Origin: Candidatus Nomurabacteria bacterium
GTDB taxonomy: Bacteria; Patescibacteriota; Minisyncoccia; Phycocordibacterales; UBA918
Assembly (NCBI GenBank): GCA_020632035.1
Contig: JACKGG010000001.1
Location: 152,985 to 216,984, forward strand
Length of the DNA: 64,000 nucleotides
Reading direction: 5' to 3'
Shown here: in pieces, positions 1-64,000 of the stretch
Numbering within the stretch: the stretch's first letter is position 1
How the letters are laid out: each line of letters begins with the position of its first letter
Program-made: the position numbers and the translations under genes
Notes under the pieces: generated by a model
What the model was told of the DNA's origin: nothing
The model's input: only the letters and a program-made list of their open reading frames with translations
The model's database searches: none

Positions 1-471
1 CGGCAATAATTGCGGAAAATTATTTCCCATAAAAACATGGAAATGTTCTTTCAAAGAGTGAGTATGGAGAGCGTGTCCAAGATCATAGCGATGAACCATC
101 AATCCTCCCCTTCTCACATACTTAGCCGACAAAGAAATAAAAGACTGAAGATCCTTAACGTGCTCCAACACACTAAGCGAAAAAACTAAATCAAAAGAAT
201 TTTCTTTTTCTTCCGGCACAGAATCGTAGGCCAACTGAAAATGAACCTTGGCGTTTGGTACACCAGCCAGATTTTCCTTAGCTCTAGTATAAGAATCTTC
301 AATCGGCTCAACTCCAACGTATTCAAAATTTGGACACTGCTCAACTAGAGGCGGAACATAGCTAGCCGTACCACAACCTAGGTCCATGATCCTCGGCGGG
401 CGCCCTGCGGGCGCCCGTTTAATCGCTTCACCAACCACATGGCCAATAAACTGTTCTTTGAGCGATTTCAT
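1..471 (-). CDS. Class I SAM-dependent methyltransferase (5' part lies inside window, 3' truncated by window edge)
   Basis: Reverse-strand translation from ATG (rc of cat 469-471): MKSLKEQFIGHVVGEAIKRAPAGRPPRIMDLGCGTASY...; DLGCG motif I of Rossmann MTases; runs off window start. Confidence 0.6.
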   Translation of the reverse strand, partial: MKSLKEQFIGHVVGEAIKRAPAGRPPRIMDLGCGTASYVPPLVEQCPNFEYVGVEPIEDSYTRAKENLAGVPNAKVHFQLAYDSVPEEKENSFDLVFSLSVLEHVKDLQSFISLSAKYVRRGGLMVHRYDLGHALHTHSLKEHFHVFMGNNFPQLLP

Positions 472-631
472 ATAATCAATACTTTATCATAGTCCCACAG
501 TTCTGCAGGCGCCTATGAGATGTACTATTTTAAACATGACCCATAGTTACCCAAGTCAACTATTACGAAGTGTGGTTTCTCTGGGTGCGATCATAAATTA
601 ATTGTGCTATATTTCGACACATCTAACTAAC

Positions 632-1801
632 ATGAAAAATAAGGAGCTACAGCACCCTATAATAGTATTATTCTCACTCGTTTCTCTGTCTTCTTTCTTA
701 GGGAAAATGCTTATTTCATACTTGCCGCCGTTCCCGGTTATTTCAGACTCTTTAACATATATAGAAATCGCCAATGGTATTAGAGAAGGAGTCTACTTAT
801 CAATTGATGGAGTTTATTATAGCCCTGGTTATCCATTTTTCTTAAGCCAAATTTTCTCATACTTCGGCAGTGACCCATCCACTGTTTACCAGGTGCAGTT
901 CGCTGTGTTGGGCATAGTGGCTTTTATGGCTTTTCAAATAGCCAGGACTTATTTGAAGATTCCTTTCTATTTGTCACTGATGACAGCCCTGATAGTGATA
1001 CTGTGGCCGTACATGATTTTGTACTCTCTACTTATAATGAGTGCCGTTCCTTATACAGTAGTCTCCTTGATGGCGATATTCATTACCATGAAAGCCCTGT
1101 CGGAAAATAAGCTGAGGTGGTTTGCACTGTCAGGAATAGCTTTTGGTATCGCCGCACTGATGCGTCCGGTGGCATTACTACTACCATTCTGGCTCTTTGG
1201 CACAGGAGTGTTGAGCACTTGGTTCTTCAACTACCGTCTACCCCCAATAAAAAACTTAATCACGAGCTTACTTTTCTTCATTATCATCGTTGCTCCTTGG
1301 TTCACTTTTAAAACAATCCAAATGTATAAAGTGGAGAGTACCACGGCTCAATCGTCACATGTATTTGACAAAGCCTTCATCACGCTAGCATATGAAATTG
1401 ATCGTGACCCTGAAGCTTCAGTATATGCTTCAGATGTAGTGATTTCTAAATTCAAAAATATCTTCCGATTTTGGAACCCAGGAGCCGGTGGTTATCAAGC
1501 CGAACTACTGACTGAAAGTAAGCCGGAGGCCAAGTACTTAATCTCAATATATAAATTTGGTTTCTTTACTTTGTTGGCGTTAGCATTTATCTCTATTCTT
1601 ATAATTCCAAACTATATGTTAGTTGTATTATGGTCTTGTATACTATATGTCTGGATGTTGCACACTGTACTTTTCCCCTACCCACGCTACACTTTACCCA
1701 TAATCCCGCTCATGCTTATATCAGCTGGCTTTGCAGTAGCCAATTGGCGTACTATTATTGAAAATATTAAAAAAATGAAGCTACCAGCTAAACCTTCTTA
1801 A
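632..1801 (+). CDS. Integral membrane glycosyltransferase, PMT_2/ArnT-like (GT39/GT83-like)
   Basis: ORF 602..1801 with probable ATG at 632; about 10 predicted TM helices; PMT_2-like N-terminal region (YLPPFP...DSLTYIEIANGI...YYSPGYPFF); sits next to GtrB-like and GtrA-like genes. Confidence 0.5.
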   Translation: MKNKELQHPIIVLFSLVSLSSFLGKMLISYLPPFPVISDSLTYIEIANGIREGVYLSIDGVYYSPGYPFFLSQIFSYFGSDPSTVYQVQFAVLGIVAFMAFQIARTYLKIPFYLSLMTALIVILWPYMILYSLLIMSAVPYTVVSLMAIFITMKALSENKLRWFALSGIAFGIAALMRPVALLLPFWLFGTGVLSTWFFNYRLPPIKNLITSLLFFIIIVAPWFTFKTIQMYKVESTTAQSSHVFDKAFITLAYEIDRDPEASVYASDVVISKFKNIFRFWNPGAGGYQAELLTESKPEAKYLISIYKFGFFTLLALAFISILIIPNYMLVVLWSCILYVWMLHTVLFPYPRYTLPIIPLMLISAGFAVANWRTIIENIKKMKLPAKPS

Positions 1802-1805
1802 TACC

Positions 1806-2762
1806 ATGAACGATAAACTCACTATTCTAGTCTCAATCCCGGCTAAAAATGAAGCCCTAACAGTTTCTGAAGTAGTGAACGGTTGTCGTCAGGTAATTAG
1901 TGATAAATACCAACTAAAAGCTGACATCCTAGTTATAAGCGACGGTTCGACTGATGATACTGCCCACCGAGCAGAAGTAGCTGGGGCGACAGTCATTAGA
2001 CATGATGTCAGTCGTGGTTTGGGTACCATCTTCCAAGAAGCAGTAGATTACGCCATTGAAAAAAAATACGACCTTATGGTGACCATAGATGGAGACCGGC
2101 AATTCGACGAGACCGAGATACCACTTTTGTTGGACCCCATCATAGATGGTCAGGCTGATTTTTGTTCTGGAAATCGCTTCGCCTCCCAAGACGCTATTCC
2201 TAATATGTCTTCAACCAAACGGATTGGTAATAAAATTGTCGCTCGAATGGTCAACTACATTCTCAACGACAACTACACCGACGTCTCGTGTGGCTACCGA
2301 GCCTACAGCCGAGAAGCTCTCCTCCACTTGAATCTTTTTGGTGGTTTCACCTACACTCAAGAAGTATTTCTAAACCTTGGATTTAAAGGGATCAAAATTA
2401 AAGAAATCCCAATTTCTGTTACTTACTTCCCCGAACGAAAATCACGCATAGCCAGAAGTATTTTTAGATACGGCACACAAGTATTAAAGATAATTCTTAG
2501 TTCCCTCATTTTCTACAAGCCAATGAAGTTCTTCGGTACCCTGGCCATACTTTCTTGGATCTTCGCTATTCCTACGTCAATAATCCTCGGTTTGCGCTAT
2601 TTTGAAACTGGTCTCATTAGCCCATACAAAGCTCTTGGCATAAGTGCTTTAGCTGCTTTTGGTATTGGAGTTATCCTCTTAGCGGTCGGTGTTATACTGT
2701 ATTCACTTAGCAGACAACAACTCAGCATCGATAAGCTCCATTATTATGCAAAAAGACGATAG
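1806..2762 (+). CDS. GT2 polyprenyl-phosphate glycosyltransferase (GtrB/ArnC/DPM1-like)
   Basis: GT-A fold motifs ILVISDGSTDDT and TIDGDRQFD (DxD); two C-terminal TM helices typical of GtrB/ArnC. Confidence 0.7.
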   Translation: MNDKLTILVSIPAKNEALTVSEVVNGCRQVISDKYQLKADILVISDGSTDDTAHRAEVAGATVIRHDVSRGLGTIFQEAVDYAIEKKYDLMVTIDGDRQFDETEIPLLLDPIIDGQADFCSGNRFASQDAIPNMSSTKRIGNKIVARMVNYILNDNYTDVSCGYRAYSREALLHLNLFGGFTYTQEVFLNLGFKGIKIKEIPISVTYFPERKSRIARSIFRYGTQVLKIILSSLIFYKPMKFFGTLAILSWIFAIPTSIILGLRYFETGLISPYKALGISALAAFGIGVILLAVGVILYSLSRQQLSIDKLHYYAKRR

Positions 2763-3360
2763 GCCAGAACATGTGAAGGAATTTGTGGGCAAATACGAAG
2801 ACACCAATCCAATCAGTCGACACTTGGTAGATAATTTTTATAAAAGCATTCAAGATCTTTTACCGAAGGAGACTCTCAACATTCTTGAAGTGGGCTGCGG
2901 AGCGGGCTTTTCCGCCGAGCGTATAATCCCAATGTGTCATCAAGGCTCAACTTACGAAGGATCGGATCTTCTAAGCGACCTCACTAACTTAGCTTCTGAG
3001 CGTAACCCAGGTACTGTCTTCACTCCAGAATCAGTCTATGATTTAAGGAGAGATGATAATAGCTTTAATTTAATCATCGGACTTGAGATGCTAGAACACT
3101 TAGAAGACCCAGAAAAGGCCCTCATGGAAATGAGGAGAGTTTCTAGTCAATACCTATTACTTAGCGTACCGCGAGAACCAATTTGGAGAATTTTAAACAT
3201 GACTCGACTTAAATATTTATCTGATCTTGGTAATACCCCAGGACACCTTAACCACTGGTCAACCAGGACTTTCAAGAAATTTGTCTCTCAAGCTGGCAAA
3301 GTAACGGAAGTTCGAACGCCTCTCCCATGGACTATGGTTTTGGTCGAGCTAGAAAAATAA
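2746..3360 (+). CDS. Class I SAM-dependent methyltransferase
   Basis: ILEVGCGAGFSAE motif I; LIIGLEMLEHLEDP motif; ORF track 2689..3360, ATG at 2746 chosen. Confidence 0.6.
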   Translation: MQKDDRPEHVKEFVGKYEDTNPISRHLVDNFYKSIQDLLPKETLNILEVGCGAGFSAERIIPMCHQGSTYEGSDLLSDLTNLASERNPGTVFTPESVYDLRRDDNSFNLIIGLEMLEHLEDPEKALMEMRRVSSQYLLLSVPREPIWRILNMTRLKYLSDLGNTPGHLNHWSTRTFKKFVSQAGKVTEVRTPLPWTMVLVELEK

Positions 3361-3361
3361 T

Positions 3362-3745
3362 ATGATTATCAAACTATTGAGATATGGTACCGTCACTATT
3401 TTAAGTTACGTTATCTTGATCTTTCTCACCTACCTAGCGGTTGACCTACTACATTTCTCACCGACAATTGCCTACCCAATAGTGCTCACGCTTGTGTATG
3501 CTGGAGTGTACGTTGTTTCTTCCACCTTTGTCTTTAAATCTAACGACCACAAGAGGCAGTCTTACCGCTACGTACTTTCAGTAATAGCTTTTTGGTTACT
3601 CAATGTCGGCTTATATACAGCATTGGTAGAAAAACTTGAACTACAATACTTACTCTCAGTAGTCCTAAACATACTCATCTTCGGCCCACTGCGTTACTTT
3701 GTCTACAGTAAGTTTGTTTTCAATAATACAAAACGTGATTTATGA
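3362..3745 (+). CDS. GtrA-like small membrane protein (polysaccharide synthesis, flippase accessory)
   Basis: 127 aa, 4 TM helices, C-terminal RYFVYSKFVF motif typical of GtrA family; adjacent to GtrB-like GT2. Confidence 0.55.
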   Translation: MIIKLLRYGTVTILSYVILIFLTYLAVDLLHFSPTIAYPIVLTLVYAGVYVVSSTFVFKSNDHKRQSYRYVLSVIAFWLLNVGLYTALVEKLELQYLLSVVLNILIFGPLRYFVYSKFVFNNTKRDL

Positions 3746-5001
3746 ATGCCATTCTCAATACGCTAGAAAAATACCTCAAAACAGACCTTCGCTACATTAT
3801 CGGTGGTGGCTTTTGGCTGACAGCAGGTAAGGTTGTGGCCATGTCGATAGCCTTCATATCATCTGTCGCCTTTGCCAACCTACTACCAGAAGAGACCTAC
3901 GGAACATATCGCTACATAATTTCAATCTTAGTGATTTTGGCCCTGCCCACCTTATCAGGTATTGATACATCAGTGACCAGATCTATTGCACGTGGTTTCG
4001 ATGGTTCGTTTAAATCCGGATTAATAACTAAATCAAAATGGGGAGCACTGGGGGGACTTATGTCTGCCATTATTGCTATCTACTATTATTATCAAGGCAA
4101 TACCATCTTTGGCCACATATTTATTATAAGTACCGTACTGATGCCACTATTAAATGTAAGCTATTTATATCTATCAGTATTAAGTGGAAAGAAGGACTTC
4201 AGGTCCATGTCTCTCCATTTAACTGCATCGAGAATATTTGTGGTCATAGTGATGGTGACTACAATATTTAATACTTCAAATCTGTTTTTTATATTCATCG
4301 CCTACTTCTTCTCTTACTCAAGTACACAAATAATATCAAGTTTAATTGTCTGGCGAAACCAAATCAACAATGATAAGACAGAGCCAGGCGTGACATCGTA
4401 CGGCAAACACTTATCAGTGATGCAAGGAGCGACAGTAATAGCAAATAATATTGATAAAATATTATTATTCCAATTCACTGGCCCAGCCATATTAGCAGGA
4501 TATTACTTGGCGTTGGTACCGTTTAAACAAATAAAAAACTTTTTGTCTGCCTTGAATGTTCTGGCTCTACCCAAGCTATCAAGCCAAAAAGTCTCAGACA
4601 TCAAAGTCAATCTCCCGCCCAAACTAATCAAGTCGTACCTACTAATTGTACCGATTGTACTCTCCTACATTATCTTGGCGCCTTTTTTCTTTAAAATCTT
4701 ATTCCCTAATTACGTTGATTTCGTATTTATATCTCAATTATTTTCTCTGATGTTATTGTTTACTCCCACCACACTATTGAACACTGCCTTGACTGCTTTA
4801 GAGTTCAAAAAACAACTATATATAGTGTCTACTTCAACAGCTATTCTTCGGGTGCTTCTCTTATTAATAGCAGTTCCTTTATGGGGTTTAACGGGTGCAG
4901 TTAGTGTGGTCATTATTTCTCAGACTTATACCGCTATTTGTTTAGTATTCTTGTTCTGGAAAATAGAACCGCCTGAACCAACTGGAGCTGTATTACAGTA
5001 A
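3742..5001 (+). CDS. Polysaccharide/oligosaccharide flippase (MOP/Wzx-like)
   Basis: 419 aa polytopic membrane protein (about 12 TM), located in glycan locus; start overlaps GtrA-like stop by 4 nt. Confidence 0.5.
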   Translation: MNAILNTLEKYLKTDLRYIIGGGFWLTAGKVVAMSIAFISSVAFANLLPEETYGTYRYIISILVILALPTLSGIDTSVTRSIARGFDGSFKSGLITKSKWGALGGLMSAIIAIYYYYQGNTIFGHIFIISTVLMPLLNVSYLYLSVLSGKKDFRSMSLHLTASRIFVVIVMVTTIFNTSNLFFIFIAYFFSYSSTQIISSLIVWRNQINNDKTEPGVTSYGKHLSVMQGATVIANNIDKILLFQFTGPAILAGYYLALVPFKQIKNFLSALNVLALPKLSSQKVSDIKVNLPPKLIKSYLLIVPIVLSYIILAPFFFKILFPNYVDFVFISQLFSLMLLFTPTTLLNTALTALEFKKQLYIVSTSTAILRVLLLLIAVPLWGLTGAVSVVIISQTYTAICLVFLFWKIEPPEPTGAVLQ

Positions 5002-5177
5002 CGGACATCCACTTCAGTTAATAACAACGTATCTAAACAATCACTTTACCACAATAGACGACTTTTCCTGGCTCAATATAGTTTAATGATCAGACAGTCA
5101 ATCACATTAGTATTCCCCTTTATTTTATTACCTTTTCTAGTACAATACAGATTATAAACTGCAACTCTTGACTAAAT

Positions 5178-6167
5178 ATGCACCAAAAACAGAAACGAAT
5201 TTTAGTAGTAGACCCAATACATATAGATGCAGTTAACAAACTTGAGGAAAGTGGTTTTTTAGTAGACATAAACCTTTTTCCTAAATTAGAATCCTTACCG
5301 AAGCTGGTCTCTAACTATAACGCTCTGATATGTCGTACAAACACTAAACTCTCTGGTGATTTCTTTAAAAATGCAAATCATCTAGATTGTGTAGCCTTAG
5401 CGTCAACCGGTTATGACCAGATAGATATTGAGAGCGCTAAGAAATACAAAGTACCAATTCTGGGACTTCCGTCTACCAACAAAGATATAGATGTGTATAG
5501 ACACGGTAACTTCATATCAACCGCAGAACATACAATACTTTTGATTTTGGCAGCTCTTGGTAATTTCCATAGCGCCAGCGTTAGTATGAAAGCTGGTAAG
5601 TGGGATAAGCCAAATTTTATAGGCAGCGAAGCGTACGGAAAAACACTAGGCTTTATTGGTTTCGGGAGAATAGCTAAGCTGGTTGCAGTTAGAGCGAGGG
5701 CCTTTGGAATGCAAACAATCGCTTATGATCCCCATGTCTTTAGAGACGAGATGAGTGAACATAATACAGAGAAAATGACTCTGGAAGATTTGTGTAGGCA
5801 GTCAGATATAATTACCATACATGCACCAAAAACACCTGAGACCGTATCATTACTGGATAAGAAGTGCTTCGACTCAATGAAGAAAGGGGTTATATTAATA
5901 AATACAGCTAGAGCAGAGATTATTAACAAAGAAGCGCTAATTGAAGCTCTTGAAAATGAGAAAGTTGCTCGAGTAGCACTCGATGTGTTCGTGAACGAAC
6001 CCTATGACATAGAATGGGATTTGGTTAAGGATGATAGAATAATACCCACCCCTCATATTGGAGGTTCAACTACTGAAGCCATGAGAAGAATATCTTTGAG
6101 TACAGCCGAAAGTATCATTAATTTCTTACAGCACGGAAACGACGTTAATCTAATAAATAAATTCTAA
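5178..6167 (+). CDS. D-isomer-specific 2-hydroxyacid dehydrogenase (glycerate/phosphoglycerate dehydrogenase-like)
   Basis: NAD-binding GFIGFGRIAKLVAVRA, catalytic-domain motifs HAPKTPET...LINTARAEII...PHIGGST. Confidence 0.65.
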   Translation: MHQKQKRILVVDPIHIDAVNKLEESGFLVDINLFPKLESLPKLVSNYNALICRTNTKLSGDFFKNANHLDCVALASTGYDQIDIESAKKYKVPILGLPSTNKDIDVYRHGNFISTAEHTILLILAALGNFHSASVSMKAGKWDKPNFIGSEAYGKTLGFIGFGRIAKLVAVRARAFGMQTIAYDPHVFRDEMSEHNTEKMTLEDLCRQSDIITIHAPKTPETVSLLDKKCFDSMKKGVILINTARAEIINKEALIEALENEKVARVALDVFVNEPYDIEWDLVKDDRIIPTPHIGGSTTEAMRRISLSTAESIINFLQHGNDVNLINKF

Positions 6168-6168
6168 A

Positions 6169-6891
6169 ATGAAAGCAGTAATATTAGCTGGTGGACAAAG
6201 TAAACGTCTGCACCCAATGACAATTAATGAGCCCAAATGTTTACTTGAGTTTGAAGGAAGGACTATGCTTTCTAGATATTTGGACCTATTAGAAGCGGAA
6301 AAAATTGATACAACTTTTGTTGTCACCGGCTTCAATCATGAGGCTGTGAAGACTGAAATTAATTCAGTCAAGCGAGAAATGAATATTGAAACTATCCTTA
6401 ACACAGACTTTGAAAAAGAAGACAATCATCCTATACATGGCTTCTTTTTAACTAAGAATTATTTAGACGATGATTTCCTGCTACTAAACTCTGATATATA
6501 TTTCACCCAAGATACTTTAGATAAACTTATAAAAAATAAAAATAGTTGTGTGGCAGTTGATTCACAATCTTTATTTATACCGGGTGAGATGTTTGTAAAT
6601 TACGATTCCAATATGATTGTAAGCGATATATCCAAATCTCTACAACAGCGCTCTTCTGGACAAGGAAAGAGCGTCCAGGTTGTAAAGATTCTAAAAGAAG
6701 ATAGCGATGCCTTGTTTGAAAGAGTCGAAGAGTTATGTGGCCAGAAAAATGCTTTCTACCCAGCCCAAGCATATGACGTTCTTATTAAAAAAGATAAATT
6801 CTTTGCTTTTGATATAAATGGAGAATTTTCACACGAATTGGATACAGTAGAGGACTATCATTCTCTACGGGAACACTTAGACAATAAATAG
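6169..6891 (+). CDS. Sugar/alcohol-phosphate cytidylyl(nucleotidyl)transferase, LicC/IspD-like
   Basis: N-terminal MKAVILAGGQSKRLHPMT...PKCLL signature of NTP_transferase family (resembles LicC CTP:phosphocholine cytidylyltransferase N-terminus). Confidence 0.55.
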   Translation: MKAVILAGGQSKRLHPMTINEPKCLLEFEGRTMLSRYLDLLEAEKIDTTFVVTGFNHEAVKTEINSVKREMNIETILNTDFEKEDNHPIHGFFLTKNYLDDDFLLLNSDIYFTQDTLDKLIKNKNSCVAVDSQSLFIPGEMFVNYDSNMIVSDISKSLQQRSSGQGKSVQVVKILKEDSDALFERVEELCGQKNAFYPAQAYDVLIKKDKFFAFDINGEFSHELDTVEDYHSLREHLDNK

Positions 6892-6937
6892 GACAATATC
6901 TACCTATCTTAGTTAGTTTTGATAAAATTCAATACTT

Positions 6938-8068
6938 ATGTATAAACTAAGACTAATTTTATTACACACCTTACATAAACTACTATCTGTCTTCCCAAGA
7001 AGTAACAAAACCTGGGCATTTATTGGATGGAACCGCACTCCGGACGGTGAGATATTTACTGACAACACTAAATATCTCTACTTGTACGTTCTGGAACATC
7101 AACTAGAAATAAAGCCCGTATGGCTTGCCAAAAGTAGAGATGATGCTAAAAAAATGCGCTCTATGGGCATGAAATCCTACTACCAATTTTCATTAACAGG
7201 TATCTTCTACGCCTTACACGCAGGAGTAACGATCATAGATGCTAATCTCCATGATTGGAATTTTGTTTATGTTGGACGCAGTAAACTAGTACAATTACTA
7301 CACGGAAAAGGCATGAAGGCCCAAGGCTATAGTAAACCAGGATTGAGAGACCATGACTTGATTTGCTACCCTTCTGCTGGTGTTCAATCTATGATATCTG
7401 GAGCCTTTGCACAAAATGCAATAAAAAAAATAACTGGTTACCCTAGAAGCGATATAGTTATGGGCGAGGAATATCAGTATTCCTCATTTGGAGTTGATGA
7501 TAAAACAAAAGATTTAATCAGTGAACTTAAGCGAAAAGAAACCAAGATCATTTGGTATGCTCCTACTTTCCGTCGAGGTCAACAGTTTTTTGACGTAGAT
7601 AAAATATTGAATCTGTCAAAACTAACCCCTCAGTTAAAACAAAAAAACTATCATCTGCTTATTTCACTCCACCCAAAGTATAGTAGCCAAAATAGTACCA
7701 TTAGTAATTCCAATGTCAGTTTTTTGCCTGCTCAGGATTTCTTTCCACTTTATCAATACATTGATCTACTGATCACTGACTACTCTTCGAGTTTTACGGA
7801 TTTTCTTCTTCTAGACAGACCGATCATATTTTACCCATATGATCTTGATGAGTACTGTAAGAATGAAGGCATTCTGATTGATTACAACTCTGAAACTCCA
7901 GGACCTAAGGCTTATACTCCCGAAGAATTACATACTACTATATCTAACCAACTTACTGACGATACTCATAAAGAAGAAAGACTGTTGGCAAAAAATAAAT
8001 ATCACGACTTTACTGACACCGACAATGCTGAGAGAGTTTTTAATAGTATAACTAAAGAGCTGCTTTAG
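6938..8068 (+). CDS. CDP-alcohol (CDP-glycerol-type) phosphotransferase, TagB/TagF-like
   Basis: Glyphos_transf-like motifs IIWYAPTFR, HPKY, ITDYSS, IFYPYDLDEY. Confidence 0.6.
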   Translation: MYKLRLILLHTLHKLLSVFPRSNKTWAFIGWNRTPDGEIFTDNTKYLYLYVLEHQLEIKPVWLAKSRDDAKKMRSMGMKSYYQFSLTGIFYALHAGVTIIDANLHDWNFVYVGRSKLVQLLHGKGMKAQGYSKPGLRDHDLICYPSAGVQSMISGAFAQNAIKKITGYPRSDIVMGEEYQYSSFGVDDKTKDLISELKRKETKIIWYAPTFRRGQQFFDVDKILNLSKLTPQLKQKNYHLLISLHPKYSSQNSTISNSNVSFLPAQDFFPLYQYIDLLITDYSSSFTDFLLLDRPIIFYPYDLDEYCKNEGILIDYNSETPGPKAYTPEELHTTISNQLTDDTHKEERLLAKNKYHDFTDTDNAERVFNSITKELL

Positions 8069-8077
8069 ATTTATTGT

Positions 8078-9217
8078 CTACAACTCTGTTTTTGAAACAC
8101 TCCTCAAGACAAGATCGGTGAACTTCTCTCCGTATTTATCTACACTGTATTCAAGAGATGTTTTGACTGATGCCTGTTTAAACTTAAGTAATTCTTCTTC
8201 GGATAAACTGACAACCTCGCCCATCTTTTCAGCGAGACTTTCGGGAGTTTTATCAGCAAAATAACCATTTTCTCCATCTATCAAGTACTCAGACACCCCT
8301 GCTACTCGAGTAGATATTAGTGGCGCACCAAAAGCCAAACCTTCCATAGCGGCTATGCAAAAACCTTCATGATCAGATGACAGCAAAGTGAAGTCGCTCA
8401 TTAGGTAATATTTTTTAATGTCAGTGCGGGCAGATAAAAGAATGACTTTATCTTCAATCTTATTCTCAGTGATCACCTTTTCAATGTCAGGCTTAAGGAG
8501 GCCGTCACCAATTATTAATAGCTTGGAATCTGGGTGTTTTTTTAGAAATAGTGCAAAAGCTTTTACCATTCTTACATGGTTTTTTTGTTTTACTAGCCGA
8601 CCTACCGTAAAAAATAAGTTTTCATTTTCTTTTATTCCATATTCCCTTCGATATTTTTCCCTCTCACCGGCATGTGTAATTTTAAATGCCTCGATTGCCT
8701 TAACATCTACGCCGTTATGAATAACTGTAAATCTATCAATCGGAATATTTTCTGTTTTTGACAAATGCTCAGCCACCATATTGGAATCAACAATAGTTGT
8801 GTAAGAGAGTGTATTAAGTGACTTATTTATAAATCTCTGTAATTTACCTTTTCCGTCATTTGTGTTGTGCTCGGCTGTAATAACTTTGAAACCTAAAAAA
8901 GGTTTAAGAACCCTTACGATTGTGTTACTAAGAAACAAAGAAGATTTAACTATATCTGGCTTAAATTCTCTAATAATTGAAATTAGCTGGAGCCAACTCT
9001 TGAAATCTTTAAGACCGTGGAAATTTAATTTCTCCACCCTTACACCCTCTGGTAATAAATCGTAAAAATTATTCTGATCTGACTGAGTCAGCACTATAAG
9101 CAATATTTCGAATTTGTCTTTGTCCAAAGTTTGCACCTGGTCTAGAGCCAATTTCTGAACACCCCCTACGGCAAAGCTATTCTCTACAATGGCCAGTTTA
9201 ATTTTATTCTGGCTCAT
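8078..9217 (-). CDS. Glycosyltransferase family 4
   Basis: GT-B fold; C-terminal EX7E region EGFCIAAMEGLAFGAPLISTRVAGVSE. Confidence 0.7.
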   Translation of the reverse strand: MSQNKIKLAIVENSFAVGGVQKLALDQVQTLDKDKFEILLIVLTQSDQNNFYDLLPEGVRVEKLNFHGLKDFKSWLQLISIIREFKPDIVKSSLFLSNTIVRVLKPFLGFKVITAEHNTNDGKGKLQRFINKSLNTLSYTTIVDSNMVAEHLSKTENIPIDRFTVIHNGVDVKAIEAFKITHAGEREKYRREYGIKENENLFFTVGRLVKQKNHVRMVKAFALFLKKHPDSKLLIIGDGLLKPDIEKVITENKIEDKVILLSARTDIKKYYLMSDFTLLSSDHEGFCIAAMEGLAFGAPLISTRVAGVSEYLIDGENGYFADKTPESLAEKMGEVVSLSEEELLKFKQASVKTSLEYSVDKYGEKFTDLVLRSVSKTEL

Positions 9218-10160
9218 AGCTACTAATGGTATTTTCTAGACCTTCCTCAAAACTAACCTTAGGTGACCAATCCAGCTCATCTTTTATTTTTGAAGTATTC
9301 ATAGAGTATCTAAAATCATGTCCAAGCCTATCTTCGACGTATGATATGCTGGTTTCGTCTTTGTCAAAACTTTTTAGTAACTCTAAGGTTAATTCGTAAT
9401 TTGTCATCTCTAGTCCACCTCCCACATTGTATATTTCACCATTATGACCATTTTCAAACACAGCATTAATGCCACTAATACAGTCTTCCACGTATAACCA
9501 CTCTCTGATTTGCTCACCTTTCCCATACAAGTTAACCTTCTCTCCTTTTTGCAAAAGGCCGATAAATCTTGGAATCAACTTGGAAGCATCTTGATTTGGT
9601 CCAAATGTATTACTAGATCTTGTAATAACTGTGTTTAAGCCAAAAGTCTCATGGTAAGAATTAACCAACATTTCTGCTCCTGCTTTTGAGGCACTATATG
9701 GATTACGTGGATTTAATAAATCTTTTTCTGTAAATGATTCTCCTGTCTTATCTAATGACCCATAGACTTCATCAGTTGATATTTGATGGAATCTTTTCAA
9801 ATCATACTCAATAGAAAAGAACAATAAATTATTTGTACCTAAGATGTTTGTTTCGATGAAGATATTAGGATCTTTCAGACTAAGGTCTACATGACTCTCA
9901 GCAGCAAAATTTATTATTGCATCAGGTTTGAATTCTTCAAAAAGACTTTTGATTTTTGATTTATCTCTTATATCAACTTTACAAAAAAAATAATTGTCTT
10001 CATTAGAGACTCTTACATTATCCAGGTTTCCAGCATATGTCAGAGCATCAATATTCACAAAAAGTGTCTCGGGATTTAGTAAGACATATTTATTAAGATA
10101 ATTACTACCTATAAATCCTGCTCCACCCGTGACAAAGATTGTTTTTTTGTGGTCAATCAT
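9204..10160 (-). CDS. rfbB: dTDP-glucose 4,6-dehydratase
   Basis: FVTGGAGFIGSNY Rossmann motif, HQISTDEVYG and YSASKAGAEML (YxxxK) typical of RmlB. Confidence 0.7.
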   Translation of the reverse strand: MIDHKKTIFVTGGAGFIGSNYLNKYVLLNPETLFVNIDALTYAGNLDNVRVSNEDNYFFCKVDIRDKSKIKSLFEEFKPDAIINFAAESHVDLSLKDPNIFIETNILGTNNLLFFSIEYDLKRFHQISTDEVYGSLDKTGESFTEKDLLNPRNPYSASKAGAEMLVNSYHETFGLNTVITRSSNTFGPNQDASKLIPRFIGLLQKGEKVNLYGKGEQIREWLYVEDCISGINAVFENGHNGEIYNVGGGLEMTNYELTLELLKSFDKDETSISYVEDRLGHDFRYSMNTSKIKDELDWSPKVSFEEGLENTISSYEPE

Positions 10161-10163
10161 ACT

Positions 10164-10928
10164 TTATTTTTTATCTTTTGAATTTTTCAAATTTCGTATA
10201 AATATTGATGCGTCCAAAAGACTATCAAAAGTACCAGTATCAAACCATTCCTTTTCTAAGAAGACTCCTTCTAGAGTTCCTTCTTTAACATACAGGTTAT
10301 TTATTGAAGTTATTTCGTATTCACCTCTGTCAGATTTATGTTGACCGATTGTTTTTTGCACAACAGAGTTGTCATACATATATAAACCAGTGACCGCATA
10401 GTTTGTTTTAGGTTTTTTTGGCTTTTCTTCTATTGAAAGTATTTTCCCTGACTCATTTATTTCGGCTACACCAAAACGTTCTGGATCTTGAACTTCCTTT
10501 AGAAACACTCTCGCCCCACCATTAAATGTGTCGACATAAGGTTTTATATTGTCCATGAAAATATTATCTCCAAGATGAAATAGGCAGGAGTCATTACCAA
10601 TGAAACCTCTAGCCATAGCAAGATTATGTCCAATCCCTAGTGGTTCATTTTGTATCGCGTAGACTATTTGTATTTGATGTCCGGTATTGATAGATATAAA
10701 ATCTTTACCTGAGCCAAGTAGTTTGACGTAATCATTTATATGGTGAGGGTTTGTGACAATGAGTATTTCATCTATACCGGCTTCTACTAAAGTGTGAATT
10801 CCATAATATATAACTGGCTTATCATAAACTGATAAAAGATGCTTGTTCGTGGCTGTTGTTAGTGGAGCAAGTCGTGTCCCTTCCCCGCCGGCTGCTATTA
10901 TTCCTTTCATATAATTGTTTAAAACCAA
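10164..10928 (-). CDS. rfbA: Glucose-1-phosphate thymidylyltransferase-like sugar nucleotidyltransferase
   Basis: MKGIIAAGGEGTRLAPLTTATNKHLL N-terminal nucleotidyltransferase signature; adjacent to rfbB. Confidence 0.6.
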   Translation of the reverse strand: MVLNNYMKGIIAAGGEGTRLAPLTTATNKHLLSVYDKPVIYYGIHTLVEAGIDEILIVTNPHHINDYVKLLGSGKDFISINTGHQIQIVYAIQNEPLGIGHNLAMARGFIGNDSCLFHLGDNIFMDNIKPYVDTFNGGARVFLKEVQDPERFGVAEINESGKILSIEEKPKKPKTNYAVTGLYMYDNSVVQKTIGQHKSDRGEYEITSINNLYVKEGTLEGVFLEKEWFDTGTFDSLLDASIFIRNLKNSKDKK

Positions 10929-10952
10929 TTCTTTTTATAATAAGTTACCTTG

Positions 10953-11576
10953 CTATTTGTTTGCATACACCACATAACCTAGTGGATAAAAATCTTTGGT
11001 ATACATTTCCCCTTTAAAAAGATTTTCTAACAATTTATCCAATAAAAAACCCAGTTTGATTGAAATAAATCTTAAAATTGGAAAGTGTAGAGCGTTAAAT
11101 TTAAGCTGTGACACAGCACCATAGACACCGGTTCCAACTGCTTCCACCCTTACCTCTTCGAAGCCTGCGTCTTTAAAAAGCCTTTCGAGGGTATCTCCAG
11201 TAAACCGCCAGTGATCATTGGGGCTTGGGTGGACTTGTACTAAAAATGGTACGGCAAAAATAGCAGTTCCTCCTGTCTTCAGTATTCTTCTTGTCTCATT
11301 GATAACATTCCTATAATTATAGATGTGCTCAAGCACATTTATACATAACACTCCATCAAAAGTAGAATCTGCAATCGGAAATGGTTTTTCTAGATCAATC
11401 TTAATATCATTTTCATTATCAACTTCTAAGTTGGCCATAACCAAATCAAACTCCCCGACAAAATTTTTTGGGTAGTCAGATTTTCTTGAACCACCTAAGT
11501 CAAGAATCCTTCCATCCAGACTAATCCCAGACAACTCCTCATACAATAATTTTCTCCATGGTGATCTGACTGTCAT
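10953..11576 (-). CDS. Class I SAM-dependent methyltransferase
   Basis: ILDLGGSRKSD motif I, VLCINVLEHIYN, GGTAIF motifs. Confidence 0.55.
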   Translation of the reverse strand: MTVRSPWRKLLYEELSGISLDGRILDLGGSRKSDYPKNFVGEFDLVMANLEVDNENDIKIDLEKPFPIADSTFDGVLCINVLEHIYNYRNVINETRRILKTGGTAIFAVPFLVQVHPSPNDHWRFTGDTLERLFKDAGFEEVRVEAVGTGVYGAVSQLKFNALHFPILRFISIKLGFLLDKLLENLFKGEMYTKDFYPLGYVVYANK

Positions 11577-11580
11577 AATT

Positions 11581-12195
11581 TTATTTATTGATCAAGATAC
11601 TTTGAATATCTAAATCACTAGTCTTAAGGTAATCCACGTTGCTAGATTTTACCACGCCGACTACTCTGCTTAAATTATCGTGCATATTAGTCTTCCAAGA
11701 CTCAAACATGTCCTTTCCTGACTCCATTCTGACATGATCTGGGTTATATCTGTTTTTTAATACTTCAATGTGATCAACATGCACAAGAGCGCTTCCTACC
11801 GGACCCATAGTCAATAATTTTTTTATAGTTTGTTCAGAATGAACATCTGCAGAATATGAGAGAAATCTTTGAACCAGACCTTCGTCTACCACTACATACT
11901 TTTGGGTAGATTTTTTTGCATCATCTATCTTTTTTAGAGATGAAAAAAAGATAGACAGATCATATTTAAAAATTTTCCAATTTTTATTTTTTTGGTAGTT
12001 TTTGAAGATTAATAAAAACCAAGAATAAACCACAAATGGGTATTTTATTGTTAAAGGGAACAATTTGAACTTATTTTGGTCGTGAGGAATAATTTCGAAG
12101 TTGTATTCTTCTTTAAGTTTTTCAGAAAAGGTAGTCTTCCCTACTCCGGGAAGGCCATACAACTCGACGATAACCTTACTTTTTTCTGGCGACAT
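11581..12195 (-). CDS. P-loop NTPase, small-molecule/nucleoside kinase-like
   Basis: Walker A LYGLPGVGKTTFSEKL; ORF track 11581..12219, internal ATG (MSPEKSK) preferred. Confidence 0.4.
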   Translation of the reverse strand: MSPEKSKVIVELYGLPGVGKTTFSEKLKEEYNFEIIPHDQNKFKLFPLTIKYPFVVYSWFLLIFKNYQKNKNWKIFKYDLSIFFSSLKKIDDAKKSTQKYVVVDEGLVQRFLSYSADVHSEQTIKKLLTMGPVGSALVHVDHIEVLKNRYNPDHVRMESGKDMFESWKTNMHDNLSRVVGVVKSSNVDYLKTSDLDIQSILINK

Positions 12196-13579
12196 AGATG
12201 TAGCTTTCGGTAAAAGCATTATTAATAAACGGCAAAGTAATCACCCCATTAGTAGCTACGTGTATATTGTGTAGGAGTTTTGAAACCGTTCGGCCTAAGG
12301 CGTACTTGGTCTTGATTCTAGAGACAGCACTAAGATTAGTCTCTACTTTAAAACCTGTTTGTTTAAGCAGAGAAATCATTTCTTCCTTGCTTATTTGACC
12401 CTTATGCAGGTCTTTCTTCTGAGTTTCTTTGGTTCTAGAATGTTCGGGATTCTTGGTAACAATTACTAATTTACCTCCATCATTAAGTAAGTCATAAAAC
12501 TTTTTTACCACCGCTGGCTTATCCTCAAAGTATTCAAAACATCTGATACCACAAATCAAATCAAATTTTGCGTCACTTGAAAAGCGCTCTATATCGCTAT
12601 GGACATAAGAAATCTTATTGTTTTCTGGGAACCGCTTTTTTGCTCGTTTAAGCATTTCTTCAGATTGATCTAAAAGAGTAATCTTTTCAGTGTGAGGAAT
12701 AATCAAATCTGTCCATACCGCATCGCCAGGACCAATTTCTAGAGTCTGTCTAGCCTGCACCCCCCGCAAGGCTCTCTCAATCACCTTCTTTGTCTGATGA
12801 TAATCAAACTCTCTTGGTTTGCTAGAAAACCAACGTGCAGTCTTGTAGTCTTCTGGATTATTTCTTAGAAAATCATTGTAATACTCTTCAGCAAATTCAT
12901 TCTCCACGTTTGGTTTCTTTTCCAAATCGATAAAATACCGATAGGGATCAAACACGACATGTCGTCTTTTTGTAATGTTGAAAAATTTCGACACCACTCC
13001 CTCTACCACTTTCTTTGTAGTGACGGTATCAATTTCCCAGTAATGTTGCTGTGAAAACTCAAAGCCTAAAAACTTTATTGGTTTTTTAATTATAAAGTGA
13101 ATCCACGGTCTTTTAAGCAGGGTTCTAATATAAGGAAACTTTATTAAAACTTCAAAAGCTACATTTCTGTATGGCAGTGAGATAAACACCTTGCCCTTAC
13201 TAATCCTAGATAACTCTTTTAAAGCAACTGGGAAGTCTTCAAATGGTAGATGCTCCAAAACCTCAAACACTGCCACCGCATCGAAAGATTCGTCCTCACA
13301 GGGCATGTTCCTCACGTCAGCTACTATGTCAGGCTTTAAATCTGGATCAATGTCACAGATAGTCACGTTTATACCCAACACTTCTTTCAAGTAATAAGGG
13401 ACCAATCCGTCTCCAGGACCGACCAAAAGAATGTTTTTAACTCCAGCATCACGTAAAGTTACAATCTGATGTTGATAGGAAATAAAACGTTCTACGGTAG
13501 AATATTTTGGTTGTCGATAGTAATCATGCTTTACCTGAATCTTTGATCGTGTGTCATTTGCGTCTGTCATATCATTCAT
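12176..13579 (-). CDS. Tandem double SAM-dependent methyltransferase (two class I MTase domains)
   Basis: Two separate motif I regions: ILLVGPGDGLVPYYL (N-domain) and TLEIGPGDAVWTDLI (C-domain), each followed by acidic loop/motif II. Confidence 0.55.
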   Translation of the reverse strand: MNDMTDANDTRSKIQVKHDYYRQPKYSTVERFISYQHQIVTLRDAGVKNILLVGPGDGLVPYYLKEVLGINVTICDIDPDLKPDIVADVRNMPCEDESFDAVAVFEVLEHLPFEDFPVALKELSRISKGKVFISLPYRNVAFEVLIKFPYIRTLLKRPWIHFIIKKPIKFLGFEFSQQHYWEIDTVTTKKVVEGVVSKFFNITKRRHVVFDPYRYFIDLEKKPNVENEFAEEYYNDFLRNNPEDYKTARWFSSKPREFDYHQTKKVIERALRGVQARQTLEIGPGDAVWTDLIIPHTEKITLLDQSEEMLKRAKKRFPENNKISYVHSDIERFSSDAKFDLICGIRCFEYFEDKPAVVKKFYDLLNDGGKLVIVTKNPEHSRTKETQKKDLHKGQISKEEMISLLKQTGFKVETNLSAVSRIKTKYALGRTVSKLLHNIHVATNGVITLPFINNAFTESYIYVARKK

Positions 13580-13608
13580 TTATTACTCAAAAAGGCTATC
13601 GAAAGTTG

Positions 13609-14463
13609 TTATTTTTCATCCGGCATTACTTCTAGGCCGTACACCTCTCTGACCAAATCAATATTCTTCTTACTCGCTAATAACAACTCGATATTTTTTG
13701 CTTCTAGTGCTTTTAGTACCGCTAAACCTTCTTCATCCATCTCAAGCAAGGATTCATAATGATGACGAAAGGCTGCCATGTCTTTGATGAAGCAGTTTCC
13801 ACCAGCTCCCCTACCTCCCTTATGTACTGGGTCGTTATAATACGGAGACATCATTACATCACTATCCATCATGTTTTTTATTGGTTCCCAATCAGCTCCC
13901 ACGTGAGTGGCCATTTCGTATAATAAATTCGCTAAAATAATGCGAAAGTAACCTTGTATATTATGTGCGTACTTTTGAATCTCAGCTTGTTCTGCTGTCA
14001 CGACAAAATTATGTTCTGAGTGGGGCAAAACACCCATTACTTTTTCTGCGGCCTTCTTTTGCTCTTCTATATCTTGGGTATAGCCAACCACATTCATGAT
14101 TGGATTAGCAGCATCAAAGACGGCCGTTTTTTCAGCCAAGAATTCTGGAGAAAATAAGATTGTTTTAGTTGGAAATTTTTCTTGTAGTTGGCGGGTTGAG
14201 CCTGGCAAGATAGTGGACTTAATCACTACTACCGCCCTATCGGCTACTAAATCTATAACCGACTCAACTATGCCAATATTAGGCCCGGCTGGACCAGTAG
14301 GAGTTGGTACGGCAATAAAAACAATCTCACAATCAGCAATCTTGGTGGCATTATCTTTGTATTCTGGTTCGAGTGCATAACGTACTACTTCATAGCCACG
14401 ATTTTCAAAATCATCACTCATGTTTTTACCCACAAACCCTTGTCCGATATACCCGATTTTCAT
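13609..14463 (-). CDS. NAD-binding dehydrogenase, UDP-glucose/GDP-mannose dehydrogenase N-domain-like
   Basis: MKIGYIGQGFVGKNM Rossmann fold, EIVFIAVPTP motif; only 284 aa so assignment tentative. Confidence 0.35.
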   Translation of the reverse strand: MKIGYIGQGFVGKNMSDDFENRGYEVVRYALEPEYKDNATKIADCEIVFIAVPTPTGPAGPNIGIVESVIDLVADRAVVVIKSTILPGSTRQLQEKFPTKTILFSPEFLAEKTAVFDAANPIMNVVGYTQDIEEQKKAAEKVMGVLPHSEHNFVVTAEQAEIQKYAHNIQGYFRIILANLLYEMATHVGADWEPIKNMMDSDVMMSPYYNDPVHKGGRGAGGNCFIKDMAAFRHHYESLLEMDEEGLAVLKALEAKNIELLLASKKNIDLVREVYGLEVMPDEK

Positions 14464-14505
14464 AAATATATTGCCTATTACTTTACCATTTTTGCCCGGC
14501 TCTTC

Positions 14506-15525
14506 CTATATCTGCAGTACTTGCTTGACCAATGCACTCAGGGAATGTCTCTCCAGCACTTGGTTACGTAATTTTTCAATCGCTTCTGCTTCATACTTAA
14601 ATTGCTTGAAAAAATCAGTTAAGGTGGTGGTGTCTGCCACTGTGATTGACCTATTGCCCAACAAATCTTTTAAATCCATATTGGTAGTGACAATGTCACA
14701 TCCACACAAAATAGCTTCGCCAATGACTTTATCAAACATACCAGGTGGGCTCATATTAATACATAACTCGTGAGCACTATATATTTCTGGCAAGTCGGCC
14801 CAGGGGGTAGGCCCTGCGAATTTTACTGGCAAAGAATTTGCTGCGGCAAATTCTTTGAGCTCTTTAAGATAGGATTCATCTTCAATTGATGATGGGCCAC
14901 CAACTATGGTCAAAGCTGAAACATTAGCTGAACCTACAGCCTCTTTCAGGGCTGCCAAAATCATGTCGATTCTTTTTGAACGTGAAATCCTCCCTACATA
15001 CAATAAAGACCCAGACGCCCTTTCTGCCTCTTTTGGTTTAAAAAGTAATTCATCAAGACCGATTGGCATCCGCACAGAGTTGCTAAAACGCGCGGTATAG
15101 GAGGATTCTGAAGTGAAGTAGACCTGGTTACACAACCAAGCAGCAATATGAGTTAGGAAGCTGCCCGAATAGTGGTTCCGCCACATACCTAGCTTGATTC
15201 CTCGCAGTCGCCAATACAGCCCAGCCAGTAACACATACTCTTGATTCATATGTACAAAAACTTGATCGTAATCGTGTCGGTGCTGCCAGAGTATTTTATA
15301 AAAACGCCACAAGTAGGTAAGCCTACCCTTTCCTTCCTCCTTTCCGAGCGAAAAGACTCGGACATTATCCGGCAAATCACACTTGCCTTTTTGCAGGCAG
15401 ATCACCGTCACCTGTTCGCAGTGTTGGGAGAATTCTTCTACCGAGCGGTGAAAGAACCCTAGGATAGGGTGATTGCTATCTATGACTTGAGTGATAATTA
15501 GTAGTCTCATACTTAATAAAACCAA
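14506..15525 (-). CDS. Glycosyltransferase (GT4-like)
   Basis: GT-B fold glycosyltransferase features; located among GT4 genes in the glycan locus. Confidence 0.45.
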   Translation of the reverse strand: MVLLSMRLLIITQVIDSNHPILGFFHRSVEEFSQHCEQVTVICLQKGKCDLPDNVRVFSLGKEEGKGRLTYLWRFYKILWQHRHDYDQVFVHMNQEYVLLAGLYWRLRGIKLGMWRNHYSGSFLTHIAAWLCNQVYFTSESSYTARFSNSVRMPIGLDELLFKPKEAERASGSLLYVGRISRSKRIDMILAALKEAVGSANVSALTIVGGPSSIEDESYLKELKEFAAANSLPVKFAGPTPWADLPEIYSAHELCINMSPPGMFDKVIGEAILCGCDIVTTNMDLKDLLGNRSITVADTTTLTDFFKQFKYEAEAIEKLRNQVLERHSLSALVKQVLQI

Positions 15526-15543
15526 CTAGGCTGGTCTTTGGTT

Positions 15544-16416
15544 TTACTTTACTGCGATAACATCATAATGAACAGCAAAGTATGGTTTGAGGCGGGCCGG
15601 AGTGATTTTCTCTAATACTTTATTTATTGGTTTAGCTAGCCCTACTCGCCAGACAATTTCTAGAGGTTTGGGTATAAAAATGAGAGTTTTGGGTAATACG
15701 CTATAACCGACTGGTCGGAGCTCTACTTCTGTGAACCCTTCAAAAAGGCGCATGATTTCCTTACTGCGATAATACCTGACAGGACCATTTTTAAATGGTT
15801 TACCCATAAGATTCAGTAACATCTGGTAAGTATGTCCTTGAAGACCCATAAAGGTAGCCGATCGTGGAAAAGAAGAATACACCAGTACTCGCCCTCCTGG
15901 CTTCACCACGCGCTTTATTTCTAGCATGGCGTTCTCAACTACACTTTTGTGATTGTGAAGAAATACAGCGCAGACAATGGCTACGTCTATCGACGAGTCC
16001 TTGAGAGGAATCGTGTGTATATCAGCATTGAGTAGAAGCAGCGGGGTTTTTTGTTCAGCTTGATTATCTCTATAACGCTTCTTAAAAAGACCAAGCATTT
16101 CGTAAGAACTATCTACTCCAATGTAGCCAGCGAGGTTCATACTAGGAAGCAAATACTTTGCCACCCGACCATAACCAGCTCCACAATCCAAAAGAACGTC
16201 TTCTGGTTTAAGAAAATGTTTTAGGTCATTTATTTGCTCTGATGATTTCTTAAAGGCTTCTTCTTCATTACCAGCAGAAATAACCGCGTGGGTTGGGTTT
16301 TCTACTGCCAGCTTGTCCCAAACTGTCTTATCAGCAATTTCCTTAGCGACGTAAATATCATCTTTCTCGATTGTGCAATTTGGTTTTATTAGGTTAGATA
16401 AGGTTTCAAGACTCAT
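15544..16416 (-). CDS. Class I SAM-dependent methyltransferase
   Basis: VLLDCGAGYGRVAKYL motif I; VAIVCAVFLHN; PGGRVLV. Confidence 0.55.
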   Translation of the reverse strand: MSLETLSNLIKPNCTIEKDDIYVAKEIADKTVWDKLAVENPTHAVISAGNEEEAFKKSSEQINDLKHFLKPEDVLLDCGAGYGRVAKYLLPSMNLAGYIGVDSSYEMLGLFKKRYRDNQAEQKTPLLLLNADIHTIPLKDSSIDVAIVCAVFLHNHKSVVENAMLEIKRVVKPGGRVLVYSSFPRSATFMGLQGHTYQMLLNLMGKPFKNGPVRYYRSKEIMRLFEGFTEVELRPVGYSVLPKTLIFIPKPLEIVWRVGLAKPINKVLEKITPARLKPYFAVHYDVIAVK

Positions 16417-16461
16417 AGTTGCCGACCATCATAACATCCTAGATAATTGAGTGCCAGAATA

Positions 16462-17814
16462 CTATGCTTCCTCTGCTTTAAATTCTTCTTCAGATTCTTC
16501 TATATCGGTAAAGAATGCCTGTTCGATGCTTGTTCTGTAAGCAGACCGGTATTCACTCGGATCACTGTGGAATTTTTCTCGGATAATGTCTTGCGTGTTC
16601 AGGGTGAATTGCCTTCTTAGACCAACGTCGTTCAACAAGTCATTGATTCTCACGGTGAAAGAATCGGTATCAGTTTGCTCGCATAAAAATGCTGATTCGC
16701 CATCGACAAAAGTGTCCTCTCTTTTTTCGGTGCGAGACATTATCATCGGTATCCCAGCGGCTGCACCCTTAAGAACCAACTCTTCACTGTCAGGAGTGGT
16801 GTCACTAACCACCAAGATATTTGCTGACTTCAAATATGGTATCGGGTCCTTTGCTCTGGTCTCAAAAACTACTTGTTTTTCTATACCTAATAATTTTGAC
16901 CGCTCTACAAAGATACCCTTCCTAGGACCATCTCCAAGTACGATGAGTCCTACTCTGGGATTTCTAAGCAACCAATGAGAAGCGTCCATTACTCGGTTCA
17001 ATGAACTTTTATCATCTAACTTTCCAATATACAAAATAAAAAAGATAAGAGGCCTATACTTCTCTTTTAGATCCAGTTCTGTCTTAAGATCAATCAACCC
17101 TTCATAATCTTGATACCGGGGGAGTGTATCTACATCTTTTACAATAAACTTTTTCTGGATCACGGCTTGGATGGTTCCGGTCAAAGTTCTGACACTACTA
17201 AACCTCGGAAGAGTGAAGAAAGGTAGAAATAGACGCCAGAAATTATGCTTACTCCTTTGTACAAACTCAGACGTACTAAAATCCTCAAGTACGTGGAGCT
17301 GGGTTGGTTTTTTATATTTTTTGGCTAATTTTAGAGCCACTACAGCAGACTCAAAAGGGTCTCTCGCTACAATCAAATCTGGACGAAATCCGCTAGCGAA
17401 CTCCAATTGGTTTTTAGCCATTTGTATACCTGAGAATGGTGTTGCCCACCAAGCTTTGGCGGAAGCTGTATATATCCACACATTGTGTGACACTCGCAAG
17501 ACTGGGTTCTTAGGTGGAATACCTTGGCGCAAAATAAGAATGTGCACCTCATCAAATAATTCTGAGATGTCGATGTAGCCATCAAGCGTTTGCTGAGCTG
17601 GGTTAAGCAGCTCTGAGTTTCTAGATATAAAAAGTACCCTGGTCACGTCTCGGTTGGAGACAGTTTTAGCAATCCGTTCTTGCCGCATTGCTACACCAGC
17701 CGCAACAGAAGGAACCACGGGCTCAGCCACTCGTACTTGTCTACGAATAACGTACTCTAGTTCGGATGATGCATTATCAGATGCATCGACCTTAGAAAGA
17801 TCTCTTCTCGCCAT
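16462..17814 (-). CDS. Glycosyltransferase family 4 with acidic C-terminal tail
   Basis: GT4-like core (LIVLGDGPRKG...VVSDTTPDSEELVLKGAAAGIPMIMS), C-terminal EESEEEFKAEEA. Confidence 0.5.
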   Translation of the reverse strand: MARRDLSKVDASDNASSELEYVIRRQVRVAEPVVPSVAAGVAMRQERIAKTVSNRDVTRVLFISRNSELLNPAQQTLDGYIDISELFDEVHILILRQGIPPKNPVLRVSHNVWIYTASAKAWWATPFSGIQMAKNQLEFASGFRPDLIVARDPFESAVVALKLAKKYKKPTQLHVLEDFSTSEFVQRSKHNFWRLFLPFFTLPRFSSVRTLTGTIQAVIQKKFIVKDVDTLPRYQDYEGLIDLKTELDLKEKYRPLIFFILYIGKLDDKSSLNRVMDASHWLLRNPRVGLIVLGDGPRKGIFVERSKLLGIEKQVVFETRAKDPIPYLKSANILVVSDTTPDSEELVLKGAAAGIPMIMSRTEKREDTFVDGESAFLCEQTDTDSFTVRINDLLNDVGLRRQFTLNTQDIIREKFHSDPSEYRSAYRTSIEQAFFTDIEESEEEFKAEEA

Positions 17815-17835
17815 TGTCGTTAGTATAGCAGTCTT

Positions 17836-18975
17836 TTACTGCTCACATGAAGTCCAGGATTCCACTATTTTTTGTACGTACTCATCGTTTGATATAGATG
17901 CTGAAAGAGCCAGTTCGTACGCCTTTCGGCCATGTTGTTTTACTAAGTTTGGGTTCATTAGGTACTGATTCATATTTTTTGCAAAAGAAGATTGATCACT
18001 AGCTACTAAGCCGTGCACTTGATCAATAATAAACTCTCCAACACAACCAACGTCTGTTGTCACCGTGGGCATGCCAGTCGCAGCTGCCTCAAGCAGCACC
18101 ATAGCCCAACCCTCATGGTTTGAAGACAAACAAAAGACATCATGTATCATCATTTCGGCTCCCACATCGTTTAACCAAGGCTTCAACACAACTTTATTTT
18201 CGAGACCAAATTCCGAAATCTTTTTTAAGATAATTTCTTCTGAAGGCCCTTCGCCTACTAGGGTAAGAGATGAGTCTGGAAAATTTTTAACTACTTGTGA
18301 AAATGATTCAATTAATAACTCTAGATTTTTTTCTGGAGAAAACCTACCTACGTATAAAAATGAACAATTGTTTGGATTTTTTTTGTTGTAGACGCGATCC
18401 TTACCTAGGCGTAAAAAACTCTCCAGATCTGCCTGGATTGGGATTACATAAATACTATTGGGGTCGACTCCTAGTGTCACCAATGATCGACTTATTCTTT
18501 TTGAAACAACACGAATACACTTAGTCTTTCTGATAATACTTTTTGCATACAAAACTCTGACACTTTGGAACAATGATCCTTTTGTACTACTCATTCCAAA
18601 CACATCTCCATGAATTTGTATTTGGTGGACAGCCAGATTATTCTTAGTAATCGCTCTAGCCACCACCGCCGTCTCGAAAGGGTCCTGACTAGAGACAACC
18701 CAACCAGACTTTTTATTAGATTTCAATATTTTCTTACCGATATTGATTGCATTGAATATTTTTTGCCAATTGAATCTCGAATTTGTTGCGTACAGATAAA
18801 TATTTCCTTCTTGTTGAAAATCAGGGAAACCTTCATCTTTTTTTGTGAAAACAATAATGTGCAACTCTTTCACTGCAGTTGCATACAGCTTCATGCGCTC
18901 TCTATCTCTGGTGCCACTTTGAAGAGCCTTTTTTGCGTAACCAATCATTACCACGTGTAAGTCTTGCCCTATCAT
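17836..18975 (-). CDS. Glycosyltransferase family 4
   Basis: SLTLVGEGPSEE...EGWAMVLLEAAATGMPTVTTDVGCVGEF EX7E motif. Confidence 0.65.
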   Translation of the reverse strand: MIGQDLHVVMIGYAKKALQSGTRDRERMKLYATAVKELHIIVFTKKDEGFPDFQQEGNIYLYATNSRFNWQKIFNAINIGKKILKSNKKSGWVVSSQDPFETAVVARAITKNNLAVHQIQIHGDVFGMSSTKGSLFQSVRVLYAKSIIRKTKCIRVVSKRISRSLVTLGVDPNSIYVIPIQADLESFLRLGKDRVYNKKNPNNCSFLYVGRFSPEKNLELLIESFSQVVKNFPDSSLTLVGEGPSEEIILKKISEFGLENKVVLKPWLNDVGAEMMIHDVFCLSSNHEGWAMVLLEAAATGMPTVTTDVGCVGEFIIDQVHGLVASDQSSFAKNMNQYLMNPNLVKQHGRKAYELALSASISNDEYVQKIVESWTSCEQ

Positions 18976-20081
18976 TTTTTAGTCTTTGAAATTAGTTCAT
19001 CTAAAGCATCCATGGTTGACTGAATACTAAACTTTTCGGCTTTAGCCTTAGCTGCTTTTGTTCGTCTGGCCCATATATCTCTGTCCATCAGAACGCTTTT
19101 TACTGCACTCTCCATGCCTATTAAGTCGTCACATTCAAACAAGAGACCTTCCTCGCCAGACTGAATCAACTCGGGAATACTGCCAACGTTGGTAGTGATA
19201 ACTGGTTTACCAGAATACATAGCTTCAACAATCTGATAGGAGAAACTCTCAAAATGTGTGTTCAGAATGAACGCGTCACTAGTACGGCACCAGCCAAAAA
19301 CATCTTCTCTGGAGACACTACCCTTTAGATAAACCCTGTGATCAAGAGATAATTCTTTTACCAGATCTATTAGGTTTTGTTTTTCTGGACCATCACCAAG
19401 TATCACCAAGTTCCAGGTTGGCAGTCTTTCCATTAATTTAATCACTGAAGAAAAACCTTTCCAAGGGACAAGTCTACCCGCAGTTACTAAAGTCAAAGAG
19501 GATGGTTTCTCTACAGCAGACGGGCTCATAGACAAATCAACGCCGTTGTAGATTGTGTGTACTTTCCTCCCTGCCACCCCCCAGGTTGTTACCAGTCTAT
19601 TGAAGTAGTCACTAGGAGTCACTACTGCGTCAGCATGCTTGGTGACAAAGGTTTGGATCTTTCTTAAAAACTGCACCCTTAGACCATATTTCTTAGTTTG
19701 AAACTCATCTATGCTGTCGGTTACTCCATAGCGCTGACTGGCTTGTTCCCAGGCATAATCACCGGGCACACGGACAAAAAAAGTCGTACCCGTTAGCTTG
19801 GCTGCCAAAATAGTCGGCAAACCAACCGAGGCAACATCTTGTGCAAAAAAGAGGTCTGAATCCTTGGCCTGCTTTAATATTAAGAAAAAGAAGTGCAGGT
19901 GTCTGAGTATTTTTGGCAAATGTCTAGACCAACTAAACGGTACAACTTCTACCTCATATCCCTTTTTAGGCAACTCTTTTTCTAGTAATACTGTATAGGT
20001 TGCCGGACCACCAATCTCAGGTGGATATAAGCCAGTAGCAATCGTTATCTTCATCCCGTTAGAGACAGGAAGTATGAGCAC
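18972..20081 (-). CDS. Glycosyltransferase family 4
   Basis: LVILGDGPEKQ...ESFSYQIVEAMYSGKPVITTNVGSIPELIQ EX7E motif. Confidence 0.65.
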   Translation of the reverse strand: MLILPVSNGMKITIATGLYPPEIGGPATYTVLLEKELPKKGYEVEVVPFSWSRHLPKILRHLHFFFLILKQAKDSDLFFAQDVASVGLPTILAAKLTGTTFFVRVPGDYAWEQASQRYGVTDSIDEFQTKKYGLRVQFLRKIQTFVTKHADAVVTPSDYFNRLVTTWGVAGRKVHTIYNGVDLSMSPSAVEKPSSLTLVTAGRLVPWKGFSSVIKLMERLPTWNLVILGDGPEKQNLIDLVKELSLDHRVYLKGSVSREDVFGWCRTSDAFILNTHFESFSYQIVEAMYSGKPVITTNVGSIPELIQSGEEGLLFECDDLIGMESAVKSVLMDRDIWARRTKAAKAKAEKFSIQSTMDALDELISKTKK

Positions 20082-20177
20082 TTCCGTCGTTTATTTTTCT
20101 TATAATATTTCGACGCATAACAGAAGGTAAAAGTAGGTTAATTATACACGGTCTAATTCTTTGGTCTCTAACGAGAT

Positions 20178-20708
20178 TCATAATGCTTCTATAATAGCAT
20201 CTACTTCCTTGAGGGAATGAACGATAAAAACATCTTTTAATGGTTCAGCTTCTGGTCTAGCTGAAGAATCACGTACCATCAAACAACAAAAGACATTCGG
20301 GCAGGCTGATTTTACTGATAGGCATTGTTCTATTTTGTCATCTACAAATACTACAGTTTCGTCAGGCGAAAATTGTTGAACAGTCTCCGCCACGCTATTC
20401 CCCTTCAAGCCTTCCATGAAAATAATTTCATTTACAAGTTCATCGAATTTGCCGCTCTGTAACTTTGCTTTTTGATAATCTGAAGCTTGTGATCCGTATC
20501 TTGGCGTACTAGCCGTCAAGATAAATAGATCTTTAATATCCTTAGTATTGAGCCATGATAATACATCTTCATATAAAAAATCTCGAGAATTGTATTTTTC
20601 CCAAACTTCTGGAATAGTGGCAAAACCCCCTATCCTATCCTTATCGATAAATTCATAACAAGTCTTTGTATCAAGAAGTGTCCGGTCAAAATCTAAAATA
20701 TACTTCAT
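20178..20708 (-). CDS. HAD-superfamily hydrolase/phosphatase-like
   Basis: N-terminal DFDRTLLDT (DxD motif I of HAD fold); small 176 aa. Confidence 0.4.
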   Translation of the reverse strand: MKYILDFDRTLLDTKTCYEFIDKDRIGGFATIPEVWEKYNSRDFLYEDVLSWLNTKDIKDLFILTASTPRYGSQASDYQKAKLQSGKFDELVNEIIFMEGLKGNSVAETVQQFSPDETVVFVDDKIEQCLSVKSACPNVFCCLMVRDSSARPEAEPLKDVFIVHSLKEVDAIIEAL

Positions 20709-21700
20709 AAAATTTCCATAAGTTTTTTAGCCAACTTATCTGGATCGTGCCTAATTAGGCTTCTTTTAAGCAAATCTCCTTTTGTAGTTTGGACCGATTC
20801 GGTAGCCAGTAAATCTAGCTGGATCAGCTTACAATCTGCTTTATTTTCACCTAATTTAACAGGAAATTCACTATCTTCTCTATATTTTTTTAGCAAATCT
20901 TCAGGGAGTGCCGTGCAATTCACTAGTGTAAAATCTGGGCAACGTCCTATGTACTTAGATATTTCTACAACGTGATCATCCGCTGTCATTCTGTCGGTCT
21001 GACCCAACTTGGTCATCAAGTTACACACATAAACTACTTTGGCTTTTGCATCTCTGATTGCTTCACTGACTCCATCTACTACGCAGTTAGCTAAGACACT
21101 TGTGTATAAATCACCAGGACCCAACACAATCAAATCGGCTTTAGCTAAAGTCTGACTAGCTGAATCAGTGATCTTTGCTCTTGGAGATAGTGATAATTCA
21201 ATAATCCGACTTTCTGCCCGTGAAGCATCGGGTTCGTCGATGGCGTGTTCTCCGACCAGCTCAACTCCATCTTCGTACTTTGCTACCAAGTCGGCTTTAG
21301 CAATGGTAACCGGTTCCACTTTTCCTTCGATACGGAGAATTTTACCTGCGGCTTTGATGGCCAAGTCTTCAGAGCCAAGGATGTCGGTGAGAGCTACCAG
21401 CAGTAGGTTGCCAAAATTGTGCCCAGACAAACCTTCGCCTTTATTAAAACGATACAAAAATAATTCCCGCATCAGCTCTTCGTTTTTGTCGATATCGCTC
21501 GCTAGAGCAGTGAGAGCCATGCGCACATCCCCGACCGGCAAATAACCAAACTCATCACGGAGGCGACCAGTCGAGCCGCCTGAGTCGGCCATAGTAACGA
21601 CCGCTGAGATATCTATCTGTGCCTGATAGTGTTTGAGTCCCCGTAGTACCGTGTGGGTCCCAGTTCCACCTCCTATTACCACTACTTTCTTTTTATCCAT
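20705..21700 (-). CDS. YvcK/CofD-family protein (UPF0052, gluconeogenesis factor / 2-phospho-L-lactate transferase-like)
   Basis: VVVIGGGTGTHTVLRGLK...VVTMADSGGSTGRLRDEFGYLPVGDVR signature of CofD/YvcK family. Confidence 0.65.
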   Translation of the reverse strand: MDKKKVVVIGGGTGTHTVLRGLKHYQAQIDISAVVTMADSGGSTGRLRDEFGYLPVGDVRMALTALASDIDKNEELMRELFLYRFNKGEGLSGHNFGNLLLVALTDILGSEDLAIKAAGKILRIEGKVEPVTIAKADLVAKYEDGVELVGEHAIDEPDASRAESRIIELSLSPRAKITDSASQTLAKADLIVLGPGDLYTSVLANCVVDGVSEAIRDAKAKVVYVCNLMTKLGQTDRMTADDHVVEISKYIGRCPDFTLVNCTALPEDLLKKYREDSEFPVKLGENKADCKLIQLDLLATESVQTTKGDLLKRSLIRHDPDKLAKKLMEIL

Positions 21701-21733
21701 TATGTAAATATAACTTAAGCAAACAAGGCTTGG

Positions 21734-22921
21734 TTACTTAAATAAAGGCTTAAACACTTCATTATCCATCCTCTTGGCAATTAAGTTCCAGTCGTATTTT
21801 TCGATTGCCATGGCTTTGGCCCGAACTACTACTTCTGTTACTTTTTCTGGTCTATTTATTATATCTTCCACCGCTAATTTTATTTGTTCGGGACTATTGG
21901 CATCAACTGCCCAACCAGTAGTCCCTTTATTTGGATTCCTTTTTTCGTCAAAAAGAAAGTCAGCAATACCGCCCTCTTGAGTAGCGATGACTGGTAGACC
22001 TGCAGCCATAGCTTCAATAAAAGATATCCCCTGTCCCTCAGACCGACTTGGACGAATAAAAATATCAGCTCGATGAAGATATGGTGGTAACTTATCAACT
22101 CCTGGATGGGGAGCTAGTTCAACTCGATCAGAAACTTTTAGTGTTTCTGCCAGAGTATGTAGTTTTTCTTTATCGGGCCCAAAACCATAGTTCACAAACC
22201 TAACATTTTTGGGCAAAAGTGGTAGAGCCATTATAACATCATCTAAAGCGTTTTTATTAACTAACCTAGAAGTACTTACCAACACTACATCATGAGTATT
22301 CTTAATCGACTGCTCAGACAGAGACCTAGAAAAAAGAGTGGTGTCTGTCCCATTTGGAATCAATACTATATCTTTGTTGTATCCCATATTTCTAGCCCAT
22401 CTTGCTAAAAAATTTGATAAAACTTGAATCTTATCAGCTGTGGTAAAAGCTTTTTTAAACCAGTTACCAAAAACTCTCATTTTTTTTTCAATATATTCTG
22501 GAGGATCACCCTCTTGAAGATTGAGCACATATTGTACTGAAGGATAGGCTTGTTTAAATCTAGCTGCAGGTACTCCAGTTGAATGTGCCATCATCGCCCA
22601 AATACCATCGAATCTATAAATCTTATGAAGTTTTTTTGCCTTCCCGAAAGAGGTAAATTGATAAAATAATTTATTTAGATGAAGTGGCCACTTGCTTAAA
22701 TCTCCCATGTCCGGGCTCTTGGTAACCAGCCCTATTCTGTGTACAGTCACATTCCCAACCTTTTCCTCTTTTGGCAAAGTGGAATCAAATCTATTACAAA
22801 CTAAATGAAATTCATACTCTTCAGGAGACAACCTGTCCGTAATTTCTTTGATAGCCACCTCTGCCCCGCCAATATGTTTAGGATAATACGCTAAAGAAAA
22901 AATTAGAATTTTCTTTTTCAT
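21734..22921 (-). CDS. Glycosyltransferase family 4
   Basis: EGQGISFIEAMAAGLPVIATQEGGIADF EX7E motif. Confidence 0.65.
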   Translation of the reverse strand: MKKKILIFSLAYYPKHIGGAEVAIKEITDRLSPEEYEFHLVCNRFDSTLPKEEKVGNVTVHRIGLVTKSPDMGDLSKWPLHLNKLFYQFTSFGKAKKLHKIYRFDGIWAMMAHSTGVPAARFKQAYPSVQYVLNLQEGDPPEYIEKKMRVFGNWFKKAFTTADKIQVLSNFLARWARNMGYNKDIVLIPNGTDTTLFSRSLSEQSIKNTHDVVLVSTSRLVNKNALDDVIMALPLLPKNVRFVNYGFGPDKEKLHTLAETLKVSDRVELAPHPGVDKLPPYLHRADIFIRPSRSEGQGISFIEAMAAGLPVIATQEGGIADFLFDEKRNPNKGTTGWAVDANSPEQIKLAVEDIINRPEKVTEVVVRAKAMAIEKYDWNLIAKRMDNEVFKPLFK

Positions 22922-23778
22922 AAATTAAGCGAGTCAATATAATCTTTAAGTTCACGCTTGGGCTTCCAACCTAATTCCAGAGCGGCTCTACGTATATCGA
23001 CTTCAGAATTCATTCTATTACCAGGACGCTCTTCCAACATTTCTATGTTTCCACCAAACATTTCTGCCAACTCCAGAACTGAGTAGGCTTTAGGATTACC
23101 AAGTCCATACTCATCTCCATCACCTTTTTGCCCCGCCAGTAGCAAGCCTTCCACTATATCGTCGACGTGAGTGAAGTTTCTCTTTTGTGTGCCAGGCTTA
23201 CGCACAGTCAGTGCTTCACCATTTTTTACCTTATCGGCAAAGATAGCTATTACTGTACCTGTGTCTGTGTCACCTCTTTCACGCGGGCCATAGACATTAT
23301 AAAAATAAGTGATCGCATAATTTACTCCGTACCAATCGCCGTACCTCTGTACCAGGTTTGTGTTAGAGGATTTGGTCCAGGCATATGGACTCTGGTCCTT
23401 ACCCAGTCCACCATCGGCAAACTTAGTGGAAGACCCGGCGTAAACAAGTTTAGTCTTCATCTTACGAACAAACTCCAAAACAGCCATCGTACCTAGCACA
23501 TTTGAATCTAAAACTTGTTCTATATTATGGAAACTTTGCTCAGCTCTTGCATACTCTCCCAGGTGAAAAACGAGATCTGGTGTTTCGGTAATTAGCGATG
23601 CTATATCTTTTGTGTGGCCCTCTCGGTATTCTGCTCCTTCTACGTGATTTTCTTTTAACCCTGTTGAGTAATTATCTAGAGAAATAACCCTATAACCCTC
23701 TTTTACTAATCTTTCACACAGATGTGAACCAATAAATCCTGCTCCGCCTGTTACTACCGCTAATTTCTGATCTTGCAT
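22918..23778 (-). CDS. NAD-dependent sugar epimerase/dehydratase (SDR family)
   Basis: VVTGGAGFIGSHLCERL Rossmann motif; YAWTKSSNTNL region with YxxxK. Confidence 0.6.
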   Translation of the reverse strand: MQDQKLAVVTGGAGFIGSHLCERLVKEGYRVISLDNYSTGLKENHVEGAEYREGHTKDIASLITETPDLVFHLGEYARAEQSFHNIEQVLDSNVLGTMAVLEFVRKMKTKLVYAGSSTKFADGGLGKDQSPYAWTKSSNTNLVQRYGDWYGVNYAITYFYNVYGPRERGDTDTGTVIAIFADKVKNGEALTVRKPGTQKRNFTHVDDIVEGLLLAGQKGDGDEYGLGNPKAYSVLELAEMFGGNIEMLEERPGNRMNSEVDIRRAALELGWKPKRELKDYIDSLNL

Positions 23779-23801
23779 AATGTATCCAATAGTACCAAAG
23801 T

Positions 23802-25238
23802 TTATCTCTTTTCGTTACTTTTTGGCTTAACGTAGACAGAAACCGTGCCGAGCAGTAAGACTCCGGCCAAAGCTAGGTATGTCCATCTATCGTCTGTATT
23901 TGTTTTTGCAGAAGCGTTGTTGGCGAGCTGTCCAGCCGGACTTATTTCTTCTCTTACCACTTCGACAACATCATCAACTACTTCACTTCCAGCCACTTCT
24001 TTGGGGCCAAGAGATGCAAAACTAAAATTAGAGTCTGGCTGAATGGCTATAGGCCTAGAGACAGAAATAGCGCTTATCTGCGGGACAGGTTTGGAAGCGG
24101 TTGAAGCGACAGTTGGACTATAGGAAAAACTGGTTGGAGCAATTGAACTAAGTAATATGCCTTCGGTATCATAGAGTGTCACCATAGAATTGGGTTTTTT
24201 ATCTAGTCTTGCTTTGGCGATAGTTATGGTTTGGTTGGGTAATATAATTGAACGGGGTGGAAATTCAAAAACACTTCCTCCACGCAATCGATAGTTAGAA
24301 ATATCAATCTCATAAGGGGAATCATTGTTTACCTGCACGTCTCCATTTTTATTTGTTGTCAGTGAAATCGCTACCGGTAAAATGGTTATTTCGTGCCTGG
24401 TGACTTGTTCCTGGCGTTTAAAGCCTGCGTAAGCGGTAACAACGTAAGTACCTGGGTAACTAAAAATATGAGTTGGTTCTTTTTGGTCTGAGGTTAATCC
24501 GTCTCCAAAGTTCCATTCGTACTGGAGTGAATCGATGAGAGTGTCACCGATTCCACTTGGTTTTACTGAAAACGAAATCGGTTGATTTACATAACCCAAA
24601 CTTTGCGCATCGACCACTAATTTTAAGCTTACATCTGGCAGGATGAGTCTGACTGTTTCCGCTGAAGAAGACTTGGTTTTTCTTGTACTTACGGTTGAGG
24701 TTTTCTTAAGGTCTTCTTGGTTTAAGGTTTCAGTGTCATCATCTTCTGATGTATCTTCTTCGACAGTCCAGTTTAAGCCTGCCCCCGGAGTTGGAGCAGC
24801 CGTCACCCACCCACTGCTTGTGTACTGAGCAGTTTCCTTAGTCGCATTATCTCCACCAATACTTTCCCAATCAGTTCCCCCGCTCACTTGGTCCACCAAA
24901 GAGCCGTCGCTCCTTGTTAATCTCAAGGTTGCCCCGGTATTTACTAGAGCTCCGGTATAAACTAAAAAGGCTGTTCCGGGTGCTGAGTCTTCACTTGTGC
25001 GCTCTAGTACGGCGTATGAATTCTGAGAAATAGTTCCCGTTAGATCAATCGATAAATTTACGCCATCACTCAGAGTCCACCCAGAGACATCTTGTGCCGA
25101 TCCATCGTTGTGTAACTCGATCCATTCATGATTGGCAGAAGCGGAAGAACCCATCCAGGCAACCTCGCTGATCGATACCGCTGCTTGGGCAGAATAAGGT
25201 AATAATAAACTAATTAGACTAAGTAAACACCACTTCAT
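23802..25238 (-). CDS. Secreted, C-terminally membrane-anchored protein with lamin-tail (LTD) and PKD domains
   Basis: Signal peptide MKWCLLSLISLLLPYSAQA; LTD-like WIELHNDGSAQDVSGWTLSDG; PKD-like YEWNFGDGLTSDQKEPTHIFSYPGTYVVTAYA; C-terminal TM helix + KPKSNEKR. Confidence 0.6.
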   Translation of the reverse strand: MKWCLLSLISLLLPYSAQAAVSISEVAWMGSSASANHEWIELHNDGSAQDVSGWTLSDGVNLSIDLTGTISQNSYAVLERTSEDSAPGTAFLVYTGALVNTGATLRLTRSDGSLVDQVSGGTDWESIGGDNATKETAQYTSSGWVTAAPTPGAGLNWTVEEDTSEDDDTETLNQEDLKKTSTVSTRKTKSSSAETVRLILPDVSLKLVVDAQSLGYVNQPISFSVKPSGIGDTLIDSLQYEWNFGDGLTSDQKEPTHIFSYPGTYVVTAYAGFKRQEQVTRHEITILPVAISLTTNKNGDVQVNNDSPYEIDISNYRLRGGSVFEFPPRSIILPNQTITIAKARLDKKPNSMVTLYDTEGILLSSIAPTSFSYSPTVASTASKPVPQISAISVSRPIAIQPDSNFSFASLGPKEVAGSEVVDDVVEVVREEISPAGQLANNASAKTNTDDRWTYLALAGVLLLGTVSVYVKPKSNEKR

Positions 25239-25241
25239 AGA

Positions 25242-27425
25242 TCAATTAAACGGTGACCGGTCACTTTCATTTTGCTTAAGCATTCGCTTTATCTCGGCTG
25301 TATTAAAAGTACCTGAGTTACTACTAGAGTTTTGCTGGTTAGAAGCAGAATCAATTTCCGGAGCAGGATGTTTCTTGCGGTGCTCAATTATAATTTTCTT
25401 AATTTCTGATTTTGAATCAGAAATTTCTTGTGTCTGTTGTGTTAAAACTTCTACTGGTTTAACTGGTTGGTTAGCGGGTAGCTGAGATTCTTTTGGTGAT
25501 TCATTTACTGCTCCTGTAGTTGGAGCTGACTTAGAAGCAGACTCCGACACCGGAGGATTAGACTCTTCGACCTGCTTCAGCACATCTGCCAGAGCTTGCT
25601 TTAGGTCAACTGTCTTAGCCGGAACATCCGCTTCTTTTGGTGATTCATTTTGGGGCCTTGGTTTAAATTCCTGTTTTTCTCTTCTGCCAGGAAAAGTCCT
25701 TTCCCCGTCATTTCTCACTAGTCTATCGCTTTGCTTCTGATAATTTTTTCCTTCAGTTTTTAGACCCCTTTCTTCGAATTTGGGTCTATTTTTATTTTCA
25801 CTATTTTCGTTTTGTCTGTTGTTTGTATCAGAATTCGGGTTCGGGTTTCTTTCAACTGGCTTAGAATAATCTGCCACCGGAACTTTCTTGTTTTGGTTGG
25901 GCTCTGATATCTTCGACAAAATATTCCGGAGGTCCTCAGGGGTTTTTTCTACCGGTTTTGGGCGAGGTGTGGACTCTTTAGGCTGGTTACCCCCTTGCCT
26001 TTGCCTCTCCGAAGATGGCCGTGTGTCATTTTGACCCTGACTCCTAGCTCCATCATAATTATTATGTGGCCTTCTATCTCCTCCTTTATTATCAAAAGAT
26101 TTTTTAGAATTTTGTTTTGGTTCTGGGGGCTGTGGAGTATGAAGCTCATCTACGAGTTTGTTAACTTCTTCACGCCTACCAGCATATAACTTTCTACTAG
26201 ATTCAATCACCATATTCCTACAAGAGACAGACGGGGGTTGTACTGGCGGTAGTGTCTGCGCCGAAAAAGGTTGTGAGCCGATACCGTCAATCATTAGTGT
26301 TAGGTAGATCTGGGCAAAGCCGAGGTTTACTAAATCTGCCGCTAAGAATTTAGGTGTAAAAACTGTTTCCAACACTTCCGCATCAAACGGACCGACTCTA
26401 AATGCGACGGTGGTTCCTACGTTTCCAAACACAGCATCTCGTACTTCTTCTTCCATTTGAGCGATGTACTGGTGAGCAATGATTAGATTGAGGTGATACT
26501 TTCTCGCCTCTGACAAAATATTGGCAAAAGTAGCGTTGGCAAAAGACTGGAATTCATCCACATAAAAATAAAAGTTCGGCATTTGCTTCATCTGCTCGAC
26601 TGGCAAGTCGGCTCTGCTCATAGCTGCCAGATAAATACGAGTGGTAAGCATCGAACCAAGCAAGTTGGCGTTGGTTTCCCCGATCAACCCTTTCGACAGG
26701 TTCATGATAACAATCTTCTTATTGTCCATCAGTTCGCGAAAATCAAAACTAGAGTGCGGCTGGCCGATGATATTTCGAATTAGAGGGTTACCGGTGAACT
26801 GGCCAATCTTATTTTGAATAGCAGGCAAGGCATCGGCTGTAAAGCGGTCGGTGTAGTTGGCAAACTCATCAACCCAGAAAGATTTTACCGCTGGATCTTG
26901 GCAGGCTTCGACTACTTTTTTTCGATAAGCCTTATCTGAAAATAATCTATTAACTGAGAGTAAGGTGCTGTCGGGATATTCGATCAAGACCAAGAGGGCG
27001 TTGGTGAGAATATATTCCATTCTGGCACTCCAGGCATCTACCCAAATTTTCTTAAAGGTGGACATGAGACCAGAGACCACCAAGTGTCGCTTGTCTGGAC
27101 CAACATCTTCCATGACATTAAAAGAAATAGGATTCTCTAGATCAAACGGAGCAAAATAAACAACATCTTTGACCCGGTGCTCGGGAACGTAATCTAGTAG
27201 AGTCTCAGCGGCCGAGCCGTGCGGATCGATAAAGGCCACTCCTTCTCCGTTCATGATGTCCTGAGCGGCCATATTCTCAAGCAAAGTAGACTTACCCATA
27301 CCGGTTTTTCCCACAATATACATGTGGCGCTGTCGGTCTTTAGCCTTGATACCAAAAGAAACCCCCTGACCCCTGGCATCAGTTTTGGCAAAAAATGTGA
27401 TCTTTTCCGGATCGAATGCTGTCAT
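25242..27425 (-). CDS. VirD4/TraG/TrwB-like (FtsK-HerA superfamily) ATPase with long disordered C-terminal tail
   Basis: Walker A IVGKTGMGKST, Walker B FYFYVDEFQSF, IIAHQYIAQM motif; about 290-aa low-complexity tail rich in N/Q/P/K/E/R. Confidence 0.5.
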   Translation of the reverse strand: MTAFDPEKITFFAKTDARGQGVSFGIKAKDRQRHMYIVGKTGMGKSTLLENMAAQDIMNGEGVAFIDPHGSAAETLLDYVPEHRVKDVVYFAPFDLENPISFNVMEDVGPDKRHLVVSGLMSTFKKIWVDAWSARMEYILTNALLVLIEYPDSTLLSVNRLFSDKAYRKKVVEACQDPAVKSFWVDEFANYTDRFTADALPAIQNKIGQFTGNPLIRNIIGQPHSSFDFRELMDNKKIVIMNLSKGLIGETNANLLGSMLTTRIYLAAMSRADLPVEQMKQMPNFYFYVDEFQSFANATFANILSEARKYHLNLIIAHQYIAQMEEEVRDAVFGNVGTTVAFRVGPFDAEVLETVFTPKFLAADLVNLGFAQIYLTLMIDGIGSQPFSAQTLPPVQPPSVSCRNMVIESSRKLYAGRREEVNKLVDELHTPQPPEPKQNSKKSFDNKGGDRRPHNNYDGARSQGQNDTRPSSERQRQGGNQPKESTPRPKPVEKTPEDLRNILSKISEPNQNKKVPVADYSKPVERNPNPNSDTNNRQNENSENKNRPKFEERGLKTEGKNYQKQSDRLVRNDGERTFPGRREKQEFKPRPQNESPKEADVPAKTVDLKQALADVLKQVEESNPPVSESASKSAPTTGAVNESPKESQLPANQPVKPVEVLTQQTQEISDSKSEIKKIIIEHRKKHPAPEIDSASNQQNSSSNSGTFNTAEIKRMLKQNESDRSPFN

Positions 27426-27443
27426 GTATTTTTAGTATACCAC

Positions 27444-28949
27444 TTAGTGACTAAAACGATTTGCCACGTAGGATAGTAGTGTGCCTATGTCTTCAGTACG
27501 GTTTTCAGAACCAAGGAGGATAACTACTAGGGTGCGGTCTTTAGTTTGGAATTGTATTTTATGTAGCGAAATAGAAGTCTGGCCGGCAGCAATTGTCTCA
27601 CCGACCTTACCGCCAATAAAACTATCCATATCTTCTGCTCCGTTAAAATTGACCAAACCATCAAACTCTCCACCTACATATACATTAGAGAGAGTTTCAT
27701 TGGCGGTAATGTCAAAAATGAAACGTTTGTTTTTATAAATGTATTTTGTGAGGGTGTATAAATCTTCTATGGAAGAAACATTCTCAGAACTGAGACCAGA
27801 CGGATCAGCGAAATTAGTATTCATCATCCCTAGCTGCCTGGCTTTGGCGTTCATAGCTTCGAGAAATTCTGCTCGACCCACTTCCCCAGCTATGGTCTCG
27901 GCAGCTTCGTTTGAAGATTCGACCAGTAGAAGTTGAAGTAAGCTGTACACAGAAACACTACTTCGTTCAGCCAAACGAGGAATTAGCGACGTCACAAAGG
28001 TCGGTGAGATGACTCGAACTCGCCCGTCTAAGCTTAATTTCTCGGTGGCTACTACCGCTGTCATGAGTTTTACCAGTGAGGCGACCGGTAGCTGTTCTTC
28101 ATAGCCCTTTGAGGCCAAAACGGTTCCGTTGTCTATGTCGGCGACAAAATAGTGCTTAAGATCAAGCTCAGGGATTTGGGTTTCGTAGATAAATTGGTCT
28201 CGAGTTTCCTTGGTGTCTATATGGACCAATACTGGCATGTCTTTCTTCACGTGCTCAAAGAGTTTTTCAGCTGACTCGTCACTCAAGCGAATACCACCTC
28301 CAGCAAAATCTTCCGCGACCAATTCTCCTCCCGGGTAGGTTGGCCAGCCGTGTATTATATAATTTCCTTGAAAGGTGATCTGCCAAGGTAAGAAAACTTG
28401 CCCAGTAGTGGTAAATAATTTTTCGTCCTTCCTTTCTACTTTATAGAGCCCTGAAGGGACACCCCACCTAGAACCAGGGTCTCCGGTCCGCAGGATTTCT
28501 GCGCTCACCAGCAAAACGCCGTTCTCAAAAAATCGTAGTTGTTTTTTAGATATATCGGCCTCAATGAAAGTTAAACCTTCCTCAATAAAAGCGTCGCGCG
28601 TTTCTATGAACAAATTATTTTTTGATAACGAATCCTGGGGGCCGTACTCAAGTGTCGTAGCATTTTTGGTGTAGGGGTCGATTATGGTTACGGTCGGAGC
28701 TGAGGCCAGGTTGGCTTGCGAAACTACGCCGTACCCCGATGTACCAAGAATGATTAGTGCACACAACCCAAAGAAAGACAGGGCTACTCTCTTCGCGGAG
28801 CGAGTAGAGGAGCTTCGTGCATTCAATGGTGTGAAGGTATGTTTTGGGTGCCAATCTCCTTTTCGTGGAATCAAAATTCCTTTGCCATCGACTGGCTGAT
28901 CATCACTATAAGAAAAAAGCTTAACAGATGAATCTGATTTGTCTGACAT
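27444..28949 (-). CDS. Fusion: L,D-transpeptidase-like (YkuD) domain lacking catalytic Cys + D-Ala-D-Ala carboxypeptidase (peptidase S11/PBP5-like)
   Basis: N-terminal TM; YkuD-like IIHGWPT...FAGGGIRL (Gly where Cys is expected); S11 motifs ASLVKL (SxxK), ESSNEAA (SxN), GGKVGET. Confidence 0.5.
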   Translation of the reverse strand: MSDKSDSSVKLFSYSDDQPVDGKGILIPRKGDWHPKHTFTPLNARSSSTRSAKRVALSFFGLCALIILGTSGYGVVSQANLASAPTVTIIDPYTKNATTLEYGPQDSLSKNNLFIETRDAFIEEGLTFIEADISKKQLRFFENGVLLVSAEILRTGDPGSRWGVPSGLYKVERKDEKLFTTTGQVFLPWQITFQGNYIIHGWPTYPGGELVAEDFAGGGIRLSDESAEKLFEHVKKDMPVLVHIDTKETRDQFIYETQIPELDLKHYFVADIDNGTVLASKGYEEQLPVASLVKLMTAVVATEKLSLDGRVRVISPTFVTSLIPRLAERSSVSVYSLLQLLLVESSNEAAETIAGEVGRAEFLEAMNAKARQLGMMNTNFADPSGLSSENVSSIEDLYTLTKYIYKNKRFIFDITANETLSNVYVGGEFDGLVNFNGAEDMDSFIGGKVGETIAAGQTSISLHKIQFQTKDRTLVVILLGSENRTEDIGTLLSYVANRFSH

Positions 28950-29061
28950 ATTTCAATAATACCCTACATCTTAGACTAAAAAGCCATTAGCTCACACATT
29001 AGAAAAGCCCCAGGATAGGGGCTTTTGGTTTAAGTTGATAAACCTTAAACCGGATGGCTCA

Positions 29062-29289
29062 TCAACCATTTTCACGGATGATGACCTCACCTTTTTTTCT
29101 GCGTTCCAGCTCCTTTCTTGCCAGATTAAGGCGTTCCGCCTGACCAGAAATCGGGCCGTTTCGATTGAGCTGATCTATGAGCAGATTTAAGGCATAATTT
29201 GGTGCTTTTTCAATAGATGTACCCTCCTCAACACCAAAGACTGTCCCCGTTACAACTGAAATTTTAGGTTTGGTATCAATCATCTTCAT
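29062..29289 (-). CDS. Hypothetical small protein (75 aa)
   Basis: ORF with strong RBS aaggagg 6 nt upstream of ATG; followed by intrinsic terminator at 29006-29034. Confidence 0.35.
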   Translation of the reverse strand: MKMIDTKPKISVVTGTVFGVEEGTSIEKAPNYALNLLIDQLNRNGPISGQAERLNLARKELERRKKGEVIIRENG

Positions 29290-29494
29290 CCTCCTTCCTT
29301 TGAAATGAGGTATTATTTATACCATATTTAATCTTATTTGCCTAGACTTAACTCGTATCTATCAATATCTACTAGATCTCTTCATAGTTCCGAAGGTCGG
29401 TCCTTCGGAAAGCGAGAGGAGGTCCAACTTCATGAGAGAGTTTCTGTCCCGAGGTCTGACCTCGGGACATGAGGTGCATTCTTCAAGAAGTGGT

Positions 29495-30844
29495 TTATTG
29501 GACTTCTTGTGTTCCTGGTTCTTTTAGGGCGGCTTTGGTATAGATATTGGATGGTGCCCAAATCATCCAGCTCATTACTCCAGCGTCGTAACTAGCCTGT
29601 ATCTGAGCTCGAACATCTGCCGCGTCATAGTCACCTCCGTAGTCAAAATCTTGAATCCATGTCCGGAATTTATCAGCTGTGTATACCGGCTTGTTATACA
29701 TTCCGGTTTGCGTGACAGTACCACTAGCATTTGTAACGGTTTCTGGTATATGTAAAAATCCTTTCATTGGCGTGGTACTTGAAATCATCCGGTCTACTCC
29801 AGCTTGCATGGCATAATTCACTACCTTGTAGGGATAATCATTTGGATTACCAAGACCAAGGAAACTGTTTGGATAGTGCGACGGGTAAACCATCGGAGCA
29901 ATAAAATCAAAGTATGGGGCTGCTCTATCTTGCACCTGTCCAATAGAAAGATCATCAAAGTTGGTGGTGGTCATACCAAACAAGTCCGCTGAAGTATATG
30001 GTGTGCTCAATGCTCGGCCGGTATTTTCATGTCGGTATCGAGCAAAAAGAGTTTCGTCATCAAGTTTTTCATTTAGGTATTTAAAGAAAGCCTCGAGATT
30101 TGCCTGTTTGTCTTTTCCGTACTGTGAAGCTTCGGCATGAGTAAATGAAATATTATCCATCGGTCCGTCAGACGGATACCTTACATAGTCAAAGTTCAGT
30201 TCATCAAAGCCAATGTTGTATGAGTCGACGGCTAGTGTCACTAGGTGATCCCAATAGGGCGTTGCTCCCACATCGATAAATGATAGACCCTTATTATCCT
30301 TCCAGACTGTCTCTCTATCGGCTTTTTTAACCGCTAGTTCTGGATGGGCTGCAGTATAGAAAGGGTCCTGAAAAACGGTAATTCTACCTATAACAAATAC
30401 TCCCTTGTCGTGAAGCATGGTCACAAACTCTTTCATATCCCTGGCTCCACAGCGCGAATTTTCCCAAGCTGATTGCCATTCACTGCTTTCTGGTTTAAAC
30501 GAAATAGTGCCGGAAAAATCTTTTATATCAATGATAATTGAGTTAACCTCAGTTTCGTTAACCAACGTAACCAACTTATCACGAAAAGATGGCGTACCGA
30601 CAACACAAGAGGTCATGTAGATCGTCTTTACTTGTTCTGGCAATGGCACGTGTGGCACCACCGGCCGATTATCGACTACTGGTATTTCTTTTACTACTTC
30701 CTCACCTTCTTTCTTTACTGTTTCGGTATTATTTACAACTGAATCAACTGTAGTGGACTTAACATCAAAAAATGGCACCGGTGTCAAACTTAACGCCGCG
30801 AATGCTACGGCGGTAAAAACAAGTGGTGTACCTATTTTGTGCAT
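29495..30844 (-). CDS. Secreted putative glycoside hydrolase-like TIM-barrel protein (GHL/DUF4015-like)
   Basis: Signal peptide/TM MHKIGTPLVFTAVAFAALSL; GHL-family-like VFVIGRITVFQDPFYTAAHPE, FDELNFDYVRYP. Confidence 0.4.
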   Translation of the reverse strand: MHKIGTPLVFTAVAFAALSLTPVPFFDVKSTTVDSVVNNTETVKKEGEEVVKEIPVVDNRPVVPHVPLPEQVKTIYMTSCVVGTPSFRDKLVTLVNETEVNSIIIDIKDFSGTISFKPESSEWQSAWENSRCGARDMKEFVTMLHDKGVFVIGRITVFQDPFYTAAHPELAVKKADRETVWKDNKGLSFIDVGATPYWDHLVTLAVDSYNIGFDELNFDYVRYPSDGPMDNISFTHAEASQYGKDKQANLEAFFKYLNEKLDDETLFARYRHENTGRALSTPYTSADLFGMTTTNFDDLSIGQVQDRAAPYFDFIAPMVYPSHYPNSFLGLGNPNDYPYKVVNYAMQAGVDRMISSTTPMKGFLHIPETVTNASGTVTQTGMYNKPVYTADKFRTWIQDFDYGGDYDAADVRAQIQASYDAGVMSWMIWAPSNIYTKAALKEPGTQEVQ

Positions 30845-30940
30845 AAGTTTATTTTAACCTGTCCGTGCAGTAATAACCAAACATTTTTGCAGCTCGCTAC
30901 AGCCAGATTCAGCATAGTCGTAGCTACGCTAGTCGTTGCT

Positions 30941-31171
30941 TCATTCATCAAAAAGTACTTCCGTGGTTTCGACAAAAGTGTCACTACCCCTTTCTCCATT
31001 GCCTTTATCTAGCCTTCTTAAGTAAGCAGCCCGCCTCAACACATAACCGACTAAGATAAGGACGATACCTATAACCATAATAGAGAACTGTCGCCATTCT
31101 TCCGGCACACCGAGAAAAGGTACGATAGTGAGTAAAATTCCAAATACAAATACAATAGTTTCTTTAGACAT
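30941..31171 (-). CDS. Small two-TM membrane protein
   Basis: 76 aa, two hydrophobic helices, basic loop RRAAYLRRLDK. Confidence 0.35.
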   Translation of the reverse strand: MSKETIVFVFGILLTIVPFLGVPEEWRQFSIMVIGIVLILVGYVLRRAAYLRRLDKGNGERGSDTFVETTEVLFDE

Positions 31172-31230
31172 GAGTTGAGTTTCAGTAGTAATAACTCATT
31201 TTAACCTGTCACGATGATAACGCCAAATTA

Positions 31231-31267
31231 ACAAAAAATTAGAGGTCTACACTAACGCATAGACCTC
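31231..31267 (-). terminator. Rho-independent terminator after hypothetical gene 31318..32343
   Basis: Minus-strand hairpin gaggtcta-cactaacgca-tagacctc followed by T-run (taattttttgtt). Confidence 0.55.
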
Positions 31268-31317
31268 CAGTGCTCCTAAATAACGGATATTCTTATACCA
31301 CCACTTACATTGGATGG

Positions 31318-32343
31318 CTACTCCTTACGCCAACGAACAGGATTACGAGAAATGACAGAAGCTAAATTACGAGCCTTAAGTGCATTCAGTATGACCGAAG
31401 AAAGATCCCTTTGATGGTATTGTTCAGACCAGTAATCGATACTGTCCGAAGCTGCACCAGAATATTCAGCTGGTGCAAACATTCGTACGCTAAATTGCAC
31501 TTCTGGATCACAATTGGATTCACGTGAGAATTCCAAAGTAGTGCGACCATCGTACTTAAGTGCTCCTCTACGCCAGGTAACGTCGGTCTCCTTTTTACCG
31601 TCAATCACTTTCATATACACTGGAATATCATGATATAGACCCACCGGCCAACCCTGCCCACCTGTAACATAATCTTCATGCAAGCAAGCGGCTACATCAG
31701 AAGCAGTGCTGATATACCAATTAACATCAGGTATGTAACCGGCCATTATGGTGAGCTGTTCAGCTATATCATCCCTCCAACAGCTAGTAGTTATAAGACG
31801 CTCTTTCACGAATGGCCTCCAACCGTGAAGACCCTGGTCAGACAGCAATCTTTCCATGGTCTCTGTCGCTTTCCTGTGAACCTCTCCATTACTATCAGAG
31901 GTCCTGAAGGCAACAGCCTGGCCAAACTTCTTCAACCTCAAGCCGACATTGATCAGTGGCAACTGCAAACTGGCCTCTTCCCCATTTTGCAGCGTTTCAT
32001 CCAAACTAATTATTTCTTCCTTGAAATTGAATAGTTTTCCATAATCATTGACCATATTGCCCAGTAGAAATTCCAGCGGGTCTGAAAATTCTTTTTTCCC
32101 TCCTTTACAGTTGCGCACATAATCACTGATAAATCTTACGACAACTTTCCCTATATACCTTGTGTCGAGAGAATCATCGCGGAAGTCAATCCCATGCTCA
32201 TATAGAAAAGGATAAAGATGTCTTACTTCAACTAACTTTGGTTCGTTCATTTCGAAGATCTCCTGAGAGAACAATGAGTGCAGTCGCCTGCAAACCGTCC
32301 GATTGCTCGGCCGGATGAAACGAGGGGATCCCATTTCACCCAA
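31318..32343 (-). CDS. Hypothetical cytoplasmic protein (no recognisable family)
   Basis: 341-aa ORF (alternative ATG at 32250, MNEPKLVEV); followed by intrinsic terminator 31231-31267. Confidence 0.4.
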   Translation of the reverse strand: MGEMGSPRFIRPSNRTVCRRLHSLFSQEIFEMNEPKLVEVRHLYPFLYEHGIDFRDDSLDTRYIGKVVVRFISDYVRNCKGGKKEFSDPLEFLLGNMVNDYGKLFNFKEEIISLDETLQNGEEASLQLPLINVGLRLKKFGQAVAFRTSDSNGEVHRKATETMERLLSDQGLHGWRPFVKERLITTSCWRDDIAEQLTIMAGYIPDVNWYISTASDVAACLHEDYVTGGQGWPVGLYHDIPVYMKVIDGKKETDVTWRRGALKYDGRTTLEFSRESNCDPEVQFSVRMFAPAEYSGAASDSIDYWSEQYHQRDLSSVILNALKARNLASVISRNPVRWRKE

Positions 32344-32414
32344 AAAAAAACTTAATGTAAGCAGTATTTTGGGTGAATACGATTTCCGTATTAAATACTT
32401 TTATTTTTACTAAG

Positions 32415-33095
32415 TCAATGAATTTCAACAATAACGACAAACTCGCCTTTCTGTCTGACTGGCTCCCCTTCCAGCACCTTTAGGACTTCTTGAGGGGTTC
32501 CGATTATCATTTCTTCGAACATTTTTGTTAGCTCGCGACCAAGGTAGATTTGAGCATTTGGATAAATTTCCGCTAAACTGGTGAGAGTTTTTATTATTCG
32601 ATGAGTTGATTCGAAGAAGACTGCTGGCTCAGTCTTGGTCGCGAGAGTTTTGAAAAAAGTCTCACGACCTTTCTTGAGAGGAGCAAAACCAAGAAATGTG
32701 AACTTATTGCCAGCAATTCCAGCTAGTGAGACAGCGGTAGTAACAGCCGATGGGCCTGGAATAGCTTCTATGAGCGCGCCCGCTTTGCGGGCGCGCTGTA
32801 CCAAAATCACCCCAGGATCACTAATCCCCGGAGTACCGGCGTCACTTACTAAAGCAAAATGTTTACCTTCCATGAGCTCAGTAATAATACGCTCGTGATC
32901 ACCTTCACTAGCATGAGCATCGTAGCGACGTAAGGGCTTCTTGACTTCATAGTGAGCAAGCAACTTCCCTGTCACTCGAGTATCTTCACATAACACAACA
33001 TCGCACTCTTTAAGAGTCCGCAGAGCACGCAGGGTAATATCCTCCAGATTTCCGATAGGAGTGGCAACTATAGATAATTTTCCATTTTCAGACAT
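32415..33095 (-). CDS. rsmI: 16S rRNA (cytidine1402-2'-O)-methyltransferase
   Basis: LSIVATPIGNLEDITLRALRTLKECDVVLCEDTR N-terminal signature of RsmI tetrapyrrole-methylase fold. Confidence 0.85.
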   Translation of the reverse strand: MSENGKLSIVATPIGNLEDITLRALRTLKECDVVLCEDTRVTGKLLAHYEVKKPLRRYDAHASEGDHERIITELMEGKHFALVSDAGTPGISDPGVILVQRARKAGALIEAIPGPSAVTTAVSLAGIAGNKFTFLGFAPLKKGRETFFKTLATKTEPAVFFESTHRIIKTLTSLAEIYPNAQIYLGRELTKMFEEMIIGTPQEVLKVLEGEPVRQKGEFVVIVEIH

Positions 33096-33146
33096 AACAG
33101 TAAGCTACCATTATATCGATATTAAAAAAAGCCAGGTCAATCCCTT

Positions 33147-33167
33147 GACCTAGGGTAACCCTAGGTC
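33147..33167. repeat. REP-like palindrome (gacctagggtaaccctaggtc), left flank of Y1 transposase
   Basis: Perfect palindrome; second copy at 33864-33900 and third copy inside murD at 39061-39081. Confidence 0.7.
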
Positions 33168-33849
33168 AGCTTTGGTGACCTTTTAAAATATCGGTATTGT
33201 ATGCTAACCACTCAAACAATTCTTTTTTCATATCTATATGACTAGAAAAATAATCTGGGAATGGAGACGAATCTAAAACGGCTTTTTCTGGTCGATTTAA
33301 TCCTAAATGATCAGGCAAACTTGAATACTGATAAGTCGATACGAATTTATACGCAGTTTCTAAATTCTTTATCCCCCTCTCTACCCAATCTGATTGATAC
33401 AACTTAACAGGATTAAGGTGTATATAGGAATATAAATATTTTAAATATTCATCTTCTCCGGCGTGTTTAGCTTTATAATTTCCTTGGAACAAGGTGCCGG
33501 TACGCTCGTTTCTTTTATTAAAATACATTGAGTAACTTGTACATAATTTATTCATAAAAATACCTAGACCATCATCAGTATGTGGTGTGGCTATAATATG
33601 AAAATGATTAGGCATAAGACAGTATGCGCCGATAGAGACAAGTTGTTCCTTCCTATTAAATTCAAATATATTTTTACCCGACCTAGAAATATTACGATAG
33701 TTTACTGATACTGATGAATTACAAAGATATAAAAGATCAATAAATCTTTTATAATCTGCAGTATCAGTAAAGATAATTCTTCTGTCGGTACCTCTATTAT
33801 AAATATGATAAAACTCGCCAGTTGAAAAACTTATACTCCTGGTTGCCAT
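33166..33849 (-). mobile_element. HUH Y1 tyrosine transposase, IS200/RAYT-like (REP-associated)
   Basis: HuH motif CLMPNHFHIIAT and catalytic Tyr region YSYIHLNP; flanked on both sides by the same palindrome. Confidence 0.6.
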
Positions 33850-33863
33850 TTTTGTATACTAAC

Positions 33864-33900
33864 ACAACCTGACCTAGGGTAACCCTAGGTCAGGTTGTGT
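33864..33900. repeat. REP-like palindrome, right flank of Y1 transposase (extended 18-bp stem)
   Basis: acacaacctgacctagggt-a-accctaggtcaggttgtgt. Confidence 0.7.
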
Positions 33901-33922
33901 TATCTGCCGAAAATTTACAATA

Positions 33923-34870
33923 TTACTTCCAGTTAAATCCCCTACCAAAGTGTCCCCAAGCAGCAGTGTCTTTGTAGATCGGAGCTTCAAGTTGGAGGAA
34001 TGACTTTATGCCATTTGGAGTTAGGTCGTAACCTTCCACATCTTCTGGCACGCCATCGACTATCGCAACCGCCATTAGCGCTTCTGGGTGACCTATGGCG
34101 TAGGCTAGTTTTACCAATACCTTTTGTGCCTCTGGGTATTTTTCTAAGTAATCTACAGCGATTCTTCTCGCCATGTAGGCTGCACTTCTGTCCACCTTAC
34201 TTGGGTCTTTTCCAGAAAAAGCTCCCCCACCAACTGCAATCTCAGGACCGTAGTTATCGATAATTATCTTTCTGCCAGTGAGACCCGCGTCGGCATCGAA
34301 GCCTCCTTGATTCCAGTCTCCAGCTGGATTTACGTGGTACGCTCCAGCGCCAGAAATAATACTTTCTACTAATGGTAGCAATTCCGCAGTCGGTGCGTTT
34401 TGGAAACTACAAACTACTGAGTGAATAGTTCCATCTTCGTCTACCGTCACCTGAGTCTTACCATCGTATGGGTATTTTTCGTACACCGCTTGGCAGAGAC
34501 CTCGAGCTAGTTCGTATTCTTTTGGCATGAAGGTATCGGTTTCTCTGGTAGCATAGCCAGTCATGATTCCTTGGTCACCTGCTCCACCAGTATCTACACC
34601 TTGGGCAATTTCTCTACTCTGCTCAACAATATGAATTGTTACATCCTCTACATCTGGCGCAATTGCTTTTACAATTCCAAGCACATCTACATCTTTAGCG
34701 AGAGTGGTGACTTCACCAGTGACAAGTATCTTACCGTGCGAACCAACAGTCTCCACTGCTACTCGACTCTTTGGGTCTTGTTCTAAGTAGGCATCTAATA
34801 CGGCGTCGGATATTCGATCACACATTTTGTCTGGGTGTCCTGGTGATACACATTCGGCTGTCTTTAACAT
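33923..34870 (-). CDS. metK: S-adenosylmethionine synthetase (short form)
   Basis: SPGHPDKMCDRISDAVLDAYLEQDPKSRVAVET, GAGDQGIMTGYA, DxSxVDRSAAY motifs; ATG at 34868-34870 preferred over upstream TTG. Confidence 0.8.
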   Translation of the reverse strand: MLKTAECVSPGHPDKMCDRISDAVLDAYLEQDPKSRVAVETVGSHGKILVTGEVTTLAKDVDVLGIVKAIAPDVEDVTIHIVEQSREIAQGVDTGGAGDQGIMTGYATRETDTFMPKEYELARGLCQAVYEKYPYDGKTQVTVDEDGTIHSVVCSFQNAPTAELLPLVESIISGAGAYHVNPAGDWNQGGFDADAGLTGRKIIIDNYGPEIAVGGGAFSGKDPSKVDRSAAYMARRIAVDYLEKYPEAQKVLVKLAYAIGHPEALMAVAIVDGVPEDVEGYDLTPNGIKSFLQLEAPIYKDTAAWGHFGRGFNWK

Positions 34871-34892
34871 TGTTTTATTTCTTAATTTTATA

Positions 34893-34920
34893 AAACACAA
34901 AATGCGTCATAACATGACGC
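34893..34920 (-). promoter_or_regulatory. Terminator-like hairpin + U-run inside the metK 5' leader (possible attenuator/riboswitch expression platform)
   Basis: Minus strand gcgtcat-gtt-atgacgc followed by ttttgtgtttt, 30 nt upstream of metK ATG; additional perfect 17-bp hairpin at 35013-35056. Confidence 0.4.
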
Positions 34921-35370
34921 ACCAGAGGAGTTACGCATCTACCTCACTTTCGTGAGTTGAAGGTCGCACCGTTTTCTCAAAAAATCTGAAAAATGGTTGC
35001 GGACGGAGTTTCGGTCAGCCGGAGAGTTTCTCTTGAGAAAAACTCTCCGGCTGACCATCGGGTCAATTCCCTATTCCGTTCTCTGGATACTGGTATTTAA
35101 TTGTGTACGTACATTATAACTCAAATTTTATAAAAAAGTTACAAAATGATACTTAATTACTGCATGAATTATGTGCCATAATTCATTGACTATAAGGAGG
35201 TTTCGTGTTATTGTTGTTCCGAAAACAGTTCTGAACCTAATGTTCTGTACATCTAAAACTAACTACATACTACACCTGGAGGTGTTACATGTTTGAATGG
35301 TTGATATTGATAGTGCCAGCAGATACTATCTGGCTGGCAATTCATCACCGGAGCAATTATTTCAACTGGA

Positions 35371-36225
35371 ATGGTTACCCCTGATGCTTTCTTTTGGCAA
35401 TTGGGTGCAATCCCTCTTCTCATGATAATGGCGGGTAAGCGTAATATCCAATTCGGAATTCGTGAGATCGTGCTCCTAACCGGTATGATTGCCTTGTCCC
35501 ACGAAATATACGGCGTCATCGGATTAGGACTTCGTGCTGCCGGAATACTGCTTGGGGCCACTACCTTTGTTGGAATTCTTTCTGTCGTCTCCTACCTGGT
35601 ATTAGGTTTCATCGTCAACGGTAGTGCCGGCGCAGAAGAGGGTGATGTGGAGAGCCAAGTACTCAAACTTCTCTTACTCGGCATTGTCAGTGTCGCCGCT
35701 TTCTTTGGTGCCTACACCGGCATCTCGATTGATGAACTGTTCGCGGTTCTCGCTCGAGTCGAATGGATGACTAGCCAGGGTTGGAGCTACTGGGTCATGG
35801 CGGCCAATATTACCGTCGCGATGACGATATTGTGGGCGATTCTGCTGATCGAAGGCGTGATTATTTACCTCGTAGTTAAAAAAGCAGAAGATACTATGGC
35901 AATGGACTGGCTTGAGAAGCATGAGGGCTGGGTCATGTTCTTTGTCTTCAGTTTCCTGGCCTACTTCACAACTCGTGGTTGGTACCAGAACTACTATGGC
36001 TACAATCCGGTGGAATGGCACATCATGGGTCACAACACTGGTTTTGCCTACTACGTGTACATAGTCGGTGGATTTCTGCCTATGATCATCCTCCGCCTAC
36101 TACTGCTGGTCAAGCCAGTGCGTATACTCTTGCTCTGGCTCTGCAAGCCACAGCAAAAGATGCTTGATTGGCTTGAAGAATTGAGTCAACGTCGAGCAGA
36201 ACGCAAAATGGCAGCGATGAGCTGA
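35371..36225 (+). CDS. Hypothetical polytopic membrane protein
   Basis: 284 aa, about 8 TM helices; followed by two tandem hairpins (36245-36290, 36303-36333). Confidence 0.45.
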   Translation: MVTPDAFFWQLGAIPLLMIMAGKRNIQFGIREIVLLTGMIALSHEIYGVIGLGLRAAGILLGATTFVGILSVVSYLVLGFIVNGSAGAEEGDVESQVLKLLLLGIVSVAAFFGAYTGISIDELFAVLARVEWMTSQGWSYWVMAANITVAMTILWAILLIEGVIIYLVVKKAEDTMAMDWLEKHEGWVMFFVFSFLAYFTTRGWYQNYYGYNPVEWHIMGHNTGFAYYVYIVGGFLPMIILRLLLLVKPVRILLLWLCKPQQKMLDWLEELSQRRAERKMAAMS

Positions 36226-36341
36226 TACTGTTCTACGGAACGCCCAAGGGCGTCCACACAAAACATCGTGTTGGACGCCCTTTCTTATTATTTCTGTTTT
36301 ATTGGCCGGCGCGAAGCGCCGGCATTTTCATTTAAAAATTT

Positions 36342-37646
36342 CTACTTCACCAAACTCCCCGCCAACTCAGTCACATCCCCTGCTCCCATCACTACTACCA
36401 CATCTTCATCTGAGATTTTCTGTCTAAGGAGTTTTTCGGCTGACTCAAAGCTATCGGCATAGGATGAATTGGAAGTAAACTCTAGAGACTTCACCGATAG
36501 TTCCCTACTTGTCACTCCACTTACATTCTCCTCGCGCGCCGAGTAGATAGGTAAAAACAATACAGCATCGGCTAAGCCAACCGCTTTGGCAAATTCGTCA
36601 AACAGTTGCTTGGTGCGGGTGTAGGTGTGTGGCTGAAAGACAATGGTCAACTTTTTATCTGGATAGAGTTCGCGAGCAGCACTAATAGTAGCGCGGATCT
36701 CGGTCGGGTGATGTCCGTAGTCGTCGTAGACTGGAGCACCGTTTAATTCACCTTTGTATTCAAACCGGCGCCAAGTACCGGTAAAGTTCATTAAGGCAGC
36801 TTTGGCTTTTTCTAAATCTAATTTCTCATGCCGAGCGACTGCGCTTGCCGCAGCTGCGTTCAGCCGGTTATGGAAGCCTGGTTGCTTGAGCTCCAGGTCT
36901 AGATCTAAAATATCTAAATAATTAACCACCGGCACCGACAAGTCTTTTAATATCGGTGCTACGTTAGCATCGGAGGTATTGGCAATTACTACCCCACCTT
37001 CATTTACTTGTTCAGCCAATTGTCTAAAAGCAGACTGCACATCAGCCAAGTCTTTGTAGTAGTCGACGTGCTCGTACTCAACATTGGTAATCACCAAGAT
37101 GTCTGGCTTGAGGTGCAAGAAATCTCGTTTGTATTCACAAGCTTCTACAATCGCATACTTACTCTTCCCAGCTCGATAATTGCTCTTGGTCTTAGCTCGG
37201 AGCGAGCCAATGATAGCCGTCGGATCTTTATCTAGAGCTTCAAAAATATCGGTCAGCATGGCAGTAGTGGTGGTCTTGCCGTGAGTACCAGTGATAGCAA
37301 TCAGGTAGTAGGGATTGAAGGCTAAGCCTTCAGCTTCAAAAAGATTAACGGTGGGTATTTTTAGTTCCTTAGCTTTTTTTAGTTCCCGGTATCCTTCAGT
37401 TGTTTTGTTAACCGCTTCAGTGTAAATCACCAGCTCAATGTCCTTTGTTATATTCTCAGCTACTTGCTCGGCAAAAATTTGTACTCCTTCTTTAGCGAGT
37501 TCTTTGGTAATCAGGCTGAGAGTTCGATCCGATCCACTGACTTTTTTCTTTTCAGTTAAAAAATGCCGAGCGAGTGCTGACATTCCGATTCCGCCTATCC
37601 CGATGAAATGTATGCGGGATATCTTATCTATTTTAGGGGTTGACAT
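36342..37646 (-). CDS. murC: UDP-N-acetylmuramate--L-alanine ligase
   Basis: HFIGIGGIGMSALARHF N-terminal signature; Mur ligase central domain GTHGKTTTTAM; C-terminal DDYGHHPTEI. Confidence 0.85.
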   Translation of the reverse strand: MSTPKIDKISRIHFIGIGGIGMSALARHFLTEKKKVSGSDRTLSLITKELAKEGVQIFAEQVAENITKDIELVIYTEAVNKTTEGYRELKKAKELKIPTVNLFEAEGLAFNPYYLIAITGTHGKTTTTAMLTDIFEALDKDPTAIIGSLRAKTKSNYRAGKSKYAIVEACEYKRDFLHLKPDILVITNVEYEHVDYYKDLADVQSAFRQLAEQVNEGGVVIANTSDANVAPILKDLSVPVVNYLDILDLDLELKQPGFHNRLNAAAASAVARHEKLDLEKAKAALMNFTGTWRRFEYKGELNGAPVYDDYGHHPTEIRATISAARELYPDKKLTIVFQPHTYTRTKQLFDEFAKAVGLADAVLFLPIYSAREENVSGVTSRELSVKSLEFTSNSSYADSFESAEKLLRQKISDEDVVVVMGAGDVTELAGSLVK

Positions 37647-37700
37647 ATACTAAGATTATCATAATATCAGCCTCAGCACATCTTTACAGGAGTAAATAGA

Positions 37701-38417
37701 ATGACGAAATCATATGTTCTTCAGAAACCCGAATACACTGTAGCTCTATATGGACCTAGCAAAGAAAGAGTCAGGTCTATACCAGTTAAACATGGAGCAA
37801 ATAAAAATAAGATTTGCTTACTGAAAGCAGCTAGTAATGAAACCCATCGTGGTTTTACGGAAATGTCAGCACCAAAATTTGGTAATTGGTTCAGTAATGA
37901 CTTCGATTTGTTTGCTGACGGTACGACCCTGACTGAATCTCGTTCGTCGGTTGTCGTTCAAACTGCCGGTTGCAACCTGCTTTCACTATACGAACGTACG
38001 ACCCACAGTCTATCTGTAAGTCATGTCGGTAGGCCAGCCTTAACACCAAGGAATAAAATAGGTGAACCAATCATAAATATGGTCACTAAAGCTTACCAAC
38101 AATTGGTATTTGGTGTAAAAAACCCTGAGGTAGAAGCTTACATAACTGGAGGCGTTTGTAGCAAACATTTTCTTCACGATAGACCAGAAGCGAAGCATCT
38201 GATTGAACCCTTTGATCAGTTTGGTGAGCTTGCATTCACTGACCGTGAAACTGGAGCGCTTGATATACAACGCATCATCATTTATCAACTTCTGGAACTC
38301 GGGGTAAAAGAATACAAAATTGAAACCGATGGCTTGTGCACCAAGGAAGAACCTTGGCTAACCAACTATCGAGACGATACTGTATCTCGTAATGTGGTAG
38401 TTTTTGTTCTTCATTAA
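37701..38417 (+). CDS. PgeF/YfiH-like (DUF152, peptidoglycan editing factor/laccase-domain) protein, motifs degenerate
   Basis: VQTAGCNLL (cf TADC), SHVGRPAL (cf HAGWRG), CSKHFLHD; adjacent to murC and murD. Confidence 0.4.
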   Translation: MTKSYVLQKPEYTVALYGPSKERVRSIPVKHGANKNKICLLKAASNETHRGFTEMSAPKFGNWFSNDFDLFADGTTLTESRSSVVVQTAGCNLLSLYERTTHSLSVSHVGRPALTPRNKIGEPIINMVTKAYQQLVFGVKNPEVEAYITGGVCSKHFLHDRPEAKHLIEPFDQFGELAFTDRETGALDIQRIIIYQLLELGVKEYKIETDGLCTKEEPWLTNYRDDTVSRNVVVFVLH

Positions 38418-38438
38418 TTAATCTGAAATCCAGATTAC

Positions 38439-38472
38439 AAAAGGCGCGGTCCAGAGACCGCGCCTTTTTTAT
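38439..38472. terminator. Bidirectional rho-independent terminator between convergent PgeF-like and murD genes
   Basis: aaaaggcgcggtc-cagag-accgcgcctttttt. Confidence 0.7.
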
Positions 38473-39824
38473 TCTTTGATATCAATTTCATTTATACATC
38501 TAACAAACTCGTCGTTTCTCTCATATTCATTTTTGAACATTCCAAATGAGGCGAAACCTGGGCTAAAGAGGAGGACGTCTCCGGGTTGGCCGGAGGCCAA
38601 CCCGGCCGAAACAGCATCAGACAAACTCCCCACCACCTCAGACTCAACCATTTCTTTTAGAACATCTGTACCCGTGCCCTTTAATAAAACAATCTTCTTA
38701 CAGAACTTCTTTGTCTCTTCGGCCAAAGGAGATGGGTCAATATTTTTGTATGCGCCACCGGCAATTAGAATTACATTCTTATCATTAATATTTCCCACAG
38801 CTTGCAAACCTTTTACCGTTGCTTCAGGAATTGTAGAATTATTATCATTATAAATCTTTACCCCATTTTTTTCTCCTAGGTATTCGAGCCGACCAGGTAC
38901 GCCTGGAAAACTAGCCAATCCAGCGAAAATAGACTCTTCATCTAAACTAACTGCCTTCAAGGCTTCGCAAGCAATGGCGGCGTTTAGTCGATTATGTGCT
39001 CCAGGCATGGCCAATAGCGCGTCTTCGGGGATAACTGACTCATCTACCAACTTGACCTCTTGACCTAGGGTTACCCTAGGCAATTGTTTAGCTAGTTCAA
39101 AAACTTCTGGAGTGGTGACGAGGACTCCGCTTTCTTCTTGGTATTCAAATATATTGGCTTTGTCGGCAAAATATAATTTCAAAGCTTCTTCTTTAGTTCT
39201 ACCTCCAGCTTGATAGTAGTTGAGGTGATCTTCCATAAAGTTGGTAAATACAGCAACTTGTGGACTCATCTTTGACCATCCCCAGCCTTGTAACTGCCAA
39301 GAGTCTAACTCCATAACACAGAGTGAATCTTCATTTACTTCATCTAAAAGTTGTAGATTGGAAACACCACGGACATTCCCGCCGAGAAGGACTTTTTCAC
39401 CAGTTACTTCAGTCAAAACATGATGAATCATGTGTGTGACAGTAGACTTCCCCCTAGTACCAGTCACTCCAATAATCGGTACTTTAGAAATTTCGGCAAA
39501 CCAAGCTGCCGATTGTTTGAGTGGCACGCCCGCTTTGCGGGCGTGCTCAAAGACTTCCAAATCCATCGGAGCTCCAGCACCCACCAAGACAAAGTCACAT
39601 TCAGTGAAGTGTTCCTTTTGATATGGACCAAAAGAAAATCTGACATTTGGATAGTCTGCCAATGCATCGACGGATGGTTGCATTACTTCTTCTGAGGCAT
39701 CATCAACCACGTGTACTTCAGCTCCTGCATCAGCTAAAAATTTTGCGTCGCCGACACCTCTACCAAGTAGGCCAATTCTCATTACAGTTATTTTCTTTCC
39801 GTAAAAATATTCTTTAAAATTCAT
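38469..39824 (-). CDS. murD: UDP-N-acetylmuramoylalanine--D-glutamate ligase
   Basis: N-terminal MRIGLLGRGVGDAKFLADAGAEV, IIGVTGTRGKSTVTHMIHHVL P-loop, MPGAHNRLNAAIACEALKA; contains in-frame REP copy (39061-39081) and GC palindrome (39534-39556). Confidence 0.75.
   Translation of the reverse strand: MNFKEYFYGKKITVMRIGLLGRGVGDAKFLADAGAEVHVVDDASEEVMQPSVDALADYPNVRFSFGPYQKEHFTECDFVLVGAGAPMDLEVFEHARKAGVPLKQSAAWFAEISKVPIIGVTGTRGKSTVTHMIHHVLTEVTGEKVLLGGNVRGVSNLQLLDEVNEDSLCVMELDSWQLQGWGWSKMSPQVAVFTNFMEDHLNYYQAGGRTKEEALKLYFADKANIFEYQEESGVLVTTPEVFELAKQLPRVTLGQEVKLVDESVIPEDALLAMPGAHNRLNAAIACEALKAVSLDEESIFAGLASFPGVPGRLEYLGEKNGVKIYNDNNSTIPEATVKGLQAVGNINDKNVILIAGGAYKNIDPSPLAEETKKFCKKIVLLKGTGTDVLKEMVESEVVGSLSDAVSAGLASGQPGDVLLFSPGFASFGMFKNEYERNDEFVRCINEIDIKE
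39061..39081. repeat. REP-like palindrome copy (tgacctagggttaccctaggca) inserted in-frame inside murD
   Basis: Same cctagggt-N-accctagg palindrome as flanks of transposase at 33166-33849; encodes LPRVTLGQE in murD reading frame. Confidence 0.65.
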
Positions 39825-39926
39825 ACCACCATACTAGTAAAAATACCTATAAAAAGCCATAGATGAAGGACCTTTGTCTGATTTATTATACTGGAGTACT
39901 ATAGGTTTAAGATCTATTCATAATCA

Positions 39927-40958
39927 TTGTTATATATGAGAATCGAGGAAGATTTGAAGCTAGACTATAGTGATGTGCTCATTCGACCTAAAAGAAGTGC
40001 TCTATCCAGCCGAAAAGAAGTAAATCTTGAACGCGAATTTAAGTTTAGACATGGAGATAAAAACTGGAAAGGAATTCCTATCATTGCCTCAAACATGGAC
40101 GGAATCGGTACCATATCAATGATGAAATCTCTATCAAAGCAAAAAATGATGGTCGCTTTACATAAGCACTATGAATCAGAGAGATACTCGGAAATTATAG
40201 ATGAGTTTACTTTTCTCACCAGTGGAATAAAAGAAGAAGATTTGGAAAAATTAGAAGCTCTACAAAAAAATAAACCTATAAGATTTATCTGTCTAGACGT
40301 AGCAAATGGATACACTGAAAGATTTGTTTCAGTTGTCAGTCGAGTGAGAGAGATGTGTCCGGACAGTATTATCATGGCCGGAAACGTAGTAACTGGTGAA
40401 ATGACCGAGCAACTCATTCTTTCTGGTGCAGATATTATAAAAATAGGTATTGGACCAGGCTCTGTTTGCACAACTAGAGCCAAAGCTGGAGTCGGATATC
40501 CACAACTCTCTGCTGTAATTGAATGTGCAGATGCAGCTCACGGACTCAATGGTATGGTTTGTGCAGACGGCGGATGTACCAATCCTGGTGATATTGCCAA
40601 AGCTTTCGGAGCTGGTGCTGATTTTGTTATGTTGGGAGGAATGTTAGCTGGACACACTGAATCAGAGCTTGAGCTAATTGAAAAAGATGGACTACAATAT
40701 TGCGAATATTATGGCTCCAGTTCTCAAAAAGCGATGCAAAAACACTCTGGAGGAAAAGCTGAATATAGAGCATCGGAAGGAAAAGAAGTGCTTATTCCGT
40801 TCAAAGGAGATGTGTCTAAAACCCTAGAGGAAATTCTGGGTGGTGTTCGTTCGGCGTGTACATACGCAGGAGCGGAAACGTTAAAACAACTTTCTAAATG
40901 CACCACCTTCGTGAGGGTCAGTAACCAAACTAACAACATATTCGGACTTCCTCAATAA
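39927..40958 (+). CDS. guaC: GMP reductase (IMPDH/GuaC family)
   Basis: DYSDVLIRPKRS, IIASNMDGIGT, KIGIGPGSVCTTR (catalytic Cys loop), 343 aa matches GuaC length. Confidence 0.75.
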   Translation: MLYMRIEEDLKLDYSDVLIRPKRSALSSRKEVNLEREFKFRHGDKNWKGIPIIASNMDGIGTISMMKSLSKQKMMVALHKHYESERYSEIIDEFTFLTSGIKEEDLEKLEALQKNKPIRFICLDVANGYTERFVSVVSRVREMCPDSIIMAGNVVTGEMTEQLILSGADIIKIGIGPGSVCTTRAKAGVGYPQLSAVIECADAAHGLNGMVCADGGCTNPGDIAKAFGAGADFVMLGGMLAGHTESELELIEKDGLQYCEYYGSSSQKAMQKHSGGKAEYRASEGKEVLIPFKGDVSKTLEEILGGVRSACTYAGAETLKQLSKCTTFVRVSNQTNNIFGLPQ

Positions 40959-40978
40959 ATTAGTGCTATTATTCTGTT

Positions 40979-41167
40979 ATGAAAACTAATGGGAATGATA
41001 AATCGTTGGAAGCATACAAAATATTCCCGTACGTAGCCTGGATACTTACAGCATGCTTCGCTTTTTTTGTCTATAAAATCACTACCGACCTGAAGTCAGT
41101 AGTTGCTGACTTACAAGAACAAACCCAACGACTACAGGATAAAGTTGACACTCCATTGAAGACATAG
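40979..41167 (+). CDS. Hypothetical small membrane protein (62 aa)
   Basis: Single TM helix ORF followed by hairpin at 41180-41212. Confidence 0.3.
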   Translation: MKTNGNDKSLEAYKIFPYVAWILTACFAFFVYKITTDLKSVVADLQEQTQRLQDKVDTPLKT

Positions 41168-41470
41168 AAGATTTTGACGCATAATTAAAAACCGCCAGAC
41201 TACTTGGGTCCAGCGGTTTTAAAGCTATTCGCGCTCCAGGGTTCGAACTCTACGAGTTCAGTTCAGGTTGTTGCTATTTTGTAAAATCAAAATAGCTGGC
41301 AACCTCCTAAAACTTACTCCCAGAAAGTTTAGCCTAGGATCTTTTAAATTAAATAACGAGCGAAGCAACTATATCGAAGTATGTAAGAATTTTGCTGGAA
41401 AATAATGAGTTCACGAATATATTTTCTGTATGCAGGCTCAGCTCGCGTGGACACAAAAGTCCCGCTGTCT

Positions 41471-41772
41471 GTCCGCGCTCTAGGGTTCGAACCTAGGACC
41501 TTTCGAGTATCAGTCGAATGCTCTACCAACCCTATTGCCTCGTAAACATCGGCAATTCGCTCCGCGACCGGGAAAAATACTATACGTATTTTTCAGCTCG
41601 CGCGTACAAGTAAAAAACATCGTCCGCGCTCTAGGGTTCGAACCTAGGACCTTTCGAGTATCAGTCGAATGCTCTACCAACCCTATTGCCTCGTAAACAT
41701 CGGCAATTCGCTCCGCGACCGGGAAAAATACTATACGTATTTTTCAGCTCGCGCGTACAAGTAAAAAACATC
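41471..41772 (-). repeat. Perfect 2 x 151-bp tandem repeat, each unit = 3' ~60 nt of tRNA-Ile + 90-nt spacer
   Basis: Units 41471-41621 and 41622-41772 are identical by eye; each begins with tRNA-Ile 3' portion (T-arm, anticodon arm, part of D-arm) and diverges at the D-loop. Confidence 0.85.
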
Positions 41773-41773
41773 G

Positions 41774-41846
41774 TCCGCGCTCTAGGGTTCGAACCTAGGA
41801 CCTTTCGAGTATCAGTCGAATGCTCTACCAACTGAGCTAAGCGCGG
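41774..41846 (-). tRNA. tRNA-Ile (anticodon GAU)
   Basis: Minus-strand 73-nt cloverleaf: acceptor CCGCGCT/AGCGCGG, D-arm GCTC-AGTTGGTA-GAGC, anticodon loop CTGATAC, T-arm CTAGG-TTCGAAC-CCTAG, discriminator A; CCA not encoded. Confidence 0.85.
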
Positions 41847-41962
41847 ACGATGTTTTCTAACAACGTGGCCAAAACTATAGCAGATTTTAACAATATTTGA
41901 AAGGGTAAAAATGAAAACCGACAGGGTTTGGAACCTTGCCGGTTTAGTGTCGCCGCTAACAA

Positions 41963-42226
41963 CTACATATTGTGGATCGTGAGCAAATCCTCAAAAGTTG
42001 CTCTTGGGAAAGTTGTTTCTCTCCGGTACTTCTCTGGTGCATTTTCACACCGCACCAAGACTTCCTCTTGCTCGAAGGCAACGCACTCACCAGTCAGAGG
42101 ATCGTACCTCTCTACTGGTAGATTAACGGTGACTTCAGCTGCGGAAGGGCCTACGACATGAAACATAGACCATGAAGCGAAAGCTAGTACACCTAATGGT
42201 AACAATATTTTTTTCAACAAACTCAT
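41963..42226 (-). CDS. Small secreted protein (87 aa)
   Basis: Alternative start (TTG) with RBS aggggacaATG; signal peptide MSLLKKILLPLGVLAFASWS. Confidence 0.4.
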   Translation of the reverse strand: MSLLKKILLPLGVLAFASWSMFHVVGPSAAEVTVNLPVERYDPLTGECVAFEQEEVLVRCENAPEKYRRETTFPRATFEDLLTIHNM

Positions 42227-42367
42227 TGTCCCCTAACCTCTTTGTTAGAAATTGTTACAAATGAAAACCACGCCGGATGACGCGAGACAGCATTATATAC
42301 GTTTTTTTACAAAAGTCAAACTGTTAAATTCATCCATACTGACTTCGACCTGCGGTATAATATTTAT

Positions 42368-42808
42368 ATGAAAAAAACCACTGCTCTAGCCTCGCTTCTT
42401 CTGTTACCAGTAATAACTCATGCTGAATCACTTCAGACTTTTTTCACTAACTTCATACAATTTCTAAGTAACATAGTCATCCCCTTTTTACTTGGAATAG
42501 CCTTTCTTTTCTTCGTAATCAATGCCTTTAGATTCTTTATATATGGTGGTGACAACGAAGAAGATCAGACAAAGGCTAAAACTTTAGCCATCTATAGTAT
42601 TTCAGCCTTTATATTAATCATTACCTTTTGGGGAATAATTAATTTATTAGTCAGTAGCTTAGGTTTTGGTGGAGTAGATCAACCACCATCTGACTACGTG
42701 TGTCCAGATGGTTTATGTCCAGAAAATCAAGAGCCTGATTGGATTCCTCCAATAGACAACCCTTGTAATGACCCGACCAACCCAGCTTGTAATCCGGGCA
42801 GGGCTTAG
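42368..42808 (+). CDS. Secreted two-TM protein, TrbC/VirB2-like T4SS-pilin candidate with Cys/Pro-rich C-terminus
   Basis: Signal peptide MKKTTALASLLLLPVITHA, two hydrophobic helices, C-terminal CPDGLCPENQEPDWIPPIDNPCNDPTNPACNPG; followed by terminator 42820-42856. Confidence 0.3.
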   Translation: MKKTTALASLLLLPVITHAESLQTFFTNFIQFLSNIVIPFLLGIAFLFFVINAFRFFIYGGDNEEDQTKAKTLAIYSISAFILIITFWGIINLLVSSLGFGGVDQPPSDYVCPDGLCPENQEPDWIPPIDNPCNDPTNPACNPGRA

Positions 42809-42819
42809 ACTTAATAAAC

Positions 42820-42856
42820 AAAAGACGGTGGCCTTTGGGCCACCGTCTTTTGTTTA
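42820..42856 (+). terminator. Rho-independent terminator
   Basis: aaaagacggtggcc-tttg-ggccaccgtcttttgtttatt. Confidence 0.7.
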
Positions 42857-43087
42857 TTAAAACTCTACTTCTGTTCGTAAGGGTTTATTCATAATCATAA
42901 CTCACAGCAGACTTGGAGTGTCACGTACTCTTTTGTCTTATCCTTTAGGCTTGGTCTTTCCCAAGAGTCTAATACCATTTCAGAGAATTGAGTATCATTT
43001 CTCGTTATGTGCTCAATTGAGGCACATAACACCGACCAATTAGTTATCATTGTGCTTTGTTACCAAAACACGACAACGTATCCAATT

Positions 43088-44545
<1,458 letters not shown>

Positions 44546-45229
44546 ACAGGTTTCAAATACCGTAGTATTTTGAATCTGCGTCTTTGAACATAATGCGCGC
44601 ATGTACTTCATGTGCCGCGCGTTCAAAAACAATTTTCCTATAAGGATAAGACAAAAGAATGTATGACCTCGCGGATCGATCTTTTGTCTTGGTTGCTTAC
44701 ATATTCTTGTGGAAAGAATATGTATTATTGCTGTGATGCATGTTCATCATAATCATTAAAATGATTATTTAAAACATACTTCTCAATCACATTATGGGAA
44801 TGTGAAAGAGAGTTATGAAATTGGGCAAACTTAATCACCCAACCCTTACAAACAAATTTTTCCTTAAAATAAAAAATCTTCCGAAGAAAAATTTGTTTGT
44901 AAGAACTGTCAATTTACTCTGTTCCCTCTCGAATATTTACGTCGGAACTTACCCGCACATAAAGCGCCACAAGAGTACTTCCAAATTCATAGTCGTTTTC
45001 ACTCCTTGAATTTTAGGTCGCGCAAAACTGGCACTTTTCAACATCCGATGAACAGTGGCGCTATTATACAGATAAGCAAAAAAAGTGCAAGTACCCTAAC
45101 TGGATATTATTTCTTACAGAACACTAAAACGACATTATCGTCGTCATAAGCACATCTTCTGCTGTCTAAAATCCCGTTTGGGCCCGAAAAATTAAGGGCA
45201 CATAATATATTTAATCACTAAATCTTATC

Positions 45230-45266
45230 GGGCAAAAGAAAAGCCCGCTGTATAAAAATAACGGGC
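45230..45266 (-). terminator. Rho-independent terminator after coiled-coil surface protein gene
   Basis: Minus strand gcccgttatttttatacagcgggc followed by ttttcttttg. Confidence 0.5.
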
Positions 45267-45351
45267 CATCATATCCTCTCAAGATCTTAAGAACAAACTA
45301 AATACGAGAGGAAAATTGTGGCGGTCGAATTGCTCGGCGACCTATTGTGCG

Positions 45352-46629
45352 CTAGGCGGGCAACATTGCCTGCTCTGAACCAATTGTTTCGGACTGACGA
45401 TCTACATCATCCAATACGTTTGATCGTCGGCGCATGAAACGGTTAAGCTTCCATGCTACCCAACATGCAATGAGAATGAGAATGCCGCCTATGAGATATG
45501 TCACATTCACCTCTTCCCAGATCCAACCATAAGACTCCGCCGACGAGGTTTGCACCACTTCGGCCTGAGGTTGAGGTTGATCGAGCTTTTGCAAAGCTTG
45601 CCGTGCAGCCGCGACTTGGCTTTGACGCTGTTGCGTCTCTGCCAACTTTTCGGCCAAACGAGCACTCTCGGCTTCAGCCAAAATCGACTGCACCTCAAGC
45701 AAAATCTCATCCTTAAAGGCTTGACGCACTTCAGGAGAGAATTTGGGTGCCGCCTCAAGGGCAGCAATGGTTGTGTCATACTTCTCGAAACCATTGTCTA
45801 CCTTAGTCTGGAGCTCCGCCCACTTCTCGCCTTGCGCTTGAAGCTGAGCCTGGAAGTTTTTCAGCTGACCGAGTTGCTCGGCCAGCTTGGCGTTGTTCCC
45901 GGCAATTGCTGCCTTGACGGACGCCAAATCCTGGGATTGCTCGAGGATTATTAACTTCATAAACCCTGCTGTGCTGAGCAGTGTTGCCTGCGCAGCAGCA
46001 ACCGAGGCATCACCAGTGGCGTCGACTCCTTTTATAAAGCCTTCCAACTGGTCGAGCTCACCAGCCAGTGTTGCCCTTGCGACAGGATCGTCGCCCGCTG
46101 CTTCCGCTGCTTCGCGGATACTGGTAATACCGCGATCCGCTGAATTAAGCTGTTCAACAGCGCCCCCGACTGCTTTGGCCTTGTCAGCCGCGACTTCGGA
46201 AGATACTGCCAGCGCCGGCGACGTATTCTCCGCTGGTGCAATCGGTACCGGAAGAAGCCATTTGGTCGCGATAAACTCCTCTTTAGTTATAGTCAGTCGG
46301 AGTTCACCGTTTTCATCGAGCAAAGTCGGTGTCTCTCCCATAAATTGGGTTTCGACAAACTGTAGCATATACTTTTCCACTTCTTCAACCGACGCTGTCT
46401 GACTTAAATATCCGTTGTCCTTTGCCAGAGCGACGACCATATGACTGATTCCGTAAAAGGTCAAATTGCCATCACTGTCAATAAACCCTTCCTTTGTCTC
46501 CATGTAGGCAAACACTTCCGCTGGATCATTCCAAGTGGGTTCACCCGCGGGGTTGCCAGCTTGGGAATTGACAGTTGTCAAAAGCAACAGAACTGCCACC
46601 AGTGTACATGTGATACTTTTCATTTTCAT
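45352..46629 (-). CDS. Secreted Ala/Gln/Glu-rich coiled-coil protein with C-terminal TM anchor
   Basis: Signal peptide MKMKSITCTLVAVLLLLTTVNSQA; long alpha-helical heptad-like A/Q/E/L region; C-terminal TM LIGGILILIACWVAW + basic tail; GC-rich codon usage. Confidence 0.5.
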   Translation of the reverse strand: MKMKSITCTLVAVLLLLTTVNSQAGNPAGEPTWNDPAEVFAYMETKEGFIDSDGNLTFYGISHMVVALAKDNGYLSQTASVEEVEKYMLQFVETQFMGETPTLLDENGELRLTITKEEFIATKWLLPVPIAPAENTSPALAVSSEVAADKAKAVGGAVEQLNSADRGITSIREAAEAAGDDPVARATLAGELDQLEGFIKGVDATGDASVAAAQATLLSTAGFMKLIILEQSQDLASVKAAIAGNNAKLAEQLGQLKNFQAQLQAQGEKWAELQTKVDNGFEKYDTTIAALEAAPKFSPEVRQAFKDEILLEVQSILAEAESARLAEKLAETQQRQSQVAAARQALQKLDQPQPQAEVVQTSSAESYGWIWEEVNVTYLIGGILILIACWVAWKLNRFMRRRSNVLDDVDRQSETIGSEQAMLPA

Positions 46630-46707
46630 TGTACTCTCCTAATCTGATGTGGGTTTAAGTGGTTTACCGACGACAGCATAGCTGTCGTCGGTTCACCTCC
46701 GGCGACT

Positions 46708-47310
46708 CTAGTGCGGAACCGAGTTCGCTTCGATTGTGGATTCAGTCGCGACGTTTGTCACGATATGAGAAAAAACCGAAGTCCCTTGTCCACCACCGCA
46801 GTTTTTACACCGCGACAGGTAACCGTTACCAATCGGAGCGATCAGTCTGGTGAACTGGTCGATCAAAAAGCGAGCATCGCCAGCTTGATCCTGAGACTGG
46901 CCCACATAGGCTCTTTCTCCAATCACCATACCAACCTTATCAGTTGGCCTGATGACAACAGCGTTACTATTGAAGCCCATAAGGCCACCGTCGTGTTCCC
47001 ACCATACTGCAACTGACTGAATCGCTGGATTCCATTTGGCGCAGGTTTGGTTGGTCCAGCAAACCGCCTCTCCGGTGAGATAGACCATATAGTTCCAGGT
47101 ATTCACTGCCAAAACTTTCTTGATATGTTCTTCCTTTGCCGTCGCTTGATCAGCTGCTTTCTTGGCGTTGAACTCCTCGAAGTCCGCTTCGGTCAATTTG
47201 ACCTGTCTTGCCGGAGTTGAAGGAGAGGTTATTGAACACCCCGCCAAGATGGCGCAGGTGCAGATGAGCACGGCCAGAAGCCGCGATATTGAAGTTTTCA
47301 TGGTTTTCAC
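46708..47310 (-). CDS. Lipoprotein, hypothetical (200 aa)
   Basis: Lipobox-type signal MKTMKTSISRLLAVLICTCAILAGC; CKNCGGGQG motif; GC-rich. Confidence 0.45.
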   Translation of the reverse strand: MKTMKTSISRLLAVLICTCAILAGCSITSPSTPARQVKLTEADFEEFNAKKAADQATAKEEHIKKVLAVNTWNYMVYLTGEAVCWTNQTCAKWNPAIQSVAVWWEHDGGLMGFNSNAVVIRPTDKVGMVIGERAYVGQSQDQAGDARFLIDQFTRLIAPIGNGYLSRCKNCGGGQGTSVFSHIVTNVATESTIEANSVPH

Positions 47311-47316
47311 CCCTAG

Positions 47317-48054
47317 CTAGTTGAGTTTGACGTTGGTTGGTATGGTCCAGGAATTACTCTTTCCTTTCCCAAGAATATAATCATCGGCGTTGCCGCCGAT
47401 CGTTAATCCGAGCTTTGACTGTCCGTCACAATTACAACAACCGGGAACCCCGGCAATACGCAACGGCTTATTTTTTAACATCTCTTCTGACGAAGTCACC
47501 TGAGTATCCTCGGGTGGTTCGTCTAGAACTAGCACAGGCAGCGGAGGTTCTTTCGGTACTGGTAATACCGGTGTATGAACCGACCAGTTGCTACATGTAT
47601 CCAGGAACAGTACCGCCAATCCATCCTTGTTTCCAGTCGGGCAAGACCAACTTGCCCGCGCTGGGTCATCAGGAAGAATGTCAGTACCGAAATCGATGTA
47701 AAGGTTGGCCGCTTTGTGCGGTTGCCCTGGGCAAGACTGAGTGGTTGTTATCCTCTCACCCTCCTGAACAAAGTGACGAGTACACTGACCCGCTATTTTG
47801 CTGTAAACCCCTATCATCCATTCTGCAAAAGATAGGTTTGGCAGGCGGATTTTTTCTCTTTCCGCCATGATCAGCGGATAAGCTCCCTCGGAGGTCCCTT
47901 TGTATGGGCAAACTCCGACCTTTTTATAAGGTCGAAACTCATCTCCTTTTGGAGCATTATCGTCACCCGTCTCGGCCGAAGCAGAGACCGACAACAACAA
48001 CGCCACAGCTGTTGCCAAAAACAACTTCTGCGCTTTCGCGCTTGCTTTTTTCAT
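47317..48054 (-). CDS. Secreted Cys-containing hypothetical protein (245 aa)
   Basis: Signal peptide MKKASAKAQKLFLATAVALLLSVSASA; GVPGCCNCDGQS motif; GC-rich. Confidence 0.45.
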   Translation of the reverse strand: MKKASAKAQKLFLATAVALLLSVSASAETGDDNAPKGDEFRPYKKVGVCPYKGTSEGAYPLIMAEREKIRLPNLSFAEWMIGVYSKIAGQCTRHFVQEGERITTTQSCPGQPHKAANLYIDFGTDILPDDPARASWSCPTGNKDGLAVLFLDTCSNWSVHTPVLPVPKEPPLPVLVLDEPPEDTQVTSSEEMLKNKPLRIAGVPGCCNCDGQSKLGLTIGGNADDYILGKGKSNSWTIPTNVKLN

Positions 48055-48203
48055 GTTTACTTACCTCTCGTATTTAACTATCAAAATTCCAAGAACCCCT
48101 TACCAGTACACTTTTTATAAAGTGTCAAGGTATAGTCCATAAAAGGATTTATATCATACTTTTGTAAAAAAATCAACCCCGTCATGTTATGAAGATGAAT
48201 ATA

Positions 48204-48242
48204 AAAAACTCCGCGTACCCTTGATGAAGACGGGTAGCGGAG
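48204..48242 (-). terminator. Rho-independent terminator after secreted protein gene 48342..
   Basis: Minus strand ctccgctacccgtcttcatcaagggtacgcggag followed by tttttt. Confidence 0.6.
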
Positions 48243-48341
48243 CTGTATGGGCTCTGCCGCGAAGCAGAGCGATGAACTTAATGTGACAGTCTGACCACAA
48301 CGGCCTGAACTGTCACACGACCTTGGTTACCTGGCGATAGG

Positions 48342-48935
48342 TTAGTGCGACCCACTTCCCTTTTTGCCGCCAAAAGTGGTGACGAAGCCACCACCTTTTA
48401 TACCGGACCAAACACCGGTATTGCCATCCACCCAGAAAGTTTCTCCGGGTTTGAGATGGGCATCGGTTGTCAGAGACTCGATGCCGATGGCATGAGTCTC
48501 AGACCCCATCATCGATAACGATTTGACGTTATCTCCACAGCCCAGGCAACCTTCAGCCTGGTCTTTGGTGACCGTGAAGTCGCCAACCATCTGGCTCACA
48601 CTCTCGTCGAGAGTATAAGCATTGATGAGCGTATCATGGCTGGAAGTCAAATCCCCCCAGCTGCGACCCGAGCCATCGAGTTCCAGCTTCATTGCTCCGG
48701 CAATAGTGTCACCCAAGCTCGGGTGGCGGTCGGGATGATGCGGATTCTCGGGCGGTTGGTGACCACCACAATTTCCATTCTTGCATGGCGACTCGTACCA
48801 GTCATTTGGCGACTGGTTAGGACTGAGCACCAGACTATCCATGACCAGGTTGTCACCACCAGCGAATGCCGGCGGTGACAACCAGGCGGACAGTGCGAGT
48901 GTGATTGCGATTGTTCCGGCTATTTTGCAAATGCG
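48342..48935 (-). CDS. Secreted hypothetical protein
   Basis: ORF track 48342..49037; internal start MRICKIAGTIAITLALSAWLSPPAFA gives a signal peptide; PCKNGNCGGHQ and GCLGCGDN motifs; GC-rich. Confidence 0.4.
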   Translation of the reverse strand, partial: RICKIAGTIAITLALSAWLSPPAFAGGDNLVMDSLVLSPNQSPNDWYESPCKNGNCGGHQPPENPHHPDRHPSLGDTIAGAMKLELDGSGRSWGDLTSSHDTLINAYTLDESVSQMVGDFTVTKDQAEGCLGCGDNVKSLSMMGSETHAIGIESLTTDAHLKPGETFWVDGNTGVWSGIKGGGFVTTFGGKKGSGSH

Positions 48936-49316
48936 CATGCTTTTCTCCATCCTCACGTAGTGAGGTAAAAAGTTGGTATTGCTGCGACGTGCAGCGGCTT
49001 TTGTATCCCAAGAGCGAGATAACGATCTTTGTCTCAAGACGAGACAGATCGTGGATTGGGGACATTTTGATTGAGCCGAAGCTCATCTTTTGTCCCCTCT
49101 CCCGGGCCGGCACGTCTTAAGTAAAGACTTGAGTAAACTAGCACAATATAGAAATTTGTCAACAGCTAAATGTTTACACTTGCCCTTTCTTGCGGGGAAC
49201 TTTATTTAACTCAAAACACCCGAAAGTTCCTTGAAACAAGTTCGCCCAACAAGATTTAAAACTATTTAAACTTATTAGAAATAAAGCTATTTGCAGGTCT
49301 GTCTGATTGCAGTACA

Positions 49317-50021
49317 ATGCACAACAATATGCAAAAACAAGAAACCATTGTCATGTCGGTCGGAGGCTCATTGATTGTTCCCGATCAGATTGATACCGAC
49401 TTTCTGCGAACGTTGAAGAATTTTATAGATGGAGAGACGGCTAATGGCCGTCGTTTTATTATTATTGCTGGCGGGGGTAAGACAGCCCGTCGCTACCAAG
49501 ATGCAGCTGCTGACGTAACAGAACTAACTAGTGACGACCTTGACTGGATGGGCATCCATGCAACCAGGCTAAATGGCCACCTACTTCGGACTATCTTCCG
49601 AGATGTAGCTCACCCAGAGATGATTACCAATCCCGATGATATCCTAGACGTACCAAAAGAAGCCAAAGTTGTGATCGCCTCAGGCTACCGACCCGGCTGC
49701 TCAACTGACTTACGAGCCATCCAGATCGCCGAGCGAGTGGGAGCTAAAAAAATAATCAATCTATCTAATATTGATTATGTTTACACAGCAGACCCTCGGA
49801 CCAACCCTGAGGCTAAGATAATAGAAGATATTTCTTGGGCCGATTTTCGAGCTCTAATACCAAGCGAGTGGGACCCAGGACTCTCTTCCCCATTTGACCC
49901 GATTGCCGCTAAAGAAGCGGATGAAAAAAATATCGAAGTAGCGATAATTAATGGCGACAAACCAGAGGCTCTAGCTAGCTACCTACGTGACGAAGAATTT
50001 GTCGGGACCAAGATTTCTTAA
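49317..50021 (+). CDS. Amino-acid-kinase-family protein, UMP kinase (archaeal-type PyrH)-like
   Basis: VMSVGGSLIV... FIIIAGGGKTARRY; 234 aa; followed by terminator 50047-50076. Confidence 0.5.
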   Translation: MHNNMQKQETIVMSVGGSLIVPDQIDTDFLRTLKNFIDGETANGRRFIIIAGGGKTARRYQDAAADVTELTSDDLDWMGIHATRLNGHLLRTIFRDVAHPEMITNPDDILDVPKEAKVVIASGYRPGCSTDLRAIQIAERVGAKKIINLSNIDYVYTADPRTNPEAKIIEDISWADFRALIPSEWDPGLSSPFDPIAAKEADEKNIEVAIINGDKPEALASYLRDEEFVGTKIS

Positions 50022-50046
50022 AAAATAATTTGTTGATAAGAAAACT

Positions 50047-50076
50047 AAATGTGAGCCATAGGGCTCACATTTTTTA
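50047..50076. terminator. Bidirectional rho-independent terminator
   Basis: aatgtgagcc-atag-ggctcacatttttt between convergent genes. Confidence 0.65.
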
Positions 50077-50079
50077 AAC

Positions 50080-50478
50080 TTAAGTTTGATTGTCTGGCTG
50101 TTTATGCGGTGGTTGGGGCACTGAGACTTCCTGCTTCACTTCCATGTATGGACTTTCTCCATACTCGTTAGAATTTATGTCTCCCTTACGTATTAGTAGA
50201 CCAAGGAAAAGTGCTAAGTTCAAAAGAGGAATAAACATCATTAACATCCACAAGCCCGAACAATCTAAGTCGTGTAGACGGCGTACACCAATAGATAAAC
50301 TTGGTAATAAAATAGCCAACTGATATACCCACACGACTGATTCTTGTCCTACCGAAGCAACAGAAATAACAATCGCGACAATAATACTAATCAAAGTAAA
50401 CATGCCATATTGCCGACGTGTCGCTCTACCGTTAAAATCAGCGTAGTGTTGCGTAACGGGATCCAAAAACCAGTGCAT
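50080..50478 (-). CDS. DUF805-family inner membrane protein
   Basis: HYADFNGRATRRQYGMFTLISIIVAIV... typical DUF805 N-terminus, 3-4 TM helices. Confidence 0.55.
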   Translation of the reverse strand: MHWFLDPVTQHYADFNGRATRRQYGMFTLISIIVAIVISVASVGQESVVWVYQLAILLPSLSIGVRRLHDLDCSGLWMLMMFIPLLNLALFLGLLIRKGDINSNEYGESPYMEVKQEVSVPQPPHKQPDNQT

Positions 50479-50555
50479 AACAAAAATTAACTAATTGATT
50501 CAATCATAACATATGGTATTGATTCACAGCTATGAACTGGTCCAATACAACTGTT

Positions 50556-51284
50556 TTATTTGAGATTCTTAAAAACTTCTTGTTGAGATGAGTGAAACTT
50601 CTCAGCCGCCTCTTTGCAGTACGGGTTATATTTATACACGTCTTCAAAAAGTTTTTGGTCGTTTTTAACACTTTCAACTGCGTCCATCAGGAATTGAAAA
50701 GAAAGTGTGTCTAGTTCTGTCCGATCGAAGCCGGCTTTCATGATTGACTGCCCAATGTAGTGTGTAACAAAAAGAGTTTCAGCTAGGTTTTTGTCGTGCT
50801 CATCAGCGGTCATTTCTATAATATTGAATCCAAAGATAGAAAATTTATCTTTTAACATTTGGTAATCGTCGTTTTTGAGAGTGTAGTCGGTAACAACAAT
50901 TCTGAACCCTTCTACATTGCCTTTGTGCTTCTGGTAGCTGGTTGGGCCAAACATAGGATGAGTAGAAATAAACCGCCGGCCATCACAATATTTGTGACAT
51001 AGATCACTAGTATGCTTCTTTACCGTTGCTACGTCGATGAAGACAGTGTGTGGGAGGGCGTGCTCCAAAACCGCTTTCATTCTTTCTTCATATTCACGAA
51101 TACCAGCACAAAGAAAAACTACGTCAGATTGGGCGGCGGTCTTTAAATCAAAAAATTTTTCGTTGTCTGGTGCACACCGACGTGAGTGGATGCGGTACTC
51201 CAAACCAGGGAAAAACCGCTGCCCTAGCTCGTGGACAAAAGTCCCAAAGTTTCCATACCCAATTATTCCGATAGTGTTAATCAT
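50556..51284 (-). CDS. Prephenate/arogenate dehydrogenase-family protein (TyrA-like, short)
   Basis: Rossmann IGIIGYGNFGTFV; VFIDVATVKK resembling TyrA D-x-x-S/T-V-K motif. Confidence 0.4.
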   Translation of the reverse strand: MINTIGIIGYGNFGTFVHELGQRFFPGLEYRIHSRRCAPDNEKFFDLKTAAQSDVVFLCAGIREYEERMKAVLEHALPHTVFIDVATVKKHTSDLCHKYCDGRRFISTHPMFGPTSYQKHKGNVEGFRIVVTDYTLKNDDYQMLKDKFSIFGFNIIEMTADEHDKNLAETLFVTHYIGQSIMKAGFDRTELDTLSFQFLMDAVESVKNDQKLFEDVYKYNPYCKEAAEKFHSSQQEVFKNLK

Positions 51285-51834
51285 TATTTATAGTTTGCAA
51301 AAATTTATCTACTTCTTTCTTAAGTTCACCCATAGTACCATTATTCAAAATAGTGTAGTCAGCCATACTAATTACTTTGGCTTTTTGCATACCATTTGGG
51401 TCCGGATCGTTCATCTCAAGAGCTTCCTGAGCAATAAATTCTTCAAAAGAAACTTGGTCTGAACCTGATCTCCTGCCTTTAATACGTTTGTATCGAACCT
51501 TCTTATCAGCATCTACCGCCAAGAGAATACCCCCGTTTGCCTTTAGTGTATCTACTTCAGCTGTAGCACGAATTGACTCGATTATAGCCTTTTTGGTTGC
51601 ATCTTTAGACTTTTTTTTCAAAAAAAAGACAACAAGAAAATCATTGCCGTGGGTGGCCCTCAGTTCGTTTGCCACCAGTCTCATGTTAGCCCTATTATTA
51701 TCCATCCCTCTTTTTCGAAATTCTTCCTCCCAAATTGACCGTGCAGAATAATGCACAAAACCACCATGTTCAACCAAATATGAGACAACAGCACCCTTTC
51801 CAGCCCCATCTGTACCTGTGATACCTATTAGCAT
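51277..51834 (-). CDS. P-loop nucleotide/nucleoside kinase-like protein (dephospho-CoA kinase/adenylate kinase-like)
   Basis: MLIGITGTDGAGKGAVVSYL Walker A at N-terminus, 185 aa. Confidence 0.4.
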   Translation of the reverse strand: MLIGITGTDGAGKGAVVSYLVEHGGFVHYSARSIWEEEFRKRGMDNNRANMRLVANELRATHGNDFLVVFFLKKKSKDATKKAIIESIRATAEVDTLKANGGILLAVDADKKVRYKRIKGRRSGSDQVSFEEFIAQEALEMNDPDPNGMQKAKVISMADYTILNNGTMGELKKEVDKFLQTINND

Positions 51835-51842
51835 AGAAAGTA

Positions 51843-52814
51843 TTATACTTTCATTTTAGTAGCTTTCCATTTTGCGTAAGTGACCACCAGTGGACTAGCA
51901 ATACAAATAGAAGAATAGGTTCCAGCTAGAACTCCAGCAAACAGTACTAAAGCAAAGGTTTGAGTAACTGCACCACCAAGGAAATACAGGGCTAGCAAAG
52001 TAACCATAGTGGTAACTGAAGTATTAATAGAGCGAGCAAGTGTTTCTTGTACCGCTGAGCCAACGATTTCTTCATATGGCTTAGTGAGAGTATAAGTTAC
52101 CTCTTCTCTCACCATCCCAGCTTCTGTGTGCTTCTTGCGGTGTTCAGTACGGTTTTGTTTTAGGTTTTCTCGCACGCGATCGAAAACTACGATAGTGTCG
52201 TTAACCGAGTAACCAAGTACAGCCAAGAGAGCCATCACAAACAGCACATCAACTTCAAGCCCGAGGAAGTAGCCCAGTAAACTCATGGTAGCGGTTGGTA
52301 CCAACACATCGTGAATCAAAACCAAAATTGTTATCCCGCCGTAAGTCCAAGAACTGACAGGAGTACCGATGCCGGCAAAGGCAAAAGCGACGTACAAAAC
52401 AATAATAGATACTACACCGAAGATAGCCCAGCCGGCTTTATCTTTAAGTTCTTGTCCGATAACTGGACCGATGGATGTAAACCGAATTACTTCACCTCCT
52501 TCACCTAACTTAGTAACGTTTTCTTCTAAAGTTACTCTTTCACTTTCAGTTAAATCACGAGTTCGGATCAAGTAGGCATTTCGCCCTGCCTCATCGACAG
52601 ATTCACGGACAGAAAAATTACCAGTCATCTGTTCAGTTACCACTTTATCAACTTCTTCTTTAGAAGGAGCATTTACATACGCCACCTCTGTTAAAGATCC
52701 TCCACTGAAATCAATCCCCTCTTTTAAACCTAGAGTAGAAATAATAAACACACTCGACACCGCAATAACCGCAGCTATGATGAGAAGTATTTTTCTGTAA
52801 GTGATTGCAAACAT
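51843..52814 (-). CDS. secF: Protein translocase subunit SecF
   Basis: GIDFSGGSL motif, 6 TM, follows secD; ORF track 51843..52862, internal ATG (MFAITYRK) preferred. Confidence 0.8.
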   Translation of the reverse strand: MFAITYRKILLIIAAVIAVSSVFIISTLGLKEGIDFSGGSLTEVAYVNAPSKEEVDKVVTEQMTGNFSVRESVDEAGRNAYLIRTRDLTESERVTLEENVTKLGEGGEVIRFTSIGPVIGQELKDKAGWAIFGVVSIIVLYVAFAFAGIGTPVSSWTYGGITILVLIHDVLVPTATMSLLGYFLGLEVDVLFVMALLAVLGYSVNDTIVVFDRVRENLKQNRTEHRKKHTEAGMVREEVTYTLTKPYEEIVGSAVQETLARSINTSVTTMVTLLALYFLGGAVTQTFALVLFAGVLAGTYSSICIASPLVVTYAKWKATKMKV

Positions 52815-52827
52815 ATTAAAAGTGAAA

Positions 52828-54306
52828 CTATTCTTGTTTTGAGCGATTAAAATTAAGTCCACTTCCTAACAACTTAGACATGAGTCCATTGCTGGATTTG
52901 TTTACATCTGGCAAAGCAATCAAAAATGTCCGAGTTATTACTAGTGCTGAAAACATTGAAGCGATGATTCCAATTCCAAAAACTAGAGCAAACCCTTTTA
53001 CCATTGAAGTTCCAAACCAGAATAAAATAATCGCGGACAGAAGACTGGTTATGTTACCGTCTCTGATAGCACTCCAAGCTCGAGAAAAACCTACCTCGGC
53101 CGACTTCCGACTACCTGCTCCAGACCGGAACTCTTCTTTCATTCTTTCAAAAACTAGCACGTTGGCGTCTACTGCCATACCGAGAGAAAGAATAAACCCG
53201 GCGAGACCAGCAGCGGTTAAAGTGACCGGAATGAACAGGAATAGCGACAACATGATAGTTATATATGAGAGTAGGGCAACGCCTGCGATCAACCCTGGCA
53301 GTCGGTACCACAAAACCATAAACAACATCACTAGACTTAAACCTAGGAATCCAGCTTTGATACCGTGGTCTAGTACTTCAAAGCCAAGTGATGCACCGAT
53401 TGTTTGGGTGCTTTGTAGCTCGATCGGTAAAGGTAACGCCCCAAAACTTAAGTTCTTGTACAGTGAGCGAGCCTCTTCTAAATCAAAGTTACCAGAAATT
53501 ACGGCTGTCCCACCAGTGATCGGTTCATTAATAACAGGAGAAGAAAGTAATTCTCCGTCGAGGAATATTCCCAATTGTTCTCCTACATGGGCCTTAGTGA
53601 TTTCGCCAAACAAATCTGCTCCTTCTGGGGTAAAGGTTACAGTAACCATAGGTTCGTTTGAAAGTCGGCCACTATTTGCCCCAGCAAATTCTAGATTGGC
53701 AGTTTGTAGATAACGACCGGTTAAGCCAGTGTCTACAAAAGGCAGTTCATCTTCTCCGATAGTAACTTCTTCCCCATTTATTTTTACATTACCAATCACT
53801 ACTTCTGATGAACTGGAAGATTTGGTCAATGAATTTAGGCTCTCTAGAGCTGATTGTTGATCAGCCAGTTCTTGACTGAACAATTTAAATTCTAGAAGTG
53901 GAGTACGGCCAATCTCTGCCACAGCTTCGCTAACATCGGTTACGCCGGGAAGCTCTACTACCAGACGCTCAGTTGGATTGTCAGTTACAAAACTACTATG
54001 TTCTACTTGGACGATCGGTTCTGATACTCCAAAAACATTGACCCGACGCTCAATAACATCACGTAAAACGTTCATGAGTTCTGGGATTTCAGACTGATCC
54101 ACTCCCTTGGTGTCAGCCACATAGACTAAGTGAGAACCACCGGCCAAATCTAGCCCGAGCTTGAAAGGCTTAGTAGCCTCTGGAGATATACTATTTTGGT
54201 AAATCGAATTACCTAACCAAGCAATTAGAACAACTACAACGATAACTCTAAACCAACGTAAAAAAGCTTGAGACTGGTCGGACTGTTGTGACTCGAGTTT
54301 AGACAT
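52828..54306 (-). CDS. secD: Protein translocase subunit SecD
   Basis: GLDLAGGSHLVY motif, periplasmic domain + C-terminal 6-TM RND-like bundle, followed by secF. Confidence 0.85.
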   Translation of the reverse strand: MSKLESQQSDQSQAFLRWFRVIVVVVLIAWLGNSIYQNSISPEATKPFKLGLDLAGGSHLVYVADTKGVDQSEIPELMNVLRDVIERRVNVFGVSEPIVQVEHSSFVTDNPTERLVVELPGVTDVSEAVAEIGRTPLLEFKLFSQELADQQSALESLNSLTKSSSSSEVVIGNVKINGEEVTIGEDELPFVDTGLTGRYLQTANLEFAGANSGRLSNEPMVTVTFTPEGADLFGEITKAHVGEQLGIFLDGELLSSPVINEPITGGTAVISGNFDLEEARSLYKNLSFGALPLPIELQSTQTIGASLGFEVLDHGIKAGFLGLSLVMLFMVLWYRLPGLIAGVALLSYITIMLSLFLFIPVTLTAAGLAGFILSLGMAVDANVLVFERMKEEFRSGAGSRKSAEVGFSRAWSAIRDGNITSLLSAIILFWFGTSMVKGFALVFGIGIIASMFSALVITRTFLIALPDVNKSSNGLMSKLLGSGLNFNRSKQE

Positions 54307-54448
54307 ATGATTTAGGTGAAACTATGGCATCATTTATACCATACTGGAACCTATATTACACTCCACACAACACGTTTATGTTTTATACTTTTAGCCTATT
54401 CTAGCCAAAATATAATTATTTTGTAAGGTTTAAAACAAATTTGTAGTT

Positions 54449-55240
54449 TTACTGGCGGACCAGTAGCACTAAATTCTTTAATAAATAAGCAATGGTGATC
54501 GGACCGATACCGCCAGGAACAGGCGTCAAAAGCTTTGCTTTTGACGCCACTTGAGGAGCCACATCTCCAACCAAGACCCCCCCATCTTCTGAAGTCCCAG
54601 CATCAAAAATAATGACCCCGTCTTTGACCGAGTCAGCTTCAATAAAGTGCGGCTGACCGATACCAGTAATTATAATATCAGCTAACTTTAACACATCTGT
54701 TGAATAGGTTTCTTTGGTTAAAACCTTTACTACTCCACCCTTTTTTTGTGCGTAGTGAGCGGCTGGCATCCCGACCAATCTGCCCTCACCCATAACCACA
54801 ACTGACTTACCTTGCCACTCAATATTATGAAGCTTACTTATTTCATCAATGGCCCCAACTACAGGCGACAAACACGCATCGCTAATTTGGCCGTACTTAA
54901 ATCCATCTGGGTCTTTTCCAGACGGAATTCCTGCCAAGACTTTATCTCGATCGATTTGCACAGGCAGTGGTAACTGAACAATTATTCCGTCAGAGTCTCC
55001 TATCACTTGTTTGATGCAATTCAGAACTTCCTCAGTTGAAATATCAGCTGGTAATTCAATAATATTGAGACCAACTCCAACCGAAGAAGCTTTCTTCTTC
55101 TTCATATCTAAGTATTTTTGAGTCTCGAAATTTGGTGCACAAGTAATAATAGAAAGCCTAAGCGGGCGCCCAATTGAAGAAACATCCTCGGCCACTTGTT
55201 TCAACACTCCTGCAGCAATAGTTTTTCCGTCAACTAACAT
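54449..55240 (-). CDS. folD: Bifunctional methylenetetrahydrofolate dehydrogenase/cyclohydrolase
   Basis: LVDGKTIAAGVLKQVAEDV, YLDMKKKKA, GKSVVVMGEGRLVGMPAA, PVPGGIGPITIAYLL motifs. Confidence 0.75.
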   Translation of the reverse strand: MLVDGKTIAAGVLKQVAEDVSSIGRPLRLSIITCAPNFETQKYLDMKKKKASSVGVGLNIIELPADISTEEVLNCIKQVIGDSDGIIVQLPLPVQIDRDKVLAGIPSGKDPDGFKYGQISDACLSPVVGAIDEISKLHNIEWQGKSVVVMGEGRLVGMPAAHYAQKKGGVVKVLTKETYSTDVLKLADIIITGIGQPHFIEADSVKDGVIIFDAGTSEDGGVLVGDVAPQVASKAKLLTPVPGGIGPITIAYLLKNLVLLVRQ

Positions 55241-55282
55241 GGTTCCGGCAGTATAACAAAGTTTTTTGGGTAGAGTTATGTT

Positions 55283-56176
55283 TTATAAAAGTTCGGCGAT
55301 CCCTGCTTCAAGTGAAATCTCTGGTTCCCACTCTAGTTGTTCAATTGTTTTAGAAATATCAGCTAGTGTGTGGCGAGGTTCGTGTCTCGGCGCTACGTAC
55401 TCAATCTCTCCCCCAATCATTTTGGCAAGATTATTGACACTAGTCTGTTTACCACTACCGATATTGAACACTTCACCATGCCCGACATTTGGATTGACTG
55501 AAGATTTAAATATAGCATTAACAACATCATGTACGTGGATAAAATCTCTAGTCTGTTCACCGTCTCCAGTTATTGTTAGTGGTTCGCCACTTTCTTTCAA
55601 ATTTAAAAATCGTCCGATTACTAAAGCGTAGGGTCCATTAGGATCAAAATATGGACCATAAACATTGAAGAACCTGAGCGAAACAGTCTCTACGTTATAT
55701 AAATTACTCCAAAGTTTCATTAAGCCTTCTCCCATAAATTTTTGTAGGGCGTAAGGACTTTTGGGGTCAACTGGCAGATCAGTCGATAATGGTAAAGTTT
55801 CTTGATCACCGTAGGCTGCGCTCGAGGCAGCAAAAACTACTCTTTTGACTCCAGCGGTTTTTGCTGCCTCGAGTACTGATAGTGTTCCGTTCACATTCAC
55901 ATCATGTGATTCTGTCGGACAATCTATTGAATATTGTACCTTTGGCAAAGCCGCTAAATGAACAATTACGTCAACTCCTTCGGTTGCTTTTTCAAGTAAA
56001 TGCTGGTCTCTCACATCGATTTTGTGAAAAATGACTTCTTTAGGTAATCTGATTTGGTCTCCGGCACTTAGGTCGTCTACCACCACCACCTCTTGACCAC
56101 ACTCTACCAAAAAATTGGTGAGGTTAGTTCCAATGAACCCGGCTCCTCCAGTAATTAGAAATTTCTTTATTATCAT
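55283..56176 (-). CDS. NAD-dependent nucleotide-sugar epimerase (GalE/WbpP-like SDR)
   Basis: ITGGAGFIGTNL Rossmann motif; YALQKFMGE (YxxxK). Confidence 0.65.
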   Translation of the reverse strand: MIIKKFLITGGAGFIGTNLTNFLVECGQEVVVVDDLSAGDQIRLPKEVIFHKIDVRDQHLLEKATEGVDVIVHLAALPKVQYSIDCPTESHDVNVNGTLSVLEAAKTAGVKRVVFAASSAAYGDQETLPLSTDLPVDPKSPYALQKFMGEGLMKLWSNLYNVETVSLRFFNVYGPYFDPNGPYALVIGRFLNLKESGEPLTITGDGEQTRDFIHVHDVVNAIFKSSVNPNVGHGEVFNIGSGKQTSVNNLAKMIGGEIEYVAPRHEPRHTLADISKTIEQLEWEPEISLEAGIAELL

Positions 56177-56346
56177 AATATTTAAGTATAACTTAACTTA
56201 GTATATTTGGGTTACTAATTAAGTCATTTATTACTCCATATAGTCTACTGAAAATATAGTCGACTATGTGTTGTTTTCTAGCAATATGCTAGAGCCTATA
56301 TAAATTATGAATAGTCGCACACTTTCTGCGCTCACTACTCCATTTA

Positions 56347-57699
56347 TTAAGTTCCAGTTCGCATCAATATAGTCGCAATTGTTTTAAAGGCGATCTGCAG
56401 ATCTAGCAATAACGAACGACGTTCTAGGTAAAACAAATCGTATGAAAGTTTGGCGACCGTCCGCTCTACATCAACTCCCCCTCGTGGGACGTCGTAATTA
56501 TTAATCTGAGCCCAACCAGACAAACCTGGCTTTAAAAAGTGTCTGGTGTTGTAATAAGGAATTTCTTTAGCGTAGACTTCTGCCAAGGCGGGCATTTCTG
56601 GCCTAGGTCCAATAAACGAAAGGTCTCCTCTTAAGACATTATATAGTTGTGGCAACTCGTCTATTCTGGTTTTGCGCAAAAACAAACCAACTCTTGTATC
56701 TTTCAACTCGCTACTAAGCGCAGCCTTACCAGCATCAGCGCCATTTTTGGTCCGAAACTTAAAAATCGTAATGAGTTTATTGAACTGCCCCACCCTGGTG
56801 GTGGTGTAAAAAAGAGCACCTCTATCTTCAATTTTAATTGCCAAGGCAACAAAGGGAAAAATTAGGCAAGCAGGTATTATCAAAGCCAGCGATCCAAAAA
56901 TATCAATTGATCTTTTTATGACGTCATAAATAGCGGTTTTTGATTGGGAAATATTAGTAATAAACCATTCATACTGCAACATAGAAACTGGCACTCGATC
57001 AAAAGTGTCTTCATAAAGGCGATTAAAATCTAAAAAGGTGAAAGCAAAGTGTAAGAAAGATAAATTAAACAAAACAGGCAAAAAAGATTTGATTGCTTCT
57101 CCCCGAGGATCAACAACAACTAGTTCAATACCATCGCGTTCCATTAGGGCCAAAATCTTTCTCTCAAAATCTTCTGTACCGGTGAGGGTTTGCTCGTCAA
57201 TAATTCGACTGAAGTAATAATTGTAACGGTCATTATTATTGATTTCGTCTGCCAGCTCAACGGCTTCTTTACCGTCTGCAATCAAAACAGCCTTATGTCG
57301 CTGCTTGGGTGAAAGAAGTGGTATCAAGCGAAGTCTCCAAACGCTCAAGAGTACGGTAGAGATAACCAAATACAAAATTAGATTTGTTTTCGGTGTAATA
57401 CCAAAAGGAATGATAAAAAAAAGTATACCGGCGACAAATACATTTATAGCTTGGGCATACAAGATACGATTAACCAACAATTTCTTAAGTAAAGTTGTAT
57501 GTTTGTCGTAAAGACCGAGAATAAAAAAAATAAAAAGCCAAACGCCAGTGAATACAAAAAAAGGTGGTAGGTGTGTTGCTAACCGATCCATGCTTGGCAA
57601 CTCAAAATATCGCACCAGCAGAGTCAGCCAAAGTGATAGGTTGAAAACTATTATGTCTCCAACTACTAATATAAATAATTCTCTAGTACGTTCTCCCAT
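56347..57699 (-). CDS. Undecaprenyl-phosphate sugar phosphotransferase (WbaP/bacterial sugar transferase family), priming enzyme
   Basis: N-terminal 4-5 TM; C-terminal KRSIDIFGSLALI...KFRT...DELPQLYNVLRGDLSFIGPRP (PF02397 signature). Confidence 0.8.
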   Translation of the reverse strand: MGERTRELFILVVGDIIVFNLSLWLTLLVRYFELPSMDRLATHLPPFFVFTGVWLFIFFILGLYDKHTTLLKKLLVNRILYAQAINVFVAGILFFIIPFGITPKTNLILYLVISTVLLSVWRLRLIPLLSPKQRHKAVLIADGKEAVELADEINNNDRYNYYFSRIIDEQTLTGTEDFERKILALMERDGIELVVVDPRGEAIKSFLPVLFNLSFLHFAFTFLDFNRLYEDTFDRVPVSMLQYEWFITNISQSKTAIYDVIKRSIDIFGSLALIIPACLIFPFVALAIKIEDRGALFYTTTRVGQFNKLITIFKFRTKNGADAGKAALSSELKDTRVGLFLRKTRIDELPQLYNVLRGDLSFIGPRPEMPALAEVYAKEIPYYNTRHFLKPGLSGWAQINNYDVPRGGVDVERTVAKLSYDLFYLERRSLLLDLQIAFKTIATILMRTGT

Positions 57700-57902
57700 A
57701 TCAGATAATAGTGCCTAAATCCTACCTAAGTTTCATGGAATAGCAAGCAAACTGTTTTGCTTTTGCTCCGGTTCTGACGAAAGTCAGAAATCGACGAAGG
57801 ATACGAGTCGACAGGTGTGGCCCGACCCTCCTATGGCACTTCTGCCTCTAGTAGAAACCACCATAATAACCATCAAGCCTGATACTTTGTTACAATAGCC
57901 AC

Positions 57903-59057
57903 ATGCCCATAAATCAAAAAATACTCTATCTGGTCACCAAAAGTAATTATGGAGGCGGGCAAAAATATGTCCTCGAGTTAGCGGAAGCTGCGAAAAAATC
58001 TGGGTATTTTGTGACGGTTGCTTGTGGTGGCACCGGCAAAGCCGGTGCCGGGACAGGCGTCTTGGTAGAAAAATTAAATAAAAAAAGTATACCAGTTGTA
58101 AAAGTAGAAAATTTCATGAGGGACATGTCTTTTCTAAGTGACCTGCTCGCCTTTTTTGAAGTCTGGAAAATAATTAGAAACCAAAAGCCAGACATCCTCC
58201 ACGTAAACAGCTCCAAAGCCGGGGGTATTGGAGCTTTGGCCGGACGCTTGGCTGGAACAAAAAATATCATCTTCACTTCTCACGGCCTCACTATCGATGA
58301 AGTCTGGCGACCACGTTGGCAGAGAATCCTAATCTACATCGGAACCTGGCTGACCATAAAACTGGCTCATAAAAGCATCATGATTTCGATCGAAACTTAT
58401 GAAAGAGCTAAAAATATGCCAGGACTTGCTGATAAGATTTTCTTAGTGAAAAACGGCATCGCTCCAATAGATTTTTTAGACAAACCTAAAGCAAGAAAAA
58501 GTTTATCTGAAGCTATACCACCAAAAGGGTTCTGGGTCGGAGGGATTGGTGAACTCCACCCTAATAAAAATTGGTCTGCTGCGATTGAAGCCATGGCTAC
58601 CCTTCCCGTAAAAATCCACTTGATTATTATTGGCGAAGGTGAAGAAAGGGCTAATCTGGAAAAACTTATTCAATCAAAAAACCTGCAAAATAGGGTTCAT
58701 TTACTGGGTTTTATTGACAATGCATCCAGTTATCTAAGAGCCTTTGATGCCTTCATTTTAGTATCAAAAAAAGAGGGTCTCCCCTACGTGTTACTAGAAG
58801 CTGGGCTAGCTTCCCTCCCGACCATCGCTAGTGACCTACCCGGCAACCACGACATTATTGAAACCGGGAAAAATGGTTTCTTGATTGAACCTACTCCTAA
58901 GATGATTTCTACCACTGTCGAAATGCTTTTCCGAGATGAGGGTATGCGCCGAACTTTGGGCCAAAGTTTACATGAAACTATCCAAAAAGATTTCTCGATA
59001 GACAACATGTCTTCACAGACATTCTCTGTCTATGATTCTAGTAGATCTGAAGCCTGA
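57903..59057 (+). CDS. Glycosyltransferase family 4
   Basis: LIIIGEGEERANL...EGLPYVLLEAGLASLPTIASDLPGNHDIIE EX7E motif. Confidence 0.65.
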   Translation: MPINQKILYLVTKSNYGGGQKYVLELAEAAKKSGYFVTVACGGTGKAGAGTGVLVEKLNKKSIPVVKVENFMRDMSFLSDLLAFFEVWKIIRNQKPDILHVNSSKAGGIGALAGRLAGTKNIIFTSHGLTIDEVWRPRWQRILIYIGTWLTIKLAHKSIMISIETYERAKNMPGLADKIFLVKNGIAPIDFLDKPKARKSLSEAIPPKGFWVGGIGELHPNKNWSAAIEAMATLPVKIHLIIIGEGEERANLEKLIQSKNLQNRVHLLGFIDNASSYLRAFDAFILVSKKEGLPYVLLEAGLASLPTIASDLPGNHDIIETGKNGFLIEPTPKMISTTVEMLFRDEGMRRTLGQSLHETIQKDFSIDNMSSQTFSVYDSSRSEA

Positions 59058-60148
59058 TAACGTACCGGTGCGTAGCGACGCATACCCATCACCATACCAA
59101 CCGCTAAAAACTCTGTCATTAAATGAGAACCACCATAACTCAAAAAAGGAATGGTCGTACCAGTCACGGGAAGCAAACCAATATTCATTCCAATGTGAAC
59201 AAAAAAGTGTGCTACTAAAAGCATACAAACTCCGGACGCAAATAATCTTTCGAAGTTGGTATCGCCAACAACAGCGTGTCTCAAAAGTCTCCACACCACA
59301 ATAAAGAATAAAGTGAACATAAGCCCCACCCCGACTAGTCCCCATTCTTCTGCAAAGGCTGCAAAAATGAAGTCGGTTTCATACTCGGGAAGGAAAAGCA
59401 GTTTGGACTGAGTACCATAGCCAATCCCTTTTCCAAATAATTCACCCGACCCAATTGCGACGGTAGACTGGTAAGCGTTGTAGCCAGCACCCTGAATGTC
59501 TGACAAAGGATCTAAGAAAGTCATAATTCTTTCCTTCTGATAATCCTGAAAAGCAAATTGCCACATCAACCCAAGGGCAACAACGCCTAGCAAAAATACC
59601 GATAGTAAATGCCGAACCTTGATACCAGACACTAAGACCATACCCAACCAGACAAAAAACAAAATTATAGCGGAACCAAAATCGGGTTGAATAAAAACTA
59701 ACCCAAAAATCGACACGGCGTAAAAGCCCGAGACAAGAATGTGCTTGAAGTCGCCAATCATTTCGTGTCGTTTAGCAAAATACTTAGCGAGCACTATAAT
59801 CAAAACTAACTTGGCTGGGTCAGAAGGTTGTAATGAAAAAAAGCCAAGGTCGAACCGGCTTTGTGCACCAAGGGTAATTTCACCAATAAATAAAACCAAG
59901 ATCAATAGTGAGACAGTCGCCACATAGAGATAAAAAGCCATATTACCACTTCTTAGAAAGCGGTAATCAGGAATAATCGCCAAAAACATCACAACTGAAG
60001 CTATGCCGATCCATAAAATCTGCCGATTAAAAAAAGAATTATCTCCCACGTGCGAGTACATAGTGACCAAACCCATAAGCGTCAGGCCAAGCATGCTAAA
60101 AAAAAGCACTGCATCAAAACCACCAAATAATATCCGGAGCTGTCCCAT
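59030..60148 (-). CDS. SEDS-family peptidoglycan glycosyltransferase (RodA/FtsW)
   Basis: 10-TM protein; conserved C-terminal PFLSYGGSHLMT (SYGGSS motif); GIGYGTQSK. Confidence 0.8.
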   Translation of the reverse strand: MGQLRILFGGFDAVLFFSMLGLTLMGLVTMYSHVGDNSFFNRQILWIGIASVVMFLAIIPDYRFLRSGNMAFYLYVATVSLLILVLFIGEITLGAQSRFDLGFFSLQPSDPAKLVLIIVLAKYFAKRHEMIGDFKHILVSGFYAVSIFGLVFIQPDFGSAIILFFVWLGMVLVSGIKVRHLLSVFLLGVVALGLMWQFAFQDYQKERIMTFLDPLSDIQGAGYNAYQSTVAIGSGELFGKGIGYGTQSKLLFLPEYETDFIFAAFAEEWGLVGVGLMFTLFFIVVWRLLRHAVVGDTNFERLFASGVCMLLVAHFFVHIGMNIGLLPVTGTTIPFLSYGGSHLMTEFLAVGMVMGMRRYAPVRYQASDLLES

Positions 60149-60192
60149 ATCGTTATTGTACGCTAATTAAAATCCTACGTAACTTGTCGATA

Positions 60193-61611
60193 CTATTGAA
60201 GTGGCGCAAAATTAGTCTTAGTTTTAGCTATTATGTCTATCTTGGTTGGCCCCACTTCGCAAAGTGAAGAAGTTATTTGGGTATAGATACGGCTTAACTC
60301 AGTCCCGGTCGGAGCGAAGTAGGCGTTGTCAGTGTACGATGCGATATTTCTGATGAACTGTTGATCAACATTATTCCCCAATCCGATGGAATAAATTTCA
60401 ATTCCACTTTCGTTTAGTGATTTGGATAATTCTTCGGCTTCTTTAACTACATCTGCATTTCCGGAAATTGTCGGTAGTCCGTCAGTCAATAGTACTAATA
60501 CTCGCCTGGCATTCTCGTTGTGCCGGTCGGATCCAAGTTCTGCTTGAGCTAATTTAAGAGCATCTACTGTATTGGTGAAGCCAGTTTCTTCGCCTGGATC
60601 GATTTTTAACTTTCTTGTAGTGTCGGCTATTGTATTATGCTGGTTGGTTAAGCCGGTGACTAAGTTTGCTTTAGAATCAAAGGTAACAACAGAAACTTGA
60701 TCATTATTCCGTAAATTATCAATAAATGTGCCGGCTGCTTCAAGGGCTTTGGTGATTGGTTGCGGAGGATTAGATCCATCGTTATTCATACTCCCAGATA
60801 AGTCAATCGCAACTGTAACATCAGTTGGTATGACACAATTCTTGATAGTTTTAGCAATTGGATTCGGCCAGGTAAAGACAATTCCTTCAGTTGACCTCGG
60901 TTCGATGTTGTCTATAAAGGTCTGTGAGGCAGTGACCGGGTCGCCTTTTTCGTTAAAGACTGTGGCCACTACTTCGATGTTATCAGCTGGAAGTAGGGTG
61001 GTGTTCTCTATATCTACATATAATTGAGGCCGACTGTCAGCACTGATCAGGTTGATATCAGTTGAGCGGAACTGGTCTCGGCCGACGGTTGACGGTAGCC
61101 AGAGTTCGGATTGTTCTAATATAACTTTAGTTTCAGTAACCGGCTCTGCGCCATCGACAAATACTCTCCCCTCAAAGATTGGGTAGATACTGTCGGGAGG
61201 AAGCACGGTTTGACCCTCCCTTTCTCCTACCATCTCTCCATTACTAAATAACTGGAAGGTGTAGTTTAGAACTGGAGCGCCAGCCTCTTTATTGGCATTC
61301 TCTACATAAGCAACGACGTTGTATTGACCTTTGGTTATTTCAAAACTTTCTGTCCAGACTACTCTTGGTGGTACTACGTCGGCCTGACAAATCTGAACAC
61401 AACCTCCCCCACAATCAACCCCAGTCTCATCACCATTGGCTGTCCGATCAAAACAATTCGGTGGTACGTAGAAATTAGTAAAAAATATCAAAACACCCAC
61501 TACTCCAAGTGACAGAAAAAGCCCAACTAGGTATTGAACACGTCGCCAAATTGCCCACGGACGAATAAAGCTCATGTAATTATTGTACCAGATTGAGTCA
61601 CCAAAATTCAT
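60193..61611 (-). CDS. Membrane-anchored von Willebrand factor type A (vWA) domain protein
   Basis: N-terminal TM; MIDAS motif VAIDLSGSMNNDGS... VLLTDGLPT. Confidence 0.65.
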   Translation of the reverse strand: MNFGDSIWYNNYMSFIRPWAIWRRVQYLVGLFLSLGVVGVLIFFTNFYVPPNCFDRTANGDETGVDCGGGCVQICQADVVPPRVVWTESFEITKGQYNVVAYVENANKEAGAPVLNYTFQLFSNGEMVGEREGQTVLPPDSIYPIFEGRVFVDGAEPVTETKVILEQSELWLPSTVGRDQFRSTDINLISADSRPQLYVDIENTTLLPADNIEVVATVFNEKGDPVTASQTFIDNIEPRSTEGIVFTWPNPIAKTIKNCVIPTDVTVAIDLSGSMNNDGSNPPQPITKALEAAGTFIDNLRNNDQVSVVTFDSKANLVTGLTNQHNTIADTTRKLKIDPGEETGFTNTVDALKLAQAELGSDRHNENARRVLVLLTDGLPTISGNADVVKEAEELSKSLNESGIEIYSIGLGNNVDQQFIRNIASYTDNAYFAPTGTELSRIYTQITSSLCEVGPTKIDIIAKTKTNFAPLQ

Positions 61612-61661
61612 CCAGGTTTTAACTTCTATTGTTCAACAAATAATTTATAAATACCCCCTAT

Positions 61662-61684
61662 TGTCCAGCACCGAGTGCTGGACA
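61662..61684. repeat. REP-like palindrome 2 (tgtccagcaccgagtgctggaca), left flank of second Y1 transposase
   Basis: Identical 23-mer also at 62393-62415. Confidence 0.7.
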
Positions 61685-61714
61685 GATTGTTTGGTAATAG
61701 TTAAAAACCACATT

Positions 61715-62386
61715 CTATATCTCAAAATCTTCTTTTGCGCCTGAATTTTCAACAAACTCCTGGTATTCTTCAAAAGACCCAAAAGTGCTAGTAATAACCT
61801 CCCCTACTAACAATTTTTTCCATCTGTTGCTGAGATAATCTTGGTAACTAGACCACGGATAAGAAATTGTATTATTTTTCCACCGTCTCAGTTCATTAGG
61901 ATTGCGATGTATATACGCTGACAGATAGGTCAATTGTTCATCACTTTCCACTAACTTTACTTTATAAGCACCTTGAAACACATGTCCTGACTTCTCATAC
62001 CGCTTATTGAAATATTGGGAATAGGCGTTGCTTAGTTTATGCATATACCTAGACAAGCCATCATCACTTAAAGTCCTCACTGTTAAATGAAAGTGGTTTG
62101 GCATTATGCAAAAATTTATTATCTCGACAAACCTCTCACTTACAATATTATCTAGATCTTTATTTTTAACCAAAAAGTCCTCTTTCTTTAGGTAATTTTT
62201 AACAAAACGATTTGTTTGAGGTAGGGAAACGGGAGACTGCATATGCATAGCAAGGAATAGAAAACGAACATAATCAGAACGGTCATAAAAAAGCGTCTGC
62301 TTTAAATTTCCTCTATTGTATACGTGGTAATAATTATCCTCAATAATTTTCAAAGATCTCATATCAACAGCATACCAGTATAGCAA
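61715..62386 (-). mobile_element. HUH Y1 tyrosine transposase, IS200/RAYT-like (paralog of 33166-33849)
   Basis: HuH motif CIMPNHFHLTVRT, Tyr region SAYIHRNP; YYHVYNRGN N-terminus like the other copy; flanked by identical 23-bp palindromes. Confidence 0.6.
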
Positions 62387-62392
62387 ACACAG

Positions 62393-62415
62393 TGTCCAGC
62401 ACCGAGTGCTGGACA
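62393..62415. repeat. REP-like palindrome 2, right flank
   Basis: tgtccagcaccgagtgctggaca. Confidence 0.7.
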
Positions 62416-62583
62416 GTACGGGTGCTTCTTACAGAAGATGTGCACCTTTTGGATAGTTTGGTTCACTAGTTCCTAAAATATTTCAAAAGGTCTTGCGCGA
62501 CATTATTTGATTTATCAAATAAGAAGTGCCCTTGTGGTGAAAATCTCCCAGACTCCCTTACCCCTTACCCCTTACCCCAAAGT

Positions 62584-62611
62584 AAAAAACCACTCGAAAT
62601 GAGTGGTTTTT
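62584..62611. terminator. Bidirectional rho-independent terminator downstream of 5S rRNA cluster
   Basis: aaaaaccactc-gaaa-tgagtggttttt. Confidence 0.65.
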
Positions 62612-62633
62612 ATATGGAGTATTTAAAAGCTCT

Positions 62634-62791
62634 AAGTTGGCGCCTACCTACTCTTCCCCTTGCGGAGTACCATCGGTGGTAGAAGACTTTGGCTTTCAAA
62701 CGAGCGAGAGAAACGAAAGTGGACCGCAGTCAATTTTCATTTACGAGCAAGTAAAAAAGTGACCGTGCCGTGTTCGGAATGAGAACGGGTG
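62634..62791 (-). pseudogene. Interrupted/variant 5S rRNA copy (3' half + about 75-nt insertion + 5S core motif, divergent 5' end)
   Basis: Shares aagttggcgcctacctactcttccccttgcggagtaccatcggtggtagaagacttt with the intact 5S, then unrelated insert, then ccgtgttcggaatgagaacgggtg. Confidence 0.5.
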
Positions 62792-62916
62792 AGCTAGTCT
62801 GGGAGACTAGCGCAAGACTCGCCCAGCAATTTTGTGAGTTTCGAGACAAAATAGCGAGCGAGTGGACAGCCGCTGTAAGAGGGACCCCTTTCGCAAATCA
62901 CCCAAAGCAAAACAAA

Positions 62917-62938
62917 AAGTCACCTTGCGGTGACTTTT
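62917..62938. terminator. Rho-independent terminator hairpin between 5S copies
   Basis: aaagtcacc-ttgc-ggtgacttt with flanking A/T runs. Confidence 0.5.
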
Positions 62939-62957
62939 CAGGAGAATTAAATGCTTA

Positions 62958-63032
62958 AAGTTGGCGCCTACCTACTCTTCCCCTTGCGGAGTACCATCGG
63001 TGGTAGAAGACTTTACTGCCGTGTTCGGAATG
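62958..63032 (-). pseudogene. Truncated 5S rRNA copy (3' about 75 nt)
   Basis: Identical to 3' two-thirds of intact 5S through ccgtgttcggaatg, then diverges. Confidence 0.55.
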
Positions 63033-63121
63033 CTCAATGTTTGTTCAAGAGCTTGCGATTGAACACAAACATTAGTCCTTTAGGGCGAACGGTCTAAAAG
63101 TTTTTAAAAATCAAGCTCTTC

Positions 63122-63233
63122 AAGTTGGCGCCTACCTACTCTTCCCCTTGCGGAGTACCATCGGTGGTAGAAGACTTTACTGCCGTGTTCGGAATGAGAA
63201 CGGGTGTACCCCTTCCCCCAAAGCACCAACTTG
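63122..63233 (-). rRNA. rrf: 5S ribosomal RNA
   Basis: Minus strand AAGTTGGTGC...CACCCGTTCTCATTCCGAACACGGCAG...GATGGTACTCC...GAGTAGGTAGGCGCCAACTT; helix I pairing of ends; matches bacterial 5S consensus (CCGAACACGG, GATGGTA). Confidence 0.8.
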
Positions 63234-63415
63234 AAAGGCTCGATTTTGATTTTAAAAAACTTTTAGTTGTGTACCCTTGAAATTGTCTCCCAGACAATTT
63301 CAATCCCTCAGCACCAACTTTAAGAATTTAATTCGTTATTTAACTTGCTTCAATCGCGTGAAATGGTGATATGTTGTCGTGAGTCCTTATACTCTGATTA
63401 GTAACATCTCGTAAA

Positions 63416-63524
63416 TGGTAGGGGTAGCAGGAATTGAACCCACCGCCTTTGCTTGATCGCACTCGTAGCGAGCTCAGGCCCTTCGCGAGAACCAGTATTC
63501 TTTGTCCATCCAAGTGGTACCCCT
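63416..63524 (-). ncRNA. tRNA-like structured element (acceptor-like stem + T-arm-like GGTTCAATTCC + encoded CCA) in 23S-5S spacer, flanked by 17-bp inverted repeats
   Basis: Minus strand AGGGGTA...GTGGGTTCAATTCCTGCTACCCCTACCA; inverted repeats caatcgcgtgaaatggt at 63351-63368 and 63562-63578; could not be folded into a canonical cloverleaf. Confidence 0.25.
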
Positions 63525-63789
63525 TGAATAAACTACTGACACTCTATACCCCCGTGAAATTACCATTTCACGCGATTGAAAATTCACATATTCAAGAGAC
63601 TCTTCGAACTCGACCTTTCAGCCGAGCATTAGGTAACACTTCACTCATCAAATTACACAGTTCAAAATCTTACAAATTGCCTGCATTTCTAGGCGCGCCA
63701 GAAAGATTTTTGGAACGGGGCTTGTGCCCAGTGACAAAAATCTTTTGCCAGCGCAACACCGAAATGCTGCAATTTTAAGGTTTTGATGT

Positions 63790-64000
<211 letters not shown>

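Follow-up and report, generated by a model that had tools for sequence, protein, structure and literature searches.

The stretch of DNA analyzed here, referred to below as the window, is 64 kb long and comes from a candidate-phyla bacterium (Candidatus Nomurabacteria). A preliminary description had noted an open reading frame (ORF) with the hallmarks of a Y1 transposase between rsmI and metK, bracketed by the same perfect palindrome on both sides. The position of the ORF was borne out by profile matches of both neighbors: rsmI matched TIGR00096 above the cut-off, and metK contained all three AdoMet-synthetase Pfam domains, yet its TIGR01034 score lay below the cut-off. Sequence repeats confirmed the palindrome on both sides; both copies are present, but the right-hand one is larger than had been described, spanning 33860 to 33902 with 21-nt perfect arms. 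The features considered below are as follows.

33146 to 33902, minus strand: whole cassette (hairpin, putative promoter, Y1 gene, hairpin), 757 bp
33166 to 33849, minus strand: predicted Y1/HUH single-strand DNA endonuclease/transposase gene, 227 aa, intact
33598 to 33606, minus strand: HUH motif H82-F83-H84 (PNHFHI; H82, H84), read from the translation
33424 to 33426, minus strand: catalytic Y142 (YIHLNP), read from the translation
33676 to 33686, minus strand: internal half-site (gene strand CTAGGTCGGGT), codons 55-58, from repeat comparison
33856 to 33861, minus strand: -10-like hexamer TAGTAT, ending exactly 6 nt ahead of the ATG, read from the sequence
33860 to 33902, no strand: upstream (5') terminal palindrome TAACACAACCTGACCTAGGGT-A-ACCCTAGGTCAGGTTGTGTTA, 21-nt perfect arms, stopping 10 nt short of the ATG
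33146 to 33168, no strand: downstream (3') terminal palindrome TGACCTAGGGT-A-ACCCTAGGTCA, 11-nt arms
33123 to 33153, minus strand: terminator-like hairpin CTAGGTCAAGGGATTGACCTGG, then CTTTTTTT, from a terminator scan and comparison with the L108 and L111 terminators
39058 to 39081, minus strand: third copy of the palindrome core, in frame in murD, encoding LPRVTLGQ

The Y1 transposase hallmarks held up. In a profile search, the ORF at 33166-33849 scored 38.4 bits with Pfam PF01797 (Y1_Tnp), above the gathering score of 23 (E 1.6e-9); PNHFHI and YIHLNP are both present, and the HUH and Tyr catalytic residues are invariant in 37 homologues. The preliminary description had also suggested a check against RAYT profiles: NCBIfam NF047646 (REP_Tyr_transpos, the REP-associated tyrosine transposase equivalog) gave 46.1 bits, below the curated cut-off of 80, in a partial match over residues 62-149. 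An AlphaFold2 model of the 227-aa protein (pLDDT 86.8), in which the C-terminal tail is helical, was compared to the PDB with Foldseek. The top match was 4ER8, E. coli TnpA_REP bound to a REP hairpin (E 5.5e-6, target TM-score 0.65), and the next were 2A6O, 2VIC, 2F4F, and 2XM3, which are IS608, IS200, and ISDra2 TnpA structures; a sequence search of the protein against the PDB gave no match. Profile match, motifs, and model together place the protein in the Y1/HUH superfamily, with a predicted TnpA-type fold.

The Tyr motif, Y---NP rather than the Y---Q of class 1, supports assignment of the enzyme to the RAYT clade, TnpA_Y1 class 2. Judged by its motifs, it resembles a group that bears three names: TIRtron/TIRYT (Di Nocera et al. 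2013, PMC3733652), TnpA_Y1 subclass 2.1 (Quentin et al. 2018, PMC6006769), and RAYT group 1 (Bertels et al. 2017, PMC5581495). The signatures of subclass 2.1 are given there as NH[YF]H, FQ, Y[IV]HLNP, an SS tail motif, and a median length of 238 aa (PMC6006769). The window protein is like that group in having NHFH, LFQ (as LFQG), YIHLNP, YSSL in the C-terminal tail, and 227 aa, by inspection against Table 1 of that paper rather than with the authors' HMMs. The C-terminal domain of subclass 2.1 is described there as HTH-like (Bac_DnaA_C, HTH_23 or HTH_28) and as heterogeneous in group 2.1.2 (PMC6006769); unlike it, the cassette enzyme has no detectable HTH-like C-terminal Pfam domain, and its tail residues 153-227 had no Pfam match at E ≤ 1.

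The Y1 protein was found on 7 contigs, with a single genomic context in all 7, and was 100% identical in five assemblies, in the same place each time. Among the 7 carrier contigs, no second gene copy, excision product, or recent transposition event was seen, which weighs against present-day mobility of the cassette. Phage and plasmid records held only distant Y1 relatives (25-39% identity), viral contigs held no relative of the protein and none of the palindrome, and PHROGs gave no match to the protein.

The same 23-24 nt lie on both sides of the gene. The core, CCTAGGGTNACCCTAGG, occurs 3 times in the window against 0.08 expected, even with 3 mismatches allowed. As single-stranded DNA, the upstream palindrome was predicted to form a 20-bp stem (-22.9 kcal/mol, z = -10.1), and it has the AGG-N5-CCT apex of the family described below. 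The downstream palindrome overlaps the TGA stop codon (33166-33168). Neither palindrome directly precedes a T-run; the sole T-run follows a second, overlapping hairpin at 33123-33153, which uses the outer arm of the downstream palindrome as its own 5' arm. By sequence comparison, the 3' arm of this terminator-like hairpin and its T-run probably derive, in remodelled form, from the 3' half of the old metK terminator. The REP tag GT[AG]G was present at neither of the two window hairpins, and Rfam returned nothing real at the palindromes, with only sub-threshold microRNA-like hairpin matches. The internal half-site lies where many relatives have a third, in-frame cognate hairpin.

By analogy with family loci, a putative leaderless promoter would serve the Y1 gene, with the upstream palindrome lying over its -35 and spacer region. 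Of 75 loci, 46 have a TATAAT-like hexamer whose end lies 4-10 nt ahead of the ATG, and in 32 the distance is exactly 6 nt; only 2 of the 75 showed a Shine-Dalgarno-like motif. Two findings weigh against the window promoter: its hexamer, TAGTAT, matches at 4 of 6 positions, and a generic promoter scan made no call there.

In the sister genomes L108/L109 and L111/L112, metK is followed directly by rsmI, and the unit at 33146-33902 is read as an insertion because of this adjacency. Synteny with these four genomes is kept over >10 kb, and their metK-rsmI spacer contains a terminator. When the window flanks were joined across 33903|33145, the resulting TTCGGCAGA|AGGGA matched TTCGGCAGAAGCGA of L108 at 13 of 14 positions, and the comparison of these flanks with L108 revealed no target-site duplication at the cassette junction. 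The GC content of the cassette is 32-33%, against 42-50% in the flanks. These comparisons showed that the palindrome-gene-palindrome unit is an insertion into the metK terminator hairpin, absent from sister genomes. The placement of the right-hand junction rests on an alignment of genomes that are only about 78% identical, which weighs against it; in an offset scan no single offset stood out, and only global alignment singled one out. The empty site in the sister genomes argues for insertion of the cassette and against a RAYT that was domesticated and passed on vertically. In our data the gene is single-copy, as vertical domestication would have it, but the sister site is empty, the GC content is foreign, and the contexts of the relatives are unrelated. 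A separate candidate, a 99%-identical 5.5-kb block that the window shares with L001 and L002 and that was suspected to be bounded by hairpins, was rejected by its edges: one is a contig end, one falls in the conserved metK leader, and one is at a DUF4015 stop codon.

The third core copy, in murD, matches the downstream end of the cassette at 24 of 26 nt when the sequences are compared by reading. The idea that it arose by in-frame insertion, or as a short conversion patch from the cassette, was rejected: there is no length change relative to orthologues (62-80% identity), synonymous changes are compensatory, and the murD genes of L115, L116, L117, and L021 have the same palindrome or a compensated version. 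On this sequence comparison, the murD copy is an old in-frame coding palindrome, not an insertion. Since it is in frame, without an indel, and conserved with compensation, it does not represent a dispersed extragenic repeat. No extragenic core copy beyond the two flanks was found in the 64 kb. A 17-nt core scan of 185,579 species genomes, the source genome not among them, returned 22 single matches, which lay in unrelated genomes and for the most part resembled terminators, with A and T runs on either side of the hairpin.

Parcubacteria and other candidate-phyla bacteria harbor a large family that includes this cassette; nearly all of its members were shown to have the same anatomy, with one hairpin about 30 nt before the ATG and another at the stop codon. 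The clade in candidate-phyla bacteria comprises about 300 clusters (50% identity, E ≤ 1e-30), and the family was sampled through about 77 metagenomic relatives (80 in some counts). Of 77 loci, 76 have AGG-N5-CCT in the 100 nt upstream, and 72 have it near the stop codon, with a median center at +3 nt. This apex is invariant. Three measurements showed that the stems covary and that hairpin and protein diverge together: stem positions paired 84-89% of the time, compared with 12-36% for slid controls, the covariation score was 0.559 against 0.155 in shuffles (0 of 500 shuffles reached 0.559), and hairpin divergence correlated with protein divergence (Mantel r = 0.25, 0 of 2000 permutations). Because covariation is family-wide, the palindromes are taken as cognate sites and not as chance occurrences or plain terminators. 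In 44 of 47 loci, the hairpin upstream of the gene is cognate with the one downstream. An internal cognate hairpin, present in 17 to about 25 of 80 metagenomic relatives depending on the stem threshold, is centered +163 to +184 nt from the ATG and is read as Q/K-G-x-x-L. The closest relatives, L113 and L114, have CCTAGGGTTACCCT-type hairpins and lie in other genomic contexts. Similarity between relatives begins and ends at the hairpin feet (L096/L099, L038/L046, L060/L102); in L096/L099, the unit is 95% identical and the flanks about 65%. Divergent tandem paralogues, not identical copies, were seen in 3 of 80 relatives.

The element is like TIRYTs in being a low-copy gene with a private repeat pair at fixed distances (self-complementary in some TIRYTs), in having few or no dispersed copies, and in that horizontal transfer is suspected. 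It is unlike them in its repeats, which are perfect hairpins with an AGG-N5-CCT apex, whereas the majority TIRYT type has GGGGWSAS inverted repeats; an in-frame hairpin within the ORF and a leaderless-promoter layout are not described for that group. Parcubacteria were not found as hosts in the surveyed passages, and 'Parcubacteria' and 'Candidatus' occur zero times in the corresponding text of PMC6006769. The subclass 2.4 tnpA_REP genes with internal REP insertions (Quentin et al. 2018) offer a parallel to the cognate in-frame hairpin inside the ORF of many relatives; in the relatives, however, the hairpin precedes the HUH motif (codons about 52-60), whereas in subclass 2.4 it lies between HUH and Tyr, and the window gene retains a half-site only.

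Comparison with the REPtron (E. coli TnpA_REP with REP/BIME; 4ER8; PMC3479197, PMC3333891, PMC8266576) showed a similar mixture. It provides the closest solved structure, with a class-2 Y...NP motif, its cognate hairpins bracket the gene, and hairpin and enzyme co-evolve; perfect-palindrome REP groups are also known (PMC8266576). The cassette differs in that it lacks the guide tetranucleotide GT[AG]G, an extragenic population in high copy number was not found, its enzyme falls below the NCBIfam equivalog cut-off, and it is an insertion with foreign GC, whereas the REPtron gene is vertically inherited and domesticated. To IS200 (tnpA-only IS200/IS605, with IS608 and ISDra2 as mechanistic models) the cassette is similar in size (757 bp against about 700 bp), in having one Y1 gene between two hairpin-forming ends, in the absence of a target-site duplication, in an upstream hairpin near expression signals, and in moving as a whole unit. 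It is unlike IS200 in its class 2 enzyme (Y...NP, 227 aa, tail), as opposed to class 1.1 (Y...Q, about 150 aa), and in its end hairpins, which are perfect and identical to each other, with family ends direct and inverted equally often; moreover, the multicopy state was not seen (one copy in the window, one context in 7 contigs).

We consider it likely that the locus is a compact low-copy mobile cassette, a RAYT-clade Y1 gene capped by cognate perfect hairpins. By analogy with the IS608 and ISDra2 TnpA proteins and with E. coli TnpA_REP, a dimeric enzyme would bind both hairpins folded on single-stranded DNA, for example the lagging-strand template, cleave near the hairpin feet via Tyr142 and an HUH-bound metal, and then rejoin the ends. 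The cassette would exit as a single-stranded circle and re-enter single-stranded DNA without target duplication; the excised-circle junction would read ...ACCCTAGGTCA|TAACACAACCTGACC... and the empty-site junction TTCGGCAGA|AGGGATTGACC. By the same analogy, enzyme binding or hairpin extrusion at the promoter would also throttle expression of the Y1 gene itself, since the upstream hairpin covers the -35/spacer region and the -10 box lies 6 nt from the ATG, as for a leaderless mRNA. Because the hairpins rarely spread from the gene, the element behaves as a one-gene IS200-style element or 'TIRtron' rather than as a REP/REPIN population. Some family data weigh against this mechanism. The hairpin pair is direct in 23 loci and inverted in 21, a mix not predicted by a simple IS200/IS605 model in which both ends act on one strand, and a search of the feet of the family hairpins for a conserved guide or target motif was negative. 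A dimeric protein could likewise use perfect palindromes with a single-base center as a double-stranded operator.

This last point leads to the possibility that the gene is immobile and host-retained, its palindromes being expression signals only (an operator/promoter upstream and an mRNA-end/terminator downstream) and not recombination sites. The single-copy gene, with its identical protein at one place in five assemblies, is consistent with this notion, as are the overlap of the upstream hairpin with the promoter region, the arm that the downstream palindrome shares with the terminator-like hairpin, and perfect dyads whose conserved half-sites, CAAGG and CCTTG, are one helical turn apart, as in operators. 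We nevertheless regard it as unlikely: the presence of the unit differs among related genomes, relatives occur in unrelated contexts with similarity that stops at the hairpin feet, and the L096/L099 unit is far better conserved than its flanks. An operator would require neither arms as long as 21 nt nor inverted doublets, the same hairpin is found again at the stop codon and, in many of the relatives, within the ORF, and the catalytic residues are all conserved. That the palindromes have nothing to do with the ORF, being either intrinsic terminators of the ordinary kind or a pair that arose by chance, is extremely improbable. The exact 17-nt core matches in unrelated genomes are mostly terminator-like and the sister metK-rsmI spacer does contain a terminator, but identical 23-24 nt flank the gene on both sides, no T-run directly follows either palindrome, and the family hairpins covary, obey a positional rule, and have downstream flanks without T-richness; hairpin density, stem pairing, and covariation in the family refute this reading.

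The preliminary description had proposed a genuine RAYT/REP(IN) system, in which a domesticated single-copy enzyme maintains dispersed extragenic palindromes, the two flanking copies among them. The layout is indeed like a REPtron, and the closest solved structure is TnpA_REP with a REP hairpin. REPIN-like inverted doublets flank L039, L042, L066, L083, L088, and L114, L041, L081, L088, and L098 have a few cognate copies at distances of 0.5-5 kb from the gene, two orphan hairpins of the same class are present at 29388-29469 of the window, and the Paceibacteria contig L022 starts with an array of such hairpins. The proposal was not upheld, and we now think it rather improbable, as the palindrome is nearly absent elsewhere in the 64 kb, with three core copies only, the third being the old coding palindrome in murD. 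Family hairpins reach a density of 3.4/kb upstream and 2.6/kb downstream and only 0.026/kb beyond 1 kb, about 100-fold lower than at the gene (shuffles gave 0); GT[AG]G, missing at the window hairpins, was near the foot in just 3 of 139 family hairpins, and the equivalog score is under its cut-off. The empty sister site and foreign GC argue against vertical domestication, and published survey work reports no REP-like structures at all for subclass 2.1 (PMC6006769). A further alternative, to which we give little credence, is that the hairpins are single-strand recombination sites of a cassette-exchange system, loosely like integron attC sites, at which the Y1 enzyme would integrate or replace cassettes; a chromosomal hairpin of the cell-wall gene cluster may also be a substrate of the enzyme, or the origin of its site. 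This reading draws on the 95% identity of the L096/L099 unit between partly homologous flanks, on the orphan hairpins, which adjoin another strain-specific insertion, and on the match of the cassette ends to a palindrome kept by compensatory changes in an essential gene, murD.

The locus is best read as an IS200-like cassette of low copy number whose enzyme is of the RAYT clade (TIRYT-like, subclass 2.1). For annotation of the window, the gain is small: a single low-copy insertion element separates metK from rsmI, and this is not a REP system. RAYT-type enzymes are regarded as having arisen from IS200-like elements by domestication, and to our knowledge intermediates between the two are scarce. 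The largest RAYT-like subclass (2.1, group 1) is reported to be without associated hairpins (PMC6006769). Members of the candidate-phyla clade still carry a subclass-2.1-like enzyme within a self-contained hairpin-gene-hairpin cassette whose ends are precise; the family is undescribed, and its hairpins are new for a clade reported to lack them. AGG-N5-CCT on a freely varying stem is a clean substrate for studying how class-2 Y1 enzymes choose their hairpin and cleavage site. Candidate-phyla genomes are usually regarded as poor in mobile elements, and the AGG-N5-CCT element offers a marker of gene flow in them.

The hairpin-flanked Y1 unit between rsmI and metK, referred to here as the cassette, lies on the minus strand of the window and has the following parts:

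33146-33902: the cassette, 757 bp, limited by the outer feet of both palindromes
33166-33849, minus: Y1 ORF, 227 aa, with PNHFHI (H82, H84) and YIHLNP (Y142)
33860-33902: upstream palindrome, perfect, 21-nt arms, ending 10 nt before the ATG
33146-33168: downstream palindrome, perfect, 11-nt arms, overlapping the TGA stop codon
33132-33153 plus a T-run: terminator-like hairpin, with the downstream palindrome's outer arm serving as its 5' arm
33676-33686: internal half-site, all that the window gene keeps of an internal hairpin found in relatives

The HuH and catalytic-tyrosine motifs that the preliminary description had read in this ORF are both present. Its neighbors are also as described, with rsmI scoring above the TIGR00096 cut-off and metK containing its three Pfam domains. 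The same palindrome does stand on both sides of the ORF, although its right-hand length had been understated. Folded as single-stranded DNA, the long palindrome reaches -22.9 kcal/mol (z = -10), and the 64 kb contain three occurrences of the core, CCTAGGGTNACCCTAGG, versus 0.08 expected.

Of the two kinds of profile proposed for the protein, Pfam Y1_Tnp matched at 38.4 bits, above its gathering score of 23, while the NCBIfam RAYT (REP-associated tyrosine transposase) equivalog gave a partial match of 46 bits, below the cut-off of 80. A search of the PDB with the protein sequence returned no match. An AlphaFold2 model built with 37 homologues as input was confident (pLDDT 86.8), and its top PDB match was E. 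coli TnpA_REP with a REP hairpin (4ER8, E 5.5e-6), followed by the IS608, IS200, and ISDra2 transposases. Judged by the motif table of PMC6006769, the NHFH, LFQ, YIHLNP, and YSSL motifs and the 227-aa length fit class 2, subclass 2.1. Group 1 of Bertels is the same subclass, and the TIRYTs of Di Nocera et al. are its counterpart; the survey in PMC6006769 detected no REP-like sequences adjoining subclass 2.1 genes. In a database of one representative per 50%-identity cluster, the family comprised 300 clusters with a threshold of E <= 1e-30, or 5144 with E <= 1e-10, and its named members belong to Nomurabacteria, Kaiserbacteria, Paceibacteria, and other Parcubacteria.

An identical Y1 protein is encoded in five assemblies, in every one at the metK-rsmI position. 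In the sister genomes L108 and L109 (MetK 90% identical) and L111 and L112 (84%), rsmI directly follows metK, gene order otherwise matches the window, and the spacer of 76-83 nt holds a classical terminator hairpin. The first arm of the metK terminator (TTCGGCAGA) is retained in the window, and the long palindrome begins right after it; the window flanks, when joined, read TTCGGCAGA followed by AGGGA, in agreement with L108 (TTCGGCAGAAGCGA) at 13/14 positions. Because the sister sites are empty, the terminator arm is retained, and the junction matches, we take the palindrome feet as the bounds of the cassette. There is no target duplication, and the GC content is 32-33% versus 42-50% in the surroundings. 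We infer that the 3' half of the former metK terminator, left without its partner arm, changed until it could pair with the downstream palindrome's outer arm. No carrier of the Y1 unit was found among phage, plasmid, and viral-contig collections.

The Y1 unit ends at its hairpins. Two compared loci, L096 and L099, share a 95% identical unit within partly homologous flanks of about 65% identity; high identity sets in at the upstream hairpin's 5' foot and falls off at the downstream hairpin's 3' foot. Similarity stops at the hairpin feet too in L038/L046 (83% identical) and L060/L102 (78%), where the flanks are unrelated. L096 and L099 also share a second block of ~140 nt, 96-98% identical (L096 6650-6900, L099 1350-1495), just downstream of the unit after ~60 divergent nt; it reads TATAAT, 6 nt, ATG, and a signal-peptide-like start, and then passes into different genes.

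The family was sampled as 80 loci from one metagenome scan (homologues 44-58% identical), with the six-base apex motif, AGG-N5-CCT, as the sole criterion for hairpins. In 76/77 loci the motif is found no more than 100 nt upstream of the ATG (median gap, 30 nt), and in 72/77 it lies around the stop codon; 128 of 133 hairpins have a 5-nt loop. The four positions flanking the apex form Watson-Crick pairs in 84-89% of loci, versus 12-36% with the partner slid, and each shows all four pair types. The stem covariation score was 0.559, versus 0.155 for shuffled controls (0/500 reach it) and at most 0.163 for slid controls. Hairpin density declines steeply away from the Y1 gene.

Density of family hairpins by position
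200 nt upstream of the Y1 gene: 3.4 per kb
200 nt downstream: 2.6 per kb
Inside the gene: 0.29 per kb
Within 1 kb: 0.15 per kb
Beyond 1 kb: 0.026 per kb
Shuffled sequence: 0 per kb

The upstream and downstream hairpins of one gene are cognate in 44/47 loci, with direct orientation in 23 and inverted in 21. Hairpins and proteins diverge together (Mantel r = 0.25; 0/2000 permutations reach it), and the two closest relatives (65% and 68% identical) have hairpins of the CCTAGGGTTACCCT type in different genomic contexts, one of them as inverted doublets. Three loci (L031, L032, and L084) each contain a pair of Y1 paralogues that are divergent (39-57% identical to the query) and lie on the same strand, 0.8-5 kb apart; L032 has a five-copy array of one hairpin upstream and a different-stem hairpin at the second paralogue's end.

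In 32/75 loci, a TATAAT-like hexamer ends exactly 6 nt upstream of the ATG; with a distance of 4-10 nt allowed, the count is 46/75. A Shine-Dalgarno-like motif was seen in only 2/75. This combination points to leaderless transcripts and would place the upstream hairpin over the -35 and spacer region. The window reads TAGTAT-ACAAAA-ATG, a weak -10 match (4/6), and a generic promoter scan of the window did not call TAGTAT. Of the 80 relatives, between 17 and about 25, according to the stem threshold used, have an in-frame cognate hairpin inside the ORF. It is centered +163 to +184 nt from the ATG, is read as Q/K-G-x-x-L, and occurs in both orientations relative to the upstream copy. For a comparable internal hairpin, the only published report concerns subclass 2.4, where the position differs (PMC6006769).

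The preliminary description had proposed a RAYT/REP system with palindrome copies elsewhere. A RAYT-clade enzyme with cognate flanking hairpins is indeed present, but no dispersed REP population was found in the 64-kb window, and the canonical REP tag GT[AG]G, at 3/139 family hairpins, counts as absent. The sole other core copy lies in frame in murD (39058-39081, minus), where it is translated as LPRVTLGQ and shows no indel against orthologues. Five more murD orthologues (62-80% identity), all encoding LPRVTLGQ, have a palindrome at the same site:

L115 and L021: identical 17 nt
L117: center base flipped
L116: CCAAGGGTAACCCTTGG, with two synonymous sites changed in compensation from T-A to A-T
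L118: one mismatch in the palindrome

The pattern is CC[T/A]AGGGT[A/T]ACCCT[A/T]GG, encoding PRVTLG; synonymous sites beside it vary freely, and arginine occurs at this position only together with proline (6/91 sequences). The absence of an indel and the orthologous palindromes rule out a copy shed by the cassette. Together with the compensatory change and the variable neighboring sites, they mark the palindrome as old and intragenic, kept by either selection or hairpin-templated correction. Read by eye, it matches the downstream end of the cassette at 24/26 nt (CCTAGGGTwACCCTAGGTCAAGrG), far beyond chance.

Two orphan hairpins of the AGG-N5-CCT class with stems unlike the cassette's lie just after the DUF4015 gene:

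29388-29410: TTCCGAAGGTCGGTCCTTCGGAA
29445-29469: TGTCCCGAGGTCTGACCTCGGGACA

The spacer here is 545 nt, versus only about 60 nt in L002 and L111, and its extra DNA also holds a 75-aa ORF (29062-29289, minus) with no Pfam match. At the start of a Paceibacteria contig (L022, 1-380), ~seven different AGG-N5-CCT hairpins stand in tandem upstream of a rhodanese-like gene, BIME-like in appearance, with no Y1 gene in the 7 kb examined. A second strain-variable slot beside the cassette is the ORF at 31318-32343 (minus; 310-341 aa), between rsmI and a 76-aa gene; it has no Pfam or PHROGs match, is absent from L108 and L111, and is replaced in L110 by a different 435-aa ORF. A ~5.5-kb block (about 29523-35106), from DUF4015 to the metK leader and including the cassette and the 310-aa orphan gene, is shared by three assemblies (window, L001, and L002) at 99% identity, with adjoining DNA only 75-78% identical. 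L001 is L108-like to the left of the metK leader (about 99.8%, back-calculated from blastn averages) and window-like to the right (99.4%). The block arose by recent recombination between related species, or else it is a product of chimeric assembly in the metagenome-assembled genomes. The metK leader itself (34932-35093, minus) resembles a divergent SAM-I (S-box) riboswitch carrying a long hairpin as an insert; it matches the Rfam SAM model over its full length (positions 1-108) at 24.4 bits, below the gathering score of 44.4. The rRNA genes (43085-44544, 63123-63230, and 63800-64000, all minus) lie outside a single operon, since about 18.6 kb separate the 16S gene from the 5S gene and the 23S 3' end.

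The observations are best explained by a low-copy, IS200-like cassette whose Y1 enzyme is of the RAYT clade (TIRYT-like) and whose ends are the cognate hairpins; we consider its anatomy and its reading as an inserted mobile unit rather likely. By analogy with IS608, ISDra2, and TnpA_REP, the cassette would move by peel-and-paste chemistry, the enzyme's cleavage sites would be modeled on theirs, and the gene may be autoregulated through enzyme binding. Relative to the portions of the literature consulted, its distinctive features are a conserved-apex hairpin pair on subclass 2.1, which is said to be without such structures, an in-frame hairpin copy inside the Y1 ORF, a putative leaderless promoter layout, and a host clade absent from the examined parts of published surveys.

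Follow-up and report, generated by a model that had tools for sequence, protein, structure and literature searches.

The core of a transposase-associated palindrome lies in frame in murD of a Candidatus Nomurabacteria bacterium and appears to have replaced codons of a variable loop without lengthening the protein

Within murD, the gene for an essential cell-wall enzyme, of a Candidatus Nomurabacteria bacterium, we identified a perfect palindrome with the sequence of the REP core that flanks a RAYT-like transposase gene in the same window (the window being the entire 64-kb stretch of DNA analysed). Judging from the sequences compared here, this palindrome looks REP-derived rather than coincidental. 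It shares its sequence with the REP, leaves the length of the protein unchanged, recurs in scattered relatives, is spelled with a non-random choice of synonymous codons, and is located in a loop. The explanation that we favour, to which we assign a probability of roughly 55%, is a recurrent, length-neutral, REP-templated overwriting of a murD loop that resembled the 3' half of the REP beforehand. The features of the window that enter into the argument are the following:

33146-33168, no strand assigned: REP copy TGACCTAGGGTAACCCTAGGTCA at the 3' end of the RAYT gene, recognized by core match and hairpin fold
33166-33849, minus strand: gene for a RAYT-like Y1 (HUH) transposase of 227 aa, recognized by Pfam Y1_Tnp and by H82-F83-H84 and Y142
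33860-33902, no strand assigned: REP copy contained in a 43-nt perfect palindrome, TAACACAACCTGACCTAGGGTAACCCTAGGTCAGGTTGTGTTA, with a 20-bp stem
38469-39824, minus strand: murD, UDP-N-acetylmuramoyl-L-alanine--D-glutamate ligase, an intact 451-aa ORF recognized by Pfam, TIGR01087 and PDB matches
39064-39080, no strand assigned: REP-core palindrome in murD, CCTAGGGTTACCCTAGG, identical to the RAYT-flanking cores

The 17-nt murD palindrome lies in frame; when its flanks are included (TGACCTAGGGTTACCCTAGGCA, 39061-39082), 20 of the 22 positions agree with the RAYT-flanking REP. The CCTAGGGTTACCCTAGG core occurs three times in the 64-kb window, the other two copies being located at 33149-33165 and 33873-33889, and dinucleotide shuffles of the window give 0 expected matches to it. 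The identity of the cores at the transposase flanks and in the murD ORF, reported in the initial annotation of this DNA, is thereby borne out. A scan of the same 64 kb that tolerated up to four mismatches detected no extra copies of the core above chance. On the coding (minus) strand of murD, the site reads TTG CCT AGG GTA ACC CTA GGT CAA GAG, encoding L-P-R-V-T-L-G-Q-E, of which the core alone (CCT AGG GTA ACC CTA GG) encodes P249-R250-V251-T252-L253-G254. An assembly chimera, a concern raised at the outset, can be ruled out because a protein identical to the window MurD is on record from independent Logan/ENA contigs (P0001), and the same motif is present in six other, independently assembled orthologues.

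The transposase scores 38 bits against Pfam Y1_Tnp (cut-off 23) and 46 bits against NCBIfam NF047646 REP_Tyr_transpos (equivalog cut-off 80), and contains the invariant motifs H82-F83-H84 and Y142...H144-L-N-P147. It has 7927 homologues; the named ones all come from Patescibacteria groups, and one is annotated as RayT. As in REP-RAYT systems, repeats are present on both sides of the gene: the ORF at 33166-33849 is bracketed by the REP copy at 33146-33168, the last three bases of which form the stop codon of the transposase (TGA, minus strand), and by the copy at 33860-33902, which is located downstream of metK and 11 nt before the start codon. The repeat is also multi-copy and capable of forming hairpins, with three identical cores in the window and predicted folds with z-scores of -3.8 to -7.5. 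The 43-nt palindrome has a predicted folding energy of -34.8 kcal/mol (z = -7.5); its outer arms, CACAACC/GGTTGTG, are shared with a 41-nt palindrome in the murD gene of a distant relative (L086, discussed below). For the murD palindrome, a hairpin with a stem of 7-8 bp is predicted, and its 56-nt context folds at -21.8 kcal/mol (z = -3.8).

To define the distribution of the repeat, we scanned one genome per species in a 596-Gb collection for exact matches to the core pattern CCWAGGGTWACCCTWGG. At least 119 loci were recovered; chance alone is estimated to yield approximately 280 matches to this pattern in the collection, so that many of the matches outside Patescibacteria may be accidental. 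Among the matches listed, Saccharibacteria, Paceibacteria, Kaiserbacteria, Adlerbacteria, Zambryskibacteria and Nomurabacteria dominate, and several Patescibacteria genomes contain multiple copies. Most copies have further palindromic flanks, sometimes followed by T runs, and many occur as doublets or resemble terminators. In L025, L034, L042, L078, L081 and L083, the cores adjoin RAYT homologues (45-52% identity); in L042, the RAYT gene is bracketed by REPs as it is in the window. Long ORFs contain 53 of the 132 cores among the matches listed, many of these being chance matches in other phyla. By these sequence criteria, CCWAGGGTWACCCTWGG is a dispersed, RAYT-associated repeat family across Patescibacteria, and the placement of the murD palindrome in the RAYT-flanking family, as first proposed, stands. 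The literature library searched for REP or RAYT elements in Patescibacteria yielded no description, only general papers on REPs and intragenic REPs, and this phylum-wide REP-RAYT family of small Patescibacteria genomes appears to be undescribed. Depending on the frame, the core translates as PRVTLG, QGLPL or KGNPW/KGYPW, the CCTAGG variant being open only in the PRVTLG frame; these peptides are useful annotation markers for REP-derived segments in housekeeping proteins.

The host gene is intact. The 451-aa ORF scores 266 bits against the TIGR01087 equivalog (cut-off 212), contains the MurD-like_N, Mur_ligase_M and Mur_ligase_C domains that make up the three-domain Mur ligase architecture, and matches solved MurD structures (PDB chains) with E = 4.5e-38, in agreement with the original observation that the reading frame is undisrupted and encodes LPRVTLGQE. 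In an AlphaFold model (mean pLDDT 87; 72-80 across the palindrome-encoded stretch), residues 249-254 fall in a coil (246-255) of the central domain, between a helix (239-245) and a strand (256-259); the predicted structure places the segment in a loop. In the HMMER alignment to PDB MurD, PRVTLGQ falls in a loop or hairpin after the VFEL strand, and an equivalence of VTLGQ with the E. coli 'VSFG' strand was rejected because VFEL takes that place in the alignment.

Comparison with orthologues indicates that the window palindrome is a replacement of existing codons that added no amino acids. In a protein alignment with 38 orthologues (68-100% identity), there is no indel at the site, and no residues are added there in approximately 80 metagenomic orthologues examined at the codon level or in the 120 protein clusters listed; overall, approximately 200 orthologues are equal in length at the site and conserve T-L-G-Q-E. 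The usual loop sequence is K-x-L-x-G-V-T-L-G-Q-E, in which only the two residues preceding Val are variable, and G254 and Q255 are invariant. Approximately 95% of the orthologues, close sisters included, are devoid of the palindrome, and V-T-L-G-Q-E is found in such relatives as well. The only unusual features of the window MurD are Pro249-Arg250 in place of x-Gly and the choice of synonymous codons; among the 120 clusters listed, Arg is otherwise almost never used at position 250. The initial annotation had interpreted the palindrome as an in-frame insertion into murD, with the reservation that the same residues in palindrome-free orthologues would contradict an insertion. These residues are indeed shared, and the interpretation has to be given up for this copy. 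Nor does the copy provide evidence for the suggested mobilisation of the REP in trans, because the element replaced codons and did not add any.

PRVTLG is present at the same MurD position in seven lineages, namely, the window and six further orthologues that carry LPRVTLGQE exactly at the window position (hereafter, PR genes). Five of the seven are perfect REP-type palindromes, including one compensated variant, and two contain a single mismatch:

Window, L001 and L091: CCTAGGGTAACCCTAGG, perfect palindrome
L202: CCTAGGGTTACCCTAGG, perfect palindrome with a T centre
L002: CCAAGGGTAACCCTTGG, perfect palindrome in which both wobble positions are changed and compensate each other, identical to the other common REP type
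L203: CCTAGGGTAACGCTAGG, one mismatch
L204: CCTCGGGTTACCCTAGG, one mismatch

Among the 120 clusters listed, the PR state is confined to palindrome-bearing genes. The seven PR-bearing MurDs are scattered in a loop-masked neighbor-joining (NJ) tree, and their nearest neighbours, at 84-91% amino-acid identity, all lack PR. Several related bacteria seem to have undergone the overwriting independently, the independence of the seven events being based on a crude NJ tree and on nearest-neighbour identities. PR genes differ from their sisters at 6-9 of the 17 core bases, against 0.20-0.24 differences per base outside the core, which indicates a multi-nucleotide event; with sister genes approximately 20% diverged at the DNA level, the replaced tract has no definable boundaries. 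The match between the murD variant and the genome's own REP variant refers to the window genome, in which it was checked. Genomes with a RAYT often lack PR in murD (P0296/P0009, P0324/P0073 and P0327/P0103, each pair apparently sharing a contig).

Two further comparisons among the PR genes and their relatives were set aside. A pairwise test of the longest identical runs did not discriminate: the palindrome run ranks first or second in some pairs of PR genes, but conserved motifs also give runs of 17-32 nt. Loops of the P-x-V type (PGV, PKV, PEV) were considered as decayed REPs and rejected, their synonymous positions showing no REP-type enrichment on inspection.

The patchy phylogenetic distribution of PR could also be produced if a single murD patch had spread by short-tract horizontal recombination, either through selection for Pro-Arg or by hitch-hiking, and the mosaic appearance of the window MurD itself would fit such exchange. 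However, the PR genes share only 17-20 nt, and their flanking codons differ at most third positions, from the very edge of the core onwards, whereas tracts of homologous recombination are normally far longer. Moreover, the variants with a T centre and with a CCA/CTT stem would require separate origins in any case, and the near absence of Arg at this position in other MurDs counts against the spread of a favoured patch, which we accordingly regard as highly improbable. As to the mosaic structure, the N-terminal domain of the window MurD is P0004-like, and the remainder is closest to P0002 and P0003.

The choice of codons bears on how the palindrome arose. In the PR genes, Thr is encoded by ACC in six of seven cases and Leu by CTA or CTT in all seven; the corresponding figures for 37 distinct orthologue DNAs without PR are 22% and 22%. 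With the codon usage of the window, the probability of a REP-type encoding given the peptide is 0.0028. It might be supposed that the coding constraints of PRVTLG spell the REP core by pure chance: the peptide P-R(AGR)-V-T-L(CTN)-G already dictates six of the eight stem pairs, and, by our estimate, a near-match to any given hexapeptide will quite probably be present in a proteome of approximately 3e5 residues. Yet the probability of 0.0028 applies to each lineage, five of the seven lineages have the palindrome and the remaining two are one step away from it, and the PR state is restricted to palindrome-bearing genes, with 0 matches in the shuffles. Taken together, the shuffles, the DNA of the seven lineages, the codon frequencies of the orthologues and the codon-usage probability effectively refute coincidence.

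Another possibility is that the palindrome was perfected from within, by an intramolecular quasi-palindrome correction in which template switching at a hairpin copies one arm onto the other, the likeness to the REP being coincidental. Quasi-palindrome template-switch mutations are an established class of length-neutral, multi-base changes, and the codons for P/x-G-V-T-L-G (CCN GGN GTN ACN CTN GG) are nearly palindromic to begin with; in some orthologues, such as L150 (CCAGGGGTGACCCTCGG), 14 of the 17 positions in the PGVTLG codons agree with a palindrome and with the REP core. Such a correction, however, would draw the arms from the existing codons, which are ACG in 38%, ACT in 24% and CTC in 32% of cases, and would be expected to yield Pro-Ser-Val about half the time, along with AGA/ACT or CCG/CTC stems. 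None of these variants was found among the orthologue DNAs and the 120 clusters listed. All seven lineages are instead REP-type (ACC, CTA or CTT), for which the joint frequency is 0.047 per lineage, or approximately 5e-10 for seven lineages if these are independent, and several sisters are not quasi-palindromic at all (for example, EEVTIG and SEITLG). We therefore consider self-templated correction to be very unlikely.

The existence of a genuine REP family, the six PR orthologues, the codon choice and the scattered tree jointly indicate repeated multi-nucleotide writing of the REP core over ancestral codons. In the REP-templated overwriting that we favour, the source of the murD palindrome would be the core of the organism's own REP, the repeat of the neighbouring RAYT-type HUH transposase. 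This core would have been written over six pre-existing codons of the variable MurD loop, with protein length unchanged, converting the ancestral x-Gly-Val-Thr-Leu-Gly into Pro-Arg-Val-Thr-Leu-Gly and resetting the Thr and Leu codons to their REP versions. The site may have been predisposed to such an event: the V-T-L-G-Q-E codons (GTN ACN CTN GGN CAR GAR) match the 3' half of the REP, sharing 11 fixed bases with this half and its flank, GTAACCCTAGGTCAGG. The microhomology could have served as a landing pad for a short-patch, REP-templated event, in which a genomic REP copy would act as the donor for template switching or gene conversion, possibly assisted by the RAYT acting on the hairpin, and the remainder of the core would be copied into murD. 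The written copy, presumably a passenger without function, would subsequently decay through ordinary point mutation, as the two copies with one mismatch would fit. Overwriting was presumably tolerated because only two loop residues were changed, at a site within a coil of the central domain.

Several considerations weigh against this scheme, among them the crude tree, the undefinable boundaries of the replaced tract, the restriction of the variant match to the window genome, and the genomes that have a RAYT but no PR. Known transposition of the HUH/IS200 type adds the length of the element, and we know of no demonstrated mechanism for a length-neutral REP replacement. In some sisters, the pre-existing similarity to the core is modest (for example, GAA GAG GTT ACT ATC GG), so that the microhomology available there is short, and, with only three REP copies in the window, this genome may offer few donors. 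On the supporting side, further REP-derived sequences are found in this loop in MurDs that are more distant (those of L086 and P0165). The broader proposition, that Patescibacteria REPs spread into coding DNA by insertion and also by a directed, length-neutral templated conversion of codon-compatible quasi-REP sites, and that VTLGQE has been hit at least six times independently, is put forward tentatively, at slightly less than even odds.

Elsewhere in the phylum, protein and DNA alignments reveal true REP insertions of the RPE type. The loop that holds the window palindrome is hypervariable in a distant MurD family with approximately 41% identity to the window MurD. The L086 murD contains the 41-nt perfect palindrome in this loop in another frame and orientation, encoding the peptide NPFQGLPLERVV with a gain of one residue; in the P0165/L205 MurD, a REP doublet, ANPRVTLGSLSKGNPW, occupies the same loop with a net gain of 8 aa, and the P0158 MurD is a decayed relative of this doublet form. 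The P0202 MurD contains an 11-aa insertion that includes QGLPL in a different loop. A search for other intragenic copies also revealed in-frame REP cores in several housekeeping proteins across the phylum: TGT, a CitMHS transporter, MurJ, RecG, PheT, LigA, a class-V aminotransferase and MurC. The parallel with the RPEs of Rickettsia drawn in the initial annotation accordingly holds for other Patescibacteria MurDs, where residues are added (+8 aa in P0165/L205 and +11 aa in P0202), but not for the length-neutral window copy, which resembles RPEs in that the frame is preserved and the host gene (451 aa) is intact.

These residue-adding elements raise the question of whether the window copy could likewise have begun as a true REP insertion, to be followed by an exactly compensating deletion under selection for loop length. 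REPs that add residues to this very loop are at hand in P0165 (+8 aa), in its decayed relative P0158 and in L086 (+1 aa), and in all three the REP-encoded residues also partly replace ancestral ones. Against this course of events, seven independent events would have to be exactly length-neutral, and among the approximately 200 orthologues in the window family, none represents a longer intermediate. Selection for an exact loop length is not evident, since the loop tolerates changes of 1-3 aa in either direction, and of +8 aa elsewhere. Furthermore, the T-L-G codons belong to the palindrome and yet encode ancestral residues. Insertion with subsequent deletion thus appears quite unlikely.

The palindrome could, on the other hand, have been retained and repeatedly gained because a DNA or RNA hairpin is useful at this position, either as a binding or cleavage site for a domesticated RAYT or as a pause or processing signal in the transcript of the dcw cluster. 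The palindromes are perfect in five of seven lineages despite near-saturated third positions (0.36-0.46 identity), the compensatory double change in L002 preserves the stem, a single murD site has been used recurrently, and the hairpin is predicted to be stable. However, a stem mismatch is already present in two of the seven copies, and the palindrome-free state of approximately 95% of orthologues, including close sisters, implies that the palindrome is dispensable for MurD. The compensated L002 variant is equally well explained by re-templating, since it corresponds to the other common REP type. In addition, no RNA family was found at the palindrome site when the window was searched against Rfam, and a stem of 7-8 bp inside an ORF is readily unwound by ribosomes. 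Maintenance as a functional hairpin is, in our assessment, unlikely.

If the broader proposition of directed conversion is correct, REP families can propagate in a second way and bring about convergent changes of x-Gly to Pro-Arg in essential proteins. The window copy is evidence that a REP core can enter an essential gene by an unusual and probably templated route. To our knowledge, the mechanism of REP multiplication is not understood, and no in vivo reconstitution of RAYT-driven mobilisation has been achieved. A site that gains a REP core repeatedly without any change in length, across dated lineages, amounts to a natural experiment, in which recurrent length-neutral gain would point to templated conversion rather than to cut-and-paste transposition. 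It would also show that convergent residue changes in an essential enzyme of the cell wall can be forced by a selfish repeat.

REP/REPIN-RAYT systems have been described mainly in Proteobacteria. The Patescibacteria repeats resemble them in consisting of short GC-rich palindromes inverted around a single Y1/HUH transposase gene, in the dispersed copies, often doublets and often terminator-like, and in the conservation of the HUH and catalytic Tyr motifs of the transposase. They differ in that the window transposase scores below the NCBIfam RAYT equivalog cut-off, that the copy number is low (three per 64 kb in the window, one of them intragenic), and that the family belongs to Patescibacteria, with an intragenic, length-neutral copy in murD. 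The two published REP superfamilies are defined by a GTAG or CGTC tag (PMC3733652), and this tag is absent from the CCWAGGGTWACCCTWGG core, from TGACCTAGGGTAACCCTAGGTCA and from the CCAAGG-type units. REP-RAYT systems and intragenic REPs are already established (PMC3733652); the murD site differs from these in that a REP core is present there in a length-neutral and recurrent manner.

Intragenic REPs have been described previously (Di Nocera et al. 2013, PMC3733652); like RPEs, the published examples are insertions, by which a protein gains roughly 10-50 residues. The murD copy is similar to these in being a palindromic repeat translated in frame, in a loop of a conserved and presumably functional protein, and the in-frame cores in other genes of the phylum echo the reported bias towards replication and repair genes (PMC3733652). 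In contrast to RPEs, the window copy adds zero residues; of the six codons that it replaces, three specify ancestral residues that are conserved.

The uptake sequences of Pasteurellaceae and Neisseriaceae (USS/DUS) accumulate in genes without changing their length, wherever the protein tolerates the peptide that they encode and the existing codons are already similar to the motif. This accumulation reflects drive, not selection on the protein, and the motifs occur approximately once per kb without any tie to a transposase. The resemblance to murD, limited to length-neutral motif gain at tolerated, codon-close positions, is an analogy only, as there are three copies in 64 kb here, and two of these flank the RAYT gene.

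Quasi-palindrome and ectopic template-switch mutagenesis is established in E. coli and phage T4. The murD case shares with it a length-neutral, multi-nucleotide change that perfects a hairpin and is seeded by short homology. Unlike the products of quasi-palindrome mutagenesis, the murD product matches, at the positions that are free to vary, an external repeat family and not the gene's own arm, which implies an ectopic REP template rather than an intramolecular one.

REP sequences were detected in the MurD loop (the coil at residues 246-255 of the window protein) of other lineages, at two DNA loci from other sources, one of which also has a core in murC:

L205:1676-1717, REP doublet ATCCAAGGGTTACCCTTGGAT CGCTT TCCAAGGGTAACCCTTGGAT, in murD of GCA_039740375.1
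L205:4333-4349, third REP core of this locus, within the ORF of murC, the neighbour of murD
L086:1830-1870, 41-nt perfect palindrome CCACAACCCTTTCCAAGGGTTACCCTTGGAAAGGGTTGTGG, inside the MurD gene of a record filed as Candidatus Saccharibacteria

The L205 doublet, which encodes the peptide ANPRVTLGSLSKGNPW, is a true insertion of 8 additional amino acids at the loop corresponding to the site of the window palindrome. The L086 palindrome occupies the same MurD loop as the window copy, in a different frame and orientation. Its outer arms, CACAACC/GGTTGTG, are also those of the palindrome flanking the gene of the REP-associated tyrosine transposase (RAYT) in the window. The REP copies around this gene are arranged as follows:

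33146-33168, copy 3' of RAYT, which provides the RAYT stop codon
33860-33902, 43-nt perfect palindrome with the copy 5' of RAYT in its middle, located in the interval from metK to the start of RAYT, predicted 20-bp stem (-34.8 kcal/mol)

The edge of the palindrome in the window murD is adjoined and overlapped by a tandem direct repeat:

39051-39066, 8-nt unit, CTTGACCT CTTGACCT

On the coding strand, this repeat reads as two copies of AGGTCAAG and encodes G-Q-E-V-K. Judging from the codons, its position beside the palindrome is probably coincidental, because the E-V-K codons of L123, a locus without the palindrome, also include GTC AAG.

The window MurD (38469-39824) itself looks mosaic, with the N-terminal approximately 100 amino acids differing in affinity from the rest. 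This domain is of the '...EVHVVDDASEEVMQPSVDAL' type, common to P0004-like sequences, whereas the protein as a whole is closest to the homologues P0002 and P0003, in which the N-terminal type is '...DVIVTDLKSEEEL'. At the sequence level, this mismatch suggests past recombination within murD. Among the orthologues, the murD genes of loci L146 and L147 are identical across the compared stretch of about 21 codons except for a single codon, TAG in L146 vs GAG in L147, which aligns with window MurD residue 243; the resulting in-frame stop in L146 could mean that the gene is a pseudogene or that the codon is recoded, or could stem from a sequencing error.

Additional features of the window include:

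38341-38357, palindrome CCAAGGAAGAACCTTGG, inside the Cu-oxidase_4 family gene 37701-38417
41774-41846, tRNA
43085-44544, minus strand, 16S rRNA
63123-63230, minus strand, 5S rRNA
63800-64000, minus strand, 3' end of 23S rRNA

The first of these differs from the REP core at 4 positions, a similarity no better than chance in shuffled sequences. The rRNA genes are unlinked, with 16S located about 19 kb from 5S and the 23S 3' end.

In other Patescibacteria, in-frame REP cores are found within genuine housekeeping genes (loci L008, L019, L026, L041, L064, L093 and L110), namely, those for TGT, a CitMHS transporter, MurJ, RecG, PheT, LigA and a class-V aminotransferase.

Follow-up and report, generated by a model that had tools for sequence, protein, structure and literature searches.

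Integrase crossovers in tRNA genes usually fall in the anticodon loop, the T-loop or the 3' end, and Williams reportedly set out in 2002 the sublocation rules for integration within these genes. Small inserts can also stem from MITE/PATE-like non-autonomous elements, including IS200/IS605 derivatives with subterminal hairpins. MITEs have been surveyed (PMC11602168), and the tRNA attachment-site repeats left by integrase-borne islands and prophages are general background (PMC9897764). Dada DNA transposons, which are eukaryotic and protein-encoding, insert specifically in tRNA, snRNA and 5S genes and produce target duplications of 6-7 bp (PMC8869645). The multi-intron, split and permuted tRNA genes of archaea are functional and are processed at bulge-helix-bulge structures by the splicing endonuclease (PMC3218864). 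Closer to the organism studied here, group I introns occur in tRNA genes of Patescibacteria (PMC13011429), and CPR 16S and 23S rRNA genes contain inserts of 0.1-5 kb inside the working gene, according to PMC9297842, which cites Brown 2015.

The locus compared here with these systems is an array of tRNA-Ile copies in a Candidatus Nomurabacteria bacterium. It lies in a stretch of 64,000 nucleotides that was analysed as a whole and is called the window. The only tRNA that ARAGORN called in the window is a minus-strand tRNA-Ile(GAT) at 41773-41846, which lacks an encoded CCA and which Rfam scored at 72.9 bits over 41774-41846. With introns allowed, ARAGORN called nothing more in the array or in a tRNA-like stretch at 63414-63552. 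The acceptor stem of this intact tRNA-Ile(GAU), copy 1 of the array, runs on into both flanks as a 20-nt inverted repeat with 95% complementarity. More specifically, the inverted repeat and a pairing measurement define a leader strand (41847-41859, minus strand) that pairs with the trailer and lengthens the stem by about 10-15 bp, the measured extension being 15 positions.

A promoter scan located a promoter-like site 5' of the intact tRNA (41901-41874, minus strand), made up of TTCAAA, 16 nt and the extended -10 motif TG-n-TATAGT. Within the array such a site is found only 5' of copy 1, and by eye the TGnTATAGT motif also precedes the first element of the locus in relatives. At the opposite end, an inverted repeat with flanking T and A runs forms a hairpin at 41185-41223, assigned to neither strand, which is likely a two-way terminator common to the tRNA array and a convergent 62-aa ORF; a consensus terminator scan did not flag it. 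Because all copies lie between one promoter-like site and one terminator hairpin, the array is probably co-transcribed. The 16S rRNA gene (43085-44544) is on the same strand, 1.24 kb upstream of the tRNA. The 23S and 5S genes sit 18.5 kb further upstream than the 16S gene, so the rRNA genes are unlinked. An ORF with a T4SS_pilin domain (PF18895) separates the 16S gene from the tRNA, and guaC and mur ligase genes are further neighbours.

The array is laid out head-to-tail as repeat-spacer-repeat-spacer-repeat. Three identical 60-nt copies, starting at 41471, 41622 and 41773, correspond to tRNA positions 15-74. Tandem Repeats Finder returned a period of 151 with 2.4 copies, 100% matches and no indels over 41471-41832, and none of the shuffled windows yielded matches like those of the array. 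A repeat search gave two 151-bp units, 41471-41621 and 41622-41772, that are 100% identical. Read on the tRNA strand, a unit starts with a trailer of 14 nt and continues with a tRNA 5'-strand remnant (A5), a 64-nt element that we call E1 and tRNA positions 15-74. As the spacer consists of trailer, 5' acceptor-strand remnant and E1 replacing the D-arm, each unit is a defective tRNA-Ile paralogue. The original prediction had described an intact tRNA followed by two perfect units, by identical 3' copies that diverge in the D-loop and by an older remnant, and ARAGORN, Rfam and the repeat search bear this anatomy out. The stretch between the 60-nt repeats, previously taken for a plain 90-nt spacer, is actually 91 nt long and composed of the trailer, the 5'-strand remnant and a conserved, covarying E1.

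All parts of the two units lie on the minus strand. The trailer GATGTTTTTTACTT, recognised from sequence, repeats and relatives, makes up the first 14 nt of unit 1 (41759-41772) and is complementary to the leader. It is followed by A5, GTACGCGCGAGCT (41746-41758), identified as a remnant of the tRNA 5' end by alignment and comparison with relatives; its counterpart is GTCCGCGCTTAGCT, the tRNA with its two preceding bases. In relatives the A5 motif 5' of E1 is GTCCGCGCGAGCT, which comes after each species' own acceptor sequence. The first E1 (41682-41745; alignment, pair counts and nhmmer) folds into three hairpins in place of the D-arm and stops where the tRNA starts again at G15. The repeat search showed the bodies of copy 2 (41622-41681) and copy 3 (41471-41530), both spanning tRNA positions 15-74, to be 100% identical to copy 1. 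The stretch between these bodies (41531-41621) repeats the first set exactly, with a second trailer (41608-41621), A5 (41595-41607) and E1 (41531-41594). Pairing is possible between A5 and the 3' acceptor strand, which lets a window unit fold as E1 plus a minihelix of acceptor and T-arm; thermodynamically, the fold of one unit does no better than shuffles (z = -1.0).

Perfect identity of the two units could point to an artefact of assembly, in which repeat expansion added the second unit to a genome that has one. Most short-read assemblies break or gap at the repeat, and in five public assemblies of the same organism (L001, L002, L003, L006 and L007) a contig end or an N-gap falls inside it. 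A single unit is present in one contig (L004), but every 141-mer of its path also occurs in the two-unit genome. L004 was for this reason rejected as a one-unit allele, and it fits a collapsed repeat. The contig L132, which comes from a different sample and assembly, contains the intact tRNA, a spacer, a fragment and the start of a second spacer, and this order of spacer, fragment and spacer requires at least two units. An artefact, which had been listed earlier as assembly expansion, is thus very improbable, and the E1-bearing pseudo-copy would stay even with only one unit. The independent assembly supports the duplication at the level of at least two units; the exact count comes from the present assembly and one short contig. 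The units are identical, head-to-tail and bounded by a direct repeat (period 151, 100%), as in unequal exchange or slippage. Tandem duplication by such a process, an alternative already raised in the original prediction, is the best account of the perfect 151-bp duplication.

Downstream of the identical units lies copy 4, the oldest copy, which spans 41227-41470 and has lost its middle. Its start (41438-41470, minus strand), recognised through the repeat family, combines a trailer that is older and different (41453-41470) with an A5 that is likewise older, GTCCACGCGAGCTGA (41438-41452). Arrangements of tRNA, trailer and GTCC(A/G)CGCGAGCTGA that are homologous to this start were found at three related loci (L054, L099 and L091). 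A degenerate spacer copy had been predicted from about 41400; it is present, but detectable only over 41438-41470, where 41438-41453 weakly repeats the spacer's first part. The decayed interior at 41339-41437 (minus strand) gave no match, and a similarity comparison recognised neither E1 nor a tRNA body in it. Next to it, at the T-stem/T-loop junction and within 41254-41338 on the plus strand, alignment to L034 and L091 reveals an E3-type element of the E2/E3 family (41254-41332), antisense to the tRNA, followed by CCTAGG (41333-41338), the displaced T-stem strand of copy 4. The copy ends in a degenerate T-loop, T-stem 3' strand and acceptor 3' strand (41227-41253, minus strand, about tRNA positions 53-75; repeat family), of which 41230-41248 is 95% identical to tRNA positions 53-71. 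The predicted tRNA 3' remnant is hence real, and lies at about 41227-41253 rather than at 41213-41245. Positions 2172-2283 of L034, whose 16S is 94.5% identical to that of the window, match window positions 41344-41239 at 70.5% identity. Since L034 shares both insertion site and orientation, the E3-type insertion in copy 4 is probably older than the split between the two species.

Comparison loci were collected by an anticodon-arm scan of 185,579 species genomes, which yielded 120 loci, almost all labelled Patescibacteria (CPR) and mostly Paceibacteria-type; all comparison sequences are metagenome assemblies. BLAST searches of these 120 loci returned spacer homologues with 81-90% identity; they adjoin tRNA-Ile of other species and precede the intact gene in some of them and follow it in others. 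Thirteen distinct E1 sequences, once aligned, support three hairpins with 19 pairs: 98.8% of cells are paired, and 17 of the 19 pairs carry compensatory changes, with both sides altered. The observed values were not matched by any of 500 shuffles, and when the partner was slid by 1-3 columns as a control, 35-54% were paired. Six G-U cells point to the tRNA-sense strand, and hairpin 3 carries a conserved 11-nt loop, GATGTTTACGA. An outer helix CGCGA/TCGCG closing hairpin 1 was dropped from the model; the hairpin TCGC-GGA-GCGA covaries instead.

With nhmmer, E1 was found in 14 copies at 12 loci, the window included, and a metagenome scan with the E1 core added 28 further loci, 20 of them with E1. 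As a whole, more than 30 Patescibacteria loci carry E1 beside tRNA-Ile, tRNA-Glu or tRNA-Ile(UAU). Most copies from the metagenome scan adjoin tRNA-Ile(GAU); other pseudo-copies are 5' fragments of tRNA-Glu(CTC), which lie upstream of the gene, or sit beside tRNA-Ile(UAU). At tRNA-Ile, E1 is missing from most sampled loci and occurs only where the 16S is at least 87% identical to that of the window. In the closest relative, L143 (16S 96.4% identical), A5, E1 and the shattered remains of a tRNA body come after the intact tRNA, with a repeated spacer and a second, truncated E1 further on; this is the same theme built from another unit than in the window. The sequence after E1 is shattered in varying ways between species. 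According to the original prediction, the same array as a conserved feature of related genomes would speak against its reading, and this is partly the case: E1 is conserved across a family-level clade, but the arrangement and the copy number vary. In Paceibacteria-type CPR, E1 appears to be confined to extra defective tRNA copies that lie beside the intact gene in the same orientation.

At E <= 1, Rfam assigned no family to E1 or to the other inserts, whether in the window region, around the 5S or at nine related loci; the only Rfam 15 matches to the array or to the inserts at this threshold were weak partial tRNA matches on the two fragments. Literature searches returned no description of E1, of E2/E3 or of nested tRNA or 5S copies. 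The analysis exposes what appear to be two undescribed families of structured elements, E1 and E2/E3.

Our preferred reading, to which we give a probability of about one half, takes the array as an intact tRNA-Ile(GAU) gene with three defective paralogues, E1 as a small structured non-coding insert of such copies and E2/E3 as an insert of the oldest one, and has recombination make the second unit. Within this reading, the anatomy, the conservation, covariation and orientation bias of E1, the parallel at the 5S gene and the presence of at least two units in another assembly are observed; the order of events and the recombination are inferred. A serious rival, possible although rather unlikely in our judgement, holds that the tRNA-Ile transcript yields E1 as a functional RNA, either a small RNA or a cis element that tRNA-processing enzymes would release or position by recognising the tRNA-like flanks. 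The two readings agree on the anatomy and differ only on why E1 persists. If E1 were a functional RNA, the tandem units would raise its dosage and the broken tRNA pieces would be mere handles.

Several features of E1 would suit such a functional RNA. E1 lies on the tRNA strand in all 14 nhmmer copies and in all 26 metagenome copies that have a neighbouring tRNA (40/40), and always within the stretch bounded by the tRNA's promoter-like site and its terminator. Its stems covary, partly via G-U pairs, the hairpin 3 loop is conserved, and E1 is kept at tRNA-Ile across species whose 16S is 87-96% identical and whose neutral flanks are unalignable. The minihelix that A5 and the 3' acceptor strand may form in each window unit, together with E1, also fits, as does an independent tandem amplification at tRNA-Glu, where three units of about 154 nt carry E1 in tRNA-Glu(CTC) 5' fragments (L161). 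Against a functional RNA stand the lack of an Rfam family and of a partner gene, the variable shattering of the sequence after E1, and its absence from most sampled tRNA-Ile loci. The conserved loop, furthermore, has no complementary target in the window, where its sole complementary sequence is its own antisense strand. Sense orientation, loop conservation and persistence across a family-level clade seem to suit a selected RNA no less than a selfish insert.

The original prediction had read the 151-bp units as scars of serial site-specific integration. Two versions of this reading may be considered, namely repeated integration at tRNA-Ile with elements later deleted down to about 91 nt, or a 151-bp mini-element without integrase that integrated twice in trans. 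Each such event would bring a replacement 3' part of the tRNA. Like attachment-site repeats, the window presents an intact tRNA and then direct repeats of its own 3' part, which is the classic form. This tRNA is also a real integration target in the lineage: the search of relatives for an element at tRNA-Ile, proposed beforehand as a check, turned up L025, in which the intact tRNA-Ile(GAU) is followed by a tyrosine integrase gene (PF00589, E = 4e-32) and by toxin genes of the HigB/ParE-like and HicA kinds. At a distance of 3.4 kb lies a 17-nt fragment that covers the tRNA from its T-loop to its 3' end. In the window, only the oldest remnant, copy 4, begins at the T-loop, and the young units have a trailer and an A5 unlike the older ones, which would fit an import. 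Integration could explain some T-loop fragments.

The young units fit integration poorly. In contrast to the T-loop break of L025, they break in the D-loop, at tRNA position 14/15, and the structured E1 stands at the matching place in many species. Between the repeats there is no cargo, only 91 nt that hold the covarying element together with a tRNA 5'-strand remnant not expected from integration at the 3' part. As had been noted before, no integrase was found either: none of the ten flanking ORFs scanned has a recombinase domain (PF00589 included), and tblastn with the L025 integrase gave no match in the window or at other loci. The compact E1 also recurs at tRNA-Glu 5' fragments upstream of the gene, and relatives of the window have 5' pieces upstream of the gene too, unlike attachment-site repeats. 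A search of 2.9 million viral contigs with the tRNA 3' part, the spacer, the E1 core and an E2 pattern returned 0 matches, so nothing ties the elements to phages. We consider integration scars an improbable origin of the array, and the reading of the units as interrupted paralogous copies has largely replaced it.

Alternatively, the units might be working tRNA-Ile genes whose D-arm intron is removed after transcription. Patescibacteria tRNA genes often carry introns (PMC13011429), E1 is sense-oriented and structured, and the tRNA body 15-74 is intact in the window. The 5' exon, however, would be GTACGCGCGAGCT, which leaves a mismatch in the acceptor stem, supplies a single base for positions 8-9 and forms no proper D-stem. 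The known Patescibacteria tRNA introns lie within the anticodon loop and have a U before the 5' splice site and a G at the intron end (PMC13011429), and in relatives the body after E1 is truncated or full of further inserts, some of them antisense. We regard the removal of E1 as an intron as scarcely credible. E1 shares with the described group I introns the phylum, the sense orientation and an RNA-like structure within a tRNA gene (PMC13011429). Unlike them, it measures 64 nt, has no RF00028 match, occupies the D-arm instead of the anticodon loop and resides in a defective copy that adjoins an intact gene. A group I intron was rejected on size, on the D-arm site, on the lack of an RF00028 match at E <= 1 and on a 5' part that makes no valid exon.

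The archaeal tRNA genes likewise have interruptions at several positions, including the D-arm and T-arm (PMC3218864); here, by contrast, the copies are decayed, an intact gene coexists with them, and some inserts are antisense. No pairing resembling a bulge-helix-bulge was seen by eye at the borders of E1. The CPR rRNA inserts (PMC9297842) are similar in lineage and in their placement within stable-RNA genes, and differ from the inserts found here, which measure 64-110 nt and sit in redundant partial tRNA and 5S copies.

Partial copies of the resident tRNA within 900 nt are not restricted to the window. They were found at about 24 of 114 tRNA-Ile loci, at 8 of 28 tRNA-Leu(CAG) loci and at a few other tRNA loci. 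At nearly all of them, 5' pieces lie upstream and 3' pieces downstream of the intact gene, and a few loci (e.g. L010 and L034) have an additional interrupted tRNA copy downstream. The pieces share species-specific substitutions with the intact gene and break in or beside loops, at positions 13/15, 25/26, 35/37 and 53-59. The inserts other than E1 form one family, E2/E3/E4, with the order End A (hairpin CTTACAG, then CTGTACAC), central helix, GTCTTGCG, second hairpin and CTCAC. In the helices of E2/E3, 92% of cells are paired and 10 of 15 pairs show compensatory changes. Targets are tRNA-Ile, tRNA-Leu and 5S. Relative to the tRNA, E2/E3 has the same orientation in 13 cases and the opposite one in 11, which favours insertion at the DNA level and disfavours an intron. 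E2/E3 thus probably acts at the DNA level, inserting in loops of tRNA and 5S copies in either orientation.

In several species, the intact tRNA stands on a long leader-trailer helix at the tip of the E2/E3 central helix, and in the same species two halves of an older tRNA copy flank that element. Such 'Russian dolls' would place a tRNA or 5S gene that is itself intact, and is held on a long leader-trailer helix, inside an element that splits an older copy of the same gene (tRNA-in-tRNA, 5S-in-5S). A leader-trailer helix of at least 8 bp is present at 27% of tRNA-Ile loci, compared with 4% in a mismatched control, and goes together with partial copies (odds ratio 6.1, p = 8e-4). As only these 27% show it, leader-trailer pairing was rejected as a trait of all tRNA-Ile in this group.

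The tRNA-Ile array does not stand alone in this genome, for the 5S gene of the window shows the same pattern. The intact 5S (63123-63230) has a leader-trailer helix too, about 28 bp long, and 100% identical pieces corresponding to 5S positions 35-108, 25-50 and 53-108 lie downstream of it. An E2-type element (62789-62882) splits one 5S copy, and pieces of the 5S 5' part lie directly upstream of the intact gene.

In some respects these inserts resemble MITE/PATE elements. E1 and E2/E3 are small and non-coding, have hairpins at both ends and occur as related copies at several targets, E1 at tRNA-Ile(GAU), tRNA-Ile(UAU) and tRNA-Glu and E2/E3 at tRNA-Ile, tRNA-Leu and 5S; E2/E3, furthermore, occurs in either orientation. 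They differ in that no transposase partner and no target-site duplication was identified for E1 or E2/E3, in that their targets are loops of stable-RNA genes, and in the strict orientation of E1. We infer mobility from the distribution of the elements: no enzyme or autonomous partner of E1 or E2/E3 was found, and the 8-13 kb pieces of related genomes contain no transposase-encoding ORF. Dada transposons (PMC8869645) are likewise specialised on small structured-RNA genes, and survival relies on another intact copy in both cases. The elements described here are tiny, non-coding and bacterial, unlike Dada, and the spare copy is adjacent.

If the array consists of interrupted paralogous copies, its history may be pictured in three steps. 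Small elements of the E1 or E2/E3 kind would enter a redundant copy of a stable-RNA gene. Recombination among the short direct tRNA repeats created in this way would keep the pieces and the intact gene identical. The second identical unit would then have come from an unequal exchange that took place recently between the 60-nt repeats. A redundant, E1-carrying copy of tRNA-Ile may have stood beside the working gene since before the clade diversified. The young units are not simple duplicates of the present downstream sequence, because their trailer and A5 differ from those after copy 3, and an event of import or replacement is needed to account for them. The gene-proximal part was probably replaced or imported at some stage, with a crossover within the tRNA.

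More broadly, we suggest tentatively, and with somewhat less than even confidence, that the genomes of Paceibacteria (CPR) may contain a class of small, structured and non-coding elements, E1 and E2/E3, which has not been described before and colonises stable-RNA genes. At times these elements would be nested as 'Russian dolls', carrying or regenerating a working copy of the gene that they interrupt, and the array in the window would be one product of them. For annotation and assembly of CPR genomes the locus is a warning, as exact short repeats at tRNA and 5S loci break short-read assemblies and can be mistaken for integration sites. If our reading is true, an apparently routine tRNA-fragment scar is one case of a lineage-wide phenomenon in bacteria with very small genomes. 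Tiny genomes are expected to shed junk, yet single-copy tRNA and 5S genes here keep broken copies with conserved, covarying elements. E1 and E2/E3 would then be two new candidate families of RNA or DNA structures, and they would point to a possible new lifestyle of mobile or selfish elements on essential single-copy genes.

The intact 5S rRNA gene of the window (63123-63230, minus strand) lies within a region, 62430-63320, that also holds fragments of the same gene on both sides of it. Three of these pieces, all on the minus strand, are 100% identical to the intact 5S and correspond to its positions 35-108 (62959-63032), 25-50 (62766-62791) and 53-108 (62635-62690), while short 5' pieces are found in the minus-strand region at about 63262-63316. 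One 5S copy is interrupted at 62789-62882 by an element of the E2 type, a structured insert found in the loops of tRNA and 5S copies, and a second, E2-like element lies antisense at about 62432-62540. The leader and trailer of the intact gene form a helix of ~28 bp.

Between the 23S and 5S genes, a 139-nt stretch on the minus strand (63414-63552) has tRNA-like ends, reading GGGGGTA, then a T-arm (GGGTTCAATTCC) and TACCCCTACCA, with CCA encoded. Neither ARAGORN, with introns on or off, nor Rfam returned a match for this stretch, which may be a further interrupted or unusual tRNA.

The rRNA genes themselves (43085-44544 and 63123-64000) are unlinked, with 23S-5S followed by 18.5 kb of protein-coding genes and then by 16S. 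The tRNA-Ile gene comes after 16S, across a 1.24-kb gap that contains an 87-aa ORF and, on the opposite strand, an ORF with a T4SS-pilin domain. A near-perfect 21-bp hairpin (42813-42860) between the pilin-like ORF and the 16S 3' end gave a weak match to 'MIR8008' (E = 0.017) and is most simply a two-way terminator. The window further carries a GMP reductase gene (guaC, 39936-40958), whose protein begins MRIEEDLKL. This start appears to resemble the N-terminus of enterobacterial GuaC, a similarity that could point to horizontal acquisition.

Gene-copy nesting of the same kind was observed at tRNA-Leu(CAG) genes in five loci from other assemblies (L051, 5150-5450; L048, L059, L069 and L077). 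In L051, an older copy of tRNA-Leu is interrupted in its T-loop by an element of the related E3 type, whose two halves enclose the intact tRNA-Leu. At tRNA-Glu(CTC) in L161 (980-1480), L140, L148 and L154, one to three tandem units of ~154 nt lie upstream, each made up of the first 23 nt of the tRNA and E1, the three-hairpin element that replaces the D-arm in defective tRNA copies. This array is analogous to the tRNA-Ile array of the window, but its units are on the 5' side.

An Adlerbacteria genome carries a 3.4-kb element integrated at tRNA-Ile (L025, 600-4110). Its tyrosine integrase adjoins the tRNA gene, and it includes HigB/ParE-like and HicA toxin genes, a 17-nt piece of the tRNA that spans the T-loop through the 3' end, and a second, partial integrase copy (2277-2423).

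At the tRNA-Ile gene of the window, the leader (41847-41859) pairs with the trailer (41759-41772), lengthening the acceptor stem. Such pairing extends the stem by 8-24 bp in about one quarter of the Paceibacteria loci (L008-L127), and the complementarity is kept across species despite differing sequences. Loci that carry partial gene copies have the extended stem more often than other loci, and the pairing looks like a processing stem.

Follow-up and report, generated by a model that had tools for sequence, protein, structure and literature searches.

A GC-rich segment between the 16S rRNA gene and pyrH of a Candidatus Nomurabacteria bacterium as a putative exchangeable surface-protein locus

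In chaperone-usher operons such as pap and fim, a stem-loop separates the gene for the major subunit from the downstream genes for accessory and anchoring proteins. Classical replacement islands are typically GC-poorer than the genome. Replacement flexible genomic islands, described in aquatic prokaryotes (Lopez-Perez et al. 2014, PMC4033161) and as the cell-wall island of Haloquadratum walsbyi (PMC4535781), vary between strains of one species, and the classical ones carry glycosyltransferases, O-antigen or pilin genes. Here, we analyzed a stretch of 64,000 nucleotides from a Candidatus Nomurabacteria bacterium (GCA_020632035.1 JACKGG010000001.1:152985-216984), referred to below as the window, in which an initial annotation had pointed out a GC-rich island next to the 16S rRNA leader. 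We lean towards the reading that this segment may be the organism's own allele of a four-gene envelope module of one Paceibacteria (Patescibacteria/CPR) clade, which would make it an exchangeable surface-protein locus rather than a one-off foreign insertion.

The abrupt edges that had been described for this island of about 3.8 kb were recovered. In 300-nt windows, GC content rises from 0.43 to 0.51-0.58 at about 45350, lies at 0.46-0.58 up to about 49100 with a dip to 0.40-0.42 in the spacer between genes A and B (47900-48350), and returns to 0.39 beyond that point, the value for the whole window being about 0.41. The four minus-strand genes inside (45352-48938), together called the cassette, have a GC content of 0.49-0.55 and a GC3 of 0.48-0.58, compared to 0.409 and 0.365 for 51 background genes. 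Pooled over the cassette, GC3 is 0.530, against 0.369 +/- 0.038 in 13 flanking genes (z = 4.2). The segment is also the top tetranucleotide outlier among 3.8-kb windows (0.328 versus a median of 0.169), and the many antisense ORFs mentioned in the initial annotation are indeed present in the region.

The amino-acid content of the cassette proteins, combined with background codon usage, predicts a GC content of 0.45-0.47, where 0.50-0.55 is observed. The GC excess divides into roughly equal halves, one due to amino-acid content (Ala/Gly-rich and Phe/Tyr/Ile-poor) and the other to synonymous sites. From background to cassette, G at fourfold sites rises from 0.15 to 0.26 and C from 0.20 to 0.26, G-ending codons in two-fold purine families rise from 0.35 to 0.55, C-ending codons in two-fold pyrimidine families rise from 0.36 to 0.46, and GCG, CCG, and TCG codons are up approximately 2.2- to 3.4-fold. 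This joint rise of G- and C-ending codons, NCG codons included, is a mutational-type signature, and the synonymous half of the excess may reflect a background that was GC-richer than the present host genome. Strong codon selection on highly expressed surface proteins had been put forward as well, in which case the excess would be due to translational selection on very highly expressed genes. The rise of C-ending codons in pyrimidine families agrees with this, as do the near-consensus promoter and strong terminator of gene A, which are often seen in abundant structural genes. However, the larger rise of G-ending codons and the increase in NCG codons are not a tRNA-supply pattern, and the same genes show no GC excess in two relatives (L005 and L018) and a deficit in two others (L062 and L140), making this explanation quite improbable.

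The borders of the variable segment were set by a blastn comparison with L004, the nearest relative. On one side, the alignment covers the 16S gene with its leader and stops at 45095 (88-93% identity); on the other, it resumes at 49267 and covers pyrH together with the region upstream of this gene (79%), and no alignment was found between these positions. The 16S gene has its 5' end at 44544, with about 800 nt separating it from the gene D stop codon, and positions 45039-45095 are 88-91% identical to both L004 and L006. The features of the locus are collected in Table 1.

Table 1. Positions of features in and around the variable segment, counted from the first nucleotide of the window
Feature	Position	Strand	Description
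Putative 16S rRNA promoter	45063..45090	-	TTGCAC ... TGTATAAT; conserved left border of the variable segment
Variable segment	45096..49266	-	No detectable DNA similarity to L004; both flanks align
Terminator-like hairpin 3' of D	45234..45267	-	GGCCCG...CGGGC and U-rich run; fold of 45225-45351 computed
Gene D	45352..46629	-	425 aa; predicted signal peptide, conserved N-terminal domain of ~110 aa, coiled-coil stalk, C-terminal TM helix
Hairpin between C and D	46661..46697	-	Perfect 12-bp hairpin, no U-tract; MFE -27.5, z -3.7; inverted repeat I18
Gene C	46708..47301	-	197 aa; predicted lipoprotein; lipobox ILAG, then C; CxxC-type loop CKNCGGG
Gene B	47317..48054	-	245 aa; secreted; signal peptide ...LLLSVSASA, then ETG
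Putative conserved promoter for B-C-D	48148..48176	-	Near-consensus TTGATT, 17-nt spacer, TGaTATAAA
Three GC-rich hairpins after A	48201..48318	-	Last one followed by U6 (intrinsic terminator); MFE -55.9, z -5.6
Gene A	48342-48938	-	198 aa (202 aa from alternative start 48950); signal peptide MRICKIAGTIAITLALSAWLSPPAFA, then GG
Structured 5' leader of A	48939..49133	-	Four hairpins; the last pairs the Shine-Dalgarno sequence
Putative promoter of A	49135..49162	-	TTGACA, 16-nt spacer, TGcTAGTTT; read from sequence

The source is a metagenome-assembled genome, and rRNA neighborhoods misassemble easily, which would be compatible with a chimera of DNA from two organisms created in assembly or binning. 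Independent assemblies from three other samples nevertheless give the same sequence and the same pyrH junction, and the junction on the 16S side is as in the relatives, with the conserved rRNA promoter region running straight into the segment; a chimera is therefore scarcely credible. One independent assembly (L001) is 99.96% identical across positions 45045-56000, and the same genes are present in two further samples. These same-species contigs (L001-L003, at least 99.9% identical) contained no alternative cassette.

The ordered module, gene A followed by B-C-D, recurs in at least 13 Paceibacteria species related to this organism (L004, L005, L006, L007/L063, L008, L010, L011, L014, L018, L061, L062, L140, and L141). 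The site is constant, extending from the 16S promoter to pyrH whether the U and IspA genes are present or not, and all detectable homologs whose genomic context was checked belong to this one locus. More distant relatives have just 520-600 bp between 16S and pyrH and lack the module, and one subclade has lost it. As empty sites occur only in these distant relatives and this subclade, the module is ancestral to the ingroup on the host tree.

These observations bear directly on the main reading of the initial annotation, a one-off, recent, and strain-specific acquisition from outside the lineage. The atypical composition is in line with such an event, as is the lack of a match to described families for all four proteins. 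The synteny comparison contradicts it, however: locus, gene order, and orientation are common to the 13 or more species listed above, and relatives also share the promoters and the leader. Nor were the usual marks of integration found. No repeat pair brackets 45096-49266, and searches of Pfam, NCBIfam, and PHROG found no integrase, transposase, or other mobility gene among the four proteins. The nearest IS200-like genes lie at least 11 kb from the cassette, and the sole tRNA gene (Ile, 41773-41846) is located beyond the 16S gene, so that none adjoins the segment. We therefore consider a foreign acquisition of this kind very improbable. Conservation in all relatives with the same composition had been named as an outcome that would refute the island; this is borne out only in part, as many relatives share the locus while its composition differs among them.

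All four genes begin with a signal peptide and C has a lipobox, as had been noted, and sequence features predict that all four products are extracytoplasmic or membrane-anchored, in keeping with the label of a surface-protein island. For none of the proteins was a Pfam, NCBIfam, PHROG, or PADLOC family found above cutoff or at a meaningful E-value. The signal peptides are of the ordinary Sec type; no prepilin motif (G/FTLIELLVV; GFTLIE) was found in A-D, and this motif sits instead in separate neighboring genes of relatives (L005, L007, L008, and L019), outside the module and not in the window. The suggestion that each gene has its own intrinsic terminator holds for A, with its hairpins and U6, and for D, with a terminator-like GC hairpin and U-rich run, but not for C, whose hairpin lacks a U-tract, or for B, which has no terminator between it and C.

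The product of gene A is a small, secreted protein rich in Gly, Ser, and Thr, predicted from its sequence to contain two Cys-x(2-4)-Cys loops. The gene is a transcription unit by itself, with a putative promoter, structured leader, and strong terminator of its own. An exhaustive search with A retrieved only A itself. Its links to positional counterparts are weak, though found repeatedly: phmmer gave an E-value of 4e-5 for the counterpart in L010, hhalign a probability of 45.8 (E 2e-4), and A of L061 is 30% identical across 76 aa (E 4e-6). The Cys motifs are common to A and its counterparts in the alignment. The motif of the A promoter also occurs upstream of the leader in L010, L005, L006, L140, and L062, and the arrangement of three hairpins 3' of A was present in 10 out of 10 loci examined.

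The leader itself folds into a single layout in all 11 leaders (z -3.5 to -7.9), each with a last hairpin in which the Shine-Dalgarno sequence is paired, although this hairpin could not be shown in a consensus fold. A covariance model built from the leaders of 9 relatives independently retrieved that of L004 (44 bits, E 7e-9), while the window leader scored only 8.5 bits (E 0.13) with the same model; it appears to be a divergent copy of the leader conserved in the relatives. In a model-fitted alignment of only 10 sequences from relatives, 94.6% of cells were paired and 4 pairs showed compensatory change, with a covariation score of 0.28 versus 0.16 in shuffles (0 of 500 reached 0.28). The leader had no Rfam match.

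In protein B, a Pro-rich linker joins a Cys-containing domain of about 120 aa to a short Cys motif (CCNC) at the C-terminus. The B gene stops 6-15 nt ahead of C, and this short spacing is kept in relatives. By profile, B matches its positional counterparts with a probability of 97.3, and two types could be distinguished: B1, present in the window, L062, L140, and L141 (117-152 bits), and B2, present in the sister species L004 and most others. The two are linked by profile comparison only. A confident model of the B domain had no fold relative in PDB or BFVD. The putative promoter ahead of B has no second occurrence in the window when up to 3 mismatches are allowed, shuffled sequences gave 0 occurrences, and the motif is found once per locus in 11 loci (up to 5 substitutions), always between A and B.

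The signal peptide of C (...CAILAG, then CSITS) agrees with the lipobox pattern [LVI][ASTVI][GAS]C, and all 10 positional counterparts share its Cys, the preceding Gly being nearly invariant. C had no Pfam family; hhalign linked it to the family of the relatives (probability 84.5, E 6.9e-6), its nearest relatives being P0014/L141 (33% by phmmer, 32% by blastp), P0017, and P0019. Protein D is the A/Q/E-rich coiled-coil protein with a C-terminal membrane anchor that had been read from the sequence. It contains 14.6% Ala, 9.2% Glu, 7.1% Gln, and 10.4% Leu, with a stalk rich in Ala, Gln, Glu, and Leu, and has a hydrophobic stretch, VTYLIGGILILIACWVAWKL, followed by NRFMRRR close to its C-terminus; the predicted cytoplasmic tail is short (37 aa). 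Pfam yielded coiled-coil noise only for D, while hhalign matched residues 3-131 to the D proteins of relatives (probability 95.9, E 5.8e-9). In the alignment, most of these carry an extra cytoplasmic domain of approximately 120 aa, which is missing from D of the window and of L004.

Between species, the module proteins are 20-48% identical pairwise, with the gene order A-B-C-D kept, and the regulatory DNA (promoters and RNA leader) is conserved across relatives, unlike the coding DNA. Over 12 loci, GC3 of the cassette shows no correlation with that of the flanks (r = -0.03), the difference ranging from +0.30 (L011) to -0.11 (L140); it is positive in 8 loci and clearly negative in only 2, and an excess at z >= 2.5 was found in 7 of the 12 lineages. 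The best matches to B and C of the window come from L140 and L141, with 93% identity in 16S, whereas the sister species L004 (16S 98%) gave no hit for B and only a 27-bit hit for C (E 0.7). The distribution of gene types and the pattern of best hits conflict with the host tree. On balance, we favor a replacement-type hypervariable envelope-protein locus, whose alleles would be exchanged among lineages. The horizontal origin proposed earlier would then stand as allele exchange inside a conserved locus, for which the uncoupled GC3 and the different B type of L004 argue, and would fall as a one-off island. The search for a donor or a near-identical allele elsewhere found none; the closest cassette proteins are just 28-39% identical, and no transfer event was therefore seen directly, nor was a recent transfer or breakpoint seen between close genomes.

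Vertical inheritance with evolution in place is possible, if doubtful. In that case, the GC excess would be kept by a local force, candidates being gene conversion with a GC bias at a hot spot of recombination and selection for the structure or stability of these mRNAs. The module is indeed ancestral and its position fixed, and the rise of both G- and C-ending codons is what gene conversion bias predicts. The compared species are themselves old, with flank DNA about 70-79% identical, so rapid vertical divergence of secreted proteins could explain much of the low identity. Synonymous sites are saturated between species at about 70% identity of flank DNA, so that the GC3 excess seen in 7 of the 12 lineages must have been imported recently or be continuously maintained. 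The sign pattern of the GC3 differences leaves room for a locus-specific, GC-raising force, and the B1/B2 pattern could also stem from ancient polymorphism or differential paralog loss. Moreover, all 4 differences from the same-population contig L001 cluster within the segment (45171-47559), with 0 in 6.7 kb of housekeeping flank, a distribution that also fits allele exchange. Against such a force stand the loci without excess or with a deficit, an excess that spans 0 to +0.30 unrelated to host GC, the discordance between B types and host tree, and the spacers in the cassette, which remain at 0.40-0.42 GC.

Under the favored explanation of allele exchange, A, B, C, and D would probably form a membrane-tethered assembly at the cell surface, with C and D as its anchors, A as an abundant subunit, and B as the partner of A; the second, conserved promoter would drive B-C-D. 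We infer such a complex only from the presence of signal peptides, a lipobox, and a membrane anchor and from the layout of the operon. Exposed to a host cell, phage, or other cells, it would be under diversifying selection, and whole alleles or single genes may be replaced among related lineages by homologous recombination, for which the rRNA promoter with the leader, the opposite flank towards pyrH, and the conserved promoter inside the module would serve as anchors. More speculatively, and with much less confidence, A-D could represent an undescribed, clade-specific surface apparatus with at least one new fold, in which swappable alleles set partner, host, or phage specificity and a riboswitch-like, RBS-hiding leader controls A.

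Among known systems, classical integrative or pathogenicity islands resemble the module in atypical GC and tetranucleotide content and in encoding secreted proteins, but differ in their integrases or transposases, direct repeats, and tRNA insertion, and the module is at the same site in many species. RBS-hiding riboregulators, such as riboswitch expression platforms and RNA thermometers, share with the leader of A the conserved multi-hairpin layout, the paired Shine-Dalgarno sequence, and some covariation; unlike these, the leader has no Rfam counterpart, and the window copy has diverged too far for the model to score it. Type IV pilins differ in their N-terminal prepilin motif and class III signal. 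Fimbrial and pilus operons are similar in that a small, probably abundant secreted subunit (A) with a strong promoter of its own precedes hairpins and a terminator, with a lipoprotein and a membrane-anchored protein encoded downstream, but A-D resemble pilins, ushers, chaperones, or sortases in neither sequence nor fold, and B-C-D has its own putative promoter. Compared to replacement flexible genomic islands (PMC4033161, PMC4535781), the module varies between species, conspecifics being represented by L001-L003 only; it encodes four small secreted or anchored proteins of families without a match, and it is usually GC-richer than the host genome. At the same time, it shares with these islands a fixed position across relatives, an equivalent role and layout with genes that are very divergent or unrecognizable, an abrupt loss of similarity at conserved flanks with atypical composition, and envelope or surface products with signs of recombination rather than site-specific integration.

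Four minus-strand genes, A to D, form a cassette between the 16S gene and pyrH whose composition departs sharply from the window mean GC of about 41%. In 300-nt windows, GC rises from 0.43 to 0.51-0.58 at about 45350, stays high until about 49100, and then drops to 0.39, with a dip to 0.40-0.42 over the 47900-48350 spacer inside this otherwise high stretch. The 4 genes have a GC of 0.49-0.55 and a GC3 of 0.48-0.58, compared with 0.409 and 0.365 for the window's 51 other genes. Pooled, their GC3 is 0.530 versus 0.369 +/- 0.038 for 13 flanking genes (z = 4.2), and the stretch is the top tetranucleotide outlier within the window. As an independent assembly of the same population (L001) is 99.96% identical over 45045-56000, and the same genes occur in 2 more samples, the segment is not an assembly chimera. 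The signal peptides of all 4 products, the lipobox of C (ILAG|C), and the Ala/Gln/Glu/Leu-rich body and hydrophobic C-terminal anchor of D can be read directly from the sequence. The initial annotation of a compositional island coding for surface proteins was thus confirmed: the island is real and encodes 4 extracytoplasmic or anchored proteins. Elsewhere in the window, a second GC-rich gene (GC 0.49, GC3 0.57) shows the biggest GC3 excess of all background genes; its product, a 284-aa multi-pass membrane protein, matches nothing in Pfam. A low-GC block (0.34-0.38), whose genes resemble sugar-nucleotide and glycosyltransferase genes, judged by their N-terminal sequences, could represent a polysaccharide island of the classical low-GC kind.

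Coordinates of the features of the window and of related contigs
Feature	Sequence	Position	Strand	Remark
Gene A	window	48342-48938	minus	198 aa
Gene B	window	47317-48054	minus	245 aa
Gene C	window	46708-47301	minus	197 aa
Gene D	window	45352-46629	minus	425 aa
Promoter between A and B, TTGATTTTTTTACAAAAGTATGATATAAA	window	48148-48176	minus	near-consensus, 29 nt
Promoter and leader of A	window	48939-49162	minus	
Leader of A alone	window	48939-49133	minus	
Leader of A (among others)	L004	8683-8787		
Leader of A	L005	5442-5546		
Leader of A	L010	8671-8756		
Leader of A	L140	6574-6672		
16S gene	window	43085-44544	minus	~800 nt downstream of D
Inverted repeat	window	42920-42945 and 44642-44667		26 nt, brackets 16S
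Interrupted 16S	L006	611-2204		
Interrupted 16S	L010	476-4069		
Interrupted 16S	L012	2186-4542		
Interrupted 16S	L140	10890-13354		
tRNA-Ile 3' repeats	window	41471-41832		
Intact tRNA-Ile	window	41773-41846		
tRNA-3'-like fragment	window	41225-41248		
5S	window	63123-63230		
23S 3' end	window	63800-64000		
Pilin-like gene (PF18895)	window	42368-42808	plus	type IV secretion
TrwB/VirD4-like coupling ATPase	window	25242-27425	minus	
IS200-like Y1 transposase homologues (PF01797)	window	33166-33849 and 61715-62386	minus	GC 0.32 and 0.34
Second GC-rich gene	window	35371-36225	plus	
Low-GC block	window	~4000-13000		
Two 390-aa genes	L059	313-1485 and 4985-6157	opposite	metagenome contig

When A-D were back-translated with background codon usage, the predicted GC was 0.45-0.47 and the predicted GC3 0.36-0.375, compared with observed values of 0.50-0.55 and 0.48-0.58. 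About half of the GC shift is therefore due to amino acid content, the proteins being enriched in Ala, Gly, Thr, Cys, and Trp and poor in Phe, Tyr, Ile, and Arg, while the other half is synonymous. At fourfold sites, the share of G is 0.26 in the cassette versus 0.15 in the background, and that of C 0.26 versus 0.20; in two-fold purine-ending families, the share of G is 0.55 versus 0.35. The codons GCG, CCG, and TCG are up about 2.2- to 3.4-fold. Codon selection for high expression, which had been put forward as one cause of the shift, is probably wrong: a preference for C-ending codons is not the pattern, as the shift is general across codon families and G-ending codons rise too. The synonymous pattern looks like that of DNA under a GC-richer mutational balance.

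Loci of relatives (L-handles) were collected with the adjacent pyrH-like kinase as query and one genome per species, yielding 54 loci, and a metagenome scan supplied 80 more. A minus-strand 16S lies upstream of pyrH in 35 loci, counting the window, at a variable distance: 520-600 bp in more distant relatives (L021, L023, L024, L025, and L093), 1.1-2.5 kb where a UPF0259-type membrane protein gene (U) and/or an IspA-type protein is present alone, and 4-9.5 kb in the remaining loci. The module was found in L004 (the sister species), L005, L006, L007/L063, L008, L010, L011, L014, L018, L061, and L062; L140 and L141, located via database homologues of B and C, have the same gene order. From the pyrH side, this order is U followed by A-, B-, C-, and D-type genes on the minus strand, and some loci add a pilin-like gene at the end. 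In relatives, A-type genes encode small secreted proteins with loops of the form Cys-x(2-4)-Cys, B-type genes secreted proteins of ~230-300 aa that combine a Pro-rich linker with a Cys motif at the C terminus, C-type genes lipoproteins, and D-type genes proteins of ~420-520 aa that have, besides a signal peptide, a coiled coil and a transmembrane helix. The D proteins of the window and L004 lack a ~120-aa cytoplasmic domain found in most others. Members of the gene B cluster are annotated as "Candidatus Nomurabacteria bacterium" (MCB9815132.1, 310-kb contig). U, plus an IspA-type gene in some relatives, separates the cassette from pyrH in nearly all of them; both are absent from the window, in which tblastn gave no match anywhere (site 49038-49316). 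On a tree of pyrH, SecD, and SecF, the module is spread across a broad paraphyletic set of lineages and missing from one derived subclade and the outgroup, pointing to ancestral presence and later loss. The island is thus not strain-specific and foreign, as first supposed, but a conserved module at a conserved site across related species.

The rRNA surroundings show several features of their own. The rRNA genes are not linked: about 16 protein genes and ~18.6 kb separate 16S and tRNA-Ile from the 5S gene and the 23S 3' end. The inverted repeat around 16S resembles a processing stem. The 3' 60 nt of tRNA-Ile occur three times at an exact 151-nt spacing and 100% identity, once in the intact tRNA and twice as truncated copies downstream. 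Tandem duplication, remnants resembling att sites, or an effect of the assembly could account for these copies; another fragment resembling a tRNA 3' end lies nearby. In several relatives, 16S is interrupted by insertions of ~0.1-2 kb, that of L140 carrying a LAGLIDADG endonuclease gene. The pilin-like gene adjoining 16S is kept there in relatives, and the coupling ATPase gene lies 15 kb from it.

The sequence links between the window's proteins and their counterparts in relatives are weak but specific. In hhalign, D matched the relatives' D proteins with a probability of 95.9 (E 5.8e-9), C matched theirs with 84.5 (E 6.9e-6), and A gave an E of 2e-4, with a phmmer match to L010 (E 4e-5). Window B alone returned nothing against the relatives' B proteins with BLAST or hhalign (probability 1.8); this link emerged only once database homologues were added, the profile of B and 13 of these matching the relatives' B family with a probability of 97.3 (E 2.4e-11, 199 columns). 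Comparisons by hhalign of A-D with families other than their counterparts were all insignificant. Paralogy among the 4 genes was likewise rejected, as no pairwise match was significant.

These proteins are rare. For B, whose identical copy in the database is P0001, a word-indexed search of 5.8 billion proteins returned only its own 90% cluster. Word-indexed searches with family alignments gave 3 matches for C and, among the matches listed, 4 for D. An exhaustive HMMER search of 1.84 billion representatives with A, B, C, and the N-terminal domain of D retrieved 20 proteins: A-D themselves (4), 13 relatives of B, and 3 of C. One of two 390-aa genes flanking a LAGLIDADG endonuclease gene on metagenome contig L059 encodes a D-type protein (P0009). 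Nothing beyond coiled-coil noise was found for A-D in Pfam, NCBIfam, PHROGs, PADLOC, or PDB sequence profiles, the last giving no match for B and C. A phage or defence origin was rejected, with nothing meaningful in PHROGs, PADLOC, or BFVD, as was a type IV pilus, because A-D lack a prepilin motif. A literature search found no description of the four-gene module. AlphaFold2 modelled residues ~40-160 of B at a pLDDT of 91-97 with a 14-sequence alignment, compared with 34 without one.

Two or three GC-rich hairpins, ending in one with a T-run, follow gene A in each of the 10 loci examined. The window's hairpins were folded directly, as a simple terminator scan had missed them owing to its loop-length limits: three strong hairpins lie downstream of A, with U6 after the third, a hairpin and a U-rich run downstream of D, and a perfect 12-bp hairpin that lacks a U-tract downstream of C; B and C are spaced by 6-15 nt. 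The initial assignment of a terminator to each gene holds only in part. The promoter between A and B occurs once in the window and, at up to 5 substitutions, once per locus in 11 loci, always between these genes; 24-29 of its 29 positions are kept in 11 species, amid coding DNA that is unalignable.

Upstream of A, relatives share a promoter (TTGACA, a spacer of 16 nt in the window, and TGcTAG(A/T)TT) and a leader of 130-200 nt. All 11 leaders fold independently into one layout (z -3.5 to -7.9), in which a conserved 5' element precedes four hairpins: a long variable one, a conserved one (CUGUCUCAC GUUC GUGAGGCAG), a second variable one, and a last one that pairs the Shine-Dalgarno sequence in each of the 11 copies. 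A covariance model built from the leaders of nine relatives found that of L004 independently (44 bits, E 7e-9). In the model-fitted alignment, 94.6% of cells were paired, with 4 compensatory pairs, and none of 500 shuffles reached the covariation score. The window's leader is like the others by eye, but the model did not recover it (8.5 bits, E 0.13). MAFFT and RNAalifold misaligned whole leaders at their variable loops and gave no consensus for the ribosome-binding-site hairpin; Rfam contained no match. We regard the leader as a candidate new cis-regulatory RNA, a lead rather than a result.

Next to this conserved regulatory DNA, the genes themselves have diverged to an extreme degree. Between the window and L004 (16S 98%, pyrH 89%), the DNA remains similar across the 16S leader as far as 45095 and is similar again from 49267 onwards, with no alignment between these borders. 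For any two cassettes compared, protein identity is 20-48%, irrespective of host relatedness; since flank DNA is 65-79% identical between hosts, which are thus old themselves, low protein identity alone is no proof of transfer. The composition of the module is uncoupled from that of its host. Across 12 loci, cassette GC3 (0.34-0.69) and flank GC3 (0.32-0.59) are uncorrelated (Pearson r = -0.03), the difference being +0.30 in L011, +0.29 in L014, +0.16 in the window, +0.13 in L063, +0.12 in L004, about 0 in L005 and L018, -0.05 in L062, and -0.11 in L140. U is close to the flanks in composition in the loci checked. Evolution in place under a local GC-raising force may also have produced the excess, which is positive in 8 of the 12 loci, and no recent donor of the cassette was found.

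The distribution of gene types conflicts with the host tree. A profile of B1, the type of gene B in the window, built from database sequences only, scored 117-152 bits for the window, L062, L140, and L141, compared with 18 bits for L004, which scored 190 bits with the profile of the second type, B2; L063, which carries B2, is sister to L140, which carries B1. The best matches of the window's genes sit in four different hosts: L061 for A (30% identity over 76 aa), L140 for B (39%), L141 for C (32%), and L004 for D (28%). All 4 differences between the window and L001 (45171, 45325, 45453, and 47559) fall in or just beside the cassette and none in the 6.7-kb housekeeping flank, a clustering with a roughly estimated p of ~0.02 under uniform chance. 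No mobility signature was seen at the cassette, neither flanking repeats nor an integrase, and a pyrH metagenome scan returned no conspecific contig (best 88% identical). Two transposase homologues lie elsewhere in the window.

We propose that the products of A-D form a surface assembly in which C and D would be the anchors and A the abundant subunit, with B probably co-translated with C. The locus would be under diversifying selection, and its alleles may pass between lineages via recombination in the conserved flanks. A life attached to other microbes is assumed for most Patescibacteria; for Paceibacteria, we know of neither the hosts nor the attachment molecules. Should the proteins prove to be ordinary envelope components, this would be a well-documented variable locus and nothing more. 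As it stands, 4 fast-diverging, probably exposed and exchangeable proteins at a fixed, easily found locus adjoining 16S make a candidate specificity determinant, and physical linkage to 16S allows cassette types to be tied to taxonomy in metagenomes. With local composition uncoupled from that of the genome in a dozen relatives, the locus is also a clear case for telling allele import apart from biased gene conversion. The conserved leader RNA and the B domain, predicted with confidence and with no structural relative in the PDB or BFVD, are further leads. As a whole, the evidence favours a variable locus of the replacement type (defined in PMC4033161) over a single insertion of foreign DNA.
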